This document shows positions 1 to 64,000 of a stretch of 64,000 bases of DNA, piece after piece. Position numbers and translations under genes: made by a program. Source of the DNA: a virus. The stretch lies in IMG/VR virus record IMGVR_UViG_3300005534_000001, positions 1 to 64,000 of that record; one strand, written 5' to 3'. Positions within the stretch are counted from its first letter, which is position 1, and every line of letters starts with the position of its first letter. The notes beneath the pieces were generated by a model that was not told the origin of the DNA, ran no database searches, and saw nothing but the letters and a program-made list of their open reading frames with translations.

Positions 1-430
1 TCTCTACTCGTTCTATGGCCTTGTCCGGTTCGCCGTGGCACTCCAATACGATTCCACGGCAATCTACGAAGGCACCATAGGATTCAACGCGAAAATTAAA
101 CTTGCCATATCCCCTTGGCAATCCCATGCGTTCCTGATTTTCCCAGAGAGCCTGCGAGACGGCACACGTATTGCAGTTGTGGCCCTCCCCGCGCCTAATG
201 CAATCGGCAGTTATTGGGATGGCAAAGAGCCGATGCGTCTTGAGCAGGGCGATTCTGGCCTTGGCCGCACTCCACATAGATCCTAACGTCTCAGTCGTTC
301 GCCGTGGGCCTATTTCTACGCCAGCGAGTACGCCATCTCTGTACATGGCGATTCGATATTGCCAGAACTTGCGCTCGTCGCCGTATTCAATCCTGCTAGG
401 CAGTACTTTGAATTTTATATCGTCGCCCAT
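1..430 (-). CDS. hypothetical phage protein, runs off the window start
   Basis: Not in ORF track. Manual translation from ATG 430 (RBS AGGAG) gives MGDDIKFKVLPSRIEYGDERKFWQY..., open to the window edge. Confidence 0.7.
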   Translation of the reverse strand, partial: MGDDIKFKVLPSRIEYGDERKFWQYRIAMYRDGVLAGVEIGPRRTTETLGSMWSAAKARIALLKTHRLFAIPITADCIRRGEGHNCNTCAVSQALWENQERMGLPRGYGKFNFRVESYGAFVDCRGIVLECHGEPDKAIERVE

Positions 431-500
431 TGCTTCTCCTTCTGAAAGTGTCCGCGCCGTGGTCTTGGAGGACAACGGCGCGATTGGCTCGCGCTGTTTA

Positions 501-1214
501 TCACGGCGCGGACTCTGTTTGATCTTCGCCGGTTACGGCATCCAACTTGCCCAGCCACACGTTGAGCGTGTCCAGAAATTCATTGAGGTCGTACTTCTGT
601 TGCTCTTGGCCTTTGAGCGAATCAGTTAAGTCTCTCAGGAACATCGTGTCAATGCCCATGAGTTGCTTGCGCAAATCGGCATAGGTGTCAATCTGGAGCG
701 CCTGGATACGCAGACCTAACTTGATTGCCTCAATTCCTGAGAAATGGAAGCCACGCTTGATGAACTTACGCAGACGGTACAACGAGCAAATCGGATATTC
801 GGCTTTGATGTTGAAGACTAACCGGCGCTGGGCCAAGTGTTGGAAGAAATCTTTGCCAAAGATAAATCCGTCATTCCAATCCAATCCACCCTGGCAGATT
901 GTGAAATCAAATCCTTCAAGGACTTCTGCTGGGGTGCGGAGAACGCACTTAATTAACTGGACGCGATGGCCATCTAAAACGACCGAACACGCGGAATCGG
1001 TATGGACTGTTTTCTCGTCTTGCGGACAGGCCAGCAATGCTTGATCGAGGACTTTCTTGTTCGGAAAGAAAAGGTCGAAGTCATTGATTCGCGCTGAAGA
1101 GAACACGCTGGTTATTGCACCGCCAGCCAAGAAAGCCCCATTGTGCTCCATGAGTGAACGGACTGTTGGCCCCATTTGATCTTTGAGAAATGATAATTCT
1201 CGGTAATAGTTCAT
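501..1214 (-). CDS. pol-beta-superfamily nucleotidyltransferase (polyA polymerase/CCA head-domain-like)
   Basis: LAGGAI..NDFDLFF (GG + DxD) and FDFTICQ motifs. ATG 1214 overlaps the upstream stop (ATGA). Confidence 0.75.
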   Translation of the reverse strand: MNYYRELSFLKDQMGPTVRSLMEHNGAFLAGGAITSVFSSARINDFDLFFPNKKVLDQALLACPQDEKTVHTDSACSVVLDGHRVQLIKCVLRTPAEVLEGFDFTICQGGLDWNDGFIFGKDFFQHLAQRRLVFNIKAEYPICSLYRLRKFIKRGFHFSGIEAIKLGLRIQALQIDTYADLRKQLMGIDTMFLRDLTDSLKGQEQQKYDLNEFLDTLNVWLGKLDAVTGEDQTESAP

Positions 1215-1423
1215 GCAGCCTCCACATGTTTGCAATGCTTACCGCAGCATTTCTGGCAACGGCCATTAACGCACCGTGCGGCTTTCGGCGCGGGCCCTCC
1301 GCACTGGTTACAATGCCTCTCACGCAGGCAAGCTGTACAGGAAATACCATGCGGGTATGGCTTACGCTGATCCGCGCTGAGTTTCAGTAGAGCGCCAAGC
1401 GGGAATACCCATTCGTTTCTCAT
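1211..1423 (-). CDS. small Cys-rich hypothetical protein
   Basis: Several CxxC pairs; translationally coupled to neighbours. Confidence 0.6.
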   Translation of the reverse strand: MRNEWVFPLGALLKLSADQRKPYPHGISCTACLRERHCNQCGGPAPKAARCVNGRCQKCCGKHCKHVEAA

Positions 1424-1716
1424 ATACTCCCAGTCTCATAAAACTTCTGGAGAAATGGCAACAAATACCCGACCTGTTCCCGTGTTAGGTGCATCCGCGT
1501 GTTGCACTGAAAATTCTCCGGCACATTGACAGGCTTCCATCCTTCACCCGGAATCAGGGCTCTGGGGTCTGCCTTCTCGCACCCCAGCCAGATAGCATTC
1601 TCGGTTGCTAGGCTGCTGGCCTGAATAGTGCATTGGACTTGGTTGAAATCGCGGAATTTAACCAGCGCAAATCCGCGATTCGTTTTCGTGACTTCAAATT
1701 CCATTTCAGTTTTCAT
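1420..1716 (-). CDS. conserved phage hypothetical protein
   Basis: TNRGF..F.D...C.IQ.SSLA....IWLG...RMHLTREQV pattern recalled from phage proteins. Start moved to ATG 1716. Confidence 0.65.
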   Translation of the reverse strand: MKTEMEFEVTKTNRGFALVKFRDFNQVQCTIQASSLATENAIWLGCEKADPRALIPGEGWKPVNVPENFQCNTRMHLTREQVGYLLPFLQKFYETGSI

Positions 1717-2035
1717 GAGTATGATTCTCCAGATTCCAGCCATTCTCCGCCACATCCGTAATGAGTTCCACCTTCGTTCGTGCCTGGATAGTCGCTTCTT
1801 TCGCGGCCACACGCTGAACAGCGCCAGATGATCTGCAAATCGTGTTGTCGGGCCTCATCGGAATAACGGTAATCATCGTATCCCATTACCGCCTCACTCT
1901 CTTCCGCATCGCGGCAAGGAAAACAGCGGCATCATGACGTGTGGAAAATTCAAAGGTCATACGTTCGGCGCAACCGCCTCGAATGGTGACTATGGTGTTT
2001 TTGGTCTGATATGCAGTGTGGGTTGAAACGCTCAT
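1713..2035 (-). CDS. two short hypothetical ORFs (1713-1886, 57 aa; 1886-2035, 49 aa)
   Basis: Manual translation; coupled stop/start codons; GGAGG RBS before 2035. Confidence 0.55.
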
Positions 2036-2063
2036 TCTCAACGTCCTCCAAGACGATGGCTAA

Positions 2064-2091
2064 ATAATACTCTGCCAATTGATTATGTCAA
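2064..2091 (-). promoter_or_regulatory. sigma70-type promoter
   Basis: TTGACA-16 nt-TATTAT on minus strand. Confidence 0.6.
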
Positions 2092-2624
2092 CAAAAATCG
2101 GCTAAAAAATCTTCCTCTGGAATCACCGCTTTCACGGTCTCTTTCGCTTGCTTCTGCCGTGAATTCCACGCGCCTGCCGCTAATTTTGTGCATTTCTCCA
2201 ATCGGCCCATCACGTCCGTTACTGGAGTGTTACCGAACTTTGCCGCGAAGGTCATCATGAGGCCGTTGAAGAACCTGAACTCTTCTCTAGTCATACGCCC
2301 TTTGATATTGTTGCACTCAGCGCATGGGACGCCTAGGTTGTCAAGGCCGGCGCTCCCGCCTCTATGGAGAGGTACGCAGTGGTCTACTGCGCAGCCTAAT
2401 AGGTCTATGGGTTTGGTGCAATATTCGCAGCAGATGACTCCGAATTCACCGCCGAAAATCTTCAGCACCCATTCCCCTAATTGCTTCTGATTGAACGGCA
2501 ACGGAATAGCCTGACGCCTGACTCGTCCTGCATTGCGACCTGACTTCCATTTCTTCTCAGACGTTCGCCGGCGCATCCCGCTGTAGATGTTGGCTACTCG
2601 CTTTTCGAATTGTTCACTTGGCAT
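2088..2624 (-). CDS. HNH endonuclease
   Basis: CEYC...VDHCVPLHRGG...NL..PC..CN..KG. Confidence 0.85.
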   Translation of the reverse strand: MPSEQFEKRVANIYSGMRRRTSEKKWKSGRNAGRVRRQAIPLPFNQKQLGEWVLKIFGGEFGVICCEYCTKPIDLLGCAVDHCVPLHRGGSAGLDNLGVPCAECNNIKGRMTREEFRFFNGLMMTFAAKFGNTPVTDVMGRLEKCTKLAAGAWNSRQKQAKETVKAVIPEEDFLADFC

Positions 2625-2823
2625 CTTCTTTTGCCTCTCCAATCGCATCATGTAGCAATCTCATGGCGCTCGTAATCTTTATGAACATCCAATAAGGTAT
2701 CAGCACAGCGGCAGGCTCCGGCACATTTCTGTAATGCACGATCTGGGCGCAGTCCAGAGACTTAAGCCGCTTGCGGTTCATCGCGTTCAGATCGGCAATG
2801 CCGATGTGCTTTTCGCGGATCAT
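2614..2823 (-). CDS. small protein with Phd/YefM antitoxin-like pattern
   Basis: IGIADL...PAAVLIPY..F resembles the Phd N-terminal fold. Confidence 0.35.
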   Translation of the reverse strand: MIREKHIGIADLNAMNRKRLKSLDCAQIVHYRNVPEPAAVLIPYWMFIKITSAMRLLHDAIGEAKEDAK

Positions 2824-3170
2824 GGTTTTTTCCAATCAGGAAACGGGATTTCATCTTCACGCTTCCACCAGCGTACCCGTAATCCCCTGAATCCCGGTAT
2901 CGGTTCAGCGATTGTACAGGCCACTGCATTACCTTCGCGGCAAATGATAAATCCTTCTGCTGGATGCTCTACGCGAGTAACAGGAGCCCAGCCACGCAAC
3001 CTGCCATGAGCGACAACATAGAATCGGTCTCCCGGTTTCATACTTCTTGCCAGAGAGTGCCCCGTATACCATCCCCACTCTTCGCCAGTCGGAGGATCGC
3101 CAGCGGCATCGCCTTCGGCTATCCACTCATTCCAGAAGTCTTTCGGGCAAGTTCCTACTAAATCGCTCAT
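2820..3170 (-). CDS. PUA-fold (ASCH/EVE-like) protein
   Basis: KPGDRFYVVAHGRLRGWA..V and C-terminal IPGFRGLR. Confidence 0.55.
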   Translation of the reverse strand: MSDLVGTCPKDFWNEWIAEGDAAGDPPTGEEWGWYTGHSLARSMKPGDRFYVVAHGRLRGWAPVTRVEHPAEGFIICREGNAVACTIAEPIPGFRGLRVRWWKREDEIPFPDWKKP

Positions 3171-3575
3171 TTCTTCTCTCCTAGAAACTTCCAGTGAATG
3201 ATATCTCCCACAAACGGCAAGCGGCCTTCCCAGAATTGCATCATTTCGGCGAAGGTTTCAAAGCCGTCCGCGAATGCTAGAGAATCCTTCTCATCTGCCG
3301 ATAGGTCGTTGCCGTCGATGGTGATGCTTGGGAATAAACAGCCCTTGGCCAGCACGCCAGTACCGACAGGTGGCCGCAGTTCAATCTTAATCTCTTCCAA
3401 CTTCACGCACTCAGTATTGAAGATCCGCTTGCAGTTCTTCGTTCGCATCCCTGTAAAGATGATAGAGTTTGTCGCCCACTTTCCATTGTCGCTTGCGCTT
3501 GTCCCTGATCGTGTGGCGCTTACGACCGCTGCGAATGTGAGGATCGAATTGGAGTTTAAAGCTTAGGGCTGGCAT
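3167..3575 (-). pseudogene. ASCH-domain protein split by a 1-nt frameshift near 3461
   Basis: MPALSFKLQFDPHIRSGRKRHTIR...VGDKLY joins IFTGMRTKNC...AFADGF if one C is removed (CTC TAT C ATC TTT ACA GGG ATG). Confidence 0.75.
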
Positions 3576-4576
3576 TTATCCTCTGGGTATTCGCGGATTC
3601 TTAAATCCTGCGGCCATTCCGACATGTCTCCGCCCTTTTTATCTACGAGGTGCTTGCGAAAATATCCTTTACCCGTATCGAGCATTCCCGTACTACGAGG
3701 CCAGTGCTGGTTAGGACCAGTTATGCCACTCGTTACAACATGCGCACCCATCTGCTTAACAAATACTGAAACCTTAGCCACTTGGCATTGATCTACTATG
3801 CTACGCATCGCCTCTACATTCATTGGCCTTGCCTTGGGGCCACTCTCGCCGCCTACTACGACCCAGGAAATTCCCCGCAAGTCTATCGTGTGCTCCGCCA
3901 ACATCGGCTCATCCGATAGCCATTTCATTCCCCAGTTGGTTTCGCGCATGTAGGGCAAAGTCCAATCCGCGCTTGGTTGATCTTCGATTGAGCAGCCGAG
4001 GTGTATATGTTCTCCAATTCCGTAACTGTGTAATTGACCGCCTTCGTCCAGCATTCTCGCAATATTCAACCCGTTATTGAAAACGGATGCACTCACTTTG
4101 TTTCCCCGCACGAGTTGTCGCATGGCTTCCGCAATTCTCTTTGGGGTCTCCACAGAGTTAATGTAATCACGCTGGATATCGGGTCGCTTGGTCAACGATT
4201 GGAAGGTATGCTGCGGACAAAGCAGCATCACGGAAAATCCAAGGTCTACCCATTCCCGCTTAGCGTTCGGATGGAATAGATCAGACATTGAGTTAACGAA
4301 TATCATTGTAGGTTTTTTCTTCCGCAACGGGTCAAGCAGGTGATCTTCGGAGAAGTCAACCTTACCAGTCCAATGAGCTGACGCTCCTTGGATAATAACT
4401 AGCCCTTCGTAGGGCAACCCAGGCCCACAGAATCGTCCGCCTGTATCGCGAGCGTAACAATGGCGACATCCCTCCCTCAGAACCGGCTTACCGTTTGGTC
4501 CTGGCATTGTGGCCAGTGAACAGCCACGCAGGAAATTCCATGTGAACTCGGTCCATTCGATTGAAGTGTTCCCCAT
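3563..4576 (-). CDS. DUF5131 / phage Gp37-Gp68 family protein (radical-SAM-like)
   Basis: TSIEWT..TWN...GC...GCRHCYA, IFVNSMSDLFH, LTKRP, WVVVGGESG..ARPM, FVKQMG. Confidence 0.9.
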   Translation of the reverse strand: MGNTSIEWTEFTWNFLRGCSLATMPGPNGKPVLREGCRHCYARDTGGRFCGPGLPYEGLVIIQGASAHWTGKVDFSEDHLLDPLRKKKPTMIFVNSMSDLFHPNAKREWVDLGFSVMLLCPQHTFQSLTKRPDIQRDYINSVETPKRIAEAMRQLVRGNKVSASVFNNGLNIARMLDEGGQLHSYGIGEHIHLGCSIEDQPSADWTLPYMRETNWGMKWLSDEPMLAEHTIDLRGISWVVVGGESGPKARPMNVEAMRSIVDQCQVAKVSVFVKQMGAHVVTSGITGPNQHWPRSTGMLDTGKGYFRKHLVDKKGGDMSEWPQDLRIREYPEDKCQP

Positions 4577-4756
4577 TTACCCCATCCCCCTAATCGCATC
4601 CTGAATCTCTTGGCACGATCTTGTCAATGATTCTGTTGCCGCTTCGTCGCGTTCACTATCGGACTTTACGAGAATATCTTGCGCGTCTTTCATGTGCTCT
4701 CTGGCCTTGCTCAGATGTTCCTTAGCGAGTCGGCGCTGTAGTTTTGTCAGGATCAT
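4577..4756 (-). CDS. short helical hypothetical protein (59 aa)
   Basis: Manual translation MILTKLQRRLAKEHL...; fills the gap with coupled ends. Confidence 0.55.
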   Translation of the reverse strand: MILTKLQRRLAKEHLSKAREHMKDAQDILVKSDSERDEAATESLTRSCQEIQDAIRGMG

Positions 4757-5415
4757 CCAAACAACTCCCGCTTGGCATTGTGACGCGCTTCTGTGATTTG
4801 CCTAAATGTGTCTGCATTACCGCCGTAATCGGGATGGTGCTTTTTCACCAGATCGCGGTAGGCGCTTTCAATCTTTTCTAGATTGACCTGTTCTGTTTCT
4901 CCGAATCCGAGATGGTATCTCCACGAGCCGCTCGCTTGTTCTGGAAGTGCAGCGAATCCAAGGAACGCACGGTTTAGGATTTCAGCACCTCCATGTCGCT
5001 CTATGGCTCGCATCGCCTCAAGTGTGGCCGCAATCGCAGCAAGATTATCGGCCACATTGGTATAGCGGTCAATCGCCATGCAGCGCTGCTGATTACCGTC
5101 CATCCAGTAAACTGCCGCCCCTGGATCTGATGGCTCTTTCCCGCTTCGCGGCATACCGTCAAGTTTCGGCTCAACGTTTGTCGAAACGACAACCGAACTG
5201 GTATTCACGCACATCATGTCCAACTGCTGAAGCAATCGCTTAACCGAATCGGCAGTAGTAACCGGATTAGTGACCGTGTATCTGTCCTGAGTATTTGGAG
5301 ACGTGTGCCGGTACTTAGTTTCCTTGCGGCTGAATCTTCCATTCACTCGTTGCGCTAAAGATGTGCGCTTCCATCCATCCGGCCAGCACAGAGGGTAACT
5401 CTGTTTGTTGTTCAT
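4753..5415 (-). CDS. phage J-domain (DnaJ-type) protein
   Basis: C-terminal AYRDLVKKHHPDYGG; N-terminal YPLCWPDGWKRT and CMAIDRY..VADNLAAIA domain typical of phage J-proteins. Confidence 0.85.
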   Translation of the reverse strand: MNNKQSYPLCWPDGWKRTSLAQRVNGRFSRKETKYRHTSPNTQDRYTVTNPVTTADSVKRLLQQLDMMCVNTSSVVVSTNVEPKLDGMPRSGKEPSDPGAAVYWMDGNQQRCMAIDRYTNVADNLAAIAATLEAMRAIERHGGAEILNRAFLGFAALPEQASGSWRYHLGFGETEQVNLEKIESAYRDLVKKHHPDYGGNADTFRQITEARHNAKRELFG

Positions 5416-5627
5416 TGCGCCTTCCTGTTCATTCTCGGATAGCCGCGCCACATTACAGTGCGGTCTCTTTCGGAAACGACAACACGCGAGTTGACTGGAA
5501 ATTCTGGCTTCACTAATCCAGAGCGGCCTTCGCGCAAACATTCAAACGCTTCGCCGTCATTCTCGTAAACTAGGTCGCCTTCGTTGTACCACTTGTTCGG
5601 TACCCATGCTGCTAGTTTGTCGGTCAC
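5412..5627 (-). CDS. small protein with CBM5/12-like aromatic beta motif
   Basis: WVPNKWYNEGDLV...FEC...G.SG..P.FP...V.W. Confidence 0.45.
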   Translation of the reverse strand: MTDKLAAWVPNKWYNEGDLVYENDGEAFECLREGRSGLVKPEFPVNSRVVVSERDRTVMWRGYPRMNRKAQ

Positions 5628-5914
5628 GTCAGCCTACTTTCAGGAGGTGGAGGAAGCGTACGCTCCAGTGCTTCTTTGAGAATCCAGAAGTCCACCGCTG
5701 ATACTTCGAACTCATCCCCATCTATCACATCGCAGTCTGTAAATATCGCCTGCCCAGATCCTGCCCCGCCAAGATAGAATTGGCAGTCATGAATCACATA
5801 CCCGCTGTATTCTGGATTGTCCGCATTTCTCCACCAGATCGCGGCATACACTTCGCTATCATCTGGCGGTAATTACTCGGCGGTCTTGTTCCAGGTGATC
5901 TCGCTGACTTTCAC
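5624..5914 (-). pseudogene. hypothetical gene with in-frame TAA at 5873-5875
   Basis: GTG 5914 (coupled to upstream stop) reads VKVSEITWNKTAE*LPPDDSEVYAAIWW; the W.K..E.LP motif spans the stop. Confidence 0.65.
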
Positions 5915-6903
5915 TTTATCCTCTTCTCTTCGGCCTGCAATCCCATGATCGTTTCGCCCCGCGATTCATTGTCGGCATTAATGCACCGTGCGCCAAGTTT
6001 ATAGATCGTATCGGGCACGAGTTTATGTAACAACACGATTCTTGTTCCATCATCGGCAGTCAGCCAGAATGCGGCCTTCTCAACGTATGCTGGTATCGCT
6101 CGTTTCATTCCGGCGCTTTCACTGGCAACGCTTCAATCTGTTGGTCTTTCACTGCTTCATAACACCCAGGAACCGATAACACATGAAGCCAGCAAATCCA
6201 TTGACCACCGCCAATGTAATAGCCTGCCGTCATTGGACAATCTTTATCGGCGCTGCAAAGTCTCGCGTTCATTTCGTGGCCTTCGTCACATAGAAATTCT
6301 CCAGCATCTTTCGGCCCCGTGGAGTTGTAATACATTCCAACGGATGCCCCATAAATACGAGCACTTCCCCGCCTGCTGTTCGGAGGAATGTGGCCTTGGT
6401 TCTACCGCCGTTATTGTCGGCATATTGCAACGCCTTGTACGATGCGCTATGTTCGCCAACTATATTGGCCATACGCTCAACTGTTGCCAAATCCATTTCG
6501 CAGGTGATGTAGTCTTTCATTTCGCCGCCTTCACACTTGCCCGCTCAAGCCATTCATCCAGCGCATCGCGGAGCTTCTCGACTTGCTTACGCGTAAGAAT
6601 TACTGAATCCTCCGCTTCGAACATACTCACGCGTAGCCACGGATACCACTTACCGTTCTCTGGCCTATCGTCTCGCCCGTCTCTTGTGATGTGGTCTGGA
6701 ATAGCTGCTAACCCGAAAATACCTCCGCGCTTGTCTTTGTCGGACGGCAGGACTCCGCTGTGCTGATATTCAATCGGGGCACTGCCGCAGGTACAGGGCT
6801 TAGAATTGTCTTGCTCGTACACTCCACGCCGAACCTTGCGAATGCGCTTGCAACGCGGCAAGTGATCACACCCGAAATCGAAGATGCTGCAATAGATGCT
6901 CAC
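5911..6903 (-). CDS. run of four short hypothetical ORFs (5911-6108, 6105-6272, 6269-6520, 6517-6903)
   Basis: Head-to-tail ATGA/GTGA coupling; no family recognised. Confidence 0.55.
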
Positions 6904-7136
6904 TGTGCCGCCTTGATGATTTGAGCGACCAGAAAATCGCTGATACTCCGGCGCTGCTTGGCAACATCGCACAGGTATTGCTTACTGATCCCTAATTGTT
7001 GGGCTAGTACAGTAGCGTTGCCGTGGATTTGTTCGGCCTCTCCAGCAAGAGCGGCAGCTAATTCGGAAGATGCTATCCGTTCCTGTTTGCGTAAATTGGC
7101 AAGCCGCTGCGCTCTTCGACGTAATTGTTTAATCAT
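6900..7136 (-). CDS. Cro/XRE-like HTH protein
   Basis: ATVLAQQLGISKQYLCDV...RRSIS. Confidence 0.8.
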   Translation of the reverse strand: MIKQLRRRAQRLANLRKQERIASSELAAALAGEAEQIHGNATVLAQQLGISKQYLCDVAKQRRSISDFLVAQIIKAAQ

Positions 7137-7145
7137 AGATACTAC

Positions 7146-7175
7146 ACGATAAGCGGATTGCCGTATTTATGTCAA
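7146..7175 (-). promoter_or_regulatory. sigma70-type promoter, probably leaderless transcript of the HTH gene
   Basis: TTGACA-18 nt-TATCGT, 9 nt before ATG 7136, no SD. Confidence 0.55.
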
Positions 7176-7414
7176 GGACTATTTCGAACCGGCAAAACGT
7201 ACCCATGGACATGCGGAATCCCAGCCAATTGTTCATCCCTGTATTCGACAAACGTAAGATGTGCTCGGCCTGGAGAGCCATTTGGCATCACTGGAATCTT
7301 GCAGCCATTAGGACACTTTGCGAGTCCCGGCGTTCCCATTTCATTTCCGCAGTACCGGCCTGAGACGATCAAGCGTTGACAGCAAGAGAGACGGAATATG
7401 GCGGCCATGCTCAT
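7172..7414 (-). CDS. hypothetical protein
   Basis: ORF coupled to the upstream MazG-like gene (TAATG). Confidence 0.5.
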   Translation of the reverse strand: MSMAAIFRLSCCQRLIVSGRYCGNEMGTPGLAKCPNGCKIPVMPNGSPGRAHLTFVEYRDEQLAGIPHVHGYVLPVRNSP

Positions 7415-7710
7415 TAAGTCACCAGTCCGCGCTCTCTGGAAATCTGTAGGTACTTCTCAATCTTGGCCGACTTCTCGAAATATGCTTCAGCCAATTCGTC
7501 CTGTGTTGCAATTGGAATCAGTTTACGGCCTTCGAGAATGGTGACCACTGAGCGCAGATCGTTTATCTCGGCCATGAGTCGTTGAAGATTGTTCTCTGTA
7601 TGCCCCTCTTGGATTTCGTCGTCTCCGAACTGGAGCAACTTTAAAACTCGGTGCTGAACTTCGGAGCACTCTTCAGCGAGTTTCAGGAATATGTGTTCTT
7701 TGGTGGTCAT
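7414..7710 (-). CDS. MazG-like NTP pyrophosphohydrolase
   Basis: LAEECSEV...K...FG...NLQRL.AEINDL (EExxE / ExxD). Confidence 0.8.
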   Translation of the reverse strand: MTTKEHIFLKLAEECSEVQHRVLKLLQFGDDEIQEGHTENNLQRLMAEINDLRSVVTILEGRKLIPIATQDELAEAYFEKSAKIEKYLQISRERGLVT

Positions 7711-7714
7711 CGTT

Positions 7715-9037
7715 TCAATACCCCCTCATGCTGCGATTCTCAAATCTCACCCAGCGGCCAAGATAAGTAACGAACACTACTCCAGATTCACCGCCTCTTT
7801 GCACGATTATGATTTCGTCTTCGCCAGTATATTTGCCGTCGAGTTTTGGCCGGTAAATCAGCAAAATAGTATTGGCATCGGCCTCAAGGGAACCAGACTC
7901 TTTCAAGTCCCAAATCTCAGGCCGCTTGCTTGGACTCTTATCCCCAGGTCGGGCTAATTGTGAAAGGGCAATCACCGCAAGCTCTTCACGTTTGGCCAGT
8001 GTCCTCAGTGACCGAGAAATTTTAATCATGCGCTGGCGAATATCTCCGGTGCCGTTGATGATCTGAATGTAATCCACGCCAATCAGTTTTACTCCGTGGC
8101 GTTTTTTCATCAATCGAGCGCGGGCACAAATCTCGTTAGCGTTAATTTCCGCGTCATCGTCAATGTAGAGCTGCCATGAGTCCACAACTTGCTTTGCCGA
8201 TAGCAGCCGCGTCATGTCATCCTCTTCAAGCAAGCGGGGATTTCTGATGCGTTCGTAATTGATCTTCCCGACTGAAGCGTATAACCGTTCAAGAATTGCC
8301 TCTCGGTTCATCTCGACTGAGAAAAGACCAACTGGTATCCCCTGCTTACAATTCGCTTCAATTGCCTGCAAGAGAGCCGAGGTTTTCCCATCTTTAGGGC
8401 GACCGCCGATGATCGTAAATTCCTTGATTCGAATACCACCAGTTCGGCTATCAAGATCCTCAATCCCGTAAGAAAATCCCGGCAACGCTTCTCCGTTAGC
8501 CCTCAGATTGAAAATCTGGTTCACTACCTCATCAGAAAAGTCGGCAACATGCGCGGCGTCTCCTCGACTGTGGCCTACCAGTTCCATCAAATCCTCATCG
8601 TGCATTGAGGCAATATGCATGGCTGGGTCAGAATCTTCTTGGCATTGTTCAATCGTGGAATTACAAACGTGAATCAACTTCCGCTTGGATGATTTATCCT
8701 TGACTAGGTTCACATAGACGGCGATATTTTTGACTCGCGGTAGCCCTTTGGCCAGATCGAAAATATATTCATGGCCACCGACCGCTTCAAGTTCTCCGTG
8801 GGCCTTCAGTTGATGCGGTAGCGTAGTGTAGTCAATCGGATGGCCGGCATCGGACAGTTCAGCCATGCGCGAGAAAACTTTCTGGTGCGAGTCAAAATAA
8901 AAATCTCCAGCATTGAGTTTTGCAAGAGCTTGGTCAAGGCACTGATTGTCAAGCAGGACGGCACCCAGAAGCGATCTCTCGGCCTCTAGGCTGAATGGCA
9001 TGGACTCTTTGACGGGTTGGGCTAGGGAAGGCTTCAT
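7715..9037 (-). CDS. dnaB: replicative DNA helicase
   Basis: N-terminal EAERSLLGAVLL, Walker A GGRPKDGKTS, FSVEM, VDYIQ, LSQL.R, DLKESGSLEADA. Confidence 0.95.
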   Translation of the reverse strand: MKPSLAQPVKESMPFSLEAERSLLGAVLLDNQCLDQALAKLNAGDFYFDSHQKVFSRMAELSDAGHPIDYTTLPHQLKAHGELEAVGGHEYIFDLAKGLPRVKNIAVYVNLVKDKSSKRKLIHVCNSTIEQCQEDSDPAMHIASMHDEDLMELVGHSRGDAAHVADFSDEVVNQIFNLRANGEALPGFSYGIEDLDSRTGGIRIKEFTIIGGRPKDGKTSALLQAIEANCKQGIPVGLFSVEMNREAILERLYASVGKINYERIRNPRLLEEDDMTRLLSAKQVVDSWQLYIDDDAEINANEICARARLMKKRHGVKLIGVDYIQIINGTGDIRQRMIKISRSLRTLAKREELAVIALSQLARPGDKSPSKRPEIWDLKESGSLEADANTILLIYRPKLDGKYTGEDEIIIVQRGGESGVVFVTYLGRWVRFENRSMRGY

Positions 9038-9046
9038 GTGTCCAAA

Positions 9047-9439
9047 TTATGGCCGTGGCGGAGGCGTGTACCCTGGATCAAAACGCTGCCCATTGGCGTT
9101 CACGTAGCTTTCGCCTTCGAAGTGACCGCCCCAGTAATCGGGAGCACACGCCCTGATCATGCCAGGAGTCGGACGGAATCCGCGCTTGTCGGATTTCAGG
9201 AAATATTTAAACCCTTCACGAATCTGAGTCGGGGTCAAGTCTTCCAGACATTCCATCCACAACTGGGCCAGTTCCGGAGTGAACTCCATTGCGTACTGAG
9301 TCCCTATTGCCATCAGAATCTCGCCCGTTGCCTTGATTCGCTCCAAGTTTTCGGATTGCTGCTTCTGTAGCTGCGTTGGCGTTTGCGTAATGTCGCTTTT
9401 CTGCTGTTGTTGGGTATTGCCCGTTTCCATTTGTTCCAC
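9047..9439 (-). CDS. probable helicase loader/inhibitor (G39P / lambda P-like)
   Basis: LWMECLEDL...FRPTPGMIR motif; lies between initiator and dnaB. Confidence 0.6.
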   Translation of the reverse strand: MEQMETGNTQQQQKSDITQTPTQLQKQQSENLERIKATGEILMAIGTQYAMEFTPELAQLWMECLEDLTPTQIREGFKYFLKSDKRGFRPTPGMIRACAPDYWGGHFEGESYVNANGQRFDPGYTPPPRP

Positions 9440-10271
9440 CGCTTTCCGGTCTGAAGAATTCTGCTAGCGGCCCGTGGAGAAATTTGGGTAATTTGTGCAG
9501 CCACGATGCTGGCCTATCGCCACGGGGTATACATTTTGAACTTTTCGCAAGGTTGTCAAGACATGTGACAAATTGGGCATCTGGCCAGTTTGGAGTGGAT
9601 TTCAAGAGAGCGGATAATTGCTTGCCTTCTCCTCCATCCCAAGGGCATTCAGTTCCAGCCCAATCCAGATACCAATTCATTACCATCTGCTGGACTCTAG
9701 TGTGCCTTGTTTCACCGCTCATTTTGGCAAATGCTGAATTATTAATTCCGCGAGATTTCGCTTTGCTCGCGGAAGGTTTTAGATCTTTGGTTTGGTTATG
9801 TGAGGTGAGGTGTGGTGCCATGTTTTGCCATAGGCACTCGGATTCTTCTGCTATAGCATCGCTATGCGATTGCGATGGCACTGTCATAGCAGTGTCATTT
9901 ACCGTGAGTGGCTCTTGTTTCTTCCATCGCGCTTCGCTGCCTTTCGTACCTGCGTCTGATTTCTTCTTAAACCATAGGCTTGCGTCATTCCATTCTTCAG
10001 TAAGTGTCTCATTTGTCAACCATTTGCCGTCATCAGAAACCGTGAACATGGCAATGACTTGTTCAGCAACCGCTGCGAATTCTTCACGGCTGCTGGCCAG
10101 GGCATACCTCCAGAAAACTTCTGGAGTATTTGGGAGTTTAGCCCCGTTCTCCCATGCTGCATCAAGCAGGTTCCGATAGGCTCCATGTGCCGCCAGAGAC
10201 ATCGCTAGCACGTTGGGAGACTTCTTCCATCGGTTAATATGCCAGCGGTACCAGGGGCGTATTTCGGCCAT
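9216..10271 (-). CDS. phage replication initiator with DUF1376 (YdaU)-like N-terminus
   Basis: PWYRWHINRW...MSLAAHGAYRNLLDAAW...KSDAG.KG..ARW; internal DNA repeats; upstream of dnaB. Confidence 0.85.
   Translation of the reverse strand: MAEIRPWYRWHINRWKKSPNVLAMSLAAHGAYRNLLDAAWENGAKLPNTPEVFWRYALASSREEFAAVAEQVIAMFTVSDDGKWLTNETLTEEWNDASLWFKKKSDAGTKGSEARWKKQEPLTVNDTAMTVPSQSHSDAIAEESECLWQNMAPHLTSHNQTKDLKPSASKAKSRGINNSAFAKMSGETRHTRVQQMVMNWYLDWAGTECPWDGGEGKQLSALLKSTPNWPDAQFVTCLDNLAKSSKCIPRGDRPASWLHKLPKFLHGPLAEFFRPESGGTNGNGQYPTTAEKRHYANANAATEAAIRKLGANQGNGRDSDGNRDSVRNGVHSGTGPVVDGMSGRLDPDSDS
9786..9903. repeat. probable replication origin: 11-bp degenerate iterons plus 5-bp repeats within the initiator gene
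   Basis: tgctatagcat/cgctatgcgat/tgcgatggcac/tgtcatagcag/tgtcatttacc at 9849-9903; tgccat twice at 9816-9831; tttggtttggttatgtgaggtgaggtgtggt at 9786-9816. Confidence 0.65.
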
Positions 10272-10276
10272 TAAAC

Positions 10277-10937
10277 TTACCCTTTGGCCTCGCTTCGCAA
10301 CTTACCGCCATTAGCCATCCGCACACGATCCACAATGAGCAGCGCTTGGGCCTCAATAAATTTCAGGTTGGCTTTGTCGCCGTGATCTCGAATGTAATCG
10401 GAAAGTGTTTGTGCTGGGCTTGCTATTTGCTGAAGCGGAGATAAGGGGGCCGATCTTTCTTGCACTTGTTGAGAGTCCGTCTTCGGCTCTTCTCCCGAAC
10501 CTAAACAGCGTTCGCAAATATCAACACAATTACCGAGTCCATGCCATTCGCAACGATCATCGGCAGATTCCATTTGAGTGTTGCATAGATGGCACAGTTG
10601 CGGCCATTGTTCAGGAGTCTCGCGCTCGTAATCAGTGAGCCACTGCGACAATTGGTAATCATTGGCCGCGTCAAAATTGGCGAAGACTATAGTGGGGGAG
10701 TTTCTGAGTATGCGTCTGATTTGTTCGAGTGGAGTATTAACTTCCAAAGCAATCCTCACAATCTTCATCGTGACAATGAAAAGTCAGACTGATATCGGCT
10801 GCCGTCTTGCCGGGATTACGCGCTAATACTGCTGCTTCAGCTGCATCGCAATCGGAGTGACGGTTACAGGAGCGCACCCGTTTAGGAGTTTCGATGTGCT
10901 CCCATGAATCAAGGGGTTCAATGAGATTGGGATTCAT
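10277..10937 (-). CDS. two Cys-rich hypothetical ORFs (10277-10768, 10737-10937)
   Basis: CxxC motifs; AAGGAG RBS before 10937. Confidence 0.6.
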
Positions 10938-11212
10938 ATGCTAGTTCGTTTACTCCTTCCCTCCATTTGAGCGGAGGGCTGCGAAGGTAGGATGTGAATT
11001 CCTGCGGGTGAAAACTTCTCACTGGCTGGATCTGCCAACACGATGCCGCAGGAAACTTGATTGTTGATGGATTGTAAAACCTTTAAGACAAAAGGAATCT
11101 TGCTCGAATTGACGAGGCGCGTATCGGTCATATTTTAGCCGTATTCGCTTTCGGTTACGGCGGCAGGGCTAGTATTTCTACCAGCCCCACCTATGACCTA
11201 CGGCGAATGAGA
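10938..11212 (-). ncRNA. candidate structured 5' leader / regulatory RNA of the replication operon
   Basis: GGUCAUA/UAUGACC encloses a GGGCUGGUA-GAAA-UACUAGCCC hairpin and a GCCGUA/UACGGC hairpin; UUCCUGCGG/CCGCAGGAA stem; CCCUCC/GGAGGG hairpin next to the RBS. Confidence 0.55.
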
Positions 11213-11215
11213 AAA

Positions 11216-11245
11216 ACATTACAGTAACTCTCCGCATCCTGTCAA
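11216..11245 (-). promoter_or_regulatory. sigma70-type promoter of the replication operon
   Basis: A-tract, then TTGACA-18 nt-TAATGT. Confidence 0.6.
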
Positions 11246-11254
11246 CTTATTTTT

Positions 11255-12506
11255 TTAACGCTCTGGCGGCTTCAGAAGATCATGCAGGATGCCGATGAAT
11301 GCCATGCCTTTGGCCGTGGGCTTGCCTTTACCGTCCACTTCGACCGGGAAGATGTTCACGCGCAACCAGTTCGTTAAAACGTCTCTACGGCGCTTTGTCA
11401 TGGCTGTTCCGCGCTTCTCCGCTTCGCGCTTGGTCTCAATCGGTCCGATGAGTTTTGCCTGGGAGACGTGGTACAAGCGATATCCAGTGTGCTTACTCAT
11501 CGTCCTCCATTCGCTTCAATCTCTGTTTCTGTCGGATGACGCTCTTTCTGTGATCTTCTTGGCGAGCTTTCAATTCGCGCTCGTGGGCGCAATCTGAGCA
11601 CCATTGACAAAACGGCTTGCCGTGCTTACATGTTTTGCAATCGCAGTAATTCGGGCAAAGGCTCATAAGTCTCCCTAGTCGCCGCCATTTTTTCTCGCGG
11701 GATATTCAACGTCACGGTTGCCTTCGAAATCCGCGAAGAGTGTACGCGGAAATATCCCATGCCAGCTGGCTATATCTGGGTCGCATTCGCTGCATAGACG
11801 CGGGAGATTGGCGTCACGAAATGTAGACCAGAAATTAGTGAGGGCGGTATTGTCGATCACATGGCATTTCTCGCATTCAAATAGCGGCATTACAAGTCTC
11901 CCCACAATGGCCCTTCTTCAGCCATAAACTCTCCCAGATTGGCATCTCGGATAATTCTGACCTCATCTGCTGAGGCTGGCCCAGGAACGCGAGAAATAGG
12001 GCGTTCTGACGGCTTAGGGAAGCATCCAGGGCATCCGGAAAGTCCGCATGGGCACTCTTCAGGATGTTTTAGTCCGCTCACCGTTTGGCCTTTGGTCGGC
12101 ATCCCACAATTTTACAGTTAACATCTTCTTTGTGGTCTCCGATGTGCGATGGCCAAGGATGCAGAGACATTTCTTTTGGCACATTCTCATTGCCCTGCAT
12201 CATTTTCACCTTGGCGTGTTTGCAGTGCATAGAGCATTTGTAACAACCGTGCGGGCATTCGTAAATCCGCTTCCCGCCCTTGCGCTTGAACTCTTTCGAG
12301 TACTTTAGCCAGCAACCGCATCGGCCCATTGGCGCAGAGCAGCAACAGCACTTAAACTCAACGCGATCTAGTAGACTTTCGATGGGAGACGGCATGTATT
12401 CAGTCAGCCGCTTTCTTGGTCGGCCACGATTCCATCTCTCCCATTCGTTCAAGAGTTTGGCCTCTGCGTTCGTCTGAGAGTTGAGGATTAAGGACAAGCC
12501 ACTCAT
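11255..12506 (-). CDS. cluster of short, often Cys-rich hypothetical ORFs (11255-11500, ~11493-11666, 11675-11890, 11890-12102, 12078-~12396)
   Basis: Head-to-tail ORFs with RBSs; no family recognised. Confidence 0.5.
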
Positions 12507-12693
12507 TGATAGTCAGCGGTGAGGTTTGGTCTTGCGCTCTCAACGTGAACGTAGGCTCTCCAAGTCGCAATGCTCTGAAGAAACAGCCGCAATCGTTCTG
12601 GCGCTTGCTGAAAAGTTCCGGCTTATCGTTGAGGATAAACTTTAAGCATTCTATGAGTTTTTCTTCTGTGCAGTTTTCTTCGAGTTGGTACAT
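12400..12693 (-). CDS. conserved phage protein (EP.F.LRAQD family)
   Basis: GEPTFTLRAQD...W...EME.WP.KK.AD pattern; AAGGAG RBS. Confidence 0.65.
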   Translation of the reverse strand: MYQLEENCTEEKLIECLKFILNDKPELFSKRQNDCGCFFRALRLGEPTFTLRAQDQTSPLTINEWLVLNPQLSDERRGQTLERMGEMESWPTKKAAD

Positions 12694-12702
12694 GGAATCT
12701 CC

Positions 12703-13548
12703 TTATTCGCAAAGATTGTAAACGCTCATACAGGCACGTGCTGGCAGCAATGGCAATTGGTTTTCATCCACCGAATCAAGGTATCTGAACACGTCTTCGG
12801 CGGTCGGTACATAGGCCATACCGCCATGCTTCGCCTTTCCACGCAGTGAGCAGAAACGAGCGGGAATCGTTCCAGCAGCGAAGAAAGTAGCAGGCCATTT
12901 CCGTGTTTCCTTATTGCCCACATTGCCGTTGACATGCGCTTCTAGATCAATCAGTCGCTGTCGGAGTTCGGGGGAAAATTGCAGAATCCTTTTCAGTTCA
13001 CGAAGGCCAGTCATAATGCACGGCCAGCATCCAACGCGGGAACTTCCCATGAGGTAAAGAGGGTTAGGCTTAACGTTGTGCTTCGCCATCATTGCAAAGC
13101 ATTGCTCCGCAGTCCAGCGCAAGAGCGGTCGTTTTACCCAATACCCGCCGCCATCACTGACCCATTGCGTATCAGTCATTGAGGCTCTGCTGTGTGATTC
13201 GTCGGCCCGGATTCCTTGATAACTGGTAATTTCATCGTCCAAGCTTTCGTAATACTTGTGAAGCGGGAAGACCTTCAGTTCCTGCGTACAGAACCGGCGC
13301 TTAAAGCTTGGGATGCCCTTGCGCTCCACTGCCAACTGTACGAAACCATCGGGGTAAGTATCACTTTTCACGCGCACAAGACCGCCATCTAACAGTTGCT
13401 TATTTATTTCTTCAATGTAGGCATAGGTGATTGGATGCTCCCAGCCTGTGTCACAGAAAACAACCGTGAACTCGGGGAGATTTTCCTTGGCCCAAAGCAG
13501 AAGAGCCGTTGAATCTTTACCACCCGAAAAACAAACAATGTGCTTCAT
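12703..13548 (-). CDS. PAPS-reductase-family (DndC/CysH-like) protein 1
   Basis: PP-loop FSGGKDS, FCDTGWE, RFCT.ELK, GIRADES..R, NPLY..G.SRVGCWPC. Confidence 0.9.
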   Translation of the reverse strand: MKHIVCFSGGKDSTALLLWAKENLPEFTVVFCDTGWEHPITYAYIEEINKQLLDGGLVRVKSDTYPDGFVQLAVERKGIPSFKRRFCTQELKVFPLHKYYESLDDEITSYQGIRADESHSRASMTDTQWVSDGGGYWVKRPLLRWTAEQCFAMMAKHNVKPNPLYLMGSSRVGCWPCIMTGLRELKRILQFSPELRQRLIDLEAHVNGNVGNKETRKWPATFFAAGTIPARFCSLRGKAKHGGMAYVPTAEDVFRYLDSVDENQLPLLPARACMSVYNLCE

Positions 13549-13646
13549 AGGGATAATCCACACTACCAACAAACCATCAAAAATCAAGAGAAATAATGGC
13601 CAGCGAGAGAACTCCTTCAGCCCGCTGGCCGCGTGTACAGAGGCAG

Positions 13647-14684
13647 TTACTCCTTTCGATTGGGATTTACAACATCGTAGGCACTCATCCAAGCGCACCC
13701 CGGCGCATGTTTGATGCCGAATGCATGGCCGACTTCAGCATTTTCGCCCTTGATTCCGCAAAAGCGGCATTGGCACATATCATGCTCCCCGATTCCAGTT
13801 TCTATGCCAGAGTCCAAAAGAGAACGCAATGCCTCCCACGGAAATGGATCAGGCTTTGCGGTACTGGGTTGCGATTCAAGGAGTTGCCAGATTGGGCCGG
13901 CGGGACATTGGTTTGGGCATTGATCGTACTGATTAAAATGCATCCACCCGCGTAAGGGATGCGAATATCGCGCAACTTGCCAAGTAATCCCAGCATATTT
14001 AGGATTCGCGCAGATTGAGCATAAAGCCTCGGCGCACTCAAGGATGGTTTCTCGCTTAATGGTTGTAAGTTCGGATTTAAGTTGGTCCCGTTCGGCCATG
14101 AGTCCGCATTGTGCCAACTCCACTACTTGCTTAAACAATCTTACCCTTGACGAGTGAGGCGGCTCAGGGCAAAACCGTCCATTCGGCTCAATGCCTAAAG
14201 GCTTACTGGCATCTTTGCGAACGAACGAAGTGTGCTTGCTTCTTGGTTCGCCGCATTCACACATTGGGTCTTGCGTGTCCAGTCCTATGGATGAAATTGT
14301 TGCTGATCTGCCTTCAATAGAAGACCCTATATGTTCTTGCTTTGGCATTGAAGCGTTTGGACACATGTTCTCCAGTCCGCAGCCGTTGTCGTGGATAGTC
14401 CCATTGCATCTGGGATTGTCGCATTCCTCCTGCTTCTGTGAGGAACCTTTGCGCGCAAAAAAGTGAGTGCCGCAGCTTTCGCAACGTATCCACAAGGAAT
14501 CATCTGCCGAATCCCCATGAATACCTTGGCACAATACCACTGGGCCCTTGCCACATTCGGGGCAATGCTTCTTCCCGTGTTCTATGTAGCGGGAGAGAAT
14601 GGCCGTAATTGCGGGAATACCGATCAATCCATGCGAAACTTCCTTAATTGCCCGCGCTGCCTCTTCTATCTGTTTAGGTGTCAT
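13647..14684 (-). CDS. mosaic hypothetical protein with several zinc-ribbon motifs
   Basis: CPECG, CESCG, CECG, CSIC, CRFCG. Confidence 0.65.
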   Translation of the reverse strand: MTPKQIEEAARAIKEVSHGLIGIPAITAILSRYIEHGKKHCPECGKGPVVLCQGIHGDSADDSLWIRCESCGTHFFARKGSSQKQEECDNPRCNGTIHDNGCGLENMCPNASMPKQEHIGSSIEGRSATISSIGLDTQDPMCECGEPRSKHTSFVRKDASKPLGIEPNGRFCPEPPHSSRVRLFKQVVELAQCGLMAERDQLKSELTTIKRETILECAEALCSICANPKYAGITWQVARYSHPLRGWMHFNQYDQCPNQCPAGPIWQLLESQPSTAKPDPFPWEALRSLLDSGIETGIGEHDMCQCRFCGIKGENAEVGHAFGIKHAPGCAWMSAYDVVNPNRKE

Positions 14685-14866
14685 AGCGGAAAATCCTCAC
14701 TGAATTCCTGGCAATATTCGATACCTTCGCGGCCCTCAATGTTTTTCTTGGCCTCTTTTATTTCCTGTAAAGCCTTATCAACTGCCGCTGAATCTCCAAT
14801 CAAGGTAATCTCAATCTTTGTTCCAACCTGTGTCATCCTCTTGCCTCCTGTTGATCTTACAGCACA

Positions 14867-15187
14867 CTATGCCCTCCCAGTGGCCTTCATATGTTTCGCC
14901 TTGAACTGCTCGATAAATCCATCCAGTTCGCGGGCGATTAATTCCATGCGGTCTAAGTCTTTCGCTGTCGGCTCTGAACCGGCTTCCAAGATTCCCATTA
15001 TGCTACTAAATAAATGTTGCGCTCCGGCGAAGAAAGCATTTCTCATTTCTTCGACTTGAATTTCTGGCGCATCGGCTGGAATGGAAGCGAATTTGAGGCC
15101 AATGAAACCAGCCTCAATGAGTTTACCTTGGTCGGTTAGTTTGCGGCAGATGTTGTCGTGTTCGGCTTTAGTCATCTTAGTTGCCAT
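14867..15187 (-). CDS. conserved phage hypothetical protein
   Basis: IP.DAP.IQ.EEMRNAFFAGA pattern; GGAGG RBS. Confidence 0.65.
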   Translation of the reverse strand: MATKMTKAEHDNICRKLTDQGKLIEAGFIGLKFASIPADAPEIQVEEMRNAFFAGAQHLFSSIMGILEAGSEPTAKDLDRMELIARELDGFIEQFKAKHMKATGRA

Positions 15188-16758
15188 AGCATTCCTCCCG
15201 GCTTTTGCATTTGCATCGTCCGCCGCCGCTCCTGTGAAAGATATATCCATACTCCCGCGAGTAATCCACGTCATAGGTATAACGCGGCACATAGGTTTTG
15301 CCATCGTGTCGGGCGATGCAAGACGTGAAGGCCGTAAGTGAAAACAACTCGAAGCGGCCATTTGAATTCTTGTGGAACTCTGCGACCATTGCGCGGTTAG
15401 GATCATCATGCTTCATAAAACTCCCGTTCTCATTTTTTCAATCTGTCGAAACTCTCTAGCCTTCGGGCAATGGCTCCAGTGCGCTTCCCATGTCTGCGGA
15501 TCAATCGGAACGAGTTGGCCTCCTGCTGGCGGTTCAAAGAACTCAACCGGACTAGAACAGGCTTCGCAATTGCCTGATCCATATGGCCTGTAACCTCGGT
15601 CTGTCCATGTTGAGAGAGTCTTTGAAGTGCTCATGCTAATGTCCATCCTTGAGATTTGCGCTCTTTCGAGAGTTCTATGCTTACCAGCGGCAGACCTTGG
15701 ATTGTAATCTCCTTGTATCCAATACAAACGGGGCACGGAATAAATTGCGGCCCTTCCCCTTGGAACTCCAGGTTTGGAATAACTCCCTCGCCCTTGCATT
15801 CGTAGCACTTTTCTTTGGTTTCTCCGACCGGCCCAGCCGGACATCCACGATAAGCGCGATTCATGCAGCACGGAGTATCGGGACTTCCAGTATTGCGCGA
15901 CCCTCCTCCGGCCATCATGCTGCGGTGCTGGTACATGCCTGGAGACCAGCATTCTCGGCCAATACAATGCCGATCAGCGAATCCGTATTTTGCCTTTTCG
16001 CCTTTTCGTTTGAAGTAAGCCATCAGGAAATCCCTTCCACATCGCAGCAAGTCATTTCTTTTGAACTTTTATGAATAACAGTGTTTACGCGCTTATCGAA
16101 TTTATTAAATTTAACCCGCTTACGCGTAACCGTGTATCCAGTTCTCAGCAGTTCATCCAAACTGTAAACTGTGTAGCAACGGCGAGTCCAAGAGCAGTGC
16201 TTAATGGCGAACGATACCCATACTTTCTTCGGATCATCGCTAGCAATATGCACGGCTCTGGCAATACGGAGAAGCCCTGCTGGCGATTTAATTAGTTGGC
16301 CGACCCTAGGAATAATCATTGGCACCTTTCTGCCAAAAGCAACTGATGCTTATCGTGCGAATCAATCAGCAATAAAGCCATGCCGATGCTAGGCTGAGTC
16401 CGGTAAAAGCCCGTGTCATTCCACGGGAGTTTCCCGGTTATAAGGATCTCCAATAGGAGTTGTCGGCAGTATTCGAGAGTGTAATTCATGCAACAAATCC
16501 ATTCAGCAGATTACGGAAACGCTGCAATTCGTGGCTTAGTTTCCATCTCTGCGTCACATAGTAAGCGACCTCAGAATCCAACAAGGGAATTAGTTCTCCC
16601 TTGCTGCATGAAAGGCATTCAGGCTTTGGATTGGCAGCATATGGGAAGCGGTCTGGTATCATCCACTGAGCGTTGCCGCATTCTACGCAGAGACGCATAC
16701 CAGAAAAGCAGGCTGTATCGCCAATTACTTCGACAGACTTTGCTGTGAATTGGGCCAT
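15177..16758 (-). CDS. cluster of short hypothetical ORFs (15177-15416, 15413-15634, 15631-16023, 16023-16325, 16317-16489, 16486-16758)
   Basis: Coupled ORFs, several with CxxC. Confidence 0.5.
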
Positions 16759-16791
16759 TACTCCTCCTTCGCTTCTTTCAATCTCTTCGCT

Positions 16792-17937
16792 TTACTTGTC
16801 GAAACCCAATGGCATTCCCTGCACGGAACTCTGCTCTGTCGATTGTTTCTTGGATGTGGGCCTTCCTTGCTTGTTCGAAGGTAATTGTGCTTGCCCTTCG
16901 TCCTTTGGTGCTTGAGTTTGGGCTGTCTCCTGCACCGGATGAGGGTCCACGGTAACGCTTGTTCCTTCAAATTCAAAGGTTACAGGCTCACCATCTAGAT
17001 TGGCCTTGGCCTGGGCTGCTTGCTTCAGATTGGCGAATAGGGATTGTTCGGGCTGTGGTTCTGGGTTTGTGGCCGTAACTGCTGGAGTCTCATCCTTCTT
17101 GGCGTACTTCTCCGCAATCTTATCAATCTTTTCGTTTGTGACTGCCGTTGCCTTATTGGACTTGACATGGTTTTCCACGTTCTCGAAGATGTCCTGAACG
17201 GAAGACTCGCCTTCTTTCAAGGCATTCAGGAACCCATTGAGAATTACCAGATGGTCAATTCCGATATCATCCTTGCCGCCAAGGCCCAAGGTCTTATAGA
17301 TCATGTCGGGAGTCACGCCATAGATTACAAAGGCTTGCAATGCTGATTCCCGCCTGTTTACCAGCGTCTTGAAGTCTCCAGCCACTACTTTCCTTGCCGC
17401 CTCATAGATTGGCTTCCACAGGGCCTTGGGGATGCCCTTAAGCACGGCATTGCGAAGGGCAATGGACGAGGCCGCGTTGCTGGTCGTGCCGATCATGTCA
17501 GAGGAGTATCGCTTGCCGGCTGCATTGGTGATTCGCCGCTTGACCTCGTAACTAATTGCCACGTTCTTTTCAAGGTCAAAAAATAGACCTTGCGAAGTGA
17601 CAAAATCGTTATCCTCGCCGATGACCCTTGCCCCGGCTCGGCTGTTTCCCCAAGCATAAATCAGGATTTCAGCGAATCGGGCACTTGGGCCTTCGATGAC
17701 CTTGCCAGCCCTTGGCAAAGCATAAATGCACTCACCGGCTGTTGCTTCGTCCAATGTCGCAAGGTTCAGAGCTTCATCCTTGAACTTTTTGACGCTGCGT
17801 GGATAGCGTTTGCTAGTGGCAATCTGTTGTGAAATTTCGCTTTTGTTGAGGGCGGCCAGAGAACTGATATCAACCTGCTCTGGTTCATCTTGCATGATTT
17901 CGCCCTCTACTGGTTCGTAGGTGTGATCGTTTGGCAT
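16792..17937 (-). CDS. putative ssDNA-annealing/recombination protein
   Basis: QIAT.KRYPRS...YALPRAGK.IEGPS.R.AE....WGN family; disordered C-tail; in an operon with YqaJ exonuclease. Confidence 0.6.
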   Translation of the reverse strand: MPNDHTYEPVEGEIMQDEPEQVDISSLAALNKSEISQQIATSKRYPRSVKKFKDEALNLATLDEATAGECIYALPRAGKVIEGPSARFAEILIYAWGNSRAGARVIGEDNDFVTSQGLFFDLEKNVAISYEVKRRITNAAGKRYSSDMIGTTSNAASSIALRNAVLKGIPKALWKPIYEAARKVVAGDFKTLVNRRESALQAFVIYGVTPDMIYKTLGLGGKDDIGIDHLVILNGFLNALKEGESSVQDIFENVENHVKSNKATAVTNEKIDKIAEKYAKKDETPAVTATNPEPQPEQSLFANLKQAAQAKANLDGEPVTFEFEGTSVTVDPHPVQETAQTQAPKDEGQAQLPSNKQGRPTSKKQSTEQSSVQGMPLGFDK

Positions 17938-17953
17938 ATTGTCAATCCTCTTT

Positions 17954-18190
17954 TCAGAATCCGTAATTCATACCCGCGTTAAATTCCTTCGCCTTGGCAA
18001 TGCACCGATGGCAAAGTCTCCGCCGGTTTTTCTTTGACCATCTCGTAACAGGCCAATCAGATCGGCATTCAATTTCAGCGTCTTCATCCTGAGAAACGGG
18101 ATTGCCGCAGAGAGTGACCATCTCTTCTTGGCGCAAGTGCATGAGCGTCCGATGCCCGTTGCTGCCGTTCCATGAAACTGCCTCAATCAT
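17954..18190 (-). CDS. small Zn-binding hypothetical protein
   Basis: H...TLCG...C..C motif. Confidence 0.55.
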   Translation of the reverse strand: MIEAVSWNGSNGHRTLMHLRQEEMVTLCGNPVSQDEDAEIECRSDWPVTRWSKKNRRRLCHRCIAKAKEFNAGMNYGF

Positions 18191-19491
18191 TTCGGCTCAT
18201 CCTTCCGTCCTGACACATAACCATCCTCGATCAACACTCCTACCTTGGTGCTGGTCGCTACTTTCTCAAGCCAAATCTGATAACCATTGGCTTTCACCAA
18301 ATTGGTGAGAATGGCCATTGAGTCATCGTCAATAAGCGAAGCATCCCGAACGAGCAAGACTTTGATCTTGGGATTGCTGGCCATTGCGATAGCGCAGGAG
18401 ACGCGGATCTTTTCGGCTTGGCTGGCCTGCTCAAGCGGAATGTCATTGAACAGGACTACATCATCACCAAAGACCAAGCCATCAACCGGCATCTTGGCTT
18501 CTTGGATGGCCTTCACTCGCTGGTCAGTCCGCGATTCCATTGCTTTGGTGAGTGCATCGGCATGGCCTTGGAGCATGTCGCGGTTCTGTACGACGGCATT
18601 GCGCTTATGATGGCGTTCAATGGCAGCATTCAGGATGTTTGCATCCTCTACCTGTTTGTGGATGTTGGCAATGTCAACCGTAGAACCAAAGTCGGGTACC
18701 GGCTCTTGCAGTTGTGCTTCCAGTGACTTTATTTGGCCTAAATGAATTTCGACTTCACCGCTCAACTTGGCTGCCTCATCAAGTAACCGCTGGGTGCGTT
18801 TGCGTTTATCGGTTACATCTTTCTCAATGGTAAGTTTTTGCTCTGCTTTGGATGATTGCTGGTTCTCCCAGTCTCGTATCTTCTCGGCAATTGTGACATT
18901 GTGCTTGCTGGCCTCTGTCATCTGAGTAAGAAGCCCAGAGGTATCAACCGGGACAAAGGATTCCAATTGCTCAACTGGCATCGCCTCAATCTGAGCGGTC
19001 AGAGTCTTTACTTGCCGATTGACTTCTGTGCGCTTGGTGTAGTCTGTCTCATTATCTTTCTGGAGCCTGTCCACGTCCACAGAAAGAGGAACCAGTTTCC
19101 GCAATTCCTTGAATTGTTCGGGCGCTTTCATCCGAGTGAATGCCAGAGGATCAAACGATATTGCACCTAGCAGCTTGTCCAGCACGGCTTGAGGGCTTGG
19201 ATACCTCGCTCCTTCCGCATTCTCAACTGTGAGAGTGCCGCCCTTCGGTGTGATCGTCCGCTTGACAATCAGTTCGCCAAGGTCTAAGCGAATGACTGCC
19301 TTATCCGCGCCTTTGCGAATAGGCTCTGCCTGAATATGCTCTGCCCCTTCCAATGCCCACCATATGCTATCGAGCACGGAAGTTTTTCCGTGGCCGTTTT
19401 TGCCGACAATCTCAACGATGTCGCCTTGGGGTGTGATATGGACAGCTACCAGTTTCTTTACGTTCTCAGCTTGCAAACTTATGATCTTCAT
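18187..19491 (-). CDS. SMC/Rad50-like ATPase
   Basis: MKIISLQAENVK, Walker A GKNGHGKTS, central coiled coil, degenerate signature ASQAE and LVRD. Confidence 0.85.
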   Translation of the reverse strand: MKIISLQAENVKKLVAVHITPQGDIVEIVGKNGHGKTSVLDSIWWALEGAEHIQAEPIRKGADKAVIRLDLGELIVKRTITPKGGTLTVENAEGARYPSPQAVLDKLLGAISFDPLAFTRMKAPEQFKELRKLVPLSVDVDRLQKDNETDYTKRTEVNRQVKTLTAQIEAMPVEQLESFVPVDTSGLLTQMTEASKHNVTIAEKIRDWENQQSSKAEQKLTIEKDVTDKRKRTQRLLDEAAKLSGEVEIHLGQIKSLEAQLQEPVPDFGSTVDIANIHKQVEDANILNAAIERHHKRNAVVQNRDMLQGHADALTKAMESRTDQRVKAIQEAKMPVDGLVFGDDVVLFNDIPLEQASQAEKIRVSCAIAMASNPKIKVLLVRDASLIDDDSMAILTNLVKANGYQIWLEKVATSTKVGVLIEDGYVSGRKDEPK

Positions 19492-19500
19492 GGTTTCCTC

Positions 19501-20661
19501 TTACAAATATTTGACTACAAACGGCTGTCTTGGCGTACCGGGCTTCTTGTATTTCTTGTCCAAATGGTCGGACTTCGGATGCTCTTTCTGGAAATCGGCT
19601 TCTAGTGCCGCAAACTCTTCAGGTTGCCCACCCTTCAGCCATTCAACAAAATGAAGTATCCGGCCAATCGTTCCACCTTCGGCTTCGAGGGCTTTGCCAT
19701 CCCAGGACATCGGCGGCTTACCTTTGACCCATGAGACCCTAGCGCCCATGCTAGGTACTTCCAATTTGCCGATATTTTTCTCGGTCATCCGCTCTTTGAT
19801 GACGTTCTCAATCTGCTCTTCTGTAAATTGGAGTTTGTCAATCTCTTCCCGAATCTCTTTCAGGTCAGACAGGACTTGGTAAAACGAATCATCGGAAACG
19901 TACTCCGTGTCCGGCTTCTCTCCTGCCATTGCCATTAGAGCTACAGCACCCAGGCATGAGCGTCTGTACTGGCAACCATGGCAACGCTTGTTACCGTCCT
20001 TGAATTCTGGTTTATCGGGCAATGGCAAACTCGGATTGGTTACCAGTGGCCAGAAGTTCTCAGCACGGCGTTGGATCTCAACAATCAGAATCGAATTGGC
20101 TGTGAATGCATAGGTGATCATCTGGAAACTGCTCATGTCCATGATCGCCATTACGCCCCATTTGTAGCCCCTTGCTCCGATACCGTGTTGAACTTGGGCA
20201 ACGTAATCGAATGGAATGCCGGACTTGATTACTGAGGCAAAGGCCCACTGGTTCGCACTCTTGCACTCCAAATAGCCAGGACCACAGGCACCCTCCAATT
20301 TCAGATCAGGCCAATGAACCAAAATCTCTTCTGTGGTCACAGACACAATTTGCCTGTCCATGTTCACGCCGATGAACGGCTTATCGGCCATGACAAACGT
20401 AGGAGTTCGGCGCACTTTCATTCCAAACATACGGCTGAATTTGTCGGCAATGATGTCCTCGACTTCGTTCCCGCGCTCCAGCATGTCCTTCTCTTTTTGG
20501 GTGCGCTCGTAATCTGGAGTGATGCCACGCTTGATGTAAGTGAGACGGCGCGGACACCCGTATTGGCTTTCTTCGGGGAAAAGGCTGGCTGCCTCAGATC
20601 CTCCCACGAAGCCCTTTCGTCGCTCAAGGAATAATTGCCGTTCTGCTGTTTCGGTTGGCAT
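19501..20661 (-). CDS. YqaJ / lambda-exonuclease-family recombination nuclease
   Basis: RRKGFVGGSEAA, G...E..I, MDR, LECKS, Y.AQVQH. Confidence 0.9.
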   Translation of the reverse strand: MPTETAERQLFLERRKGFVGGSEAASLFPEESQYGCPRRLTYIKRGITPDYERTQKEKDMLERGNEVEDIIADKFSRMFGMKVRRTPTFVMADKPFIGVNMDRQIVSVTTEEILVHWPDLKLEGACGPGYLECKSANQWAFASVIKSGIPFDYVAQVQHGIGARGYKWGVMAIMDMSSFQMITYAFTANSILIVEIQRRAENFWPLVTNPSLPLPDKPEFKDGNKRCHGCQYRRSCLGAVALMAMAGEKPDTEYVSDDSFYQVLSDLKEIREEIDKLQFTEEQIENVIKERMTEKNIGKLEVPSMGARVSWVKGKPPMSWDGKALEAEGGTIGRILHFVEWLKGGQPEEFAALEADFQKEHPKSDHLDKKYKKPGTPRQPFVVKYL

Positions 20662-20663
20662 TG

Positions 20664-21514
20664 CTATTCTCCTACCAGTTTTCTGAGTTCTCCGAGTGGG
20701 CCGCCAGAAGCACCATAAAACGCGATCACTGCCTTGGCTGCTTTGACAAGTTTTTCTACTCTGTCTTGTGCTTCTTGCTTGTGCTGGTGCATGGCTCTTG
20801 TAATTACGGCATGATCCCTAATTGTCGATTGCCGTCCTGTATCGCGCCCCTTGTCGAATGCCTGCTGGAGATTATCTGCTAGCCATTCGCCGACAATCCG
20901 AGAAATGTCTTCATGTTTGGTGTACTCGTAAATCAGCAACCGGCATTTTTCTTGCAGTTCGGCAGCGGTATACCACTTCATCGTCTTTGCCTCTGTGAAA
21001 GCATTTACCGCCTCAATGATCCTGTCCGCATTGGCTTCTGTGACTGATTCGCAGATGAGGTACCCGCCATAGTATTCAACATCGCCAGTACCATTGCAGC
21101 CGCCATCTATTGGAACATCTGCGACAACGCAATCCGGCCTAATGCCCTTGCGCCACGGCGTAGGAGTTGGCTGAGGTGTGGGCTTGGGGAAGAGCACATT
21201 CAATGCGGCCTGAGCTTTGAATATCCATGAGAATCGTATGCTTTCGCTGGCCACTGACCACGGTGAACGAATAACATTGGCTGGCTGCTCGTACATCTTT
21301 TGGGCGAGTTCTTCGGCTGTCATCGGCTGCCCGCCCTTCTTTGCAGAGACTTGGCCTTCCGCAATTGGCGCTCATGCTTAGAGTGGATAGTTTTATTGCG
21401 CTGTGACTTTCGGTGAGAACGGACGGCCTGACGTGCCCACTGTTCAGGGGTAGGCGCGATATTTGAACGAATCGGGTTTATTCCAAAGAGGCTTGCCAGA
21501 AATCGGATGTTCAT
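20664..21514 (-). CDS. two hypothetical ORFs (20664-21323, 21320-21514)
   Basis: PTPW...ANADRI..AVN motif common in phage early proteins. Confidence 0.6.
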
Positions 21515-21675
21515 TATTTGCCTTTGAGATCGTAAATGGTTTGCTGCATGGTCGCTCTCAGGATGTAAACGCGCATCGTTTGGCCGCGTAAATCAGCGGC
21601 TTTCTTAACTTTGTCTCGCTGGATTGCAGAGTCAAACCTGAGAGGGTAAACGTTGGATTGTGGCTTGGGTTTCAT
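21514..21675 (-). CDS. ribbon-helix-helix DNA-binding protein
   Basis: YPLRF...RDKVKKAADLRGQTMRVYILRA (Arc/DUF1778-like); start moved to ATG 21675. Confidence 0.7.
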   Translation of the reverse strand: MKPKPQSNVYPLRFDSAIQRDKVKKAADLRGQTMRVYILRATMQQTIYDLKGK

Positions 21676-21685
21676 TGCAGATAAG

Positions 21686-21714
21686 AATATACAGACATGA
21701 TATTTAGATGTCAA
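21686..21714 (-). promoter_or_regulatory. sigma70-type promoter of the recombination operon, near-leaderless
   Basis: TTGACA-17 nt-TATATT, 10 nt before ATG, no SD. Confidence 0.7.
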
Positions 21715-21810
21715 GATGTAAGTGCAAATAAAAACCGGCGAATCAAGCCCGACTCGCCGGTCATTCTCGCATTGAATATCCCGAGAGTAGATATATTCAG
21801 GCCAGATGTT

Positions 21811-22434
21811 TTAAGGCCAATCAAGCACAACATCGGTCGGCTGGAGCGGCTGAGTCCATCGCCACGAATTGGTACTGGTGATGATCTTCTCGTAGCCGTT
21901 ACCCTCCATGTTGGCAACGAGAATGCGTTCATCTCCAGTTGCGCGGTTTTTTACTTCTTCCAGCGTTTCGACTGTCCCGCCAAGGTAGTACATTGGACTC
22001 GTGTCGATAACGCTGGAATCAAGATCATCGTTGGAGCGCCCACGAGTCGTAAAGCGAAACCCGTAAGGCGTAGCTCCATGTCGTTCCTTGATTCCCTTAG
22101 CCAGCGTCTTAGCGGTTTCTACATCCCACGATTCGATTGGCTCAGTTGACGACTCAGCCACAAACGTTCCGGGGCTGTAAAAGGTTACAAAATGCTGTTG
22201 CATAGTTTATTCTCCGTTCGGTGGATTGCCGGTATCGCCTTCGCTCTTCTTGTTTGCAGATCCCTTTGGCCGGCCTCCGCGTTTCTTCTTTGGCGGCTCC
22301 GCCGGTTGACCGTCTACGATCTCAAGAAGAGTTTCGTTTACGGCGATGTCGAAGGCATGTATCGTATCATCGTCCTTCTCGTTTTCGATGATGAAGTTTG
22401 CCCGAAGGCGTTGAATTAATTCGCGTGTTGTCAT
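21811..22434 (-). CDS. two hypothetical ORFs (21811-22203; 22207-22434 with AT-hook-like KKRGGRPKGS)
   Basis: HFVTFYSPGTFVAE...ER.GA.PYGF.F.TR pattern; AT-hook-like motif. Confidence 0.6.
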
Positions 22435-22988
22435 TTGTCTCCTCTGTAAGAATTGTATTCATTTTGTTTGTCTGTAACACTGCTTCTCTTTAGGCCCATG
22501 CATACCACTTTCCATGTGTCTCCGCCGAATATCAGCATGGCCCCTTCTCCGTTAGCCACGGTCTCAGCGCGGAACTTAAAATGAGTTGCATTAATGTTGT
22601 GCAGGAATCTGAAGAGCAAACTGCGGTCTACCGTATGACCAAATACAAATGATATTTCCATGTCATCCTCGTCTGTGCGCTTGCAGATGTGATCCACTTC
22701 GCAATGTTCGCAATGGCGTTGAATAGTCTGCAACCACCTCTTAAACGGCTCCATTTTATATTCTTGTTCCCCAAGCGCGGCCTCAATATACTTCCGTACA
22801 GCCTTGATACCGCGCTGGTCTTCTTCGATCCTGGAGTTGTCTTGTATTGCAACTAGCGAGTTGCCATCGGTCGCAACAACGAAAAGCCCACTGCGGAATG
22901 GATTCGCCGTAAACGGATTGCGCGCGGTCATGGAAATATCTTCAGAGCACAGATCACTCATCCATTCGATACTAGAGTTAAGAGGCAT
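22431..22988 (-). CDS. protein with a sliding-clamp (beta)-like segment
   Basis: VVATDGNSLVAI and C-terminal VVCMGLK resemble clamp-domain-like phage proteins. Confidence 0.4.
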   Translation of the reverse strand: MPLNSSIEWMSDLCSEDISMTARNPFTANPFRSGLFVVATDGNSLVAIQDNSRIEEDQRGIKAVRKYIEAALGEQEYKMEPFKRWLQTIQRHCEHCEVDHICKRTDEDDMEISFVFGHTVDRSLLFRFLHNINATHFKFRAETVANGEGAMLIFGGDTWKVVCMGLKRSSVTDKQNEYNSYRGDK

Positions 22989-23013
22989 AGATGTTTATCC
23001 TTCCGCGTAGAAA

Positions 23014-24340
23014 TTATTTGATCAGGTCGGAAAGCTCCGAAAAGTAGATCTCGATATCACTAAATCCCGAGGAGTGCCCATGCTCATAAGCGATGTAGTA
23101 GGCTTTCTCAAACTTCGGATTGCCTGTTACGCCGTACTCTTCACCGAGTAGGCGCTTGAAAATATCTGTCTTGATGCAGTGGATTGATCCATTAATCTCT
23201 TGCCGTTCTCGCTTCAGCGCGCGATTGTGGTCTTTCAATTCTTCCTGTTTTTTACGGCTATCCTCATTCGGGAGTAACAGTCTGTTCGTTTCGATCGTGG
23301 CCGCAATCTTCAATAGACGCTCTTCTAGAGGCTTAACTTGGGGTGCCGCCAATTCATCAATCTGTTCGTAAACCATTTCCTTACCCTTCCGCTGACATCT
23401 CAACGCCAGCAAGTTCTTCATCAATCTTCCCGAGTGCTTGCCAATTGAACGGAAACTCTTTTCCACATGAAAGGCACACTCGGTACGATATAGGCTTACC
23501 CTTCGCGGCTGGCCAGCATCTCGTAGCCCTACGTGTCTGATTCTGAAGCGTGAAGACGCGGGAGAGATTCGAATGTGAGCAGCCGAAGATAAGCATCAAG
23601 AGGCTCACAGCGAGACCTCGGTAATCTCCGTGATTGGCGTTGTTGTAATCGTTGAATACTCGCCGACAAGTGAGAACTCCAAGTGCATCTCGCGTCCCAC
23701 ATACCCCATCTTCAGCATTGAGGTTCCCCAGGTAGAGCCATGGATATTGGCGCGAACAGGGACAGGGCACAAGCGCTGGTTGCCAGAAATCCAGAATTCA
23801 TTCTCGCCGCGTCTCTCAATAAAGTAGAGCGTGTTCTTTGTTTGGACTTTCAGCCCTTTGCCGACTGGCAGGACATTCCCTTTTGCCTTCGCTTCAGCGT
23901 GAGCAATTGAGGCGGACTCCTCGGGCATCTGAAGCCAGACTCCGCCATCTATTTCGCTCTTGGTAATCTTTGAGTTGATATCGTCGCTGAGATCTGGATG
24001 GTTCATTTATTTTCCTTTCACCAGATGAAAAGTAAGCAGACTACAAAATAGCCAATACCGCTCTGTCCATGATTGAGATAGGCCCAGTACCCGCAAACCA
24101 AGGCAGCCGCAAACGTAGCAAGCCACTTACTCGTATATTTACTTCCACAGGTACATTGCCGTGGCTCTTCTTGGATGTCTGTCATGTCTTTCCTTTCGCG
24201 CATTTCACGCAGCGCATTTGCTTGATTGTCGGCTTACGCTTTGCCGGTTTCCAGACTTCATGCCCGCATTCCAATTGAATGCACCATACATTCTCGTTCA
24301 TTGGAGAGCGGTCAATTCGCGTTACGTTCTTGATGGACAT
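23014..24340 (-). CDS. cluster of short hypothetical ORFs (23014-23376, 23381-23608, 23605-24006, 24018-24185 membrane, 24182-24340)
   Basis: Coupled ORFs with RBSs. Confidence 0.5.
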
Positions 24341-24633
24341 TGGCCTCGCGCTTTCTTGATAACTGCCTTGGCATCAATTAATCTCTCGGACAATCATTCG
24401 GGAATATCCCGTCCATCAGTAGCCGACTCTACGATGGCCTCTAGGGATGCCAGCAAGGCAACTGTATACCGCTCATCCAAATCCGAAGCGTCAACCGGCT
24501 CCATCTGCTCATCAATCACTAGAGCGGCAGACCGTATCTGCTCTTCTCTGTGTACCATGATTTGACGAAATGGATAAAGAACAATCTCGGCTGCGACTAG
24601 TGCCTCTTCGCTGGGCTGTTTGGTTTCGCTCAT
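24322..24633 (-). pseudogene. hypothetical gene with in-frame TGA at 24394-24396
   Basis: LLASLEAIVESATDGRDIPE*LSERLIDAKAVIKKARG; the common LL..L...A.A.I.KA.G motif spans the stop (TGG>TGA likely). Confidence 0.65.
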
Positions 24634-24998
24634 CTGTACCTCCCACATTCCACTTCAATTTCGGTCAAAACGCCCGCTAGCTCTTCATCGTCCAAGTCGG
24701 CATAAGTGAAAGTTCGCTCGGAAGATACATCCTGAAGCAGTGCGCACCATTCGGACATAAACTGCTCAAACGCCGGAGTCATTGCTGGCGTTGCGAACGT
24801 TTCACTCTTTACGCCATCTTTTCCCGAGGGACACCGGGCGGTATAGTTGTGCTCATGCAGCCACGGATTGCCGGGAGAATCATACTTGGATATCTTGGCG
24901 ATGCGATCGCCGCAACTCCCACAGGTTGAGCGCGGGGAGTCGTAACTGAACATTGCTTGCCCGGATTTGATTAGCAACCACTCCCGTTCGGCTCTCAT
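24630..24998 (-). CDS. hypothetical protein
   Basis: GGAGG RBS; C..CG..I...W.H motif; first gene after a promoter. Confidence 0.6.
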   Translation of the reverse strand: MRAEREWLLIKSGQAMFSYDSPRSTCGSCGDRIAKISKYDSPGNPWLHEHNYTARCPSGKDGVKSETFATPAMTPAFEQFMSEWCALLQDVSSERTFTYADLDDEELAGVLTEIEVECGRYR

Positions 24999-25043
24999 AG
25001 TGACCTCCGTTTATTGCCAGTCGAATGACTGTTTGCAGCCCAA

Positions 25044-25112
25044 ACCTTAAACCAGCGAGAAGCGATTGTCAACAAAATAATTGTTGATTCTTTTTGGAGC
25101 GTGTGCAATACT
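25044..25112. promoter_or_regulatory. back-to-back divergent promoters
   Basis: Minus: TTGACA-17-TAAGGT. Plus: TTGATT-17-AATACT, 8 nt before ATG 25121, no SD. Confidence 0.6.
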
Positions 25113-25120
25113 GATTTTCG

Positions 25121-26218
25121 ATGACACTTAGGGTATCGCTTACGGCAGATGTTTCTCGCCTACTCTCCGCAAATGCTGTCGTTGCAATTGGCGTGTCTGG
25201 CGGGAAAGACTCGGACGCCTGCGCAATCACGGTAAGCCGTTACCTTAAAGAGATTGGTCACACTGGGCCGAAAGTTCTCATTCATGCCGACCTCGGGCGA
25301 ACTGAGTGGAAGGATTCGCTGCCTTCGTGCGAACGGTTGGCCGCTAACATTGGCTGGCCATTGATAGTTTGCAGCCGCAAGGCTGGCGACATGATGGACC
25401 GCTGGCTTACCCGCTGGAAAAACAACGTTGCCCGGTACGCCGATCTATCTTGCGTGAAATTGATTCTCCCCTGGTCAACAGCTTCCATGCGCTTCTGCAC
25501 TTCGGAGATGAAGACGGCGGTAATCTGCTCCGAACTTCGCAAGCGCTTCCCGACCCAAGACATTTTGAACGTCACCGGGATTCGCCGGGAAGAAAGCCAC
25601 TCCCGCGCAAAGATGCCAGTTTCGGCAGTGCTCAAGAAGCTCCAGAAAAACAACGCTGCCGGGATTAGCTGGAATGCCATTATCGAGGAGCGGAAAGAGC
25701 AAGTCTTCGTCCAGATCGCAAGCGCCGGACTGCAATTGCATGAAGCTTATGAGACTTACGATTCCACGCGGGTAAGCTGCGTGTTCTGCATCTTGGGTTC
25801 ACAGCGCGACCTAAAAGCCTCCGCTGCCTGCGCAGACAACGTTCCAACCTACATCGAAATGGTCACACTGGAAGCCGATTCCACTTTCTCATTCCAGTCT
25901 GATAAATGGCTGGCCGATGTTGCGCCGCATTTGTTGAGTGCCGAACTGCGAGAGCGCGTCCAGATCGCCAAAGCCAAGGCAATCCAGCGCGAAGAGATTG
26001 AATCGGTAATTCCAAAACATCTGCTCTACGTGAAGGGCTGGCCGGTTGCGATGCCGACCGAGGCCGAGGCAGAGATGCTGGCCGGAGTCAGGCGCAAAAT
26101 CTCAGAGCTTATTGAGATTCGGGCGAAGTGTTTGACTGGGCCTGAAGTCATTGCCCGGTACGCCCAACTAATGGCTGAAAAATCGGCCAAAATTCTCAAA
26201 AGAGGATATTCAAAATGA
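25121..26218 (+). CDS. PAPS-reductase-family (DndC/CysH-like) protein 2
   Basis: VSGGKDS, HADLG..EW, RFCTSEMK, GIRREES..R, LH.AY...STRVSCVFC. Confidence 0.9.
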   Translation: MTLRVSLTADVSRLLSANAVVAIGVSGGKDSDACAITVSRYLKEIGHTGPKVLIHADLGRTEWKDSLPSCERLAANIGWPLIVCSRKAGDMMDRWLTRWKNNVARYADLSCVKLILPWSTASMRFCTSEMKTAVICSELRKRFPTQDILNVTGIRREESHSRAKMPVSAVLKKLQKNNAAGISWNAIIEERKEQVFVQIASAGLQLHEAYETYDSTRVSCVFCILGSQRDLKASAACADNVPTYIEMVTLEADSTFSFQSDKWLADVAPHLLSAELRERVQIAKAKAIQREEIESVIPKHLLYVKGWPVAMPTEAEAEMLAGVRRKISELIEIRAKCLTGPEVIARYAQLMAEKSAKILKRGYSK

Positions 26219-26433
26219 AGAACGGAAAGTCAAAACTCCTGACTCGCGCTGAGACGCTGAACAGGATTGCAAAAGTCCAAGGAGAAAAGACAGATGTGGA
26301 ATTTGCCCGAGAGTTAGGCGTTTCTCCGGCCACGCTGTCATCCATCAAGCGAGGGATTCAAAGGCCCAATGGAGAAGTGCTGGAATTCATTGGACTGAGA
26401 ATGACTGAGCTTTACGAAGAGGTGAAGAAATGA
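26215..26433 (+). CDS. XRE-family HTH protein
   Basis: EFARELGVSPATLSSIKRG.QRP. Confidence 0.85.
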   Translation: MKNGKSKLLTRAETLNRIAKVQGEKTDVEFARELGVSPATLSSIKRGIQRPNGEVLEFIGLRMTELYEEVKK

Positions 26434-27121
26434 GTTGCTCCTGTCCCGAAACAAATTGGATGGATGGCAAAGGACATGACCCAGGATGCCGATTGTACTT
26501 GCCCAGAACTGTTCCGCAATATTCATTTTGTGAAACGGTAACCGCTGGGCCTCAAACGCCGTGGCATATTCGAAGACTGACTAGCAAAGGCCGAATGCTT
26601 GGCGGTGGGGCTGATACCCATTCGCTCTGTGATCGCAAAGTGGCATGGGATTTGAACGTGGAACTTACTGAGCATCACCTGGGTCATTGCTGTAAGCACT
26701 GTCGCGAAATCTACAAAGACAATGCGGTACCCAAGAAATGAACGGTATTCTTTGGGTCGTAGAAATGCGCAAAGAAAAACGCTTTGCTTCGTGGCGCATC
26801 GCAAACATTCTGTATAGTCACCGGGAAGCGAAAACGGAAATGCGTGAACTGAAGACCATTGATAAGAACTCCGGTGAATCAGGGAAGTATCGGTACCGAG
26901 TCGCCAAGTACGAGCGAACTGCGATTGAGAATTGAGGAGGAGCCACAATGCCGCGATTCGAAGTAAAAATCAACCGGGAAATTGAAAGCTATGCGCTCGT
27001 TACAGTTGAGGCGCGGGACGAACAAGAAGCAGAAGTGCTGGCGCTTATCGAAGTGCGTAGCGCATACTTCACACAGACAATCCGCCATGAGTATACTGGG
27101 CGAATCACCGAGATTCCTTAA
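26430..27121 (+). CDS. three short hypothetical ORFs (26430-26741, 26738-26935, 26948-27121)
   Basis: Coupled starts; GAGGAG RBS. Confidence 0.55.
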
Positions 27122-27124
27122 AAG

Positions 27125-27667
27125 ATGATCCCCTGGGCCACAAAACGAGTCAACAAGATCAGCGCCAAGCAGAAAGTAAAGCTTGGCGAACTGGCCGAGG
27201 TCCGCGCCGGTTGGTGGAATAATCATCTTACAAGCGGGAAGCCTCTAACATGCGGAATCTGCAACGAGCCGATATTGAGATTTAGCGACTTGGCCAACGA
27301 CCATATTCAGCCTGGAGGTTTCGGCTGGAGAAATCACGCGGAATCCAATCTTCAGCCGGCGCACAAGATTTGTAATATTGAAAAAGCTTCTGTTAGAAAC
27401 TACAAGGGCAAGACAAAGACAGTCCCAAGAAAGCCAGGACGCGCTATGACAAAGCCTGAGATCGAAGCTTACCTAAAATCGCTCAAGTGTTTTTGCGGCA
27501 ACGAAAAAGGAAACGAGAGGCCATGTTGCCTGACGTGCCATGCGCGGTTATCTCCGCAATTGCGATTGGACCTAGCGCGGACTGGAGCTGAGAAACCAAC
27601 GTTCAAAGAGTACGTTGAGATTCTGCGCGAAGTCGAATTGCAGATTCTTAGGGAGTTCGTGGCGTGA
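27125..27667 (+). CDS. HNH-family protein with C-terminal Cys cluster
   Basis: CGIC...DHIQP...NLQPAHKICN..K. Confidence 0.75.
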   Translation: MIPWATKRVNKISAKQKVKLGELAEVRAGWWNNHLTSGKPLTCGICNEPILRFSDLANDHIQPGGFGWRNHAESNLQPAHKICNIEKASVRNYKGKTKTVPRKPGRAMTKPEIEAYLKSLKCFCGNEKGNERPCCLTCHARLSPQLRLDLARTGAEKPTFKEYVEILREVELQILREFVA

Positions 27668-28581
27668 GGCCTCTCTGCGTGGATCTGTTTTCTGGTTTGC
27701 ATGGCTGGTCTGAGCCTTTCGTTTTGGAAGGCTACCGCGTAAAAGCCTATGACATCGTGGACATGTGCGCCGAGTTGGGCGAGAACCGAAGAGACGGCAT
27801 TGAGTTGTTTCTCCGCGACGTGCGCACGATTCACGGTTCCGAATTCGCAGATGCCGCCGTAATCGTTGCTTCGCCGCCATGCCAGAAATACTCCTACATG
27901 GCAATGCCCTGGTCCCGCGCCAAGACGCTGGCCGCCTGGTACCGGGAAAGTCCAGAGCGCATTGAGCAATTAAACGAACTATTTAATGCCTGCTTCCGAA
28001 TCCAACGGGAAGCCTGCGAAGTGGCCGGCCGGTACATTCCGCTGATCGTGGAGAATGTGAAAGGGGCACAACCCTGGGTAGGCCGTGCCGCTTGGCATTT
28101 TGGAAGTTTTTATCTTTGGGGTGACGTGCCCGCGCTGATGCCTATCGCCAAAAGCCTGAAGAATACCGGCGGCTCATGGTTTGATGTTGCGCACAACACG
28201 ACGAGCGGACTTGGGAATAATCCAGTCAACAGAGATGGCGAGAAACTCCCCGGCAACAATTCAGAGAGACGCTGGGAAGACAGACCGATTCAGCGGCTCC
28301 GAGACGCAACCAAGGTTTCCGGCCAGAACTGGAGCACCTTCAAAGAGACCGGCGTAGTCTCTCCGCACTGGCGGATGCAAAGCCAGAATGTTTCCAGTAT
28401 AAATGGCCTTAAGATTAATGGCCCAGAGCGCGAACGAGATTTGAAGCCTGGGGAATTCGGCAAGAAGATGGCAGACGGAACATCGAAAAGCCTCAAGCGT
28501 AAGGCTGCCTCTGCTCAGATAGCCCGTATCCCTTTCCCGCTGGCCCAGCACATTGCCCGCTGTTTTAAGGAGAAAGCATGA
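27664..28581 (+). CDS. DNA cytosine-5 methyltransferase-like protein
   Basis: Motif I DLFSGLHGW, motif IV SPPCQ, motif VI ENV. Confidence 0.8.
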   Translation: MRPLCVDLFSGLHGWSEPFVLEGYRVKAYDIVDMCAELGENRRDGIELFLRDVRTIHGSEFADAAVIVASPPCQKYSYMAMPWSRAKTLAAWYRESPERIEQLNELFNACFRIQREACEVAGRYIPLIVENVKGAQPWVGRAAWHFGSFYLWGDVPALMPIAKSLKNTGGSWFDVAHNTTSGLGNNPVNRDGEKLPGNNSERRWEDRPIQRLRDATKVSGQNWSTFKETGVVSPHWRMQSQNVSSINGLKINGPERERDLKPGEFGKKMADGTSKSLKRKAASAQIARIPFPLAQHIARCFKEKA

Positions 28582-28808
28582 AAGTAATGCGCATGTGGCC
28601 GGCAGAAGGCGATAGTGGAGAACCGCGTAACCATGCATTCGAGCAAGGCGGTAATGACTACACGCTTTGTGGTTACACGCTGGACGGTGATGAACTCGTA
28701 GTCAAAGACAATAAGATCATTGAAGGCCAAATAACCTGTGAGCAATGCTGGGCAATCATTGAGTACTGTCGGACAATCAAACAGCGGAAGATCGGCGAAG
28801 AGCCTTAA
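28578..28808 (+). CDS. small Zn-binding hypothetical protein
   Basis: H...TLCG...ITC..C. Confidence 0.6.
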   Translation: MKVMRMWPAEGDSGEPRNHAFEQGGNDYTLCGYTLDGDELVVKDNKIIEGQITCEQCWAIIEYCRTIKQRKIGEEP

Positions 28809-31006
28809 ACCGTCACCCCGTAATAGATCTGTCCTGCCTTGCGAATCTGCTTGGCAATTACCAACCCATTCATTATCCCCTCGAACTGGTGGATGTCACA
28901 GCCGTACTGCATGAGGGCTGCATAAAGTATTCCGCCTGGGATTCCTGTCTTACCTGATTCGTTTACGGCTTCGATTATGAAGTCGCCTAAGAGTTTGAGA
29001 GTGTTGTGCGTGGATGTCATTGGTTGTTGCTCAATTCTATTTGGAGAACTCGCTCCAGGTCATATAGTTGAACGTTCGATGTTAGTCCGTCATCCCACTT
29101 GACGGTAAATGCGGCATATCCTTTGTCGGTTACTTCGCCCTTACTTCCGTCAACGTGAGTGACCTTGCTGCCCACTTTCATTCTGGTTAGATCGTCTGTG
29201 TTCATATTCTTATTCCTCTTTAGCCCACAATCCCAGCGCGTTGATGGTATTCTTTCTTGAGTTTGGAATCGCGTCTCTTTATGAGTTCGATACTGCGGGA
29301 GCACGATTCGAATCCCTTAGCCTTGTACTGCTGGTCTCGCGTGTATCCTCCGAGGCCGTAACGTCTCGCAGTGATTTTACAAACTGAGCAGCGGGCCGTA
29401 TCGAAACTAGGGCCGCCATTTACAACTTGAGTAACTAAATTGGTTTTCTCCCATGAGTGCGGACTGTGGCCTTTGTCTTTCTGGTCGGCAGTGCGAACAT
29501 CAACAAGTCTGCGCGGGAGCTCTCCAGGGCGCAGGCTGCTATTGAAATTGTTGATGGTCTGTTCGGAATATGAGCGGGCCGCCTCAATGGATGATATGGT
29601 CGGCTTGTCGTAAGTCTCTTCGCAGTTCTCACCGCGTTCATCGGTTACTACGCAGATGAATTTCATTGATGGTTCCTCGTTATCCTGAATTCGCCAGTGC
29701 TCAAAGACTGGGCGATTGATCTTCCCCATTGATAGCCGCAATTAACGGAGCAGAATTCTCCGTCTCCATTGACTCCATACTTCCCAGAGAACGTCCGAGT
29801 AATCGGGCCATTAGCCGGGCAATCGAAAATCACATAAGGCTTCAGTGGCTTTTTGCAGAGTCGGCATTTCGGGCGAGAGGCGAATGGCGCAATATGTAAG
29901 CTGTCGATGATTGGAGTCGTCATTTCCACTCCTCAACGAGTTTCGCTTTAACTGATTTTCCACGATGCATCAATGCAATTGAAAGCGCCAGCATCGCAGT
30001 GTGAGCCGTGGCATCTTTGCAAACCACGGTCAGCTTGTGCAATAGAAGTTTGATTGCTTTCGGCTGTACTCCATCAGGCCAGCAAGCGCACGTATCGGCA
30101 ATATGCCTGGGTCTCGCGGCATCTGAACTTACCGTGTTGCCGGTTACGGTGATCTTTGGAACTGATTCGTTCATATCCACTCCTCAATTTGAGCCACTGG
30201 TTTAACTTCGGACTCGTACCTGAATTTGGCCACAGCATCATCAATGGCTTTCTTGATGGCTTCGGCCTGTTGCTTGTCGCGGGCCTGCACCTGAAAAGTT
30301 ACTTGGTAGACTACGCCAGCCCTTCTCATGCTTCCACCACCCTATAAAAGAAATTCCCGCGATTCTTGGACTCCAGTTCTGGAAACTGCTCAATGCACTT
30401 GTCCAGCGTCCTGTATCCAGACCAATCGCCATACTCGCAGACGATCACGAAGTTACGAGCCTCTGGATCTTTCGGCTCTTCTATCTTGGCCATCTTGCGG
30501 TTGATGAGCGCGTAAATTGTGCGTCCGGTTGTCATCTGCGACCAGCTTTCATCGGTGAATAGTTGTAATACATCACGAAATGGTGATCCACGTCATTCCA
30601 GAATTTCTGCTGGCATTCGGTTAGCGGCGTGTCGCTTTCAGTGTAGACCTGATAAGCGTATCCACCGAGCAGATAATTGAGTAGGCGGTTGCGCTCTTCG
30701 GCGCTCAACTTGTCAATTGCGCCCATTATTGATACCGTATCGTCTTTGGTGATTGGCTTGAGTCCAATTGTCGCCATTTTCGGATCTCCTCAAATTCTAT
30801 GGCCGTATTTCGCCCGGCCTGTCGGTTACTACCATTTTCCCGAACGCTCCGTAAACGCCGGAGAAGCGTCTAGCGAGGATCTTCTTCATCTGGTTCTGGA
30901 TATCCGCTATCTCGTGGTGAACGCATGTGATATGCGCAGAACTGGGAATCTTCGTGCCGTTCATAGGGGCAATCTTCAACCGCGCATTCATCTCCGAAAA
31001 CTTCAC
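28805..31006 (-). CDS. cluster of about nine short early hypothetical ORFs
   Basis: Head-to-tail ORFs (e.g. 28805-29020, 29017-29205, 29220-29666, 29663-29923, 29920-30174, 30326-30535, 30532-30777, 30797-31006) with GAGG RBSs. Confidence 0.55.
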
Positions 31007-31030
31007 GCAAGTTCATTACGACCTCCTCGG

Positions 31031-32704
31031 TTAAAATTCAGCTACTAATTCCGCCTTGCCTACTCCGTTGCAGGTTGAGCACTTCACATATCCGCAATTG
31101 TCGCGGCGATCTTTCAGCGGATCTTCGTCGCGATGTTCCTGTACCCAGGTAGTGATCTGTTTGAATGAGTAATCCCTGCCGGAGCCATCACAGGCAGTGC
31201 AATAGCCGTTCTGCTTGCACCATTCAATATGCTCTTGCTTCTTGACTTCTCCGGCTGCTTTCTCGCCCTGTTTCCAGAACTTCTTCTGTTCCTTCGTCCG
31301 GTTGAAAGCGCAGCGGGTAATAACTGTCTGCTTGATGCCTTCCCGCTCTTCGTGTTTCTTGATGCTGGCCAGGACGGTAACAGTCTCGCCTTCCCGGATG
31401 TCATGCTCTGGAGAGCCGAAGACTTCTGGTTGATCGGGAACGCTCAAGCGATTCGAGGCCCACCATACAAAGACATTCCCTTCGGCATCTGAGAACTTGT
31501 AAAGAGTCGAGACGCCGTAATCGCTATCAAATTCGCGGGTAAACTCCATCGTGAGAGTCAATTCCATGCGTTGCTTTGGCTCTCCGATGAACTTAGAATT
31601 CTTGTGTAGGTCGGCCAGTTTCGCCCGATTGATTGCCCGTTCCTTTTCGCGCAGGAAAGAGGCAATCGAGGAAACCGCTAATCCAATCTGGCGAACTTCG
31701 ATGATTTGGGCGCGGCCTAACAGGCTCAGATTGTAGAGATAGTCATTTTCCGTGGTGGCGTCAACCTGCTCAAGCCACTCTTCCGTCTCGGTCGCCATCT
31801 TGATATCTTCCTCAATGACCGCTGGAACCTCTAGCCGTGCCTCAAGACGGGCATCGCGGTACTTTTTGGCGTCATAGAGCCATGAACTAACCCCGGCTGC
31901 CGTGCTGGGCTTGTAGGCTGCTTCAGCCTTTGCTTTAGAGAGCCATCCATCAATTCGAATGAGGGAAGCGGCGAACTTCAGAACTGTGTCTAGGCTATAC
32001 CGCTCAGTACGCCGTCTTCCGCTTCCACCTTCACCCCAGCCGTCATCTTCTGAAGCGCCAGCCAGATCCCAAGCGTTAATCAGCAGTTCGGCCATCGCTG
32101 CGTAACTTTCAGGAGAGATACCGCCAAGGAAGTCAGCCAAGCAGTTGCGGCCTACCTGTTTTGTGGCCGACTCATTCTGGACAATGAACACGTCATTGCG
32201 GCGGCGAATCGTCTGGCAATGGTCGCAATGGAGGTCGGCATTCCTGTATTCGGCGGGAACCGGGGGAGCGCCGGGAACGTTGCGGACTTCGTTGCCCACG
32301 ATCTTGCCATCTTCGTCTGTAACTGGGTGAATCGTGGCGATGAACGTCCAGCCTGCTACCTTTGGCGCTTTCCCTTCAACTACGATTTCAAAGATGCGGC
32401 GAAACCGGCCACTGTCCATCATTGCGCCGTCAACATTGAACGAGAGGTCAGGGACGCGGATAGGCACTTCATGCTGCCCGGTCACACGCATGACGATTTC
32501 GGGAAGGTTGAGTTTCCGAGCGCGGCGATTCAATTTCTCAAAGCGTCCTTTTAGAGCTTCGAAATTGTCTTCAGGCACTTCAAAGCAGGTAACGGGTTGA
32601 GGATCAAGAACCGAGTCGCAGCCTGTGCAATTCCAGAGGCCAGCGTAATAATGCAGAGTGTTTTCGCGGGAGCACTTCGGGCAGGTTGTGATGTTGGTCT
32701 TCAT
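31031..32704 (-). CDS. large conserved phage early protein with Zn ribbons and probable C-terminal OB fold
   Basis: CDHC...RRR...QVG..CL.DF; FIG....R.EL...YG...LYKF.D..GN..VW.AS...IKKH.E..G.KQT.I.R. Confidence 0.7.
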   Translation of the reverse strand: MKTNITTCPKCSRENTLHYYAGLWNCTGCDSVLDPQPVTCFEVPEDNFEALKGRFEKLNRRARKLNLPEIVMRVTGQHEVPIRVPDLSFNVDGAMMDSGRFRRIFEIVVEGKAPKVAGWTFIATIHPVTDEDGKIVGNEVRNVPGAPPVPAEYRNADLHCDHCQTIRRRNDVFIVQNESATKQVGRNCLADFLGGISPESYAAMAELLINAWDLAGASEDDGWGEGGSGRRRTERYSLDTVLKFAASLIRIDGWLSKAKAEAAYKPSTAAGVSSWLYDAKKYRDARLEARLEVPAVIEEDIKMATETEEWLEQVDATTENDYLYNLSLLGRAQIIEVRQIGLAVSSIASFLREKERAINRAKLADLHKNSKFIGEPKQRMELTLTMEFTREFDSDYGVSTLYKFSDAEGNVFVWWASNRLSVPDQPEVFGSPEHDIREGETVTVLASIKKHEEREGIKQTVITRCAFNRTKEQKKFWKQGEKAAGEVKKQEHIEWCKQNGYCTACDGSGRDYSFKQITTWVQEHRDEDPLKDRRDNCGYVKCSTCNGVGKAELVAEF

Positions 32705-32724
32705 GAACGCAAGCCTCAATTGTT

Positions 32725-32790
32725 CTTATACAGAACGGGAAAACAATTGTCAATAAAATTGTTCAACTTAAGAACATTTTGTGATATAAG
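32725..32790. promoter_or_regulatory. divergent promoters with repeated (C)AATTGT boxes
   Basis: Minus: TTGACA-17-TATAAG. Plus: TTCAAC-17-TATAAG, 9 nt before ATG 32800. CAATTGT at 32717 and 32744, AATTGT at 32757. Confidence 0.6.
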
Positions 32791-32799
32791 GAATCCTGT

Positions 32800-32973
32800 A
32801 TGGCGATTATATGGCTGTTCACAAGGCGAATCGGCAAGAAAATCAGGGCTGGATTCTGTGAGAATTGCGCCTATATCTGGCTGATTCGCGGGGAGTTACC
32901 CGTCCAGTGCGGGAATCAAGAGAAGCGATGCAGGAACTGGAATACCCCTAAAGTCAAAGGAGCGAAAAAATGA
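32800..32973 (+). CDS. small zinc-ribbon protein (57 aa)
   Basis: Manual translation ...CENCAYIWLIRGELPVQCGNQEKRCRNWN... Confidence 0.6.
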   Translation: MAIIWLFTRRIGKKIRAGFCENCAYIWLIRGELPVQCGNQEKRCRNWNTPKVKGAKK

Positions 32974-33624
32974 AGAGCACGTATTACGATGCGCTTAAGC
33001 AAGCACTCAATCAACCGGCTATTGATAATTGCAAACTCAGCAACGATCAACTGGCTTCTGCCATTACCGGTATAACCGCTACTCTCGCCGGATATTTACC
33101 AGATACAGTCCGCCTGGAACTCGTAGCGGATCGAGCAGAGTTACGCGCAACTCTCAAACGGCGGACATCATGAAACTCCTCTGGATTAAATCCGACAACA
33201 TAGGCGGCCTCTGGGAGAGTGAGCCGAAAACGACGAGGAAAATGATTTAGAAGAGAGGACAAACTAAAATGCCAAACATGAACTATTGCCGATTTTCAAA
33301 TACCCTCAGTGATCTAAAAGATTGCTGCCAATACATGGATGATCAAGCGGAATCTCCAGAAGAAGAAGAGGCAAAACAAAAATTAATCAAGTTATGTCGA
33401 GCCATCGCGGCTGACTACGAGGAATAAAAATGGACCAACAAACTCTCAACAAAATCCAGGAAAACATAGAGTCGGAAGAAAGCAGCCAAGACATGAGACG
33501 CGAACCCAAAAAGCGTAAAGACTCGCCAAAAGAGTTCCGGGAAGATTCTCGTCTATTTGGGGAACAGCAATTTGCGGGAGATGTAGCGGAACGGGGATGT
33601 AGCCTAAATCCTCGCAACCCCTAG
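32970..33624 (+). CDS. short hypothetical ORFs (32970-33173, 33269-33427, 33430-33624)
   Basis: 33269-33427 reads MPNMNYCRFSNTLSDLKDC, a pattern recalled from phage early proteins. Confidence 0.6.
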
Positions 33625-33657
33625 ATAACGCTTAGATTATAGACATACTCTCGCTAC

Positions 33658-33698
33658 ACACTTCCTTACACTTCCTTAACAGTGTTCTACGTGGAACG
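33658..33698. promoter_or_regulatory. parS-like palindrome preceded by a 10-bp tandem repeat
   Basis: TGTTCTACGTGGAACG (33683-33698) matches TGTTCCACGTGGAACA at 14/16; ACACTTCCTT twice at 33658-33677. Confidence 0.45.
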
Positions 33699-33714
33699 TG
33701 CTATCGTTACAAAC

Positions 33715-33900
33715 CTACTCCCTAACTGGCTCATAAACCAATCCATCGCCTGATACTTTCGTTCCCAATTTCCGCCCACGCTTCAGTGACTCCCGGTTCC
33801 AAGTTGTTCTCTTGCACTTTGCGCAGCATCGAGGCGTAGTTTTGGCGAGCCACTCGTGCTGGCAGTCAAGATGGCGGCAGTGGCAGAGTATTCGTTTCAT
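33715..33900 (-). CDS. small zinc-ribbon protein with basic KRGRK tail
   Basis: C...C.HEW....PRCCAKC....WN. Confidence 0.65.
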   Translation of the reverse strand: MKRILCHCRHLDCQHEWLAKTTPRCCAKCKRTTWNRESLKRGRKLGTKVSGDGLVYEPVRE

Positions 33901-34073
33901 TTGTTGGCCTTCTGAGAGCGGAAGTCATGGCGACATCCACGGCAAGAGTCATTTGGCCTCCGCGCGGGGAGGATTCGCGGGCGTCCCAAGGGTTAGGGTG
34001 CAGGGTGGATGTTGCCGGTCATCGGCTCCATGTGTATGAGCGCGTCCGCTTGGCCGAGTTGTGAGCCACACGA

Positions 34074-34277
34074 TCAAGCGGCAACCTCTGGCAAGCGGAA
34101 TCGGACGAGCCACGAAGGCCCAAATGCATTGCGGACATTCTGCAAAGCGGCAGAGTCGCAATCCGAGGGATAATTGCCGGTCATCCAACAGTCACGAAGT
34201 TCCGACTTCCAGCGGCGACCATACTGAGCGGCAAAACATCTCAAGGCGTTCAGTTGTTCGGCACTAAGTTGATTCAT
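34074..34277 (-). CDS. conserved small early protein
   Basis: AL..FA..YGRRWKS.L...W..G....LQ.VRN.FGPSWL; GGAGG RBS. Confidence 0.7.
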   Translation of the reverse strand: MNQLSAEQLNALRCFAAQYGRRWKSELRDCWMTGNYPSDCDSAALQNVRNAFGPSWLVRFRLPEVAA

Positions 34278-34294
34278 TTTTAGTACCTCCACAG

Positions 34295-34342
34295 CTACTC
34301 TCTCACCGCACAATCCAGGGAGAGAGTAGGAATCGGGATACT
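34295..34342. repeat. intergenic hairpin repeat, copy 1
   Basis: CTACTCTCTCACC...GAGAGAGTAGGAATCGGGATACT. Confidence 0.75.
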
Positions 34343-34695
34343 CACTCACCAATGAGCAGATCATCGACAAATACTCTCCCCTCCCCAATACAATCGCCGG
34401 AGACGATACGCAGGACACATCCAGTCGGCAAGGTTACCCACTTACGGACTTCGGTGAAAAATCCATTGTTACTCTCGGCATTTCCCGCCTGGAGAATTGG
34501 CGCAGGGCCAGATAAGTGGCGGAACTCTACATATGCGCCGCCGCTACCAAAAGTCGTGAATCCCTCCACGAGAAGGAATTGCGGGGTGCCGGATACGGGG
34601 CGAGGTTGGCGCGGTTCGGATGGCTTCACCAAATCGGCGCGGAAATAAGATGCTTCGATCTGCTCTTCTTCTTGTTGCGTAAACGGATAAGTCAT
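34342..34695 (-). CDS. hypothetical early protein
   Basis: GAAGGAG RBS before ATG 34695. Confidence 0.65.
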   Translation of the reverse strand: MTYPFTQQEEEQIEASYFRADLVKPSEPRQPRPVSGTPQFLLVEGFTTFGSGGAYVEFRHLSGPAPILQAGNAESNNGFFTEVRKWVTLPTGCVLRIVSGDCIGEGRVFVDDLLIGE

Positions 34696-34720
34696 ATTTT
34701 CTCCTTCGAAAGTTTTTGTA

Positions 34721-34762
34721 CCTACTCTCTCACCAGGGTCAGAGAGTAGGAATTGAGATGCT
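34721..34762. repeat. intergenic hairpin repeat, copy 2
   Basis: CCTACTCTCTCACC...AGAGAGTAGGAATTGAGATGCT. Confidence 0.75.
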
Positions 34763-34836
34763 AGCGCTGATCTTGACCGAATCAGCATGAGGGTAAGGCG
34801 GCCCACGGTTCGTGCCGGTGTTTCGGCGGCACAAAC

Positions 34837-34995
34837 TTACCAATATTGAGAAACTGGCAATCTTGATATTTCGCCGCCACAGATCTCATACCCGTAGCAG
34901 TGCTCTCCGACATGGACAGCGGCCCACGTCTCATCATGCATGACAACTTTGTTAGCGTTGAGTTGCTTTGCGAATTCTTGCTCTTGAGCGGTCAT
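34837..34995 (-). CDS. short early protein (52 aa)
   Basis: GAAGGAG RBS; MTAQEQEFAKQLNANK... Confidence 0.6.
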   Translation of the reverse strand: MTAQEQEFAKQLNANKVVMHDETWAAVHVGEHCYGYEICGGEISRLPVSQYW

Positions 34996-35036
34996 CGGGT
35001 TTTCTCCTTCGTCGCTAGTAGCGACCTACAAGAGCA

Positions 35037-35064
35037 ATATTACCGGAAGTAAATCTATTGTCAA
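35037..35064 (-). promoter_or_regulatory. sigma70-type early promoter
   Basis: TTGACA-16 nt-TAATAT. Confidence 0.6.
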
Positions 35065-35225
35065 GCATAAAACCGGTAAATGGGTAAATTATTTCAATGG
35101 TTCTATTGGCTGTGCGTTCCATTTTCTAGAATGGCACTTAGCGCAATGGGTTGGCAGTTTACCGGTCGGGAGCCAGATATGCTGGCACTGGGAGCACTGG
35201 AGGGCCTGGACTTGGATGACTGGCA

Positions 35226-35668
35226 TTACTTTATCTCCAGAATTTCAAAGTCAGACCGAAGTGGCAGTTTCCCGCTTAAGCCTCGCACGAAGCAGCGAAG
35301 CGCAGCAATCTGCTGTTCGCGGGTCTTCTGCGCAAGAACTATGTCTAGAGCCTCGCCAAGGATCTTAAGTTCTTGGTTGTCATCAATCATGCTTTTACCT
35401 CGCTGAACTCCACATACCCGCACAGGCCACAGGTACCGGCCAGCGGATCGGGCAGAACTTGGTCACAGCCGAGGCAGCGGATTGCTGATACTGGAGCGGA
35501 ATGCATTACGCGAATCCTCAAATCTCGACTCCAGCCGCGCTGAACTGAGCGCAAAGACCGCAGATACTTTGCGGCATCGCGGCGATTCGAGCCGTAATGT
35601 ACGGTGATGGGCTGGGCAGTCTTCAGAATGCCCGAGTATTGGGTAATCGTGATGTTTGGTTTGTTCAT
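35226..35668 (-). CDS. two short early ORFs (35226-35390, 35387-35668)
   Basis: ATGA-coupled; the second has CLGC...CGLC. Confidence 0.6.
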
Positions 35669-35675
35669 GTGCTAA

Positions 35676-35703
35676 ACATTAACACATGTGTGCCCATTGT
35701 CAA
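35676..35703 (-). promoter_or_regulatory. sigma70-type promoter, leaderless transcript
   Basis: TTGACA-16 nt-TAATGT with extended -10 TG, 7 nt before ATG 35668. Confidence 0.65.
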
Positions 35704-35730
35704 CAGTAAATAGTTATGGGTTGATAGATT

Positions 35731-36006
35731 TTGAGGGGGTTGAGGGAGGGGATGGGCGCTGGCCATTGGGATGTCCTCTGCGGGAAGATTGCTGATTTCT
35801 ACTTCCCGGATCAGAGGCTAGTTGTTGAAATAGATGGCGGATACCACTATTTCAAGAAAGGCCAACGCGCAAAAGACAGGGGCAGGCAAAGGGTAATAGA
35901 GAAAAGCGGACGCCGCGTTATCAGATTCGACAATAAAGACGTCATTAATTTCCCAGAGCATACAATTGCGGCGATACTGAAAGCTCTTGGGCCAGCCTTT
36001 GAGTAG
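35731..36006 (+). CDS. DUF559 (Vsr-like) endonuclease, possibly N-terminally truncated
   Basis: ADFY...RLVVEIDGGYH...D..R...I...G..VIRF.N. Confidence 0.75.
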   Translation: MRGLREGMGAGHWDVLCGKIADFYFPDQRLVVEIDGGYHYFKKGQRAKDRGRQRVIEKSGRRVIRFDNKDVINFPEHTIAAILKALGPAFE

Positions 36007-36566
36007 TCACTACACACTTCTTAACAATGTTATCCGTGGAACTAATGTTGCCCTTTTCTCCCAAAATCCACATTTTATTAATTTTGTGCTTGACAATGGC
36101 AAAGTGGTAACCATAAAGTGTCACTTGTTGATCATGGACAATCCTCCTTCGACTGGTAGTGCGGCCTCTGTGGAGAAGCAGGGGCCGCCTGTATATGGAG
36201 AATTGCATCCAGTTTTATCGTCGTTCACAGTATTTCCCGTAAATTCAAGTTATTCAAGTGCAAAATACCACAACAGAAAGGCAGCAATTCCGATGGTTTA
36301 CACGTTGTCCGGCGGCTTGCAACAAAGGGCGACCGACATCCCTGAAATCTGTGTCTCAGCAGCTATGGGAGCGAAACGGGTGTTAATTGCAAGCGGATAT
36401 GCCAATCACACAACGCGCACGATCCGGCTGGAGTCTGGGACCTTCCAGCCGGTTGAGATCGCCAAATAATACCGATTAAGCCCAGCTCCACCCAAGTGAG
36501 CAGGGAATAAATGCTCGCACACCAAGAGCCGACATCCGGCGAAATACAAGCATATTATTTTTTAAA

Positions 36567-37082
36567 ATGAATGACTTAGGAACCTGTAAAGCAGGCGGCC
36601 CAGGCGGTACTCATCCTAATTACGGGAAGCCCCATATTGCTGTCGAAGGGAAATTCGAAGGCCGGCCAAGATCCTCATGTCGCGCTTGTGGTCGATGGCT
36701 TGGGACTTCGCCGGGGATTGGCGGCCAGCAAACAACGGTAGCAGTCTACTATCAGGGGCAGGCTCCGGATGGACCGCCAGCAGAGTTCACGACTCGGGAG
36801 CGAGCAGAGCAACTCAAGAGTGGGGGTAGGGCGCAGAGCATCAATCACGGCAAGGCGATACGGATTATGACGGTGCGGCCAAGCATGGCCGGGGTGAGAG
36901 AGTCGAGAAAGCTTGGCTGGCAGAAGCTCCCTAGTGGATGTGTGACCACAATGCAACTCTCAGGTGAGGTTGATACGGTGAAGCGCGGTCGCACGAAGAT
37001 TTCCAGGGGCCCGGAGTATTGTTCAGCGCGGGATGTAAACTTCGTGCCAAAATCTCTGGAAAGTGCTACAGTACGGCCATGA
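36567..37082 (+). CDS. hypothetical protein, first clear ORF of the plus-strand arm
   Basis: ORF with CRAC motif. Confidence 0.55.
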   Translation: MNDLGTCKAGGPGGTHPNYGKPHIAVEGKFEGRPRSSCRACGRWLGTSPGIGGQQTTVAVYYQGQAPDGPPAEFTTRERAEQLKSGGRAQSINHGKAIRIMTVRPSMAGVRESRKLGWQKLPSGCVTTMQLSGEVDTVKRGRTKISRGPEYCSARDVNFVPKSLESATVRP

Positions 37083-37250
37083 CAGACGCAGAAAAGTTCG
37101 TCCGCGAAAGACTCCCCGAGGCTGAATGTTGCGGCCCAATGCGAAACGGAAGGCCGCATCCCGAAGGTGGATACATGTTATTTGCTATGCGATCTTGCAG
37201 TGGGCCATTCAGTAGCGGAGACTGCCAAGCCTGAGACCGTCAAGCCTTCC

Positions 37251-37610
37251 ATGAAGATGCAGGATATTCACAAGCCATGCCCGTATTGCGGGAAGCCGTT
37301 CGAGGACGGTAGTTTCCGCAGCGCTGGCAATGCTCTGGAAAATCACATCCGCAATAAGCATTCACAGGTAATCGACAAACCCCGTATCCGTGAAAGCCGA
37401 GCACAGGCCATTCCAAGAGTCCCAGGATATCGGCGCGGGGTCGGAGTACTTACGCTCACAGAGAAACAGGAAGAGATGCGCCAAAGGATGGAAGTAGCGC
37501 GAAAGGCTGCTTACATCAGAGGCGCACGAAGCAAGTTTACCGGCCAATCTTCGCGGCCCGTGCCAATCACTCACAACTCAATCGCGGCGTCTTGCGATTT
37601 TGGCCGGTAA
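37251..37610 (+). CDS. C2H2 zinc-finger protein
   Basis: CPYCGKPF...ALENHIRNKH. Confidence 0.6.
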   Translation: MKMQDIHKPCPYCGKPFEDGSFRSAGNALENHIRNKHSQVIDKPRIRESRAQAIPRVPGYRRGVGVLTLTEKQEEMRQRMEVARKAAYIRGARSKFTGQSSRPVPITHNSIAASCDFGR

Positions 37611-37894
37611 TGGACAACCTTCGCACTCCGGAAGTAGTAGCGAAAGAACTTGAGCAACTTGCCGCCGATCTGCGCTCTGGAAAAGTTGAGCGATACCAAG
37701 CGCCAAAGTTGATTTCCAAGCTTGCGAATCGAGTTGAGAGAGCATGAAGCGTGATATCTACGGAAACCCTCGGATGTCTCCCGATGAGTGGATTGCTACT
37801 CGTATCGGCTGGGGCTGGGGAGTCGTGGTTGTCATGGGATTCGTGGCCTTTATCGTTGGCTTATGGGAAACTGCTAAACACTTTTAGAATCAGA

Positions 37895-38266
37895 ATGCTT
37901 CTGGTCAAGACAGAAATCAAGCCAAGCTCAATTCACGGCATTGGTCTTTTCGCGGGCGAGGATATTGCAGCAGGGACGCTGGTGTGGGAATTCCGTGAGC
38001 CATTTGACCGGCACATGCCTGAGTCTGAATTTTATGCCCTCCCTCAGATAGCGCAAGAGCACGTTCGGCAAAGATCGATGCACAGCAAAGATGGCTGGTA
38101 TCTGTTCACTGGCGACAACGACCGATTCATCAATCATTCTGAGTTTGCCAATCTCATTACCAACGAAGAAATAAGCCAAAGCCATGCAGCGAGAAATATC
38201 GCGCGAGGCGAAGAACTTACCGAAGATTATCGGCTCTACAATGAGCCCGAAGGATTAAGTTTATGA
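37895..38266 (+). CDS. SET-domain protein-lysine methyltransferase
   Basis: SSIHGIGLFA.EDI..G, RFINHS...N, ARNI.RGEELT.DY. Confidence 0.9.
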   Translation: MLLVKTEIKPSSIHGIGLFAGEDIAAGTLVWEFREPFDRHMPESEFYALPQIAQEHVRQRSMHSKDGWYLFTGDNDRFINHSEFANLITNEEISQSHAARNIARGEELTEDYRLYNEPEGLSL

Positions 38267-38763
38267 GAAAAAACAGATTCACCAATTTCAAGGCATGGCT
38301 GGTTCTGACGCTGGTCATCGTTGCAATCTCAGGCTGCATCAAGCGGCAAGGTACCGGCAAGCCAGTTACGCCATTCGAGCAGGTGATGGTCTGGAATGAT
38401 GCTCTGGCGCAGACCAATAACAGCGTGGCCAAAGGGATCATAGCGGTAAGCTCTGGTACCTCTCCGCTGGTTATGCCGGACAAAGCAGCCGTGATTCTTC
38501 TCCAGCAGCGTAATATTGCAACAGCCGACCAGCAATTGACGATCATTTTCAAGACAGGGCAGGCCGGCGCAACACTTCAGGCAGCGCAGATCCAGGCGTT
38601 ACTCAGTCAGATCAAGGCGGCCTCACTGGTACTCGTTGATTCCGGAGCCATCGGCGTAAAGAATCCGGCGAGTAAGCAGACGTTCGATGCTGATATCCAA
38701 GCCATCGGAGATTTAATTACCAATATCACGAGCGGGTTGAAGTCGGCGGGGGTGATTCAATGA
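38263..38763 (+). CDS. lipoprotein
   Basis: Basic N-region, hydrophobic H-region, lipobox ISG-C. Confidence 0.75.
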   Translation: MRKNRFTNFKAWLVLTLVIVAISGCIKRQGTGKPVTPFEQVMVWNDALAQTNNSVAKGIIAVSSGTSPLVMPDKAAVILLQQRNIATADQQLTIIFKTGQAGATLQAAQIQALLSQIKAASLVLVDSGAIGVKNPASKQTFDADIQAIGDLITNITSGLKSAGVIQ

Positions 38764-39373
38764 ACCTACAAGACACCAAAGATTATCAGGACTACTGGCG
38801 TGGGAAAGTAGGAAGGCCAGTTCAGCGGATCTGTAACCTTGGGTTCCAATGGTTGCCGTCTAACTATGATCCTCTGACAACCATTGACGCGGAAAAGTGG
38901 GCAGCACATTTCCTCCAAGTCCTCCGCGAAAATCCCGAAATCATCATTGACCACGATTTCATGCTTACATGGTTCTCCAATGCCATCATGCGTGGATACG
39001 ATGAGCGGTGCTGGCAATCGCTTCAGTACAAGCGCAGTATTCGCCGTGCTCTGTTCTCGCGCTGGAACTGGCGTCACTATGCCATCGCCGATTGGCTCTC
39101 GCCCAAACTCCGTGGCCCTGAATGGCGCAAACATCTTGGATTGGAAGGTGCAAAGTGAACGTAGCTCTTATTCTCCAGATCGGACAACTTGTTGCCACTC
39201 TTGGCCCTATTGCGCTGGACATGGCGCTGAAGATCCAGGCTTTACTTGCTCCATTGGGGCCGGATATCGCCGTCAACATTAAAGCATTGGGTGATGATGC
39301 AATCGCCGCAGACGCCGATACCGTGGCCGCCGTGAATGCTTTCTTGGCAGCGCATAACCTGCCGGCGATTTAA
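38760..39373 (+). CDS. two hypothetical ORFs (38760-39158, 39155-39373)
   Basis: ATGA/GTGA coupling; the second is amphipathic and Ala-rich. Confidence 0.6.
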
Positions 39374-39379
39374 ACAAAC

Positions 39380-39572
39380 CTGCTCCCGTTGGCAGTGCAA
39401 GGTGCAAGGTAAGCAACGGGTGGCTGGACGACTCTTGCAATTAGAGTTGCATCCCGCGTGGCTCTCACTGGCCACGTAAAAGAATCGTGCAGTGAGTGGG
39501 GGGATGAGCGGCTCGAAAATTGGGCTACTGACACCTAGGCAAGGGCGGCTGCCGAATAACATGGCCGCCCGT
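39380..39572 (+). ncRNA. candidate structured noncoding RNA
   Basis: Stems CCCGUUG/CAACGGG and GACUCU/AGAGUU; CAUCCC/GGGAUG enclosing CUCACUG..CACG/CGUG CAGUGAG; GGGCGGC/GCCGCCC. No credible plus-strand ORF. Confidence 0.5.
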
Positions 39573-39580
39573 CAATTTCA

Positions 39581-40282
39581 ATGACCAAACTCAGGTCAGT
39601 AATCTCAATCGTTCTCAGTCTCTCAGCCATCTTCGCTCTGTGCTCTGTGGGCTATTTCTTCATCCATTTAAGCCGAACAGCAGACGCACTGGCAAATACT
39701 CCAGAGAGCGCAAATAGGACGCTTGAATCCATTTCGGCGACATCGGCCAAGCTCTATGATACGACAACCCAATTAAACGATACGATTGCTCTTGCGAATA
39801 AACGACTCTTCGCGGATGGCGGCCTAATCCAAGCAACTCAGAAATCCATCGTGGCCTACAAATCAGTTGCCGTGGAAGCGGCGATAGGCGAGAAAAAGTA
39901 TTGGAATGAACTGGAAACCGGAACGACTGAGGTTCTGGGCAACGCGAATAAGGCGCTCCAAGGATTGACCACGGCAGAAGTTGGAGTAACGGCAGACTTC
40001 CACGAAAGCACGGCTCATCTGAATGCAGCAGTTGACCGAATCGGCCCAATGGTAGACCAGGGCGGGAAAACGCTCAGAACGGCACAAGGCGCAATTGAAG
40101 CCATAGACGTACCAGCGGTAAACGAAAGCCTCAGAAACGCAAGCCTAGCAACGGGGAATGTGGCTGTAGCAACTGGCGACATCAAAGACGCGGTACATCG
40201 GTGGACGAGGCCGGCATCGGTGCTGAAGTCGCTGGCCATTAATCTGTTGGGATTGGCGGGTAGCGCGAGGGCGTTCTTTTGA
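39581..40282 (+). CDS. membrane-anchored helical protein (i-spanin-like topology)
   Basis: N-terminal TM followed by an Ala/Thr-rich coiled coil. Confidence 0.6.
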   Translation: MTKLRSVISIVLSLSAIFALCSVGYFFIHLSRTADALANTPESANRTLESISATSAKLYDTTTQLNDTIALANKRLFADGGLIQATQKSIVAYKSVAVEAAIGEKKYWNELETGTTEVLGNANKALQGLTTAEVGVTADFHESTAHLNAAVDRIGPMVDQGGKTLRTAQGAIEAIDVPAVNESLRNASLATGNVAVATGDIKDAVHRWTRPASVLKSLAINLLGLAGSARAFF

Positions 40283-40662
40283 GCGACGAACCGCGCAAGA
40301 AAGCCTCTTATGTGGGAGCGCCAGCAGTGTTCGCTCTTGAGCAAGCCTGCAAAGACATCAACGATGCTTTCGGCGGGTACCGTTGCTATTTGGTTGGATC
40401 GGCGCTTGAACGTGGGGATTGGCGGGATGTAGATGTCCGCTACATTATGGAAGACGAAGAGTTCTCCGTGCTCTTTCCGAATGCTGGCCAGCAGTGGGAA
40501 CAAGATCCGCGCTGGCTATTGCTCACGGTTTCTATTTCGGAAAGGCTTTCCAGAATAACTGGGCTGCCGATTGATTTTCAGATTCAGCCGCAAACTCACG
40601 CCAATGAAAGGCATACAGGAATGCGTTCTGCAATCGGATTGAGAATATACAAACCAGAATGA
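40279..40662 (+). CDS. minimal nucleotidyltransferase-like protein
   Basis: YLVGSA.....RDVDVR (GS + DxD) and LPIDFQ. Confidence 0.7.
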   Translation: MSDEPRKKASYVGAPAVFALEQACKDINDAFGGYRCYLVGSALERGDWRDVDVRYIMEDEEFSVLFPNAGQQWEQDPRWLLLTVSISERLSRITGLPIDFQIQPQTHANERHTGMRSAIGLRIYKPE

Positions 40663-40752
40663 AAATCTCCGACTTGCTAAATTCCACAGACAACAGAAAA
40701 GGTTCACGCTTACTAAGTCTTCTCGGTAGATTCTGGGGGAGATACCGAGATT

Positions 40753-40780
40753 GAGGGGCTGGAGACGGCCCCTCGCTTTT
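40753..40780 (+). terminator. probable intrinsic terminator
   Basis: GAGGGGC/GCCCCTC stem followed by GCTTTT. Confidence 0.55.
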
Positions 40781-40802
40781 ATTCCCCGGCATCACACTCT
40801 TT

Positions 40803-41111
40803 ATGACCACTCAACAACTTTTCATACCGCGTGGCGTATTTGCCACCAAGATCATCATACTGGCGTTCGCAATTCCACTCGCTGCCATACTCGCTATCCT
40901 GGCAATAATACAAACAGGGAGTGTAAACGTGGACCCAGATACTATCGCAACACTGTGGAAGGCATTCTTTGGGCTCAGCGGAGCCGCTAACCTGTTCTGT
41001 GTTTACAAGTTAGCCGTGATCAGCTATCAACATAAACTCATGTGGACCGACTTCGAACGGCGTAAGCGATTGAACGGTGGCCACAGTCAACACTCCAGCG
41101 ATGGGGAATAA
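40803..41111 (+). CDS. small 2-TM membrane protein (holin-like topology)
   Basis: Two hydrophobic segments and a charged C-tail. Confidence 0.55.
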   Translation: MTTQQLFIPRGVFATKIIILAFAIPLAAILAILAIIQTGSVNVDPDTIATLWKAFFGLSGAANLFCVYKLAVISYQHKLMWTDFERRKRLNGGHSQHSSDGE

Positions 41112-41145
41112 AATTTACGAAAACAGAAAAATGGTGAAGGTGTTG

Positions 41146-41176
41146 ATGACAGACTTAAGAAACAGCGATAAAGTCT
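41146..41176 (+). promoter_or_regulatory. putative promoter with overlapping inverted repeat
   Basis: ATGACA-17 nt-TAAAGT; AGACTT-N14-AAGTCT overlaps both boxes. Confidence 0.45.
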
Positions 41177-41197
41177 CCCATAGAGGAGATTTTTTAT

Positions 41198-41323
41198 ATG
41201 AAAAAGCTGTTCTTCATAGTGGCATCATGCGTTTTACTCTTTGCTCTCATTCGTCCAGCGTCCGTTCCGGTGGATGGTCCCTGGCCGCCTCCGCAGTGCT
41301 TCCCGCCACAGGTCTGCAACTGA
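41198..41323 (+). CDS. secreted Pro/Cys-rich peptide precursor (41 aa)
   Basis: Not in ORF track. SD AGAGGAGA; MKKLFFIVASCVLLFALIRPASVPVDGPWPPPQCFPPQVCN. Confidence 0.8.
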   Translation: MKKLFFIVASCVLLFALIRPASVPVDGPWPPPQCFPPQVCN

Positions 41324-41342
41324 CCGACTCAGGAGGTTGGGC

Positions 41343-42011
41343 ATGAATCTCAACCTCCTGAATTATTTTGTCGGGATCTTAGGAACCGTACTGTACATTG
41401 CCGTTTTGGTTCGCGTCATCACCAGCAAGTTTGCTCCTCATTTGTCAATGTTCCGCGTTTATTTGGCCTACTGGTCGCTTGCTTCAATCAGCATGGCATT
41501 CGCGACTTTATGGCCTACCGCGTACCCGCAAATATATTCTGTTCTCGCGGCGCAAATTGGCTCTGTTGGGCAGGGCATTATGGCCTTGGCTCTAATCAAT
41601 ATCACTCTGGCAAAAGTCAAAGACAATTTATTTCCGATTGCGTTCTTTGTGATTACAGCCGCGCTGCTGTTCGTTGTCTTCTTGGATGGAACTCCGAACA
41701 CGGTTTCCTCTTTGCTGAGGCTGGGCTGGCGCTGGGATGCGGTTGCTGGGTTATTACTGGCTTTCACGTTGATGCGTTCTCAGGTGTGGCGCTGGGAATA
41801 CTCCTATTCGGTAATCGCCTATTATCTCTTGGCGCAAATCACTCTTCACATCGGCGCAGTCTACCTCCAGAGCATCTGGAATGACACCCACTTCGGGATC
41901 GTGGCGCTTGCTCATCAATTGTCATGCGTTGGGCCGCTGTGGTGGATGACTCGGAAAGTTTTCAGGATGACAAGGCCAGCAGAATCCAAATCGTATGGAG
42001 TTGGTGCTTAA
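41343..42011 (+). CDS. 7-TM membrane protein, candidate peptide receptor
   Basis: SD AGGAGG; about 7 hydrophobic segments by eye; no soluble output domain. Confidence 0.8.
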   Translation: MNLNLLNYFVGILGTVLYIAVLVRVITSKFAPHLSMFRVYLAYWSLASISMAFATLWPTAYPQIYSVLAAQIGSVGQGIMALALINITLAKVKDNLFPIAFFVITAALLFVVFLDGTPNTVSSLLRLGWRWDAVAGLLLAFTLMRSQVWRWEYSYSVIAYYLLAQITLHIGAVYLQSIWNDTHFGIVALAHQLSCVGPLWWMTRKVFRMTRPAESKSYGVGA

Positions 42012-42014
42012 TTT

Positions 42015-42455
42015 ATGACCGACAAGCACAGTATCGAAGAATTTTCGGATTTTGCCAGCGGTGAGCGTCTACGAGAAGAGTTGCGGAGCGCAGGATTTGC
42101 TAAGGCCGCCGATGCCATGCTGGTTATTGACGCTAAAGGCAAGATCGTAGTGGTCAATGAACAGGTGACAACGTTCTTTTGGTACACCGAAGCCGAATTG
42201 CTGGGCGCGTCCGTTGATATTCTAGTACCTGAGAAATTGCGTGATGCCCATGCTCAGCACCGTACAGATTACGTTGATAATCCGGTTGTGCGTTCAATGG
42301 GTGCTGGCCGGGAATTGAGCGGACGGCGCAAAGACGGCAAGGAGTTCCGGGTTGAAATCAGCATCAATCCCCTGCCTCATAGAAATGAAATGTTTTTCAT
42401 GGCCATCGTGCGAAGGCCTACGGTGAAGATGATTGCATCGGGCGTCCAAGGCTAA
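42015..42455 (+). CDS. stand-alone PAS-domain protein (FixL-like)
   Basis: DAMLVID..G.I..VN...ELLG..V.ILVP...H...Y...MG.GREL.GRRKDG.EF.VEIS. Confidence 0.9.
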   Translation: MTDKHSIEEFSDFASGERLREELRSAGFAKAADAMLVIDAKGKIVVVNEQVTTFFWYTEAELLGASVDILVPEKLRDAHAQHRTDYVDNPVVRSMGAGRELSGRRKDGKEFRVEISINPLPHRNEMFFMAIVRRPTVKMIASGVQG

Positions 42456-42459
42456 GGAC

Positions 42460-42909
42460 ATGGCAACTCGCGATCAGATGATCGCCGATGCGCTCAAGGA
42501 AGTTAAAGACGGTCTCAAGGATTTAGGAAACAAGTTTGACAACAACAAAGACGAGCGTAACCGCGAGATGGCCGAATTTAAACAGCAATATGCCAGAGAA
42601 ATGGCCAAACTGGAAACACAAGTCAAGATTTACGCCGGTATCGCTGGGGCCCTGGGAATGGCAATCGGTACGGCAGTTTCAAAGTTGTTAGTGAGATAGG
42701 GTTTTCATAGGAGCAACAAAATGGCATCAACCATACAGCACGCTTTTCTCATTATCGCTATCATCTGTTGGTTTCTTTCGTCATGTGCAGCAGTGTTCGG
42801 ATATTTCATCCCGGCAACTCCCGCGACCAATCCCTATTACGGGCGCTCGCTGGCAATTCCCTTTATCGCCGTGGGGTTATTTTTCTACGGCATGGCAATC
42901 TATAAGTAG
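42460..42909 (+). CDS. two small membrane proteins (42460-42699 coiled coil + C-terminal TM; 42721-42909 2-TM), holin-like
   Basis: Hydrophobic segments; AGGA/AGGAG RBSs. Confidence 0.6.
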
Positions 42910-42916
42910 CGGCGGC

Positions 42917-43683
42917 ATGTCAGCCGCAGGGATAAAACCCTCTCGTAACTTTAAATCTTCAGAATTTATCCTGGAGATAGACGAAAACGGCGAACACTTC
43001 TGGGTTGGAGATGCGGGCGAGAAATTGACGGAGTTCTTGAGTTTCAAGGCTGAAGATTATTCTCCGAATACCAAGGTAATACTTTACCCGCCATTAACGC
43101 GCACTCGCGGCGATAATGGTGAGACATGAAGAAGTTCAAAAATAACGGGCAAAGAGTAATTGACCCGACAGAGAATGTCATGTCTCTTGTCGCGGCAGCC
43201 CAAAAACGGCAGGATGATCTTCGAGAAGCGGAGAACAGGCGAATTGATGATCTCAGAAAACAGCAAGTACAGTACGAGCACGAATTGCGTACAGTCCGTT
43301 CGCAATATCAGGATGAATTAGCTCAAGCAGAATCTAAGCGCATTGATGCGCTGGCAACGGCGGAATCGCGAAGGCTTGACGCTGTTCTTGCGGGCATGAA
43401 GGCAGATGTGGCACTCGCTAGCGAAAAAGCCAGTGCGACCGCAGCAACCCTCGCCGCTTCCGTAGCTGCTACGGCAACGGCCACGGCATCACAGATTAAT
43501 GAACTGCGGAACACTCTTGATAAGAGGCTTGCCGCAGTGGAGCAAAATCAGTATCAGGCGGGCGGAGCACAGACGCAACGCAGCGAAGGGCAGAAATCGA
43601 ATCAGTGGGCAATCACGACCGCGATTGTCATTGGCATGGCCGTCATTACATTTCTGCTATCTCGTATCTGGCCGGCCCATTAG
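42917..43683 (+). CDS. hypothetical ORF (42917-43129) and coiled-coil protein with C-terminal TM (43126-43683)
   Basis: Heptad pattern; hydrophobic C-terminus. Confidence 0.6.
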
Positions 43684-43697
43684 GGGTATGCGATAAC

Positions 43698-44105
43698 GTG
43701 ATTACAGCATCTCAAATATTGGCCCATCTCTGGGGCGATTACATTTTCCAGTCCGATTGGATGGCCAACGGTAAAACTAAGTGGTGGTTTCCGTGTGCGA
43801 TGCACGTCCTGTTCTATTGTCCAGCATTCTTGCTTTTCCATCCGAGTTGGCAGGCAATGGCGGTCATCGCAGTGACGCACTATTTCATTGACCGCTATCG
43901 GCTGGCCCGCTTCGTCGTGTTCGCAAAGAACTGGTATCTAAAGAAATTCGATTTCTGGAAGCCGATGCCGGTTGGATGGCAGCATAAAGTAACTCCGACT
44001 GGATACCCAGAGTCAACGCCCGATTGGTTGGCGGTCTGGCTCCTGATCATTGCGGACAATATCCTACATCTGACAATTAACGGTCTTGCGCTGAGGTATC
44101 TGTGA
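43698..44105 (+). CDS. DUF3307-family membrane protein
   Basis: AHLWGDYIFQSDWMA..K...HV..Y...HYFIDR...DNILH. Confidence 0.85.
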   Translation: MITASQILAHLWGDYIFQSDWMANGKTKWWFPCAMHVLFYCPAFLLFHPSWQAMAVIAVTHYFIDRYRLARFVVFAKNWYLKKFDFWKPMPVGWQHKVTPTGYPESTPDWLAVWLLIIADNILHLTINGLALRYL

Positions 44106-46000
44106 GCACAACAGCCCCATATCTAATTGATCTTCTGCCAGCCGGCAGCAATGCAACCGTCCTGTTCCATGAAATGGGATGGTTTCAGAAGTCTCCGAAT
44201 GGTCACCGAAATGTCGGCTACAACAGCGACGATCAAGTGACGGTAGATCGGCATCTGGATATGATCTTGGCGTTCGGCAGGGGGATTCCAGCTTCGCGGC
44301 TAGGAGTTATTCTGGACTGGTACGGGCCGGGATTCAAAGACCCATATATTGACAAAGCGGGATTGCTGCTAAAAGCCGGTTGTGAAAAGCGGGGCATGAA
44401 ACTCTCGCTCTGCTTCGATCATGGGATTCCCGATGTTCCAGGAGCAGTCGCATACGCAGCGCAGAATTATTTCGGTTCGCCGGCGTTCTTGCGGCATTCG
44501 AGCGGCAAATTATTTGTCACTGACTTCAACACGTCTGCCGATTGGAATACATTGTCCGCTCAATATGGACTGCATTGCTGCCGATGGACAAACGCGAAGC
44601 CGGGAGGGTACGCATGGATCAAATGTGGCCCTGGCGATAACCCTACGGCAATAGACACCCTTTGCCGTGAAAATCAACTCGTGGAAGTTCCTGGAGTGTG
44701 CGCTGGTTTCGATGACGGAGATCCGGCGAATATGGCGCAATCGAAGTGGGGCGGTCCACGGCGAACGGCTGGGTATGAGAACGGCCAAGCGTGGCTGAGA
44801 ACGTGGAAGAGCGTACCAGTAGAGGCGCAGATCATTCAGGTCATCACATTGAGCGACATTGACGAGAGAACGGGAATAATCGGATGCTTGGGAGAGAGCC
44901 TGCCAGCCGATTGTATTTTGCCGGTCGGCGGAGTAATCCCGAATGTGCTTTCAGGTACCCCGGCGCTCAATCCTCCTAAAATACCGCCCAAGCCTACGCC
45001 AATCCAGCAAGTACCCCCGGCGCCCAAAATCGATTACCAAGCCAACATCCTGAAGGCTGGCGCGTACCTTAGAGCATGCGTTGCCCCAGACGGCGAAATC
45101 CTGATGGCTCTGGACTCGCCAATCGTAAACCCGTATTTCTCGAATCTGGCAGCCCTCGGAATGTGCCATGATCCAGCGTGTATTCCATTTGTCATCAATT
45201 GGATGAAATGGTACATCGCCCATGAGAATTTCCCTGACAAATGGGGTGCGATGGGAACGGTATACGATGCGTCCGAAGTCGGCGGGAAGTCAGTTTCGAG
45301 TAACGGAGCCGATTCAACGGATTCTTACGCAGCAACGTTTCTGAGTGTGGCGTGGGCGCTCTGGAATACTGGCGATGCGACGGCACAGGTTTACGTAAAA
45401 TCTATTATTCCGCAATTGCTTGCAGTCGCTGAAGTAGTGCTTCAAACTCAGCAGCCAGACGGTCTTACATGGGCGCTGCCTAATTATCATCAGAAGTATT
45501 TGATGGACAATTGCGAAGGATACCGAGGTCTTATGGACTTCGCATCTCTGTTGCGCGTGACTGGAGCGCAATATACCGGAGATTATTATGGGCGAAAAGC
45601 ATCCGAAATCCTCAACGGTCTGAAATTCATGTGGCTGGGCAAGTTATGGTCTCCATCCAAAGACGAAGCCGGGACCATCGCACAGCCGAACTTGGCAACT
45701 TGGTATCCCGATGCCGTTTGCCAGTTATTTCCAGCAATGCTTGGCGTTGACCCAAATTCGCAGATCACTTACGCTGCATTCAATAAATCTTGGCCGAAAT
45801 GGTCAACCCTTGAGCACGGATCAGATACTTTCCCTTGGTGCCTCTGTGCTTACGCGGCTGCGATCATGGGCGATACCGTGCGGGCAAACGAGTTTATTAG
45901 CGCAGTCATGGCGAAGTGGGCAAACGGATTTACGTGGCCTTTCTTCTCTGCTGAGGCTGGATGGTTTGCTCTGGCTAATGCTATGATGGGCAAGAAATGA
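44102..46000 (+). CDS. two-domain glycoside-hydrolase-like protein (GH71/99-like barrel, Pro linker, alpha/alpha-toroid domain)
   Basis: GWF...GYNSDD..V..H.DM...GVILDWYG; Pro-rich linker; PYFSNLA, DSTDSYAATFL, DGLTWA, YLMDNCE. Confidence 0.6.
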   Translation: MSTTAPYLIDLLPAGSNATVLFHEMGWFQKSPNGHRNVGYNSDDQVTVDRHLDMILAFGRGIPASRLGVILDWYGPGFKDPYIDKAGLLLKAGCEKRGMKLSLCFDHGIPDVPGAVAYAAQNYFGSPAFLRHSSGKLFVTDFNTSADWNTLSAQYGLHCCRWTNAKPGGYAWIKCGPGDNPTAIDTLCRENQLVEVPGVCAGFDDGDPANMAQSKWGGPRRTAGYENGQAWLRTWKSVPVEAQIIQVITLSDIDERTGIIGCLGESLPADCILPVGGVIPNVLSGTPALNPPKIPPKPTPIQQVPPAPKIDYQANILKAGAYLRACVAPDGEILMALDSPIVNPYFSNLAALGMCHDPACIPFVINWMKWYIAHENFPDKWGAMGTVYDASEVGGKSVSSNGADSTDSYAATFLSVAWALWNTGDATAQVYVKSIIPQLLAVAEVVLQTQQPDGLTWALPNYHQKYLMDNCEGYRGLMDFASLLRVTGAQYTGDYYGRKASEILNGLKFMWLGKLWSPSKDEAGTIAQPNLATWYPDAVCQLFPAMLGVDPNSQITYAAFNKSWPKWSTLEHGSDTFPWCLCAYAAAIMGDTVRANEFISAVMAKWANGFTWPFFSAEAGWFALANAMMGKK

Positions 46001-46242
46001 GAGATATAGTCGTTGCTCTTCTCGTGATTTTTATTGTCGCACTCGTAGTTTTTACGAGATGGATGAAAACCATCCAGTTGCCGCGATTAATTGCCGAAAG
46101 AACACTGCTAGGAATCCCGAGTGGCCAGAGTTATTGGAGTTGGCCAAAAGACAAGAAACTTGAAAGATTAGTTTCTGAGCGCGAACTGAATAGGTCACAA
46201 ATTAAAATCTTGGAGATGCTTGGATTTATGGTGCATGGATGA
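45997..46242 (+). CDS. small N-anchored membrane protein
   Basis: N-terminal TM segment. Confidence 0.55.
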   Translation: MRDIVVALLVIFIVALVVFTRWMKTIQLPRLIAERTLLGIPSGQSYWSWPKDKKLERLVSERELNRSQIKILEMLGFMVHG

Positions 46243-47294
46243 GCGAACACGATGAACTTCAACAGATTTTAGGGGATTCCGCAGGCCGCATTGACTCAAG
46301 GAATGCCAGAGCAGACCAGTGCGAACCGTCCCAGCCTACTTCGCCAGCGGTAACCGAATCAGCAAAGGTCAATTATGCTCAATGGGAAATTGAGCCGAAT
46401 GACATGTTTTTGGCGACTGGCGGAACTCGTGCCACATTACCACCGGGCGTCTATCGACTACTGGAAGATCAACGCGGAATTCACTTCGCTCGCGCCAATG
46501 TCCTCACAGACAAACTGATTGACCTGCACGATTCGGCTGCCAATGAAATCCTTGATGGCATCCGCACGTTCTGGAAGTCCAAAGCCCATTTCGATGAACT
46601 CGGAATTCTGTACAAGCGCGGTTGTCTGCTCTGGGGGCCGCCTGGTAGCGGCAAGACGGCCACAGTTCAGCGACTCATGAAAGAACTCGTTGATGATGGC
46701 GGGTTTGTGATTCTCTGCGATAGCCCACGATTAGCAGTTCATGCTCTGGCGCAAGTTCGACGCATTGAGCCAGACCGGCGTTTGATCGTTGTCGAGGAAG
46801 ACATTGAGGAAATCATGAACCATCACGGTGAGCATCAATTGCTTGCTTTGCTGGACGGTGAAAACCAGATTGCAAATGTCGTCCACATCGCCACTACGAA
46901 TTATCCCGACCAACTAGGGGCGCGAATCATCAACCGTCCAAGCCGATTCGATGAAGTGAAGAAAATAGGGATGCCGAACGAATGGGCAAGAGCAGCATAT
47001 TTCAAAGCCATTCTCGGCACAGAGAAACTTGCGGATTACGGCGGCGAGGAACGGTGGGTCATGGACACTGAAGGCATGAGTATTGCCCACTTGCGCGAAT
47101 TGGTTGTTGCTGTTTATTGCTTGGGGCGCGGTTACGAAGAAACTCTTGACCGTCTCAAGAAAATGGGAATTAAACCAAAGAGTCATGAAGACGGATTCAG
47201 CAATGGCAGAGACTTCGGTATCGGCGCAGCGGCGAATCAACTTAAATCAACGCCAATGAATGCCCCTGCAAAATCTAACGGCGGATGGCGGTGA
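46239..47294 (+). CDS. AAA+ ATPase (classical clade, BCS1-like)
   Basis: YKRG.LLWGPPGSGKT, VEEDIE, LLDG, ATTNYP..L..RI.NRPSRFD. Confidence 0.9.
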   Translation: MSEHDELQQILGDSAGRIDSRNARADQCEPSQPTSPAVTESAKVNYAQWEIEPNDMFLATGGTRATLPPGVYRLLEDQRGIHFARANVLTDKLIDLHDSAANEILDGIRTFWKSKAHFDELGILYKRGCLLWGPPGSGKTATVQRLMKELVDDGGFVILCDSPRLAVHALAQVRRIEPDRRLIVVEEDIEEIMNHHGEHQLLALLDGENQIANVVHIATTNYPDQLGARIINRPSRFDEVKKIGMPNEWARAAYFKAILGTEKLADYGGEERWVMDTEGMSIAHLRELVVAVYCLGRGYEETLDRLKKMGIKPKSHEDGFSNGRDFGIGAAANQLKSTPMNAPAKSNGGWR

Positions 47295-47440
47295 GGAAAT
47301 TCTGCCGTACTCCGGGCCGTGCCATAACCCGCTATGAAGCATTCAGGCGGTTCGGAATAAAGAACTCAGTTGGTTTCACAATCGGCGGTTACGGCTGCGG
47401 ACCTGAGTATTACTACCGATTCTTGGACTGAAATTGGTCT

Positions 47441-48744
47441 ATGATGACAATCTTAATAATCATCATCGTGGCCATCCTGTTAACGGCAGGGCATTTCACT
47501 ATGATGCATAGGTTTGACGCCGCTTTTAACCGAATACTTGATTCACTTAACGCCATCAAACAAGGGGAAATAAACATGGACGCAGACATTCAGAAACTCA
47601 TTGACCAAGCAAAACTCAATACCAACGCGGAAGCTTCTGCCGTTGCAACAATCAATGGCCTAGCAGCCAAACTCTCCGCAGCACTCGCCAATGTTGGCGG
47701 CCTATCGCCAGCAGATCGCGCAACTCTTCAGGCCGAAGTTACCGACATGCAGACCGGGGCAGCATCCTTGGGGGCCGCGATCGTGGCCAACACGCCGGCA
47801 GCGGGGAATCCTCCGGTAACGACTCCTCCGGTTGTTCCGCCAGCAGTTTAACCCAGAGACGGGCCAGTCCTACAGTTTCCATCGCAGGCTGGCCGTCTTC
47901 ACTTTCGAATAGGAGAATTAATCCCATGAGCACTAATCCCTCAAATCTTCAGAACGTAGAGAATCACCTCGCAACATTCGCACACATCGTCCGCGCAGAC
48001 GTGGACAAGGCGCTGCCATTCGTCGCCCGCATCATTTCAGTTGCCGGCTCAATCTGGCCATTGGTCGGTTCCATCGGCTCTCCTCTGATTGCTGCCGTAA
48101 TCAAGGCTGAAGCCTCTGTGAATGCCCCAGGTCAAGGCGCAAACAAACTGGCATCGGTTATTGCCGCAGTTGGCCCACAAGTGCAGCAGGCGCTCAATGC
48201 GTCAGGCCACGCGGCACAGGGTGCAACAGTCGAATCCACCATCGAAAAGGTCGTTAAGGGATTACAGGAGCCTACGGCGGTAGATCAGGTTCCGGCAGTG
48301 GTATCTGCGCCAATTCCGGGCGTTCCGAAGGCGTAACCAATGAGACTCGTTAGAGACGAAAACGGCGAGAGTGTGACTCGCCCATGTGGCCACGATGATT
48401 GGGATAAGCCATCAACATTTCTCGGAGAAACAGGCACCGAACAATTCTCTGTTGTAACCCGCGTGAACGAGGAAAAGATTGGCGAGCATAAGATCCATGA
48501 TCCATTCGTGCGAACGGTGGTAATACTTAGAGGATTTAAGTGGGCATGGAAAGCGCTGTTCGGCGGCCTGACTATCCAAGTCTCGGTCAATTCCAGCGAA
48601 GGCGCATCGCGGGCAATAATGACGCTCAATCCTCATCAACTTCAGGCCGAAACCGAGAAGATGCTGGAAGAGCGCCGACTGAGCCAGGAGGCCCATGCGC
48701 GGGCTGAGGACTACGGGATTTGCCAGATCGCGGGAGAAGCATGA
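47441..48744 (+). CDS. three hypothetical ORFs (47441-47851, 47926-48336, 48340-48744)
   Basis: Ala-rich helical proteins; AGGAG RBS; long hairpin at 47856-47899. Confidence 0.65.
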
Positions 48745-49346
48745 CAGACGATCAATCACCAGAAACTACAAACGAAGAGCAGCCAAAGCCTAAGCGCAGA
48801 CACTTTATCCCCATCAAGGAGTCTCAGCTAGCTAAGAGCACAGCGGCCATTCTCATAGCCGAAGATCTGCTCACCGATGTCAAGATTGCTGAACGTGTCG
48901 GCATCAATCTAAAGACTCTTGGCAACTGGAAGCGCAATGAGCATTTCGCCGCTAAAGTTCTGGAGTACCAGAAAGCTTTTGCCGACCGCGCCCTAAAGCA
49001 TGGATTGGCCAACAAGGAAATCAGACTCCATGAGCTCGACAAGATGTATGCCGACCTGAAGCAGGTTATCCGGGAGCGGGGATCTTCCGAGGAAATGAAG
49101 AAAGTGCCTGGAGGTACTACTGGGCTAATCTGCAAGACCTACAAAGGCATCGGCATTAACCAGCAGGAGATTTTCGAGGTTGACAATCCTACCATCAAGC
49201 AACTGATTGCCATCCATGAGCAATATGCGCAAGAGCTTGGCCAGAAGATTGCCAAGATGGAAGTGGCATTTGGCAGTATTGCTGAGCGCATGGAAGCTGC
49301 TGAAGAGCGACTGAAGAACAGAATCCCGTCAACATGTGTGCAATAG
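48741..49346 (+). CDS. terS: terminase small subunit
   Basis: N-terminal HTH (IAERVGINLKTLGNWK), G..TGL...VD...EQ.AQELGQ; directly before terL. Confidence 0.75.
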   Translation: MTDDQSPETTNEEQPKPKRRHFIPIKESQLAKSTAAILIAEDLLTDVKIAERVGINLKTLGNWKRNEHFAAKVLEYQKAFADRALKHGLANKEIRLHELDKMYADLKQVIRERGSSEEMKKVPGGTTGLICKTYKGIGINQQEIFEVDNPTIKQLIAIHEQYAQELGQKIAKMEVAFGSIAERMEAAEERLKNRIPSTCVQ

Positions 49347-51829
49347 CAGCGCAAGAAGAAATCTATAACCGCCTTCATGATCGGCTGCTGGATTTCAAAT
49401 GGGATCCTTATGGATTTGCGCTTTACGCCTATCCTTGGGGTGAGGGGGAGCTGGCGAATTCTGCTGGTCCTCGTACTTGGCAGCGCGAAATCATGGAGAT
49501 TATTGGAGGACATCTCCAGAATCCCCAGACAAGATTTACGCCGTTACAAGTTGCTGTTTGTAGCGGCCACGGGATCGGCAAGCTACACTGTAAATCATTG
49601 GTAATAAATGATTTAAACGGCACAAAAAGATGGGGCGATATTCGGCCTGGGGATTTAGTTTTTGGTGGCGATGGAAGGCCAGTACGAGTCAAGTCCACTC
49701 ATGAGCAAGGAGTAAAGCCAATATATCGGGTTACATTCGATGATGGCTCATACACGCTTGTTGGCCTGGAACATCTATGGAATGTTCGCGGTCGCCAAGA
49801 AAGACGCAAGAAGTTAGAAGGATGGCGAACACTCACAACCGAACAGATTTTAGAGCTTGGAGTTCTGCGATCAAACGGCGTAGCACAGGCAAAGCAATGG
49901 GAAATACCGATTCAAGGGGCAGCGCAATTTGAGGAAAGAGAAATTGACCTTCATCCGTACTTTTTTGGGATATGGCTTGGCGATGGAACTAAAGGAATCC
50001 CGCAATATACTAAACCGTTCCCTGAATTGGTTGAGCGGCTTAGAAGTTTGGGGATGCAAGTCAATGAGCGCCCAGACGGCAAACACAAGAGAGTTATTGG
50101 GATATCTCATCTTCTCACCGATGCAGTCTTCAGTTGTGGCTCCCACGAAAGATACATCCCAGATTCCTACAAATTCAATACCGTTGAAAATCGGCGTGAA
50201 TTGCTTCGCGGCTTACTTGACACGGATGGCGAAGCAAATAGTTCTGGGAGTATTGGATACTCATCTACAAGTAAACGCCTTTGTGAAGATGTAATTTGGC
50301 TTGTCCGCTCTTTGGGCGGCAAGGCGATGATGCAGGATGCGGTAAAACATGGATGGTACCCAGATGGTGAAGGTGGAAGAGTTGAATGCCGGGATTGCTA
50401 CAGGGCCACAATTAACCTCGACTGGAATCCATTCACAATTGAGCATCGGCGAAAGGCGTGGAAACCATCTGAAGAGCGATATCTTAAACGCTGGATTGAG
50501 AGCATTGAGTATTCCCACGATGAGGACGCAATGTGCATCTCTGTTGATGCTCCAGATGGTCTTTATCTTGCCAATGATTTCATCGTAACGCACAATACGA
50601 GCCTGATTGCAATGTTGACTGCATGGGCCAAGAGCACATGCAGGGATTGCCGAGTCAAGATTACAGCGAACACTGGGCCGCAGTTAGACACCATCACAGT
50701 ACCAGAAGTATCAACTTGGTTCAGGCGGTTGATCAATGCGGATTGGTGGGACGTAAAAGCTACTTCGATCAAGGTAAGGGATACTAATTTTGAAAAGACA
50801 TGGCGAACAGATTTTGTCACTTGGAGCGCTAAAAATCCTTCCGCTTTTGCAGGCTTGCACAATTACGGGAAGCGAATCCTCTATATTTTCGATGAGGCAA
50901 GCGGAATTGATGACATTATCTGGGAAACAACGCAAGGTTCCATGTCGGATGAAAATACCGAGATCATCTGGCTTGCCTTCGGAAACCCGATTGAGCGAGA
51001 TGGGAGATTTGCAGAGTGTTTCGGCAAATTCGCCCATCGCTGGGTAAAGAAAAGAATTGATTCACGTACCGTCGAAGGAACCAACAAAGAGGCAATTCAG
51101 AAAGATGTTGACGATTGGGGCGAAGACTCAGACTTCGTTCGCGCTCGATGGCGCGGAGAGTTTCCACGTGCAGGCTCAAGCCAGTTCATCCCAAGTGATT
51201 CTGTAGCCTTCTGCCGAAAGTACAAAGCAACGGGCTACAGCGGCCTGCCAAAGATCATGGCGGTTGACGTGGCGCGGTTTGGCGATGATCAAACGACCAT
51301 CGGGTATCGGCAGGGAAGAAAGGCAGTCATTCTCGCAAAGTATCGCGGATTGGACACGGTTCAGGTAGCAGAACATGTTATTGAGTTTATGGAATCCGAA
51401 GATCCCGATGCAGTGGTCATCGACGGTGATGGTCTCGGTGCCGGAGTGGTCGATCACATTAAGCACCGTGGATTTGGGAAGAAAGTTTTCGAGTTTCATG
51501 GAGGGGCCACGCCGAACGATGTAGCGAAGTATTTCAATCGCCGTGCTGAGATTTGGGGATTAGGCCGTGACGCTCTTAAGGCAGGAATGGAAATTCCCGA
51601 TGATCCTGAGCTCGACTCTGACTTGACCGGAATAAAGTACGGATTTGGACCGAAGGGCCAGATTCAACTTGAGCGCAAAGAGGATATGAAGAAACGCGGA
51701 TTGAAGAGCCCAGATCTTGGAGATATGCTTATGATGACATTCGCAGTTAGGATCATGGCGAAAAAGAAAGAGACTGCGACTCGGCCAGTTCTTTCGAGTT
51801 ATGCTGGTAATTCTTGGATGGGAGCATGA
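49334..51829 (+). CDS. terL: terminase large subunit, intein-containing
   Basis: SGHGIGK[intein]TS, GLHN...IFDEASGI, FGNP, GEF, DVARFGDD, SPD.GD. Confidence 0.95.
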   Translation: MCAIAAQEEIYNRLHDRLLDFKWDPYGFALYAYPWGEGELANSAGPRTWQREIMEIIGGHLQNPQTRFTPLQVAVCSGHGIGKLHCKSLVINDLNGTKRWGDIRPGDLVFGGDGRPVRVKSTHEQGVKPIYRVTFDDGSYTLVGLEHLWNVRGRQERRKKLEGWRTLTTEQILELGVLRSNGVAQAKQWEIPIQGAAQFEEREIDLHPYFFGIWLGDGTKGIPQYTKPFPELVERLRSLGMQVNERPDGKHKRVIGISHLLTDAVFSCGSHERYIPDSYKFNTVENRRELLRGLLDTDGEANSSGSIGYSSTSKRLCEDVIWLVRSLGGKAMMQDAVKHGWYPDGEGGRVECRDCYRATINLDWNPFTIEHRRKAWKPSEERYLKRWIESIEYSHDEDAMCISVDAPDGLYLANDFIVTHNTSLIAMLTAWAKSTCRDCRVKITANTGPQLDTITVPEVSTWFRRLINADWWDVKATSIKVRDTNFEKTWRTDFVTWSAKNPSAFAGLHNYGKRILYIFDEASGIDDIIWETTQGSMSDENTEIIWLAFGNPIERDGRFAECFGKFAHRWVKKRIDSRTVEGTNKEAIQKDVDDWGEDSDFVRARWRGEFPRAGSSQFIPSDSVAFCRKYKATGYSGLPKIMAVDVARFGDDQTTIGYRQGRKAVILAKYRGLDTVQVAEHVIEFMESEDPDAVVIDGDGLGAGVVDHIKHRGFGKKVFEFHGGATPNDVAKYFNRRAEIWGLGRDALKAGMEIPDDPELDSDLTGIKYGFGPKGQIQLERKEDMKKRGLKSPDLGDMLMMTFAVRIMAKKKETATRPVLSSYAGNSWMGA
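49583..50596 (+). mobile_element. class-3-type intein with LAGLIDADG homing endonuclease (338 aa)
   Basis: Starts Leu, ends VTHN/T; block B EHLW, block F MCISV; FFGIWLGDG and LLRGLLDTDG. Confidence 0.9.
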
Positions 51830-52377
51830 CCGAAGTCCATACCAATCTCTTTGTCGGCTCTCAGGCAGACCTGACGCCGACAGTTCACGACTATGCAATC
51901 GTTCACGCAGCAAAAGACCCTTGGCACCGGCAAGCGGTAGGCTACACCGAACGAGCAGCGCCTAAAGATCATCCTGAATATCTGTTTGCGCATCGCCGGA
52001 ATCGGTTGAGCCTGAATCTGATTGATGCTGCCTATCCTCAATTCATTCCCGATGCGGTGATGGACGAAGGCTGCAAGTTTATCGGGAAGCATTTGGCCGC
52101 AGGCTCAAAAGTGCTGGTGCATTGCAATCAGGGACAGAGCAGAGGGCCGGGATTGGCGTTCTACTATCTTTGGAAATCAGCGTTATTGCCTGAAGAGTTT
52201 GAGGTTGCACTGGCTGAGTTCAAGAAGGTATATCCTGCATTTAATCCCGCTTCCGGTATTCTCGGGTTTCTGAAAGTACGGTGCGTGAAGCGTGGCGAAG
52301 TGTTGCAGGCTGAAACGATTGAAGAGCAATCGGAAGGCCCAGTTAGCGATGAAGAGTTTTTAGCCCGATTCGGGTAA
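51826..52377 (+). CDS. dual-specificity / Cys-based phosphatase
   Basis: VLVHCNQGQSRG (HCx5R); LFVGS; LNLID. Confidence 0.9.
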   Translation: MTEVHTNLFVGSQADLTPTVHDYAIVHAAKDPWHRQAVGYTERAAPKDHPEYLFAHRRNRLSLNLIDAAYPQFIPDAVMDEGCKFIGKHLAAGSKVLVHCNQGQSRGPGLAFYYLWKSALLPEEFEVALAEFKKVYPAFNPASGILGFLKVRCVKRGEVLQAETIEEQSEGPVSDEEFLARFG

Positions 52378-52386
52378 AGGAGAGAA

Positions 52387-52915
52387 ATGGCACACAGAGA
52401 AATGGCATCGGCCACGGTACAGAAGCGCGAGATGGGCAAGAAGATGCTGGAGCACCTGAAGGTAATAAAGGGGAAAGGCGATAGCGGCCATGTGATTGAG
52501 CACCATTACGAAAATGGTGGTATGGGCATGTGGCACAAACCTGATGTAGTCCCATTCGGCGCTGACCAAGGCAAGGAGGCGCTGGCTCATATTGCTTCAG
52601 CCGTTGGCATTAAAATGGACGCCGAAGAGAAAGGCGAGTCTCCCAAGGAAGAGAAGGCAGAAATGGCGAAGGGTGGGAAGGGAGAAAAGGAGGAGGAAGA
52701 CGATGCCTAGGCCACAGACCCCGATGCCAGAACTCCTAACATCTCAAGAGGGTGTGGAGTTGTCCGCCTACAACATCAACACCGATAAAATGGATAGCAT
52801 CCCCGGCTTAACTCCACAGCAGGCCACTGATATCCAGCGGCTGTTATGCCGTTATTTTGAAATGGGAGTCAGCGCGGGAATAAACACGGCGCGAGAATCC
52901 TTAAAGAATCTGTAA
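52387..52915 (+). CDS. two hypothetical ORFs (52387-52710, 52703-52915)
   Basis: AAGGAG / GGAGG RBSs. Confidence 0.65.
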
Positions 52916-53094
52916 TGCCAGCCTTTCTTGAGCAGAAACTCAAAGCGCGGTACGGACAGAACAGCAAGATACCGTACAAAATAATGAACTCTATCGGTGC
53001 AATGAGGGGTTCACGCGAGACGGCGAAAGGTGCTGCCATGCAGCGCAAGCACGACAAGAAAGTCTCTATTCTGGCTTTGATGAGGGCGAAATAA
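52915..53094 (+). CDS. small basic protein (59 aa)
   Basis: Manual translation MPAFLEQKLKARYG...KKVSILALMRAK; TAATG coupling at both ends. Confidence 0.7.
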   Translation: MPAFLEQKLKARYGQNSKIPYKIMNSIGAMRGSRETAKGAAMQRKHDKKVSILALMRAK

Positions 53095-53267
53095 TGGCCA
53101 TCCACATCAAACCCTCGCGCAAGGGGCTGCTCCACAAGAAACTTGGCATCCCAGAGGGCAAGCCAATCAGTATTGCTGCGTTGATGTAGGCCAAGAGTTC
53201 AAAGAGTCCAGCGCTTCGCAAAGAGGCAACATTTGCCGCTAGTGCTCGAAAGTGGAATCACAGTTAA
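53094..53267 (+). pseudogene. small basic phage protein with in-frame TAG at 53187-53189
   Basis: MAIHIKPSRKGLLHKKLGIPEGKPISIAALM*AKSSKSPALRKEATFAASARKWNHS; the downstream TAA abuts the next ATG. Confidence 0.7.
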
Positions 53268-53465
53268 ATGCCAACTGGTACCCAAGACCCTAAATCGCTC
53301 TTCCCGTTCGGCACATCCGATCTGCGCCGACCAAGATTGAGCGGAGCGATGCGGAATTATGCGACCAAGCCAAAGGCACAGTTTAGGCCTCAGAAAATCG
53401 GGGCAATCAAGGCCAACAAATTGGTTTCCATTGCGGCTCTTTTGCCGAAGAAAGGTTACAGATGA
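53268..53465 (+). CDS. small basic protein (65 aa)
   Basis: Ends ...KLVSIAALLPKKGYR. Confidence 0.65.
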   Translation: MPTGTQDPKSLFPFGTSDLRRPRLSGAMRNYATKPKAQFRPQKIGAIKANKLVSIAALLPKKGYR

Positions 53466-53743
53466 TCCAACCTCTCCATGACCGCGTACTCGTTCGCCGA
53501 ATCCAACAAGAGCAAGGTTTGATTGTGCTCACCGATGCTGAAAAGTCGCGGCGCTGTGAAGTCTTGGCCGTTGGCCCTGGAAGATGGGATGCAGAACGAG
53601 AAGAATTTAAGCCAATCCAAGTTAAGGCTGGACAGACTGTGATTGTTTCCCCGTCAATCAACAATGAGGCATGGACCGACATCATCCAGCGCGGTGATGA
53701 AGTTCTGATTCAGGAAGCGGATATCTTGGTGGTGTGCGGGTGA
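53462..53743 (+). CDS. groES: co-chaperonin GroES
   Basis: IQPLHDRVLVRR, GLIVL.D, EVLAVGPG, VK.G..V, LI.E.DIL.V. Confidence 0.9.
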   Translation: MIQPLHDRVLVRRIQQEQGLIVLTDAEKSRRCEVLAVGPGRWDAEREEFKPIQVKAGQTVIVSPSINNEAWTDIIQRGDEVLIQEADILVVCG

Positions 53744-54103
53744 GGGCCACTGCTCGGCTCTGGATAAGCACCATAATCTTTTATCTTGTAATGTCCCATT
53801 TTTCCTACGAATTACACCCTAAGTCATGGGTAACAATGGGCGTCATTGTTTATCTTTTCACAATATTTTCGGTTGGCATCATTGACAAACGGGAAAACTA
53901 AAATGAGTTACGATTCTCCCGAAGTCAAAGCCGAAAACGACCAAGAGAGCAGACTTCGCTCACTCGCCGAAGGAATCATTGACAACAAGCACTTGCGCGA
54001 AATACTCAAAGAGACTCATCCAGCCTTGCGCCGTGGAGTATACGACAAATTGAAGCCGATGGTGAGTTTTAAAGCACAACCATATTTCTTTCTGATTCGA
54101 TAA
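53740..54103 (+). CDS. two short ORFs (53740-53901 2-TM, 53 aa; 53903-54103)
   Basis: Manual translation; GTGA coupling to groES. Confidence 0.55.
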
Positions 54104-56419
54104 ATGCCAGCCCTCGTAGAAGCCACAGGTAGCCCCAAGCAAAAAGAAATAGATGAAGAAGAGCAAGCCAGAATTGATCTGGATGCTTTTCTGACTCTTG
54201 CGCGCAAGCGTTTCTCTATTGCTGAAGAGGCTGAGGCAGAAAACCGCAAAGCTTCTCTTGAAGATCTGGAATTTTTCACTGGAGAGCAGTGGCCGAACGA
54301 TGTCAAGGCCGCAAGAAGCGCCGATGGACGCCCATGCCTCACAATCAATCGGCTCAAGGGCATAAAGAATCAAGTCACGAACGAGCAGAGGCAGCAGAGG
54401 CCAGCAATTCAAGTAAACCCTCGTGGAGACGGAGCCAGCACGGAGACCGCCGAAGTCTATCAAGGGATAATACGAGACATTGAGGTAAACTCTGACGCTG
54501 AAATTGCCTATGACAGTTCATTCGAAGGAATGGTCATCGGTGGATTCTCGTACTTCCGCGTTCTCACTGATTACCTTCCCGGATTAAGTTTTGAGCAGGA
54601 ACTTAAGATCAAGCGGATCAAAAATCCCTTCACGGTTTACTTTGATCCAACCTGCATTGAACCTGATTATTCCGATGCAAACTGGGCCTTCATCATCGAA
54701 GACCTGTCGAAACAGGAATACAAAGCGCAGTTTCCTAAGTCTGAAGCCGCTTCGATGGTGGACTTCAGCAGTATTGGAGATCAATCGCCGGGATGGGCCG
54801 CAAAAGAGACAATTCGCATCGCTGAGTACTTCCATGTTGAGCACGATACCCAGCCGATTGTGCTTCTTGATGATAATCGCGTGATGCTCAAAGAACATGC
54901 GCCAAAAGATGCGGTAATCGTTAAATCCAGAGACATGATAGTTCGCCGCGTGGTCTGGACAAAGATCAATGCCATCGAGAAATTGAAAGAGACTTCTTGG
55001 CTTGGCCAGTGGATACCGATTATCCCGGTACTCGGCGACGATCTGGACGTAAACGGGAAAAGGTACCTTGCTGGATTGATCAGAAACGCAAAAGACGCAC
55101 AAAAGCAATACAACTACATGAACTCGGCGGCCACAGAGCAGATTGCATTGGCCACTAAAGCCCCATATTTGGCAGTGGAAGGCCAGATGGAAGGCTTTGA
55201 GAAAATGTGGGAACAGGCCAATGTCAGGAATTTCTCGTTCCTGTATTACAAGGCTGTTGATGTTCAAGGTAAACCCGCTCCTCCTCCGACACGCAATGCG
55301 GTAGAGCCACCTATTCAGGCAATGGCAGTGATGATCAGGCAGGCTGACAATGACCTGAAAAGTACTACAGGCATTTATGACGCATCTTTGGGGGAAAGAG
55401 GGCCAGACCAGTCAGGGAAGGCGATTCTAGCTCGACAGAAGCAGGGAGACGTTGCCACGCTCAACTTTAGCGACAATCTGGCGCGGTCGATTCGCTTTCT
55501 TGGCAAGCAATTGGTGGATTTGATTCCGAGAGTTTATACCGCAGCGCGAATCCAAAGAATCATCAAGCCAGATCAAACGGTTGATCATGTGGGAATATGG
55601 AATTCCTCAATGCATGATGCCGGTACCGACCCGCGCACATTGCCGGGAATGACCGATCCGTCAATCAAGAGGATCTTTGACATTGGTACAGGGCGCTACG
55701 ATGTAACGGTATCGGTTGGGCCTTCATATCAGTCGAAGAGGCAGGAAGCAGTTTCTTCGCAACTTGCGCTCATTCAGGCTGACCCTGATATTTTGAAGGT
55801 CGCTGGCGATCTGCTAATCAGGAACATGGATTGGCCGGGATCAAAAGAAATTGCTGACAGAGTAAAGAAGATGTTGCCTCCACAATTGCAAGACGATAAT
55901 GGAGATCCAGCAGCGCAACTCCAGAAGGCGCAATCTCAACTTCAGCAACTAAATCAGCAGCATGAATTATTGACTCAGCATCTTACTGCTGCCAATGAAA
56001 CGATCAAATCTAAGCAACAAGAGCAAGAGGCCAAGATGTCCATCGCCAAGGCTCAGATTGATGCCGATTTGATCAAGACGAAACTGGAACTTGAGAATAA
56101 ATTGGCGATTGCCGAAATCACTACCAAGGCCCAAGACCGTCAGCAGAGAGCTCAATTAGAACAGGATATGTGGATGGCGCTGCACAATTCGGCGCACGAT
56201 GCGGCAACTCAAGCGACAGATCAAACGCACGAAGCGGGAATGCAGACTGCCGACCAGCAGCATGAAGCACAACTTCAGCAAGCCCAACAGCAACATGAAG
56301 GCGAACAGGCCACCCAATCCCAAGGTGCAGAAGCAGACCAAGCTACTCAGGCCCAAGCAGCCGCACAACAGCAACAAGAATCGGCGCAAGCCGCAGAACC
56401 TCAAACTCCAGGAGAATAA
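54104..56419 (+). CDS. P22-like portal protein
   Basis: DLEF..GEQW, RPCLTINR, V.N.QRQ.RP, IPIIPV.G, KDAQ..YN, G.YDV.V..GPSY.SKRQE; Gln-rich C-terminal coiled coil. Confidence 0.92.
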   Translation: MPALVEATGSPKQKEIDEEEQARIDLDAFLTLARKRFSIAEEAEAENRKASLEDLEFFTGEQWPNDVKAARSADGRPCLTINRLKGIKNQVTNEQRQQRPAIQVNPRGDGASTETAEVYQGIIRDIEVNSDAEIAYDSSFEGMVIGGFSYFRVLTDYLPGLSFEQELKIKRIKNPFTVYFDPTCIEPDYSDANWAFIIEDLSKQEYKAQFPKSEAASMVDFSSIGDQSPGWAAKETIRIAEYFHVEHDTQPIVLLDDNRVMLKEHAPKDAVIVKSRDMIVRRVVWTKINAIEKLKETSWLGQWIPIIPVLGDDLDVNGKRYLAGLIRNAKDAQKQYNYMNSAATEQIALATKAPYLAVEGQMEGFEKMWEQANVRNFSFLYYKAVDVQGKPAPPPTRNAVEPPIQAMAVMIRQADNDLKSTTGIYDASLGERGPDQSGKAILARQKQGDVATLNFSDNLARSIRFLGKQLVDLIPRVYTAARIQRIIKPDQTVDHVGIWNSSMHDAGTDPRTLPGMTDPSIKRIFDIGTGRYDVTVSVGPSYQSKRQEAVSSQLALIQADPDILKVAGDLLIRNMDWPGSKEIADRVKKMLPPQLQDDNGDPAAQLQKAQSQLQQLNQQHELLTQHLTAANETIKSKQQEQEAKMSIAKAQIDADLIKTKLELENKLAIAEITTKAQDRQQRAQLEQDMWMALHNSAHDAATQATDQTHEAGMQTADQQHEAQLQQAQQQHEGEQATQSQGAEADQATQAQAAAQQQQESAQAAEPQTPGE

Positions 56420-56422
56420 CTT

Positions 56423-56824
56423 ATGGCACTACCAATGAATAAAATCGGCAATCATTCAGGGGCATGGGATTCATCGGCCCAAAGGGACGTACTCCAGAGC
56501 AATTGTCAATTACCTTTTGTTCTCACAGGTTCAGCCGATGCCCTCGCATGGCCGGCAAGTTACATTGTCAACTCATCCGTTGTGGATGCAATGACACTCG
56601 GTACTCCCATTGCCGGAGATCCATTGGTCGGTGGCGATGACGGGAAAACCATTACAGTTGCCGATGTCGGCGGCCATGCTCATACGATCACCACGGCTAA
56701 CAACGTGATCATCAACAGCAAGAAGACGCTCACATTCAATGGAACCATTGGTTCTTTCGTTGAGCTCCAGGCGTGGAATGGACTCTGGATAGTCTTGGCC
56801 AACACTGGAATAACAATCAGCTAA
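56423..56824 (+). CDS. beta-rich hypothetical virion protein
   Basis: AGGAG RBS; LGTP.AG...DDGK.I...AHT.T...L.A.NG.W pattern. Confidence 0.65.
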   Translation: MALPMNKIGNHSGAWDSSAQRDVLQSNCQLPFVLTGSADALAWPASYIVNSSVVDAMTLGTPIAGDPLVGGDDGKTITVADVGGHAHTITTANNVIINSKKTLTFNGTIGSFVELQAWNGLWIVLANTGITIS

Positions 56825-56842
56825 CCTTCCACATGTGAACTG

Positions 56843-56873
56843 GGCCGATCAATCGAGGTCGGCCATTCTTTTT
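56843..56873 (+). terminator. intrinsic terminator
   Basis: GGCCGATC/GGTCGGCC stem followed by ATTCTTTTT. Confidence 0.65.
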
Positions 56874-56947
56874 GGTGTAACAGGAATGCAGAATGATTTT
56901 CATATTCGCAATTTTAATCGTATTTTTACTTCTCTGTGGGCAGATCA

Positions 56948-58969
56948 ATGAAAAAACTAATCTCGTTATTATTCCTGATTTCAACTCTGTCGTTTTGCCA
57001 GAGTTTTTCGACTGGGAGCATAACGGCTTCCGGTACGACATGTGCGACAACAAACGCTTGCATTGCTCTTCATCTCCCAATAAATACGGCCACGGTAGCA
57101 GTAACAATTACGGGTACATGGACAGGAACAATTCAATTCGAGGGAGCCGCAAACGATCCTTCGGTGACATTCGTTTCAGTCTCCGGCCAGCCGTTGCCAT
57201 CGGGTGTATTAGCTAGTTCGGCAACGGCAAATGGAACATGGATTTTTCCGGCAGGAGCACTTAGCGATTTTCATGTTAGGGAATCGGCGGCGATGACCGG
57301 AGCCGCCGTTGTTACTATCAATGCATCTCTTGGGGCTACTCCACAAGGGACAACGATTAGCGGCACAGTAAATCAAGGTGCAGCCAATGCTACTCCGTGG
57401 AATCAGAATATTTCACAGGTAGCAGGGCAGATTCTTGGAGCAATCGCAAATTATGGGACAACGCCGGGACCTGTTCTGGTGCCGGGGGTGAATGCATTTA
57501 TAACGAATGTGCCAGCAGTTTCCCAATCTGGTACATGGACAGTCCAACCTGGCAACACAGCGAACACAACGCCGTGGCTGTTTACCATTCAGCAGGGCGG
57601 CAATCCGGCAACGGTATCAGCGGGTGGTGCGCTCAAGGTGGACGGGAGCGCAGTCACGCAGCCGGTTAGCGGAACGGTCGCAACGTCAAATTTACCTAAC
57701 ACCGTCGATACTGGTACCGGAGCATCGGGAGCAAGCACAATTCGCGTTGCTCCTGGAACTGGGAACTTTACCGTTGTCCAGCCTACAGGCACCAATTTAC
57801 ACGTGGTGGCCGATACGGGCAGCACAATGACGGTAACCGGAAACGTGAGCACAGTTGGCACGGCTAGCAACAACGCAGGCGCACCAGCAGCAACAAGCAA
57901 TCTCGGCGTTCTTCCCGCAATCGCCAACGCGGCCAGCCCTTCTTGGACAGAAGGCAATCAGGTTCTCGCGAGCACCGATTTAACCGGCAGGCAGAGAGTA
58001 CGCGGCACAGCAACAAACAATAATGCGGCTCCTGGAGCGGACCAGATTGACATAATGCCGAACGTGGCCAATGCGGCCTCCCCGACTTGGGTAGAAGGCA
58101 ATTCAACAAAGGACAGCGTAGATCTCGCCGGGCGTAAGCGCACTTTTAACCCGGATCTCACGCCGGGAACCTGCACGATCACAGCTTCAGGTACAGCCAA
58201 CGGCTGCACAGTCACCATGAGCGGATACGCTGGTGCGGGATTCATTGTGACGGCAGGCGGGGCAGGAACGGCAACACTTGCGCCTTATATCGTTGGGCCT
58301 GATTGTTCCACAATTCGCACCACAGCAACGCAGATGATGGACGTTGCTAACGGAAGCGTAGTTTCCAGTGTTGCCAATCCGGCAACCGGCAAGGTGTATC
58401 AATTACTTGGGCCGCAAGCGGGAGATTGTAAAGTGGGAGTGTATGCCAGCGCATTTACGGCAAACATCACCATCCAATTGAGGGCAACCACGATACCGTT
58501 TGCTGGTCAAGGGTTTAATGTTAACGGTGGCACTTGGACACCGTGGCCTCTTTATACGAATGCGCCTTCGACCACTAACGGTCAACCGTTCTGGCAGAGC
58601 TATGTTGACCCTTGCGCGGCCCCCGGAGTTCTAAAGTCACACAAGTTCGCCAACATCACCACTTCAACTACAACGCAGATCATTGCTGTTTCCGGGTCCA
58701 CAAACATTTATATATGTGGGATTGACGTTCAGCTCAACTCAACCACCTCGAGCACTATCTTGTTTGAGCATGGCACCGGAGCGGCTTGCACTGGAACGGT
58801 ATCGGACACGGCAACCTATTCAAACGGCGGCCTTACTTCTGAAACTATTCACATGGGATTTGGAGCAGGAACTTATTACGCAACTGGAGCATCACAAGGC
58901 GTCTGTGCGGTGACTACCGTTGGCACTTCGCCAACAATTTCAGTGGACATCACGATGGTTCAGCAGTAG
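56948..58969 (+). CDS. Thr/Ala/Gly-rich fibre-like protein with predicted Sec signal peptide
   Basis: MKKLISLLFLISTLSFC|Q; LKVDGSAVTQPVSG fibre-like motif; internal ~48-aa duplication. Confidence 0.75.
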   Translation: MKKLISLLFLISTLSFCQSFSTGSITASGTTCATTNACIALHLPINTATVAVTITGTWTGTIQFEGAANDPSVTFVSVSGQPLPSGVLASSATANGTWIFPAGALSDFHVRESAAMTGAAVVTINASLGATPQGTTISGTVNQGAANATPWNQNISQVAGQILGAIANYGTTPGPVLVPGVNAFITNVPAVSQSGTWTVQPGNTANTTPWLFTIQQGGNPATVSAGGALKVDGSAVTQPVSGTVATSNLPNTVDTGTGASGASTIRVAPGTGNFTVVQPTGTNLHVVADTGSTMTVTGNVSTVGTASNNAGAPAATSNLGVLPAIANAASPSWTEGNQVLASTDLTGRQRVRGTATNNNAAPGADQIDIMPNVANAASPTWVEGNSTKDSVDLAGRKRTFNPDLTPGTCTITASGTANGCTVTMSGYAGAGFIVTAGGAGTATLAPYIVGPDCSTIRTTATQMMDVANGSVVSSVANPATGKVYQLLGPQAGDCKVGVYASAFTANITIQLRATTIPFAGQGFNVNGGTWTPWPLYTNAPSTTNGQPFWQSYVDPCAAPGVLKSHKFANITTSTTTQIIAVSGSTNIYICGIDVQLNSTTSSTILFEHGTGAACTGTVSDTATYSNGGLTSETIHMGFGAGTYYATGASQGVCAVTTVGTSPTISVDITMVQQ

Positions 58970-58981
58970 CCATATTCAGCA

Positions 58982-61141
58982 ATGATAATTAAATTGATCT
59001 CAGCATGTACCATCCTGTGCTCTTCTATTTTCGGACAGAGCATCAATTCCTCATCCCAACCGGGCGCAACCGCTGATGTTCAAATCAGCAATGCAATTGC
59101 CGCACTCGCTGGCAATGGAACCGTGGTCGCTGATTACCTCACAGTTCAGACCTTTGCAGCCTGTCCATTGTGGGGAAGCAACAAGATCATTCTTGAACTT
59201 CGTCCTGTTCAGTTCAATTTAAATTCAGCCTGCACTATTCCGATTAACGTTTCACTTAAGATGTGGAACGGTGCTCTTCTTGCTCCAGCAGCCAATATTA
59301 ATTTTTTCATAAATGGCAATGTGGATGCGCAACCTCAGCAGCGAATCGTAAACATCACCAATGGGAATGTGGTATTTCAGCACGTTCCAACGATCTGGTG
59401 GGACTGGTACGGAGCGGCAGACCTCGCTAATTCAGACGGCCCGATTCAGGCAGGCTTGAACGCGCTGGCATTGACAGGCGGGGCAGCAGCGCGGAAACCT
59501 CCATTCCTTTGTGTCCCAGGCGGGAACTATACGCTTCATTCGCGGCCATTGCATATTGCAACCGGCAACGTGATTTTTGGTGGACCTGGCAGCGGATCGG
59601 AGTCATGCGGATTTCGGGAGAATTGGGGATTCGGGCCAAGCCTCGTGATCGGACCAAGCCCAGCGCAAGGGTATTGCGGACAAGGTACGACCTGCACGGT
59701 ATCAGCTCCCTTGGTTGCTGGATTGACCACGAGCGGCGGGAATGCTCTCAACTTCGATGGCATTCATCCGTACTGGTTTAATTTGTCTCTCGACACCAAA
59801 GAGTTGAACGCTATGAATGGCCTCACGCAATTGACGTTAGAGGCATTCGTAAACACTAGCGCCGTGGCAACGGGCATGATCATGGGATCATCGGGCAGGT
59901 TCGCTCAATCCGATCCAGTTACCCAGGCATTCAGTCTGCTTCTTGTGGGATCGGTGCCAACCTGCAAAATCAACACGAGCAACGGGATGGTACAGGTCAA
60001 CGGCGGCAGTCTCACAGTAGGAACCACGGCGCATGTTGCCTGTTCGTGGGATGGCTCAACGGTTCGCCTATTCGTGGCTGGCGTAGAAACCGCCTCGGGA
60101 GCAGCAACCGGCACCCTACTGAAGAAAGATTCCGAGGATGTGACCATCGGACCAGCGTTGCAATCATGGCCGGATGCTGGAGTTCTGACCAACGCCTGCA
60201 AATGCACGATTGACAGCCCAAAGATAAGTAACATCGCGCTCTATACGAGTGATGCCGGGTTCACTCCTCCAACGGCGAAACTCGTAAAAGATGCCAACAC
60301 TTTAGCCCTTTTGAACTTTGCAAACTGCTTTGACGTGTTCTGCGACTTTCAGAGCAAAGATGCTAACGGGTTCCTGTTTTTTCGCAACGCCACATTTGCA
60401 GCCGCGCTGAACAATGTGCAACTTAAAGACCTCGTAATCAGCACAGGAACGGGGTTCGGAGGCGGTCTCTACTGGTACCAAACAAACCGATGGCAGCAGA
60501 ACAACTTGCACATTGCGTTGAACACTGGAGCAGCAGATTACTTCTGGAACAACTCGTTCATTGGCAGTGCGAGGACTCTATACATTGATGCTGGAGGGAC
60601 TGGCAATGGGCCTCTAGGCCATGATCTCATCGGCCTTGGGATGGTCGGTGCGGTCGGCGTGATTGAACTTGATGACGTGAATGTCACGGGCGGTCAATAC
60701 CAGATTGTGGGCAATGGTGGGAGCGGTCAATTCAATCGTCTTTACACTGCCCCAACTACAGAAACGTCCTTTTCAGTATTTGCCAAGGGAAGCGGAGGAT
60801 CTGAAACCTTTCAGTTTAACAATCTGGCTTGTGATGCCGAAGTATCGGGAGCGGGAGCAACCTTTCAGGCTTGCGCTTACATTTCGAACATGCGAACTGT
60901 TCAATTCATAGGCGGGGAACTGGAAGCAACTCAGCAATCTCCGCTTTGGGTGGATGGAGGAGAGTCAGTAACCGTTATCGGTTCTCGTTTTCTTCAGACG
61001 ATAAGCTATCCAGCGCAGATCGTGCATGTGGTTAATCCACCGACGCAAACGATACACATATTCAACGCGGTTCAGGCTGGAACACAATTCGGGCATACCC
61101 TGCCTTGGTGCGACAACATGACCGCTTGCTTGGTTCAGTAA
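58982..61141 (+). CDS. beta-helix + LamG-domain protein with predicted Sec signal peptide
   Basis: MIIKLISACTILCSSIFG|Q; WYGA...IQA.L...L.VP.G.Y; LTLEAFV...HVA.SWDG..VRLFV.G...ISN.A.Y....FTPP (LamG). Confidence 0.75.
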   Translation: MIIKLISACTILCSSIFGQSINSSSQPGATADVQISNAIAALAGNGTVVADYLTVQTFAACPLWGSNKIILELRPVQFNLNSACTIPINVSLKMWNGALLAPAANINFFINGNVDAQPQQRIVNITNGNVVFQHVPTIWWDWYGAADLANSDGPIQAGLNALALTGGAAARKPPFLCVPGGNYTLHSRPLHIATGNVIFGGPGSGSESCGFRENWGFGPSLVIGPSPAQGYCGQGTTCTVSAPLVAGLTTSGGNALNFDGIHPYWFNLSLDTKELNAMNGLTQLTLEAFVNTSAVATGMIMGSSGRFAQSDPVTQAFSLLLVGSVPTCKINTSNGMVQVNGGSLTVGTTAHVACSWDGSTVRLFVAGVETASGAATGTLLKKDSEDVTIGPALQSWPDAGVLTNACKCTIDSPKISNIALYTSDAGFTPPTAKLVKDANTLALLNFANCFDVFCDFQSKDANGFLFFRNATFAAALNNVQLKDLVISTGTGFGGGLYWYQTNRWQQNNLHIALNTGAADYFWNNSFIGSARTLYIDAGGTGNGPLGHDLIGLGMVGAVGVIELDDVNVTGGQYQIVGNGGSGQFNRLYTAPTTETSFSVFAKGSGGSETFQFNNLACDAEVSGAGATFQACAYISNMRTVQFIGGELEATQQSPLWVDGGESVTVIGSRFLQTISYPAQIVHVVNPPTQTIHIFNAVQAGTQFGHTLPWCDNMTACLVQ

Positions 61142-61232
61142 CTCCAAAACAAATTAATCAGGACTTATAAATCACGCCCATTGGTCGGCATTTTAATAGG
61201 CCAAGAATTAATCAGCTTAAAGGAGCGATATT

Positions 61233-62216
61233 ATGAATGAAATTACCATTGTTTCTTCCACGGATACACAAGCCGAAGTAAACGCAGCTCTGGGAATTGA
61301 AGAGCCCAAAGCGACTGAAGTAAAAGAAGAACCCAAACCAGAAGTCAAAGAAACTCCAGCAGTTGAGAAGCCTGCAAAAGAATCCAAGGCTGCCAACGAA
61401 ACAGAAGAAGAAAGAGCAGAAGCCGAGAAAGACAAAGGCAAAGGCGGCTGGCAGCGCCGTATCGACAAACTGACCAGAGAAAAATACGAACTTCTTGAAG
61501 AGAATCGCAATCTTCGCGCTGGCAAGGAACGCTTGGGGGCTGTGCCCGCTGTGGCGACCGAGGAAGAGCCAAAGAAACCAGTAGTCGAAGATGATCCACA
61601 GCCCAAGAAGGAAGCCTTCACCGATTATGAAGAGTACCTTGATGCGCGAGCAGCATGGAGAGCGCGGCAAGAGTTCAAGGCCCTGACAGAGAAACAATCC
61701 AAGGAGTCTGATCAAGCCGCAGAAAATCAGCGCATCCAGGAAACATTCGACAGTTACAACAAGAGATTCGAGCAAGCCAAATCCGACATCCCTGATCTTG
61801 AAGAGAAACTGCTTGAGGCAGCCCAAGCCGGTGTAAATATCCCGCAAGCAGCAATTATGGCCATCTATGAATTGGAGAATGGCCCAGAAGTTTCTTACTA
61901 CATCGCTACCAATTCAGATGTAGCAGAAAAACTCAACAAGATGACCACTCTCCGCGCAGTGGCCGAAATTGGCCGCATTGCCTATACCTTGCAGAATAAT
62001 CCAAAGGAAGAGACCAAAGCGGAACCAAAGCCGAAGGCCGAAGAGCCTAAGCCTGCAAAAGTTGAAGCCCCAAAGACAAAGGCCGCGAGTCCTCCACCTG
62101 AGCCTATAGCTCCAGTGGGCGGCTCCTCAACCAATGCGAGCGTCCCGGATTTCGACAAAATGAGCATGTCTGAATACACGGCATGGTACAAAAAGAATTA
62201 TCCAGGCGTCCGCTAA
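61233..62216 (+). CDS. capsid scaffolding protein
   Basis: Glu/Lys-rich helical protein; QRRIDKLT, ENGPEV.YY, PP.PI.PV, MSM.EY; directly before coat gene. Confidence 0.85.
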   Translation: MNEITIVSSTDTQAEVNAALGIEEPKATEVKEEPKPEVKETPAVEKPAKESKAANETEEERAEAEKDKGKGGWQRRIDKLTREKYELLEENRNLRAGKERLGAVPAVATEEEPKKPVVEDDPQPKKEAFTDYEEYLDARAAWRARQEFKALTEKQSKESDQAAENQRIQETFDSYNKRFEQAKSDIPDLEEKLLEAAQAGVNIPQAAIMAIYELENGPEVSYYIATNSDVAEKLNKMTTLRAVAEIGRIAYTLQNNPKEETKAEPKPKAEEPKPAKVEAPKTKAASPPPEPIAPVGGSSTNASVPDFDKMSMSEYTAWYKKNYPGVR

Positions 62217-62232
62217 ATTCAGGAGAATTTAA

Positions 62233-63435
62233 GTGAACACCCTTTTAACTTCCAGTATCATCACCAAAGAAGCCGTACGGGTGCTTGAGAACAATCTTAC
62301 TCTGACCAAGCACATCAACCGCGACTACGATGATCAATTCGCCAAAAAGGGCGCAGTCATCGGCAATACCATCAACGTACGCAAACCGCCCCGTTACATC
62401 GGTACCACTGGATCTGCGCTCTCAATTGAAGATGCGACCGAGACCAGCGTACCGTTGACACTCACCACTCAATTCCACGTGGACATCGCCTTCACCACGG
62501 TCGATTTGACCTTGAGCATCAACGATTTCAGCCGCCAATTCATCAAGCCTGCCATCGCGGCCATTGCCAACAAGGTAGACTTTGATGCCTCGTTGCTCTA
62601 CCAGACGGTTTACAACACCATCGGCACTCCGGGAACTACGCCCAACGCACTGCTGACTTATCTTCAGGCACAGCAGCGCTTGAACGAAGAAGCGGCTCCT
62701 TTGGATGAGCGCAGCCTGTGCATGACTCCTGCCATGAATGCTGCCATCGTGGACTCTCTCAAGGGATTGTTTCAGTCCTCTGAAAAAATCCGCGAACAGT
62801 ACGAAAAGGGCATGATCGGGATGTCCATTGGTCTTGAATGGTACATGGATCAGAACCTGCGCACCCATAAGATTGGGCCTCTTGGCGGTACACCTCTGGT
62901 AAGCGGTGCCGGACAGACAGGTACCTCTTTGCTGACCTCTGGATGGACGGCTGCTGCGGCTTCCCGGCTCAAAAAGGGCGATGTATTCACGATTGCCAAT
63001 GTGAATGCGGTGAACCCTCAGAATCGGCAATCCACTGGCTCACTTCGCCAGTTTGTCGCGACGGCTGATTTCTCTTCGGCTGCGGATGGAACGGGAACCA
63101 TTTCTATCTCGCCCGCTCTGACCGTTGCTGGCCCCTTCCAGACCGTGGATGCACTTCCGGCCAATGCCGCTGCAATCACTGTCTTTGGCGCGGCCAATAC
63201 CCAAACTCCTCAAGGTCTCGTGTTCCATCGGGACGCCTTCACGATGGGCGTTGCCGATCTCATGATGCCCCAGGGAGTCGATATGAACAACAGGGTATCG
63301 GACAAGCAACTTGGATTGAGCCTTCGCCTTGTCCGCGCCTACGACATCAACACGGACCGCCTGCCATGCCGCACAGACATCCTGTACGGTTTCGCGCCGA
63401 TTTACCCGGAACTTTGCTGTAGGATAGCGGGATAG
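62233..63435 (+). CDS. P22-like major capsid protein
   Basis: NTLLT...IT.EA..VLEN.L, R.YD..FA..GA.IG.T.NVR.P, WYMDQN, FHRDAFT, R.DILYG...YPE. Confidence 0.93.
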   Translation: MNTLLTSSIITKEAVRVLENNLTLTKHINRDYDDQFAKKGAVIGNTINVRKPPRYIGTTGSALSIEDATETSVPLTLTTQFHVDIAFTTVDLTLSINDFSRQFIKPAIAAIANKVDFDASLLYQTVYNTIGTPGTTPNALLTYLQAQQRLNEEAAPLDERSLCMTPAMNAAIVDSLKGLFQSSEKIREQYEKGMIGMSIGLEWYMDQNLRTHKIGPLGGTPLVSGAGQTGTSLLTSGWTAAAASRLKKGDVFTIANVNAVNPQNRQSTGSLRQFVATADFSSAADGTGTISISPALTVAGPFQTVDALPANAAAITVFGAANTQTPQGLVFHRDAFTMGVADLMMPQGVDMNNRVSDKQLGLSLRLVRAYDINTDRLPCRTDILYGFAPIYPELCCRIAG

Positions 63436-63453
63436 CTAGATAACCACCATCCA

Positions 63454-63483
63454 AAGAGGGGTGCGCAATCGCCCCTCTTATTC
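63454..63483 (+). terminator. hairpin / terminator after the coat gene
   Basis: AAGAGGGG/CCCCTCTT stem. Confidence 0.6.
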
Positions 63484-63505
63484 ACACTTCAGGAGAACAA
63501 AGTTT

Positions 63506-64000
63506 ATGAAACACGTGAAAGCAATCATTCTTTTCTGTCTACTGGTGGTTTTGGCGGGAACTGGATTTGGTCAGGCCACTCTGCAATCAACAACCGTTTC
63601 GGCTGCTGTAGGATTGAACGATCAGTCAATCGTCGTTGCCTCAGCCACTGGTTTTGTCGCTCCGAACAATGGAGCAATTGCCAGCATCGTATTCATTGAC
63701 CAAGAAGCACTGGGAGTCCAGTCAATTTCCGGCACTACCATTGGCGTCATTCGTGGATATGGTGGAACCCGATCTACTGCTCACGCTTCAGGCACGACAA
63801 CCTATATTGGGCCGCCTAATTACTACGTGTCGTTTCCACAAGCTGGAGCCTGCACAGCAGCCAATCAGGTAGTTTTGCCGACAATCAATATCACCAGCGG
63901 ATTGCAGTACAACTGCCTTGGCGGTGTGTGGGTAGCAATCAATCCGTTGCCTACCAAGTTGTTTTTCCCTGCCGGAACTGCTTCGGTGACCTCATTCAAT
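63506..64000 (+). CDS. decoration-protein-like ORF with predicted Sec signal peptide, runs off the window end
   Basis: Not in ORF track. AGGAG RBS; MKHVKAIILFCLLVVLAGTGFG|QATLQSTTVSAA...IDQE...V.RGY.GT...AH.SG. Confidence 0.8.
   Translation, partial: MKHVKAIILFCLLVVLAGTGFGQATLQSTTVSAAVGLNDQSIVVASATGFVAPNNGAIASIVFIDQEALGVQSISGTTIGVIRGYGGTRSTAHASGTTTYIGPPNYYVSFPQAGACTAANQVVLPTINITSGLQYNCLGGVWVAINPLPTKLFFPAGTASVTSFN

Follow-up and report, generated by a model that had tools for sequence, protein, structure and literature searches.

Structured RNAs encoded in phage operon leaders are exemplified by the c4 RNA of phages P1 and P7 and the CI RNA of P4. Stable structures at the 5′ end of an mRNA are also known as stabilisers, such as the hairpin of the E. 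coli ompA 5′ UTR, the 5′ stabiliser of the early RNA of phage SP82, and the leader of T4 gene 32. They are simple hairpins or a pseudoknot, and their effects have been measured. In replicon control, leader-peptide coupling is used by tap/repA of IncFII and by repY/repZ of IncB and IncI-alpha. The put sequences of HK022 and the nut sequences of lambda are antitermination RNAs located upstream of replication genes. The T4 gp32 and gp43 are replication proteins that act on their own mRNA.

The locus analysed here belongs to virus record IMGVR_UViG_3300005534_000001, which is complete, has a length of 92,527 bp, and carries direct terminal repeats (DTR). The stretch of DNA that was analysed, called the window below, is its first 64 kb (positions 1 to 64,000). 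On the minus strand, the gene order is ORF81, the leader, the Cys-rich gene (Cys66), ORF163, the gene of a DUF1376/primosomal-type protein, and the gene of the DnaB helicase; the leader does precede the replication operon. The features of the locus are as follows.

ORF81 (81 aa), ending at 11255, minus strand: the ORF upstream of the leader
11216 to 11245, minus strand: sigma-70-like promoter as read from the sequence, with TTGACA (11245-11240), an 18-nt spacer, and TAATGT (11221-11216)
11117 to 11204, minus strand: domain 1 (D1), an 88-nt three-way junction of predicted fold, with pair probabilities of about 1.0
11204-11117, minus strand: predicted outer helix P0, which extends D1 to these positions
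11198-11192 with 11132-11126, minus strand: predicted helix P1, 7 bp, GGUCAUA/UAUGACC
11191-11162, minus strand: predicted helix P2, GAAA-capped, 9 bp, extendable to 13 bp with three G-U pairs
11161-11138, minus strand: predicted helix P3, 6 bp, GCCGUA/UACGGC, with a small capped tip
11055 to 11116, minus strand: linker, A/U- and CA-rich, weakly structured (z −0.9 for 11125-11055)
10999 to 11054, minus strand: domain 2, a predicted 9-bp stem UUCCUGCGG/CCGCAGGAA with an 8-nt junction strand and two short hairpins
10953 to 10986, minus strand: CCCUCCG/UGGAGGG hairpin with an outer CUUC/GGAG stem, which pairs the SD-like GGAGGGAAGGAG (10964-10953); called the GGAG hairpin below
10934 to 11131, minus strand: ORF65 (P0001), a 65-codon ORF of doubtful coding status that covers most of the leader and whose stop overlaps the Cys66 start (ATGA)
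10737 to 10937, minus strand: Cys66, the Cys-rich gene of 66 aa (CNRHSDC...FHCHDEDCEDCFG), the first conserved gene of the operon, with homologues P0003-P0005 and loci L004-L017
7715 to 10768, minus strand: the downstream operon genes (Pfam, PHROGs), which are the next three
10768-10277, minus strand: ORF163
10271-9216, minus strand: DUF1376/primosomal-type protein
9037-7715, minus strand: DnaB helicase

Tyrosine and serine recombinases are absent, as the complete DTR genome of 92.5 kb gave no Phage_integrase or Recombinase domain. A virulent or non-integrating lifestyle would agree with this, and a plasmid-type prophage is conceivable; the genome thus gives no sign of a lysogeny or immunity setting. 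No tRNA or tmRNA was found. The second gap of the operon, at 9038-9215, is unstructured (z −0.4). The start region of ORF163 (10745-10768, minus strand) is ambiguous, since the gene may begin with the ATG at 10768, giving a 32-nt overlap with Cys66, or with the TTG at 10747, which gives an 11-nt overlap and has a well-spaced GAGGA upstream.

The TAATGT (−10) box of the leader promoter is separated by 279 nt from the ATG of Cys66 at 10937. A strict consensus scan missed this promoter because its −10 box matches the consensus at just three of six positions. The pattern TTGACA-N16-19-TAnnnT was found at 9 sites in the 64-kb window, with 1.5 expected. Eight of the nine are on the minus strand, mostly in gaps, and several have −10 boxes of the TAATGT or TAATAT type. 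As judged from the sequence, the leader promoter is plausible and would belong to this recurrent, six-fold enriched type; we infer a transcript start near 11209. At the promoters 7146-7175, 21684-21714, and 35676-35703 (all minus strand), the −10 box is followed by an ATG at a distance of 8-10 nt, which points to early mRNAs without a leader. The promoters 25044-25072 and 35037-35064 are followed by leaders of 40-45 nt with a GGAG SD. Apart from the replication operon, the early messages of the phage appear to be leaderless or to have short leaders. The first 90 nt after the other promoters of the type are not unusually structured (z −1.9 to +0.7, minus strand). None of these promoters has a long structured leader, and such a leader is therefore specific to the replication operon.

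Some additional elements were noted around the promoters. The stop codon of ORF81 lies between the arms of an inverted repeat of 11 nt (about 11231-11241 and 11285-11295; core GCAUCCUG/CAGGAUGC, 91% complementary), which shares positions with the −35 box and the spacer of the leader promoter and may serve as an operator or as a read-through hairpin. Two structured 90-nt windows, 21701-21790 (z −5.0) and 35771-35860 (z −4.8), both on the minus strand, sit just upstream of two TTGACA promoters and may be terminators or insulators between transcription units. An antisense promoter-like site at 11109-11136 (plus strand) was rejected as being at chance level, with 9 such sites found and 9.0 expected in the scan.

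A first-pass annotation, made from the sequence, had described a structured leader of about 280 nt after a TTGACA promoter on the minus strand. The analysis bore this out: the leader has 279 nt and folds with a predicted MFE of −93.7 kcal/mol (z −4.9), with z −2.1 for the opposite strand. The helices named in that annotation were predicted with pair probabilities of 0.9-1.0, and these include all stems of its three-way junction, with a GAAA hairpin and a GCCGUA/UACGGC hairpin. In D1, P0 and P1 close P2 and P3, and the junction strand is UAAAA. The predicted MFE of D1 is −46.3 kcal/mol (z −6.0 to −6.3), and the MFE structure accounts for 47% of the ensemble. The sense strand (z −6.3) exceeds the antisense strand (z −3.4) and is 9 kcal/mol more stable because of the three G-U pairs in P2, which fits a feature at the RNA level and not at the DNA level. 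Among 8,522 windows of 90 nt from both strands of the 64 kb, D1 ranked second by GC-corrected MFE and tied for first place by shuffle z (−5.7). In the case of random 90-nt windows, 3% lie below z −3 and several reach z −5, so the tail of the background is heavy and extreme folds are not rare in this phage. On these predictions, the statistical excess of the leader is mostly in D1, and the fold is exceptional mainly over the first 88 nt. The 5′ flank AUUCGCCGUA has two alternative pairing partners, GCGAAU and UACGGC of P3; these pairings cost 8.9 and 28.4 kcal/mol.

With the 5′ stabilisers, the leader shares a very stable fold a few bases from the (here inferred) 5′ end of an early or middle phage mRNA, followed by a weakly structured stretch. 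In contrast to those elements, the fold here is an 88-nt three-way junction predicted from the sequence. The likeness to HK022 put and lambda nut consists of a promoter-proximal RNA with two adjacent hairpins, one of them GAAA-capped, at the head of a long operon that includes replication genes. Unlike in these systems, no boxA/boxB arrangement and no downstream terminators that need overriding were detected, and the closing helix P1 of D1 is without counterpart in put RNA.

The second multibranch domain with a 9-bp closing stem, also annotated earlier, was recovered in the prediction as domain 2, where UUCCUGCGG/CCGCAGGAA encloses the two hairpins. It is less exceptional than D1: the sense strand has z −3.4 and the antisense strand a similar value, its pair probabilities are 0.6-1.0, and it lies outside the top 20 windows of the 90-nt scan. 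The claim of a hairpin overlapping the SD region stood in part. The CCCUCC/GGAGGG hairpin is present together with its outer stem, but by itself it is not significant (z −1.4), and the GGAG ends far from the start codon. The SD-like GGAGGGAAGGAG is 86% paired and ends 15 nt before the Cys66 AUG, with a mostly unpaired spacer, whereas the recognisable SDs of the phage lie 5-10 nt from the start codon. Opening of the Cys66 start region (−18 to +12) costs 6.4 kcal/mol, compared with a median of 10.0 kcal/mol for 66 genes. Since the hairpin is not significant and the start is more open than average, translational control at this point would be weak at best.

The overlapping ORF65 was examined as a possible gene. 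No homologue was found in a word-indexed protein search, and no Pfam or PHROG family was matched. An exhaustive search of 1.84 billion representatives gave a single match, to a 1,510-aa T9SS Ig-repeat protein, which was rejected because its score is inflated by six nearly identical repeats worth about 25 bits apiece. The exact ORF65 sequence is absent from a collection of 15 billion proteins in which its three neighbours are present, and it was not called by the gene finders of the source pipelines. Its Markov coding score of −0.079 bits/codon falls in the range of shadow ORFs, and 99% of true-gene chunks score higher; the genuine Cys66 gene likewise scores low. The AUG of ORF65 is located in the 3′ strand of P1 and is 99% paired; it lacks an SD, and opening the start costs 17.4 kcal/mol, a value exceeded by just 8% of genes. 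The AF2 model consists of a single helix (pLDDT 61, pTM 0.23), and the language-model recognition score is low. Of the leaders shuffled with dinucleotide preservation, 3.4% had an ORF of 65 codons or more that ends at the ATG, and 11.5% had one anywhere on the sense strand. At loci L004 and L007, the start of the Cys-rich gene likewise overlaps (ATGA) an upstream coding ORF; the upstream partners in relatives are unrelated to ORF65. We also considered a frameshift that would fuse ORF65 to Cys66, and rejected it because AGC-AUA-UGA offers no slippery site and ORF65 does not resemble the N-terminal regions of the longer relatives. On this evidence, ORF65 is more likely untranslated.

Relatives of the leader were searched for in several collections. 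A blastn search of the leader against 50,697 GenBank phages gave no match, and tblastn of the DUF1376 protein and Cys66 against GenBank phages gave nothing. Protein searches of IMG/VR anchored on ORF163 and ORF81 found no relatives; the DUF1376-anchored search of IMG/VR returned two loci with 51-55% identity, without similarity in the leader. In the case of Cys66, six viral loci (IMG/VR) and eight JGI metagenome loci were obtained, in which the similarity goes no further than the coding part and the neighbouring genes are all different. GTDB scans (185,579 prokaryote genomes) with ORF163 and the DUF1376 protein found nothing. When a covariance model built from the D1 sequence alone was run on the genome of the phage and on four complete related phages, D1 itself was the only match; among all fetched loci, the model gave just one match, of 14 bits, on L021. 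A DNA pattern with P1 forced, run on IMG/VR, also had a single match, at L021 3992-4087 (minus strand), on a contig of a giant-virus MAG. We judged it a chance match, as about one is expected by a rough estimate and the P1 pairing is imposed by the pattern itself. At this site, GGUCAUA pairs with UAUGACC next to an 8-bp hairpin, and the start codon of a gene for a DEAD-box helicase of 385 aa lies inside the pairing. In SRA, the stretch was found in a single DNA run, which is probably the source sample, and no RNA run is listed; the contig of the DNA run is identical over the stretch and therefore offers no variants to use. With no leader homologue in any collection searched, there is no covariation and no evidence for selection on the fold.

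The Rfam search of the leader, which had been suggested as a check, matched no family: none of the 4,227 models of Rfam 15 reached its gathering score in the window. The best sub-threshold match was the sucC RNA motif (RF01759), at 19 bits (E 0.13-0.29), where the gathering score is 50. It is the sole Rfam model that aligns to D1 end to end (11197-11132), with similar flanking words, but its single hairpin does not reproduce P1 or P3. We regard this match as noise because comparable sub-threshold matches occur elsewhere in the genome and in all 14 control genomes; a DNA pattern built from the words shared with the sucC-like match had zero matches in IMG/VR. The C4 family (RF01695, gathering score 45 bits) had no match at the gathering score in the window and none in the leader (E≤10) or in the whole genome. 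Thus, D1 resembles the c4 RNA of P1/P7 and the CI RNA of P4 as a structured RNA in a phage operon leader, and differs from them in the missing RF01695 match, in having no antisense loops or target repeats, and in the lack of detected lysogeny genes. Its loops are tetraloops (4 nt), which are too short for antisense pairing. Complements of the 7-8-nt single strands of domain 2 occur at chance frequency only, with no convincing target complementarity. The proposal of a c4/CI-like RNA immunity system is therefore not supported, given also that no recombinase is encoded. No intrinsic terminator was found on the minus strand from 11245 to 10938, where U4 occurs once, after a weak A/U-rich hairpin of 5 bp; this argues against attenuation, and the attenuation switch proposed earlier did not hold. 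A search for iterons and direct repeats was negative, which leaves an origin-type DNA element unsupported.

The reading that we prefer, as a tentative one, is that the 279 nt form the 5′ leader of the replication-operon mRNA, act in cis and do not code for protein; in this leader, an orphan candidate, D1 would have a protective or marking role. The earlier suggestion of cis-regulation of the initiator and helicase operon thus survives as the best reading, with a structured leader at the predicted place and stripped of its immunity and attenuation analogies. D1 would fold first during transcription, leaving just a short unpaired 5′ tail, and could act as a 5′-terminal protective or processing structure that sets the lifetime of the replication mRNA and hence its dose. 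An upstream AUG would be buried in it as well. A mild brake on ribosome loading at Cys66 may come from domain 2 together with the GGAG-sequestering hairpin, while the start itself is open. The predicted fold, its statistical excess and strand bias, the position after a recurrent promoter type, and the uniqueness among the promoters of the phage are observations; an effect of the leader on mRNA stability or translation and the non-translation of ORF65 are proposals. A non-coding leader is supported by the points against ORF65 as a gene, namely the missing homologues, the absence from gene calls, the shadow-like score, and the buried start. On the other side are the poor −10 box (3/6) and the presence of a 65-codon ORF with an ATGA overlap, which only 3.4% of shuffled leaders provide by chance. 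If it has a function, the leader would control the dosage of the replication genes at the RNA level, in an uncultured phage lineage without close relatives. The finding is at present one sequence with a strong predicted fold, which can seed motif searches and establishes no new biology. In a bolder form, which is in our judgement quite unlikely, D1 would be the first representative of a new class of cis-regulatory RNAs in phages: a compact sensor or protein-binding operator at the 5′ end of the replication mRNA, gating an upstream ORF coupled to the operon and in this way setting when, or how much, initiator and helicase are made.

The main rival is a coupled 65-aa upstream ORF, which we consider possible but somewhat unlikely. 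In such a case ORF65 is real, D1 is its 78-nt 5′ UTR gating the buried AUG, and reinitiation at AUGA couples the translation of Cys66; ribosomes finishing ORF65 would melt domain 2 and the GGAG hairpin, as in the leader-peptide control of plasmid rep genes. The low frequency of such an ORF in shuffled leaders speaks for coupling, as does the ATGA stop/start overlap, present likewise in L004 and L007 together with an upstream coding ORF. In many relatives, moreover, the Cys-rich module is the C-terminal end of proteins of 120-170 aa, so a partner of about 65 aa would fit. The arrangement is like that of IncFII, IncB, and IncI-alpha, where the stop of an upstream ORF overlaps the next start and RNA structure is found there, ahead of replication genes. 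The differences are that the coupled gene in the plasmids is the initiator and here a Cys-rich small protein, and that their leader ORFs have 24-29 codons, compared with the 65 codons here, where translation is doubtful and no countertranscript is supported. Coupling is also opposed by the lack of a credible homologue among the 1.84 billion representatives and of the sequence itself among the 15 billion proteins, by the coding score, by an AUG that is almost fully paired, without an SD, and costly to open, by the poor AF2 model and language-model score, and by the unrelated partners in the relatives.

If the fold has no function, D1 would have arisen by chance, as an extreme case in a spacer that module recombination left behind, for example when the Cys-rich module joined the operon. 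This reading has in its favour that no relatives or conservation were found, that other windows of the phage reach z −5, and that the Cys-rich module occurs in quite different contexts among relatives, which shows module shuffling. We nevertheless hold it unlikely, as D1 ties as the most extreme of about 2,800 independent windows and lies exactly in the longest promoter-proximal gap, the sense strand is favoured, and there are two GAAA-type caps; in addition, phage genomes so compact seldom retain about 280 nt of idle spacer. Alternatively, D1, alone or with domain 2, might be a sensor or operator for a ligand, temperature, or a phage or host protein that tunes the operon, in the manner of the T4 proteins mentioned above. 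The very well-defined fold with two GNRA-type caps and a tight junction would suit this role, as would the possible alternative pairing of AUUCGCCGUA with P3 and the restriction of the leader to the replication operon. Yet no riboswitch or protein-leader family of Rfam was matched, the junction has nearly no unpaired bases for a pocket, the alternative pairings are costly, and neither a terminator nor a strongly occluded Cys66 start is available for a switch to act on, which makes a sensor very unlikely. The release of D1 as a stable trans-acting small RNA seems hardly probable at all. It could be a c4/CI-type immunity RNA, a decoy, or an RNase III processing signal, the last separating upstream and downstream messages. 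D1 is compact and very stable, P1 and P2 can stack to about 20 bp, and no terminator stands between ORF81 and the leader, so that read-through transcripts from ORF81 would carry D1 internally. This proposal is opposed by the lack of a C4 match, the short tetraloops, the chance-level complements of the single strands of domain 2, the absence of an integrase or serine recombinase from the complete genome, and a P1 that is not followed by a 3′ terminator or a CCA-like end.

The Cys-rich module (CNRHSDC...FHCHDEDCEDCFG) itself belongs to no Pfam or PHROG family and was found to be a mobile C-terminal domain at loci L004-L017. It is fused to MazG in L010 and L011 and to a dATP/dGTP pyrophosphohydrolase in L015; fusions of these kinds are among the 120-170-aa proteins that end in the module. 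In its standalone form, it adjoins a UvrD gene in L006 and a ResIII/SNF2 helicase gene in L007.

The most stable 90-nt window of the 64 kb was found at 436-525 (plus strand; z −5.75), at the meeting point of a plus-strand ORF and a minus-strand ORF. It is predicted to form a Y-shaped fold. The 121-nt fold at 420-540 has an MFE of −53.4 (z −3.8) and a 12-bp GC-rich closing stem, and the minus strand is nearly as strong.

Follow-up and report, generated by a model that had tools for sequence, protein, structure and literature searches.

A small ORF and a seven-helix (7-TM) membrane protein gene in a soil phage are read here, tentatively, as a translationally coupled accessory membrane pair, followed by an independently conserved haem-PAS gene. 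The sequence comes from a soil metagenome. The IMG/VR virus is complete at 92,527 bp, has direct terminal repeats, and contributes its first 64 kb as the window analyzed. The virus is a tailed phage with a large terminase (49334-51829), a portal (54104-56419; phrog_156, 1e-131), and scaffold and major head proteins (61233-63435), and its host is probably an Acidobacteriota bacterium and likely diderm. Over 8 kb, a contig from the probable source sequencing run matches it without a difference, which leaves no variation to analyze. Between 38 and 46 kb the plus strand carries a run of small ORFs, mostly membrane-associated and without families, and the features discussed below are found in this run.

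40752..40775, + strand: terminator-like strong hairpin (10-pair stem, 7 GC), then CTTTTATT
40803..41111, + strand: ORF for a 102-aa protein with two TM helices and no family (ORF list, family and TM searches)
41146..41174, + strand: weak sigma-70-like match ATGACA-17-TAAAGT (9/12), overlapped by an inverted repeat
41170..41193, + strand: modest 9-bp hairpin found by folding, with the GGAGA of the small ORF in its 3' arm
41198..41323, + strand: 41-codon ORF whose product begins like a signal peptide and ends in a WPPP...C..PP..C tail, seen in the sequence; proposed leader/small membrane protein
41279..41290, + strand: WPPP codons of the small ORF (residues 28-31), core of the known arrest motif FxxYxIWPPP (PMC11669330)
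41329..41361, + strand: perfect 13-bp hairpin (arms 41329-41341 and 41349-41361, 7-nt loop), then AUUAUUUUGU
41343..42011, + strand: 222-aa orphan seven-helix membrane protein (ORF, family searches, model)
42015..42455, + strand: 146-aa stand-alone protein, predicted FixL/DosP-type haem-PAS, with invariant His79 (profiles, alignment)
42460..42699, + strand: 79-aa coiled-coil protein with a C-terminal TM helix and a weak holin PHROG match

The small ORF and the hairpin that follows it

The analysis supports a link of the small ORF to the 7-TM gene, through the hairpin directly 3' of the small-ORF stop. The hairpin begins 5 nt past that stop and holds the AGGAGG of the 7-TM gene (41331-41336) in its 5' arm and the AUG in its loop, codons 3-7 of the 7-TM gene forming the 3' arm. 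Its folding energy is -21.5 kcal/mol (z -4.7), a value equaled by none of 200 shuffles, and it falls in the 0.1 percentile among all 45-nt windows of the 92.5-kb genome. Among 222 regions comprising an SD and a start codon, the start region of the 7-TM gene ranks third for structure, with its SD 100% paired, and the two regions that are more structured belong to short ORFs that are probably not genes. Constrained folding indicates that a ribosome positioned at codon 30, 36 or 37 (the PPP and PP) leaves the 7-TM SD fully paired; with the stop codon in the A site, the first three SD bases are unpaired and five stem pairs are lost. A terminating ribosome thus opens about 5 of the 13 pairs in the model, which makes re-initiation plausible rather than demonstrated. 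A U-rich stretch comes after the hairpin, which is called terminator-like as well, and the two together could serve instead in transcription termination or in transcript processing.

The sequence-only reading had described a 41-codon ORF with a strong SD and a Sec-type leader ahead of this hairpin, and both the ORF and its signals are present. The ORF runs from ATG 41198 to TGA 41321-41323, with the SD AGAGGAGA at 41182-41189, 8 nt 5' of the ATG, and its initiation region ranks 72 among the 222 SD and start regions for structure. The 41-aa product has an MKK n-region and a 15-residue hydrophobic core, then RPASVPVDGPWPPPQCFPPQVCN, and carries the tail DGPWPPPQCFPPQVCN. Cys34 and Cys40 follow the WPPP, any other Cys being confined to the hydrophobic core; a second PP is present besides the WPPP, and the tail is short and Pro-rich, with no basic residues after R19. 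By inspection, no good canonical -3/-1 SPase I site follows the hydrophobic core, and the lipobox-like Cys of VASC, at residue 11, is too early. The latter position also argues against an o-spanin (Rz1-like) assignment, as does the upstream gene, which encodes a two-TM protein and not a type II coiled-coil protein.

Under a three-periodic codon model, for which 90 long ORFs of the phage served as the training set, the small ORF scores -4.5 bits, compared with +5.3 ± 4.0 for in-frame chunks and -9.5 ± 5.7 for off-frame chunks. Scores as low are given by 2% of true in-frame chunks and scores as high by 19% of off-frame chunks, and the coding statistics of the small ORF are ambiguous. Translation is accordingly argued from three features: the SD with its ATG, the signal-peptide-like product, and the geometry of the hairpin. 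By a rough estimate, the chance of finding a 41-codon ATG ORF with a spaced GGAG in the 231-nt gap is ∼1%, and a signal-peptide-like product is improbable by chance. The ORF is recorded by no gene caller and is absent from the protein database, its product has no words in common with any protein of 22-72 aa in the protein collection, and no homologue was found that could reveal purifying selection. The one IMG/VR match to back-translated WPPPQCFPP lies antisense inside a prohead protease gene and was rejected.

Upstream, the strong hairpin at 40752..40775 is among the genome's most stable 45-nt windows and is the probable upstream boundary of the transcription unit, of which the ORF at 40803..41111 is probably the first gene. 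The unit had been credited with a promoter of its own overlapped by an inverted repeat. The repeat is present, its arms at 41146-56 and 41171-81 being 82% complementary and lying over the promoter-like match, but the promoter is weak: promoter-like sites number 8 in the region as against 5.0 ± 2.4 in shuffles, and the 9/12 match is thus not above chance.

The orphan 7-TM protein and its possible partner

The anatomy originally described for the 7-TM gene proves correct. It has its own AGGAGG, it starts 19 nt past the small-ORF stop, and its frame is the best coding one (+11.5 bits as against -25 to -69 bits in the other frames). The AlphaFold2 single-sequence model contains seven helices at low confidence (pLDDT 50), and the ESM Atlas model has a pLDDT of 0.66. 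Inspection under the positive-inside rule predicts an N-out/C-in topology. The protein has short loops only, an 18-residue tail, and no output domain.

No family match is found for the 7-TM protein in Pfam, PHROG, NCBIfam or PADLOC, in which the profiles searched include 7TMR-DISM, MASE, 5TMR-LYT, and those of transporters and enzymes; membership of a known enzyme or transporter family, which had been named as one outcome that would undo the signaling proposal, was therefore not observed in these collections. A word-indexed search of 5.8 billion clusters returns the protein itself only, and an exhaustive phmmer (HMMER) search of 1.84 billion representatives returns the protein itself together with two others, P0002 and P0003. 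P0002 is a 106-aa product of near-identical DNA with a 1-nt deletion, taken from another catalogue, and is either an assembly error or a real variant; the in-frame ATG at 41274 used as its start is unlikely to serve as one, as it scores poorly for coding and no spaced SD precedes it. P0003, a repetitive junk protein, was rejected as a homologue. Searches of IMG/VR, GTDB genomes, and INPHARED GenBank phages give no homologues. Matches in Acidobacteriota (five genomes, then 401) reach at most 20.6 bits and consist of ZIP transporters and unrelated proteins, the ZIP-transporter matches being without ZIP motifs, and were set aside as chance. Foldseek comparison of the model with the PDB gives no match at E <= 0.001.

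Similar pairs of a peptide and a 7-TM protein had been suggested for Acidobacteriota chromosomes, and for the 7-TM protein the ESM Atlas provides a lead, although not a statement of homology. The nearest clusters are unnamed, comprise proteins of 216-252 aa, and are commonest in Acidobacteriota (feature score 0.94, 206/256 shared). By structure the protein adjoins an unnamed 218-aa cluster with 442 members (TM 0.76), with YhhN and DUF6534 at ∼0.65, and the search of named clusters is uninformative, with a best value of 0.80.

Co-folding of the 7-TM protein with the 41-aa product, a check proposed at the outset, yields an ipSAE of 0.48 (0.50, 0.48 and 0.46 in individual runs), whereas the three controls all yield 0.00. 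At least 85% of the contacts are shared by the runs, and the partner pLDDT is at least 57. In calibration, 51 of 78 solved complexes attain the mark for a pass, as do 2 of 108 mismatched pairs; passes at or below 0.60 include 5 of the 78 solved complexes and all 4 of the mismatches that passed (of 180), and a pass at 0.48 sits in a range that is oftener wrong than right without a strong prior. The co-fold thus lends weak support, from modeling, to a physical partnership of the two proteins.

Proposed coupling and throttling, and known leader systems

In the scheme that we infer for the coupling, throttling, membrane location, association, and function of the pair, free ribosomes would be unable to start on the 7-TM gene while its SD is locked in the 13-bp hairpin. 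Only a ribosome finishing the 41-codon ORF at its stop, 5 nt 5' of the stem, would begin to melt the hairpin and, after melting, could re-initiate at the AUG 19 nt downstream of that stop. The WPPP and PP codons would slow this ribosome, and the output of the 7-TM gene, and of the closely following PAS gene, would be throttled by leader translation and probably by EF-P or proline supply. The 41-aa product would be inserted or exported post-translationally and most likely resides beside the 7-TM protein in the inner membrane, its Pro/Cys tail reaching into the periplasm. For the pair, an envelope role such as superinfection exclusion or lysis control is our guess.

Coupling through an SD-masking hairpin is classical, being found in the RNA phage MS2 between coat and downstream genes and in many operons. 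The present arrangement is similar in that a stem close behind the upstream stop masks the SD and start codon of the following gene, and it differs in that the upstream ORF is tiny, signal-peptide-like, and polyproline-containing. WPPP is a documented arrest core in E. coli within the motif FxxYxIWPPP (PMC11669330).

The CutF design combines a signal peptide, cysteines, a C-terminal PP, and an SD-shielding stem-loop (PMC9973294; bioRxiv 10.1101/2025.02.05.636593). The small ORF resembles the CutF/CruR (DUF2946) upstream ORFs of cutO/bfrG in its Sec-type N-terminus, cysteines, and C-terminal Pro motif (PMC9973294; bioRxiv 10.1101/2025.02.05.636593; PMC9426467) and in having a same-strand downstream gene with a stem-loop-shielded SD. 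Judged by the filters used for CutF (PMC9973294), it is shorter than 150 aa, has a PP in its last 15 residues, has a signal peptide (by inspection), and has a close downstream gene. However, it has no DUF2946 match (Pfam, E <= 0.1), and the metal-binding Cys/His motif that lies well upstream of the Pro motif in CutF/CruR is absent; the CutF cysteines are 45 residues before the Pro motif, whereas those of the phage ORF are after or around it. The downstream gene in the CutF/CruR systems is a metal enzyme or transporter, and here it is an orphan membrane protein. The difference in length is also mechanistic. CutF has ∼90 mature residues and the phage ORF 41 aa in all, so that, for as long as the ribosome tunnel encloses the Pro motif, the phage counterpart of the sensor part is unable to extend into the periplasm; nor, with a tunnel that holds ∼30 residues (PMC9973294) and 41 codons in total, can the N-terminus engage the translocon at that stage. 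A ribosome stalled at the Pro codons of the phage ORF, unlike one in the CutF/CruR systems, would leave the hairpin untouched.

The secretion monitors SecM, MifM and VemP and the RAPP-type arrest peptides share with the small ORF an N-terminal signal or TM segment, a Pro motif on the C-terminal side, and an SD-sequestering hairpin (PMC7897499; PMC10987492). They serve the Sec/YidC machinery, whereas the phage 7-TM protein matches no family; moreover, the phage ORF is far too short for force-sensing and lacks a RAPP/RAGP motif, and its stall site is 39 nt from the stem, where a ribosome leaves the SD paired. With the translocon out of reach, the hairpin intact at the Pro codons, and no DUF2946 match, the arrangement points to termination-reinitiation coupling or to coupled anti-termination, and in our reading the proline codons would act as a throttle upstream and not as an arrest that senses force or a ligand. 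If coupling is true, this would be a compact phage case in which a polyproline leader ORF with a signal-peptide-like product controls a membrane protein by way of an SD-masking hairpin. The design has until now been described for secretion monitors and copper sensors of bacteria, and the phage form is too short to work as they do; the locus would then also offer a tractable example of how the state of translation controls a phage membrane gene.

The alternative that survives best, although we consider it unlikely, is a purely cis-acting leader, in which the small ORF matters by its translation alone, as a polyproline/EF-P throttle or an attenuator like mgtP, and its product is functionless. 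The hairpin geometry and the WPPP and PP codons fit this explanation as well, as do the U-rich terminator-like tail past the stem, the atypical coding statistics of the small ORF, and its lack of homologues. A regulatory leader, however, has no use for a textbook n-region, a 15-residue hydrophobic core, and two tail cysteines, and a functionless product is at odds with the weak co-fold pass (0.48, as against 0.00 for the best control).

Less probable still is that the small ORF is untranslated and that the gap at 41112-41342 (231 nt) is a regulatory UTR, its hairpin serving for intrinsic termination, for RNase cleavage, or to repress the translation of a toxic membrane protein. Such a gap would be expected to carry a strong SD at ideal spacing before an ATG, a signal-peptide-like product, and a stop codon 5 nt before the stem only by coincidence, which by our rough estimate is improbable in the case of the product; on the other hand, the ambiguous coding score, the absence of the ORF from all gene calls, and the terminator-like call for the hairpin at 41329-41361 favor this explanation.

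The haem-PAS gene and the proposed signaling module

As had been reported from the sequence, a lone PAS domain gene starts 3 nt past the 7-TM stop. The protein matches Pfam PAS_9 (9e-10) and PAS (1.9e-9), and the profile of its family matches a multi-sensor histidine kinase (10jx, 6.2e-22), FixL (1dp6, 9.4e-22), and DosP (4e-18). His79, invariant in 9 sequences, aligns with the proximal His of FixL, and the GxGR arginine is aligned too. The protein is therefore predicted to bind haem and to be a FixL/DosP-type gas or redox sensor with its own input, although it differs from FixL and DosP in being a stand-alone protein of 146 aa without a kinase or c-di-GMP output.

The closest relatives of the PAS protein are likewise stand-alone, with 134-154 aa and 70-81% identity, and are encoded on contigs of 16.8, 20.4, 21.9, 32.8, and 44.3 kb. 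The proteins of these contigs belong to a collection that contains no relative of the 7-TM protein, so related phages appear to keep the PAS gene without the 7-TM gene, and the trio of small ORF, 7-TM gene, and PAS gene would not be a conserved module. On this comparison the PAS gene seems to stand apart from the 7-TM gene and not to encode a relay for a 7-TM receptor. No PAS relatives are found in IMG/VR and INPHARED; in IMG/VR, the five longest records with portal relatives (35-45% identity) have no PAS match. Metagenome and genome scans return bacterial homologues only, with 40-59% identity, many of them from Acidobacteriota, and these are large soluble sensors with a median of 657 aa. The 7-TM and PAS proteins are also not a split host sensor, a possibility that was rejected since none of 73 bacterial haem-PAS ORFs has at least five TM helices before the PAS domain.

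The sequence-only reading had joined these genes into a communication module, in which the 7-TM protein is the receptor that senses an exported and released peptide, and either the PAS protein or a partner from the host carries the signal on to decisions over lysis, lysogeny or exclusion, with small holin-like membrane genes on the flanks. The flanking genes do encode membrane proteins, but the holin label is weak: the ORF at 42460-42699 matches holin phrog_689 with E 1.2e-3 at best, the only such match, and the ORF at 42721-42909 encodes a 2-TM protein without a family. The endolysin families PF00959, PF01510, and PF01464 are absent from the whole phage genome, and the lysis-type context is not supported.

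We regard the communication module as quite improbable. Gene order and tight spacing fit it, the co-fold passes weakly at 0.48 against a best control of 0.00, and the lead given by the ESM Atlas is to a 7-TM family that has no name and occurs most often in Acidobacteriota. Nevertheless, the signaling role as such gained no positive evidence, and neither the peptide nor the 7-TM protein has a detectable homologue, so a conserved pair is not seen. The putative receptor offers short loops and an 18-residue tail, the putative relay is a predicted haem sensor with an input of its own and appears to be retained by related phages, on long contigs, where the 7-TM gene is lacking, and no integrase, repressor or lysis gene is identified beside the 7-TM gene (Pfam, PHROG, three endolysin families). 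Release of a diffusible peptide is also doubtful: by inspection there is no canonical cleavage site, and in the likely diderm host a periplasmic peptide would not be freely released.

The known precedent is arbitrium (AimP/AimR/AimX), whose receptor AimR is a cytoplasmic RRNPP/TPR protein encoded next to the peptide gene. The phage locus is similar in having a small ORF with a secretion signal beside a putative sensor; it differs in that this sensor is a membrane protein without an output domain, that no lysogeny module is adjacent, and that the host is probably diderm. No TPR/AimR family is found among the proteins neighboring the small ORF (Pfam, PHROGs, NCBIfam). We give very little credence to peptide signaling among phages, or between phage and host, that has no relation to arbitrium and in which a disulfide-looped Pro-rich peptide is released and read by a phage 7-TM membrane receptor whose production is gated by translation of the peptide gene.

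In Sec-dependent bacteriocin/immunity pairs, a small signal-peptide ORF with two cysteines precedes a multi-TM protein, and the gene order here resembles theirs; that the peptide is secreted as a toxin or bacteriocin-like agent, with the 7-TM protein as its polytopic immunity partner, is nonetheless the least probable explanation, as the tail is short, Pro-rich, and free of basic residues after R19, neither CPBP/Abi nor any other immunity family is matched by the 7-TM protein, and no export or processing genes accompany the pair. Apart from the coupled pair, the stand-alone haem-PAS family in soil phages constitutes a separate and better-supported lead.

The frameshifted membrane-protein gene copy and the haem-PAS family

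The 106-aa protein entry P0002, which corresponds to 41343–41600 in the window, comes from a second catalogue, and its DNA is the same as that of the gene for the 222-aa seven-helix membrane protein (41343–42011) except for a 1-nt deletion. The deletion removes one C within ...GCATTCGCG... and shifts the reading frame past residue 53; the loss may be an artifact of assembly or a naturally occurring knock-out. Relatives of the stand-alone FixL/DosP-type haem-PAS protein encoded at 42015–42455 are 134–154 aa long and 70–81% identical, and the proximal His is invariant across this family. Searches of IMG/VR and GenBank phages found no member. The contigs carrying the relatives reach 44 kb and presumably derive from related soil phages.

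The upstream hairpin and its neighbors

40752–40775, GC-rich hairpin of 10 pairs, then CTTTTATT

This hairpin, among the strongest in the genome, is likely a terminator and sits directly ahead of the 102-aa two-TM ORF that starts at 40803. The 127-aa ORF at 40279–40662 had no match in family searches and carries a GS...D.D motif that recalls small nucleotidyltransferases. Farther upstream, the product of 37751–38266 has a SET domain (Pfam SET, 1.7e-10), and the next ORF, at 38263–38763, encodes 166 aa with a lipobox.

Downstream genes

44102–46000, ORF of 632 aa, no family match

The 632-aa ORF matched nothing in Pfam, PHROG, NCBIfam, or PADLOC, and IMG/VR holds no relative. Across the whole phage, no match to three common endolysin families (PF00959, PF01510, and PF01464) was obtained. 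A DUF3307/phrog_6676 membrane protein (1.7e-38), of a family categorized among moron/host-takeover membrane proteins, is encoded at 43605–44105; its gene overlaps a tail-anchored coiled-coil ORF (43126–43683) at the latter's end. The large terminase (49334–51829) contains an insert of ∼260 residues; this segment (residues 421–681) matches phrog_5902, which would fit an intein or a homing element.

What the first reader, a model, noticed from the sequence alone, without database searches (positions are those of the whole stretch)
56948..64000. Three head-module proteins carry Sec signal peptides, each with Gln at +1
Seen: ORFs 56948 (MKKLISLLFLISTLSFC|Q) and 58982 (MIIKLISACTILCSSIFG|Q) lie between portal and scaffold. 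ORF 63506 (MKHVKAIILFCLLVVLAGTGFG|Q) lies right after the coat gene. All have basic + hydrophobic leaders, beta-rich fibre/decoration-like bodies and multiple Cys. Established: tailed-phage heads assemble in the cytoplasm and structural proteins normally lack export signals; +1 Gln can cyclise to pyroglutamate after SPase I cleavage. Inference: decoration or fibre proteins are exported, folded and disulfide-bonded in the periplasm, and join virions at lysis, or they remodel the host surface. Either would be an unusual assembly route.
Basis: partly seen in the sequence, partly recalled or inferred. Interest (0 to 1): 0.8.

Follow-up and report, generated by a model that had tools for sequence, protein, structure and literature searches.

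The report
Phage head-module proteins carrying export signals
A complete 92.5-kb short-tailed phage puts real bacterial secretion signals on fibre-, lectin- and spike-like proteins encoded among its head genes. One belongs to a large family always encoded right after the coat gene, so parts that look like virion appendages apparently mature outside the cytoplasm where tailed-phage particles are built.

Summary
ORFs at 56948, 58982 and 63506 (A, B, C) begin with Sec/signal-peptidase-I leaders followed by Gln. Two more such proteins (D, E) lie beyond the window in the same circular 92.5-kb genome.

The leaders are real. Homologues keep a leader in front of the same first domain. In C's family, 120 of 126 leader-bearing members have Gln at the same column. 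124 of 126 carry a conserved Cys pair, which all five leaderless members lack.

C belongs to a large family. In 42 of 46 viral contigs its gene lies directly behind a P22-type coat gene. The leader was gained or lost at least twice on the coat tree. C has a small N-terminal beta domain and a TNF-like lectin head.

A and B are an insertion between portal and scaffold. A is a mosaic fibre protein; B combines a pectate-lyase-like region with a LamG domain.

Cultured Cellulophaga phage phi18:3 has three leader-plus-Gln proteins annotated as virion proteins from MS/MS.

Export and oxidative folding are well supported. Attachment to the particle is inferred, not shown.

The host is unclear: the Gln rule is published as specific to Bacteroidetes, but this phage uses Shine-Dalgarno sites.

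The scan has noted the same theme in at least 171 other genomes. I found no paper describing this route.

The parts
54104..56419 (+). P22-type portal gene (leaderless)
   Evidence: PF16510, E 3e-165
56423..56824 (+). gp133, small beta-rich protein without a leader or known family
56843..56874 (+). Intrinsic-terminator-like hairpin (8 bp, 6 GC) plus U-run between gp133 and A
56948..56998 (+). Leader of A (17 aa, ..LSFC|Q)
   Evidence: homologues P0070 and L011 orf 9941 carry their own leaders before the same domain
56999..57322 (+). A, first mature domain (about residues 18-125) with conserved Cys32/Cys38
   Evidence: 41% identity to P0070 residues 26-129. The domain also occurs inside leaderless fibre proteins.
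57323..58594 (+). A, central fibre repeats shared mosaically with many phage tail-fibre-like proteins
   Evidence: 630 homologues; about 22 of the best 120 have leaders. Model confidence is low here.
58595..58969 (+). A, C-terminal jelly-roll domain (residues 550-673, 4 Cys) and stop
   Evidence: pLDDT about 85. Generic jelly roll, Z at most 9.3. Among the 120 listed homologues it occurs only in four proteins with hydrophobic N termini; three meet the leader rule and one lacks the basic residue.
58982..59035 (+). Leader of B (18 aa, ..SIFG|Q)
   Evidence: P0144 (62% identity) keeps ..SLGAFS|QTLN; P0145 and P0146 have lipoprotein-like starts.
59036..61141 (+). Mature B: beta-helix-like protein with LamG/ConA-like lectin domain (residues 281-419), 16 Cys
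   Evidence: PF13385, E 9e-10. Nearest Atlas cluster is PF12708 plus PF13385, score 0.93.
61233..62216 (+). Scaffold gene (leaderless)
   Evidence: phrog_8865
62233..63435 (+). P22-type coat gene (leaderless)
   Evidence: PF11651, E 2e-44
63506..63571 (+). Leader of C (22 aa, ..GFG|Q), preceded by AGGAG
   Evidence: The model shows helix 2-18 apart from the domain. Gln sits at this column in 120 of 126 family members.
63572..63949 (+). C, N-terminal beta domain (residues 23-148) with Cys116/Cys137
   Evidence: pLDDT about 90. Z 10 to 9in6_M and 9.4 to 8jov_1. The Cys pair is present in 124 of 126 leader-bearing and 0 of 5 leaderless members.
63950..64000 (+). C, start of the disordered linker. 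The gene continues to genome position 64603, where residues 201-365 form a TNF-like/legume-lectin jelly roll.

Best explanation
A, B and C (with D and E further along the genome) are made as Sec preproteins, cut by signal peptidase I just before Gln, and folded with disulfide bonds in the periplasm. That part rests on comparative evidence and I put it at about 0.85.

C is this phage's copy of a conserved gene found right behind the coat gene across a large clade of uncultured podophages with P22-type heads. It has a small N-terminal beta domain, a flexible linker and a TNF-like sugar-binding head. Relatives make the same protein without a leader and without the Cys pair, from the same position behind the coat gene. 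I therefore read C as a capsid-associated lectin fibre or decoration protein. It would mature outside the cytoplasm and meet the finished particles only once the inner membrane is breached at lysis. This step is inferred; I put it at about 0.45-0.5.

A (a mosaic fibre-repeat protein with a jelly-roll tip) and B (a beta-helix/LamG protein) are an accessory cassette inserted between portal and scaffold, behind a terminator-like hairpin. They are exported glycan-binding or glycan-cutting proteins. Whether they ride on the virion is open.

The +1 Gln most likely reflects the host's own secretion habit, the pyroglutamate 'Q-rule', which protects exported proteins from aminopeptidases.
For: Leaders and Gln. 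Even Cys counts with many close pairs in all five leader proteins, against 0-4 Cys in leaderless virion proteins.

C family:
- 5771 cluster representatives at E<=1e-3; 122 of the best 143 have leaders.
- The leader/Gln boundary is fixed in the alignment, and leaderless members start at that boundary.
- 120 of 126 have Gln at +1. 124 of 126 leader-bearing members have both Cys; 0 of 5 leaderless members do.
- In 42 of 46 viral loci the gene 4-72 nt upstream is a coat homologue (28-43% identity). 32 of these have a leader and 10 do not.
- The leader state changed at least twice on the coat tree. Sister to the window's small leader-bearing clade is a pair (L080/L082) with leaderless, Cys-free C; L082 has the most similar coat, 43% identity.

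Fold of C: an N-domain like chains in a phage capsid map and a portal-tail map (Z 10 and 9.4), and a C-domain like the TNF-like lectins BC2L-C, PLTL and Pgp3 (Z about 9). The N-domain also repeats in a solved minor tail protein.

Precedent for a capsid cement gene lying next to the coat gene: PhiXacm4-11 gp25/gp26.

Precedent for leader-bearing proteins in purified virions: Cellulophaga phage phi18:3 gp085-087 (..FGYS|Q..GVSA|Q..GLNA|Q), annotated 'structural protein, experimental MS/MS proteomics'. phi46:3 gp079-083 are alike.

A and B: homologues keep leaders. The insertion is absent from Xanthomonas phage PBR31 and from the related loci. Terminator-like hairpin.

Q-rule and its use by phages: PMC5837995, PMC10653852, PMC10367356.
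Against: No experiment and no trained signal-peptide predictor was available. No result here shows that any of these proteins touches a particle.

A and B show no recognisable particle-anchoring domain. B's pectate-lyase-like region begins right at the mature N terminus, and its distant relatives look like cellular lipoproteins. In A's family, leaderless members carry other, typical fibre N termini that A lacks.

The phage also has a leaderless fibre candidate at 78448-79722, so it need not depend on exported parts for adsorption.

What 9in6 chain M is could not be checked.

MS/MS detection in virion preparations could reflect co-purifying envelope material. The database note also does not say whether the leader was removed.

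The Bacteroidota O-glycosylation sequon is not enriched. Shine-Dalgarno use argues against a Bacteroidota host, so the Q-rule explanation needs a host group not yet surveyed.
Confidence: 0.5

Rival explanations
1. The proteins are exported but never become part of the virion. They act on the infected cell's envelope or surroundings. They could bind or cut surface or nascent polysaccharide to mask or destroy receptors, which would block superinfection and keep progeny from sticking to debris. They could also loosen capsule or biofilm, or serve as free decoys. In working terms this resembles T5 Llp or the lambda Lom/Bor late-operon exported proteins (from my own knowledge).
For: A and B are a non-conserved insertion behind a terminator-like hairpin and lack Shine-Dalgarno sites. 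No anchor domain was found in A or B. B's relatives look like cellular lipoproteins. Lectin, LamG and beta-helix folds fit glycan binding or cutting. A leaderless fibre candidate exists at 78448. P. gingivalis phage Q-rule proteins were read as host-surface modifiers (PMC10367356).
Against: C's gene keeps the slot directly behind the coat gene in 42 of 46 loci, and leaderless forms share that slot. That is hard to explain for a protein unrelated to the head. D's start overlaps the stop of a leaderless protein whose N terminus resembles a fibre anchor (TAATG). Leader-bearing phi18:3 proteins are annotated as found in virions by MS/MS.
Confidence: 0.35
2. The hydrophobic N termini are not cleaved export signals. 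Either the true starts lie downstream, as in the public gene call of A at Met116, or the segments are uncleaved membrane anchors or assembly handles, and the proteins stay on the cytoplasmic side.
For: The public gene call for A starts at Met116. B's leader is weakly hydrophobic (score 2.1), and the -1/-3 residues of A (C, S) and B (G, I) are not the classical Ala-X-Ala. No SignalP run was possible.
Against: Residues 22-124 of A are conserved behind other leaders. In C's family the leader varies in sequence but keeps its shape, and the Gln boundary is fixed. Leaderless members begin exactly there, and the Cys pair tracks the leader: 124 of 126 against 0 of 5. Cys counts are even in all five proteins. 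An AGGAG site sits before C's ATG.
Confidence: 0.05
3. A and B alone are recently acquired cellular exoprotein genes (passenger 'moron' cargo) with no role in the phage's own cycle. Their place in the head module is accidental.
For: The insertion is specific to this genome. A terminator-like hairpin lies upstream. B's architecture is common in bacterial exoproteins.
Against: The G+C content of the A/B region (0.51-0.52) matches the genome. A's repeats and both end domains are shared mainly with proteins on viral contigs, next to ejection and tail genes. The genes are on the same strand and tightly packed with late genes.
Confidence: 0.1

Closest known systems
Cellulophaga phage phi18:3 gp085-gp087 (KC821620) and phi46:3 gp079-gp083 (KC821622), Pachyviridae
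   Same: They are consecutive large late proteins with signal-peptidase-I-type leaders followed by Gln. RefSeq names them pectate lyase, virion structural protein and tail fiber. The phi18:3 proteins are annotated as structural from MS/MS.
   Different: No sequence similarity to A, B or C was found. Their host is a true Bacteroidota member that does not use Shine-Dalgarno sites. Their genes lie away from the coat gene. The leaders are not remarked on in the records, and I found no paper discussing them.
Q-rule secreted proteins of Porphyromonas gingivalis phages (PMC10367356; noted again in PMC10653852)
   Same: They are phage-encoded proteins whose leaders expose Gln, read as adaptation to the host's Sec, signal peptidase I and glutaminyl cyclase pathway.
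   Different: Those are proteins of unknown function in temperate siphophage-like prophages, and were proposed to modify the host surface. Here the proteins are fibre-, lectin- or beta-helix-like and interleaved with head and tail genes, and one is a conserved gene right behind the coat gene.
Capsid cement, decoration and head-fibre proteins encoded next to the major capsid gene (PhiXacm4-11 gp26; GP4 gp1 and A1002 gp49; phi29 gp8.5 head fibre, from my own knowledge)
   Same: The gene sits immediately beside the coat gene. The protein is small to medium in size with a capsid-proximal domain and an outward-facing domain. It is dispensable-looking and variable.
   Different: All of those are leaderless and assemble in the cytoplasm. 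C has a cleavable leader and a disulfide pair. No homology was shown, and capsid binding by C is untested.
TNF-like bacterial lectins (BC2L-C N-terminal domain, Photorhabdus PLTL) and Chlamydia Pgp3 C-domain
   Same: The fold of C residues 201-365 (Z about 9, rmsd 2.7-3.3 A, 113-122 aligned residues). These are trimeric sugar-binding or secreted proteins.
   Different: Identity is only 10-16%. The similarity is in fold alone, Z is in the range where common arrangements occur, and no sugar-binding residues were checked.
Exported phage proteins that are not virion parts (T5 Llp, lambda Lom and Bor; from my own knowledge)
   Same: They are encoded in or beside late structural operons, carry export signals and act at the envelope.
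   Different: Those are small lipoproteins or outer-membrane barrels with no fibre or lectin architecture and no leaderless virion counterparts.

Membership tests
Sec/signal peptidase I signal peptide | Basic n-region, uncharged hydrophobic h-region of about 8-15 residues, and a polar c-region | tested here: met
   A has MKK plus LISLLFLISTL. B has MIIK plus LISACTILCSSIF (weaker). C has MKHVK plus AIILFCLLVVLAG. The model of C shows a separate helix at residues 2-18.
Sec/signal peptidase I signal peptide | Small residues at -1 and -3, and cleavage at a fixed place relative to the mature fold | tested here: met
   The -3/-1 residues are S/C (A), I/G (B) and G/G (C). In C's family the boundary column is fixed (Gln in 120 of 126), and leaderless members start there.
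Sec/signal peptidase I signal peptide | Actual translocation and cleavage | not testable with these tools
   There is indirect support only: even Cys counts and a Cys pair that occurs only with the leader. SignalP was not on hand.
Bacteroidetes Q-rule substrates | Gln at +1 after the type I leader | tested here: met
   5 of 5 leaders in this genome and 120 of 126 in C's family.
Bacteroidetes Q-rule substrates | Host belongs to Bacteroidota, the only phylum for which the rule is published | tested here: inconclusive
   No host was found; the genome-contig scans gave no hit. Shine-Dalgarno use is unlike a Cellulophaga phage and argues against a typical Bacteroidota host. The papers surveyed few phyla.
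Capsid decoration / cement / head-fibre protein (for C) | Gene adjacent to the major capsid gene, conserved across relatives | tested here: met
   In 42 of 46 viral loci a coat homologue lies 4-72 nt upstream.
Capsid decoration / cement / head-fibre protein (for C) | Structural likeness to a protein resolved on a capsid | tested here: inconclusive
   The N-domain matches 9in6_M (capsid of Vibrio phage VP1): Z 10, rmsd 2.6 A, 78 residues, 22% identity. What that chain is could not be checked.
Capsid decoration / cement / head-fibre protein (for C) | Physical binding to the assembled capsid | not testable with these tools
   This needs virion proteomics, cryo-EM or binding assays.
Podophage tailspike / depolymerase (for B) | Right-handed beta-helix body | tested here: inconclusive
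   Pfam finds only LamG. The nearest Atlas cluster is PF12708 plus LamG, score 0.93, and homologue P0145 carries PF12708. B was not folded here.
Podophage tailspike / depolymerase (for B) | N-terminal particle-binding domain | tested here: inconclusive
   None was recognised by Pfam, PHROGs, NCBIfam or PDB sequence search. The pectate-lyase-like motif region starts at the mature N terminus.
Type IX secretion cargo | C-terminal sorting domain (TIGR04183 / PF18962 type) | tested here: not met
   No such hit in Pfam or NCBIfam at E<=1 for A, B, C, D or E.
Phage moron (for A and B) | Insertion between conserved late genes with its own terminator and promoter | tested here: inconclusive
   The insertion is absent from relatives, and a terminator-like hairpin lies upstream. 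No promoter-like site was found in front of A.

The most novel reading that the evidence does not exclude
In a large, uncultured clade of podophages with P22-type heads, and in cultured Cellulophaga phages, outer virion parts are routinely exported by Sec, trimmed before Gln and disulfide-bonded in the periplasm. These parts include a coat-adjacent lectin fibre and, in many genomes, the fibres and spikes. They are fitted to cytoplasm-built particles only after the inner membrane is breached at lysis. This would be a two-compartment assembly route not described for tailed phages. Its hosts would also extend the pyroglutamate 'Q-rule' beyond Bacteroidota.
Probability: 0.35. Interest if true: 0.9.

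Novelty: new variant of a known kind. Interest (0 to 1): 0.72.

Why it matters
Textbook assembly of tailed phages takes place entirely in the cytoplasm. If receptor-binding or decoration proteins are exported and added at lysis, several things change:
- how fibre and spike genes should be annotated; gene callers already clip such leaders, as happened with A
- how such proteins should be produced for phage engineering or as depolymerase enzymes, since they would need oxidative folding
- how the last minutes of infection should be understood

C's family offers a clean natural experiment. The same gene in the same slot exists with leader plus disulfide and without either. Cultured Cellulophaga phages make the question testable at the bench now.

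The mismatch between +1 Gln and Shine-Dalgarno use also suggests that the published 'Bacteroidetes-only' Q-rule has a wider host range.

Tried and rejected
- Complex prediction with two coat copies plus C residues 23-148 gave no verdict (score 0.00). This is neither for nor against binding.
- tblastn of A against cultured phages found no match. C and leaderless C-type queries hit only an N-domain-like module in cyanomyophage structural proteins. D gave weak tailspike and pectin-lyase hits.
- The ~94-111-kb contigs holding leaderless A homologues are not relatives of this phage.
- The model of A is poor except for its C-domain, whose matches are generic jelly rolls.
- The Bacteroidota O-glycosylation sequon D[ST][AILVMT] is not enriched: 0-2 sites against 1-3.4 expected.
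- No type IX secretion sorting domain was found.
- The Acidobacteriota podophage Tunturi_3, of similar size and G+C, is unrelated and has no leaders in its structural module. Portal hits point only to ~36-40-kb proteobacterial podophages at about 40% identity.
- A Pfam scan of candidate lysis-region genes found no holin, endolysin or spanin family, so the lysis route is assumed and not shown.
- The VP1 structure paper and the Cellulophaga proteomics paper are not held.
- Literature searches for exported tail fibres or structural proteins of tailed phages found nothing relevant.
Full report
**What the DNA is**

The window is the first 64 kb of a single 92,527-bp contig whose ends overlap by 110 bp, so it is a complete, circularly assembled phage genome.

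The late region is a P22-type podophage module. In order it holds:
- large terminase with an intein-like insert
- a phosphatase-like gene
- a GroES-like gene
- portal, 54104-56419
- a 133-residue protein
- A, then B
- scaffold, then coat (62233-63435)
- C
- two small paralogues
- adaptor and tail hub
- a 110-residue protein whose stop overlaps the start of D
- ejection proteins
- a leaderless fibre-like gene at 78448

Xanthomonas phage PBR31 (coat 48% identical) has the same backbone without A and B.

**The observation**

A genome-wide scan with a simple hydrophobicity rule finds five leaders of the signal-peptidase-I type: A, B, C, D (68255, 806 aa) and E (84484 on the minus strand, 212 aa). 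It also finds one lipoprotein-type leader at 38263. All five type I leaders are followed by Gln.

The mature proteins hold 10, 16, 4, 14 and 20 cysteines, all even numbers and many in close pairs. Portal, scaffold, coat, adaptor, hub, ejection proteins and the leaderless fibre hold 0-4.

**Are the leaders real, or are the starts wrong?**

The public gene call of A begins at Met116, which would remove the leader. But residues 22-124 of A are conserved in proteins that carry their own leaders immediately upstream: P0070 at 41% identity, and an ORF on viral contig L011. The Cys32/Cys38 pair is conserved too. B's closest homologue (62% identity) keeps a hydrophobic segment and Gln at the same place, and two distant ones begin like lipoproteins.

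C gives the clearest case.
- A profile search of 1.8 billion cluster representatives finds 5771 hits at E<=1e-3. Of the best 143, 122 have leaders.
- I aligned 131 members that have the N-domain at their N terminus. Of the 126 with a leader, 120 have Gln in the same column as C's Gln23.
- The five leaderless members begin (MATVTID..., MAKTTT...) at the position of the mature N terminus.
- The two cysteines of the N-domain are present in 124 of 126 leader-bearing members and in none of the five leaderless ones.

A leader that varies in sequence, a fixed cleavage boundary and a disulfide pair that appears only with the leader together argue strongly for export, cleavage and oxidative folding. 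SignalP was not available.

**What the proteins are**

*C (365 aa).* The model has a mean pLDDT of 77. It shows the leader as a separate helix, an N-terminal beta domain (residues 23-148, pLDDT about 90), a disordered linker (149-200) and a C-terminal jelly roll.
- The C-domain matches TNF-like lectins (BC2L-C N-domain, PLTL), the Pgp3 C-domain and legume lectins at Z about 9. It also matches the distal domains of phage depolymerases and spikes in the viral library.
- The N-domain matches a chain in the capsid map of Vibrio phage VP1 (9in6_M; Z 10, rmsd 2.6 A, 78 residues, 22% identity) and a chain of the GP4 portal-tail complex (Z 9.4).
- Its sequence motif also recurs inside a solved minor tail protein and as up to 30 repeats in giant proteins.
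- I could not establish what 9in6 chain M is.

*A (673 aa).* It is a mosaic. Its first domain also occurs inside leaderless fibre proteins. Its central repeats are shared with hundreds of tail-fibre-like proteins, about a fifth of which have leaders. Its C-terminal jelly roll (four Cys) occurs, among the 120 listed homologues, only in four proteins with hydrophobic N termini; three meet my leader rule and the fourth lacks a basic residue.

*B (719 aa).* It has a LamG/ConA-like domain. It resembles clusters that combine a pectate-lyase-like beta-helix with LamG.

None of the five leader proteins has a type IX secretion sorting domain.

**The key comparative result**

A scan of IMG/VR with C-family patterns returned 46 loci. 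In 42 of them the gene 4-72 nt upstream is a homologue of this phage's coat protein (28-43% identity). The order portal, scaffold, coat, C-family gene, adaptor, hub recurs.

In 32 of those 42 loci the C-family gene has a leader, and in 10 it has none. On a maximum-likelihood tree of the coat proteins, well-supported branches force at least two changes of leader state. The window's coat groups with two other leader-bearing loci (L090, L067). The sister of that group is the L080/L082 pair, which has leaderless, Cys-free C genes, and L082 has the most similar coat (43% identity).

So C is not a stray secreted gene. It is a conserved head-module gene that has switched between a cytoplasmic and an exported form. 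Genes for capsid cement or decoration proteins commonly sit next to the coat gene in podophages, for example PhiXacm4-11 gp25/gp26.

A and B, by contrast, are specific to this genome. They follow an intrinsic-terminator-like hairpin (56843-56864 plus a U-run) and lack Shine-Dalgarno sites.

**A precedent in culture**

I followed a lead from earlier notes of this scan. In Cellulophaga phage phi18:3 the consecutive proteins gp085, gp086 and gp087 begin with MKNKITIIMILMSISFGYS|Q, MKKTIYILSILLLTISGVSA|Q and MKHTFSIVLFFILSIGLNA|Q. GenBank annotates them as 'structural protein; annotation based on experimental MS/MS proteomics analysis'. phi46:3 gp079-083 are alike, and RefSeq names them pectate lyase, virion structural protein and tail fiber.

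This shows that leader-bearing, spike-like proteins have been reported in purified particles of a cultured phage. It does not show that the leader is removed, or that the proteins are truly attached.

In the library held here the nearest discussion is of Porphyromonas phages. Their Q-rule proteins of unknown function were proposed to modify the host surface (PMC10367356, PMC10653852). Searches for exported tail fibres or structural proteins of tailed phages found nothing else.

**How it most likely works**

*Supported by comparison of relatives (no experiment):* the proteins carry Sec leaders, the cut falls before Gln, and the exported forms have paired cysteines.

*Inferred:* after export the Gln cyclises to pyroglutamate, which stabilises exported proteins against aminopeptidases (PMC10653852). 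The proteins fold with disulfides in the periplasm.

*Inferred for C:* its conserved place behind the coat gene and its interchangeability with leaderless forms suggest that it binds the head. It would meet the particles when holin lesions join cytoplasm and periplasm, before or as the outer membrane gives way. That holins make very large holes, and that outer-membrane disruption is a separate last step, is my own knowledge of lambda-type lysis. I found no lysis genes by Pfam here.

For D, the overlap of its start codon with the stop of a leaderless 110-residue protein with a fibre-anchor-like N terminus points the same way.

For A and B the evidence does not decide between extra virion fibres and free exported glycan-binding or glycan-cutting proteins.

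**The Gln and the host**

Published work calls the Q-rule exclusive to Bacteroidetes, but it surveyed few phyla. Several results here do not fit a typical Bacteroidota host:
- This phage has Shine-Dalgarno-like sites before 51 of 150 ORFs against an 11.5% background, with clear AGGAG before gp133, scaffold, coat and C.
- The C-family contigs have 47-67% G+C, with such sites before 18 of 22 C genes.
- A genuine Bacteroidota phage, phi46:3, has them before only 4 of 51 genes, below background.

The five leader proteins here belong to unrelated families, so +1 Gln looks like a property of the host rather than of one protein family. The host is therefore probably a diderm lineage outside typical Bacteroidota that also follows a Q-rule. 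I could not identify it.

**Verdict**

The theme has been noted by this scan in at least 171 other genomes, so this genome is one more case. It adds a conserved, coat-adjacent family in which the leader and a disulfide pair appear and disappear together. I rate it a new variant of a known kind (phage decoration and fibre proteins, here exported), with high interest because cultured Cellulophaga phages make it testable.

Noticed in passing
window 49334-51829: The large terminase (831 aa) carries an intein-like insert with a LAGLIDADG homing-endonuclease domain (PF14528 at residues 287-330). The insert ends ..VTHN|T.
   Followed up: no
window 56948 / public call P0005: The public gene call of A starts at Met116 and so hides its leader and first domain. 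Clipping of this kind may hide exported phage proteins in databases.
   Followed up: partly
whole genome; L045-L090: +1 Gln after every type I leader occurs together with clear Shine-Dalgarno use and mid to high G+C. This suggests a Q-rule host group outside typical Bacteroidota, contrary to the published 'exclusive' statement.
   Followed up: partly
genome 67923-68255 and 68255-70675 (L026:4923-7675): A leaderless 110-aa protein has a fibre-anchor-like N terminus (..PTREWLQFW..). It is translationally coupled (TAATG) to D, an 806-aa leader-bearing, weakly pectate-lyase-like protein with 14 Cys, at the spike-adaptor slot of related podophages.
   Followed up: partly
genome 83846-84484, minus strand (L027:1846-2484): E is a 212-aa protein with leader ..SNA|QQ and 20 cysteines. 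It has MXAN_6577-like Cys-rich repeats (NCBIfam, E 3e-9) and lies far from the structural genes.
   Followed up: no
window 37751-38266 and 38263-38763: Two overlapping genes; the second has a lipoprotein-type leader (..AISGC). They may be a spanin pair, but no family hit was found.
   Followed up: no
genome 64651-65121 and 65172-65669 (L026:1651-2669): Two paralogous small genes lie between C and the adaptor gene. A homologue of the first follows the C-family gene in loci L053 and L079.
   Followed up: no
L047 (viral contig), ORF of 593 aa between adaptor and hub: A leader-bearing homologue of this phage's leaderless fibre-like gene 78448-79722. This is a third fibre family that exists in both leader-bearing and leaderless forms.
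   Followed up: no
L001, L002, L011, L018 (viral contigs): Unrelated podophage-like contigs carry runs of two to five large leader-bearing proteins right after ejection-protein-like genes. Some have +1 Gln and some +1 Ala.
   Followed up: partly
window 51814-52377 and 53462-53743: A dual-specificity-phosphatase-like gene (HCNQGQSRG) and a GroES-like gene sit between terminase and portal, as in Xanthomonas phage PBR31.
   Followed up: no
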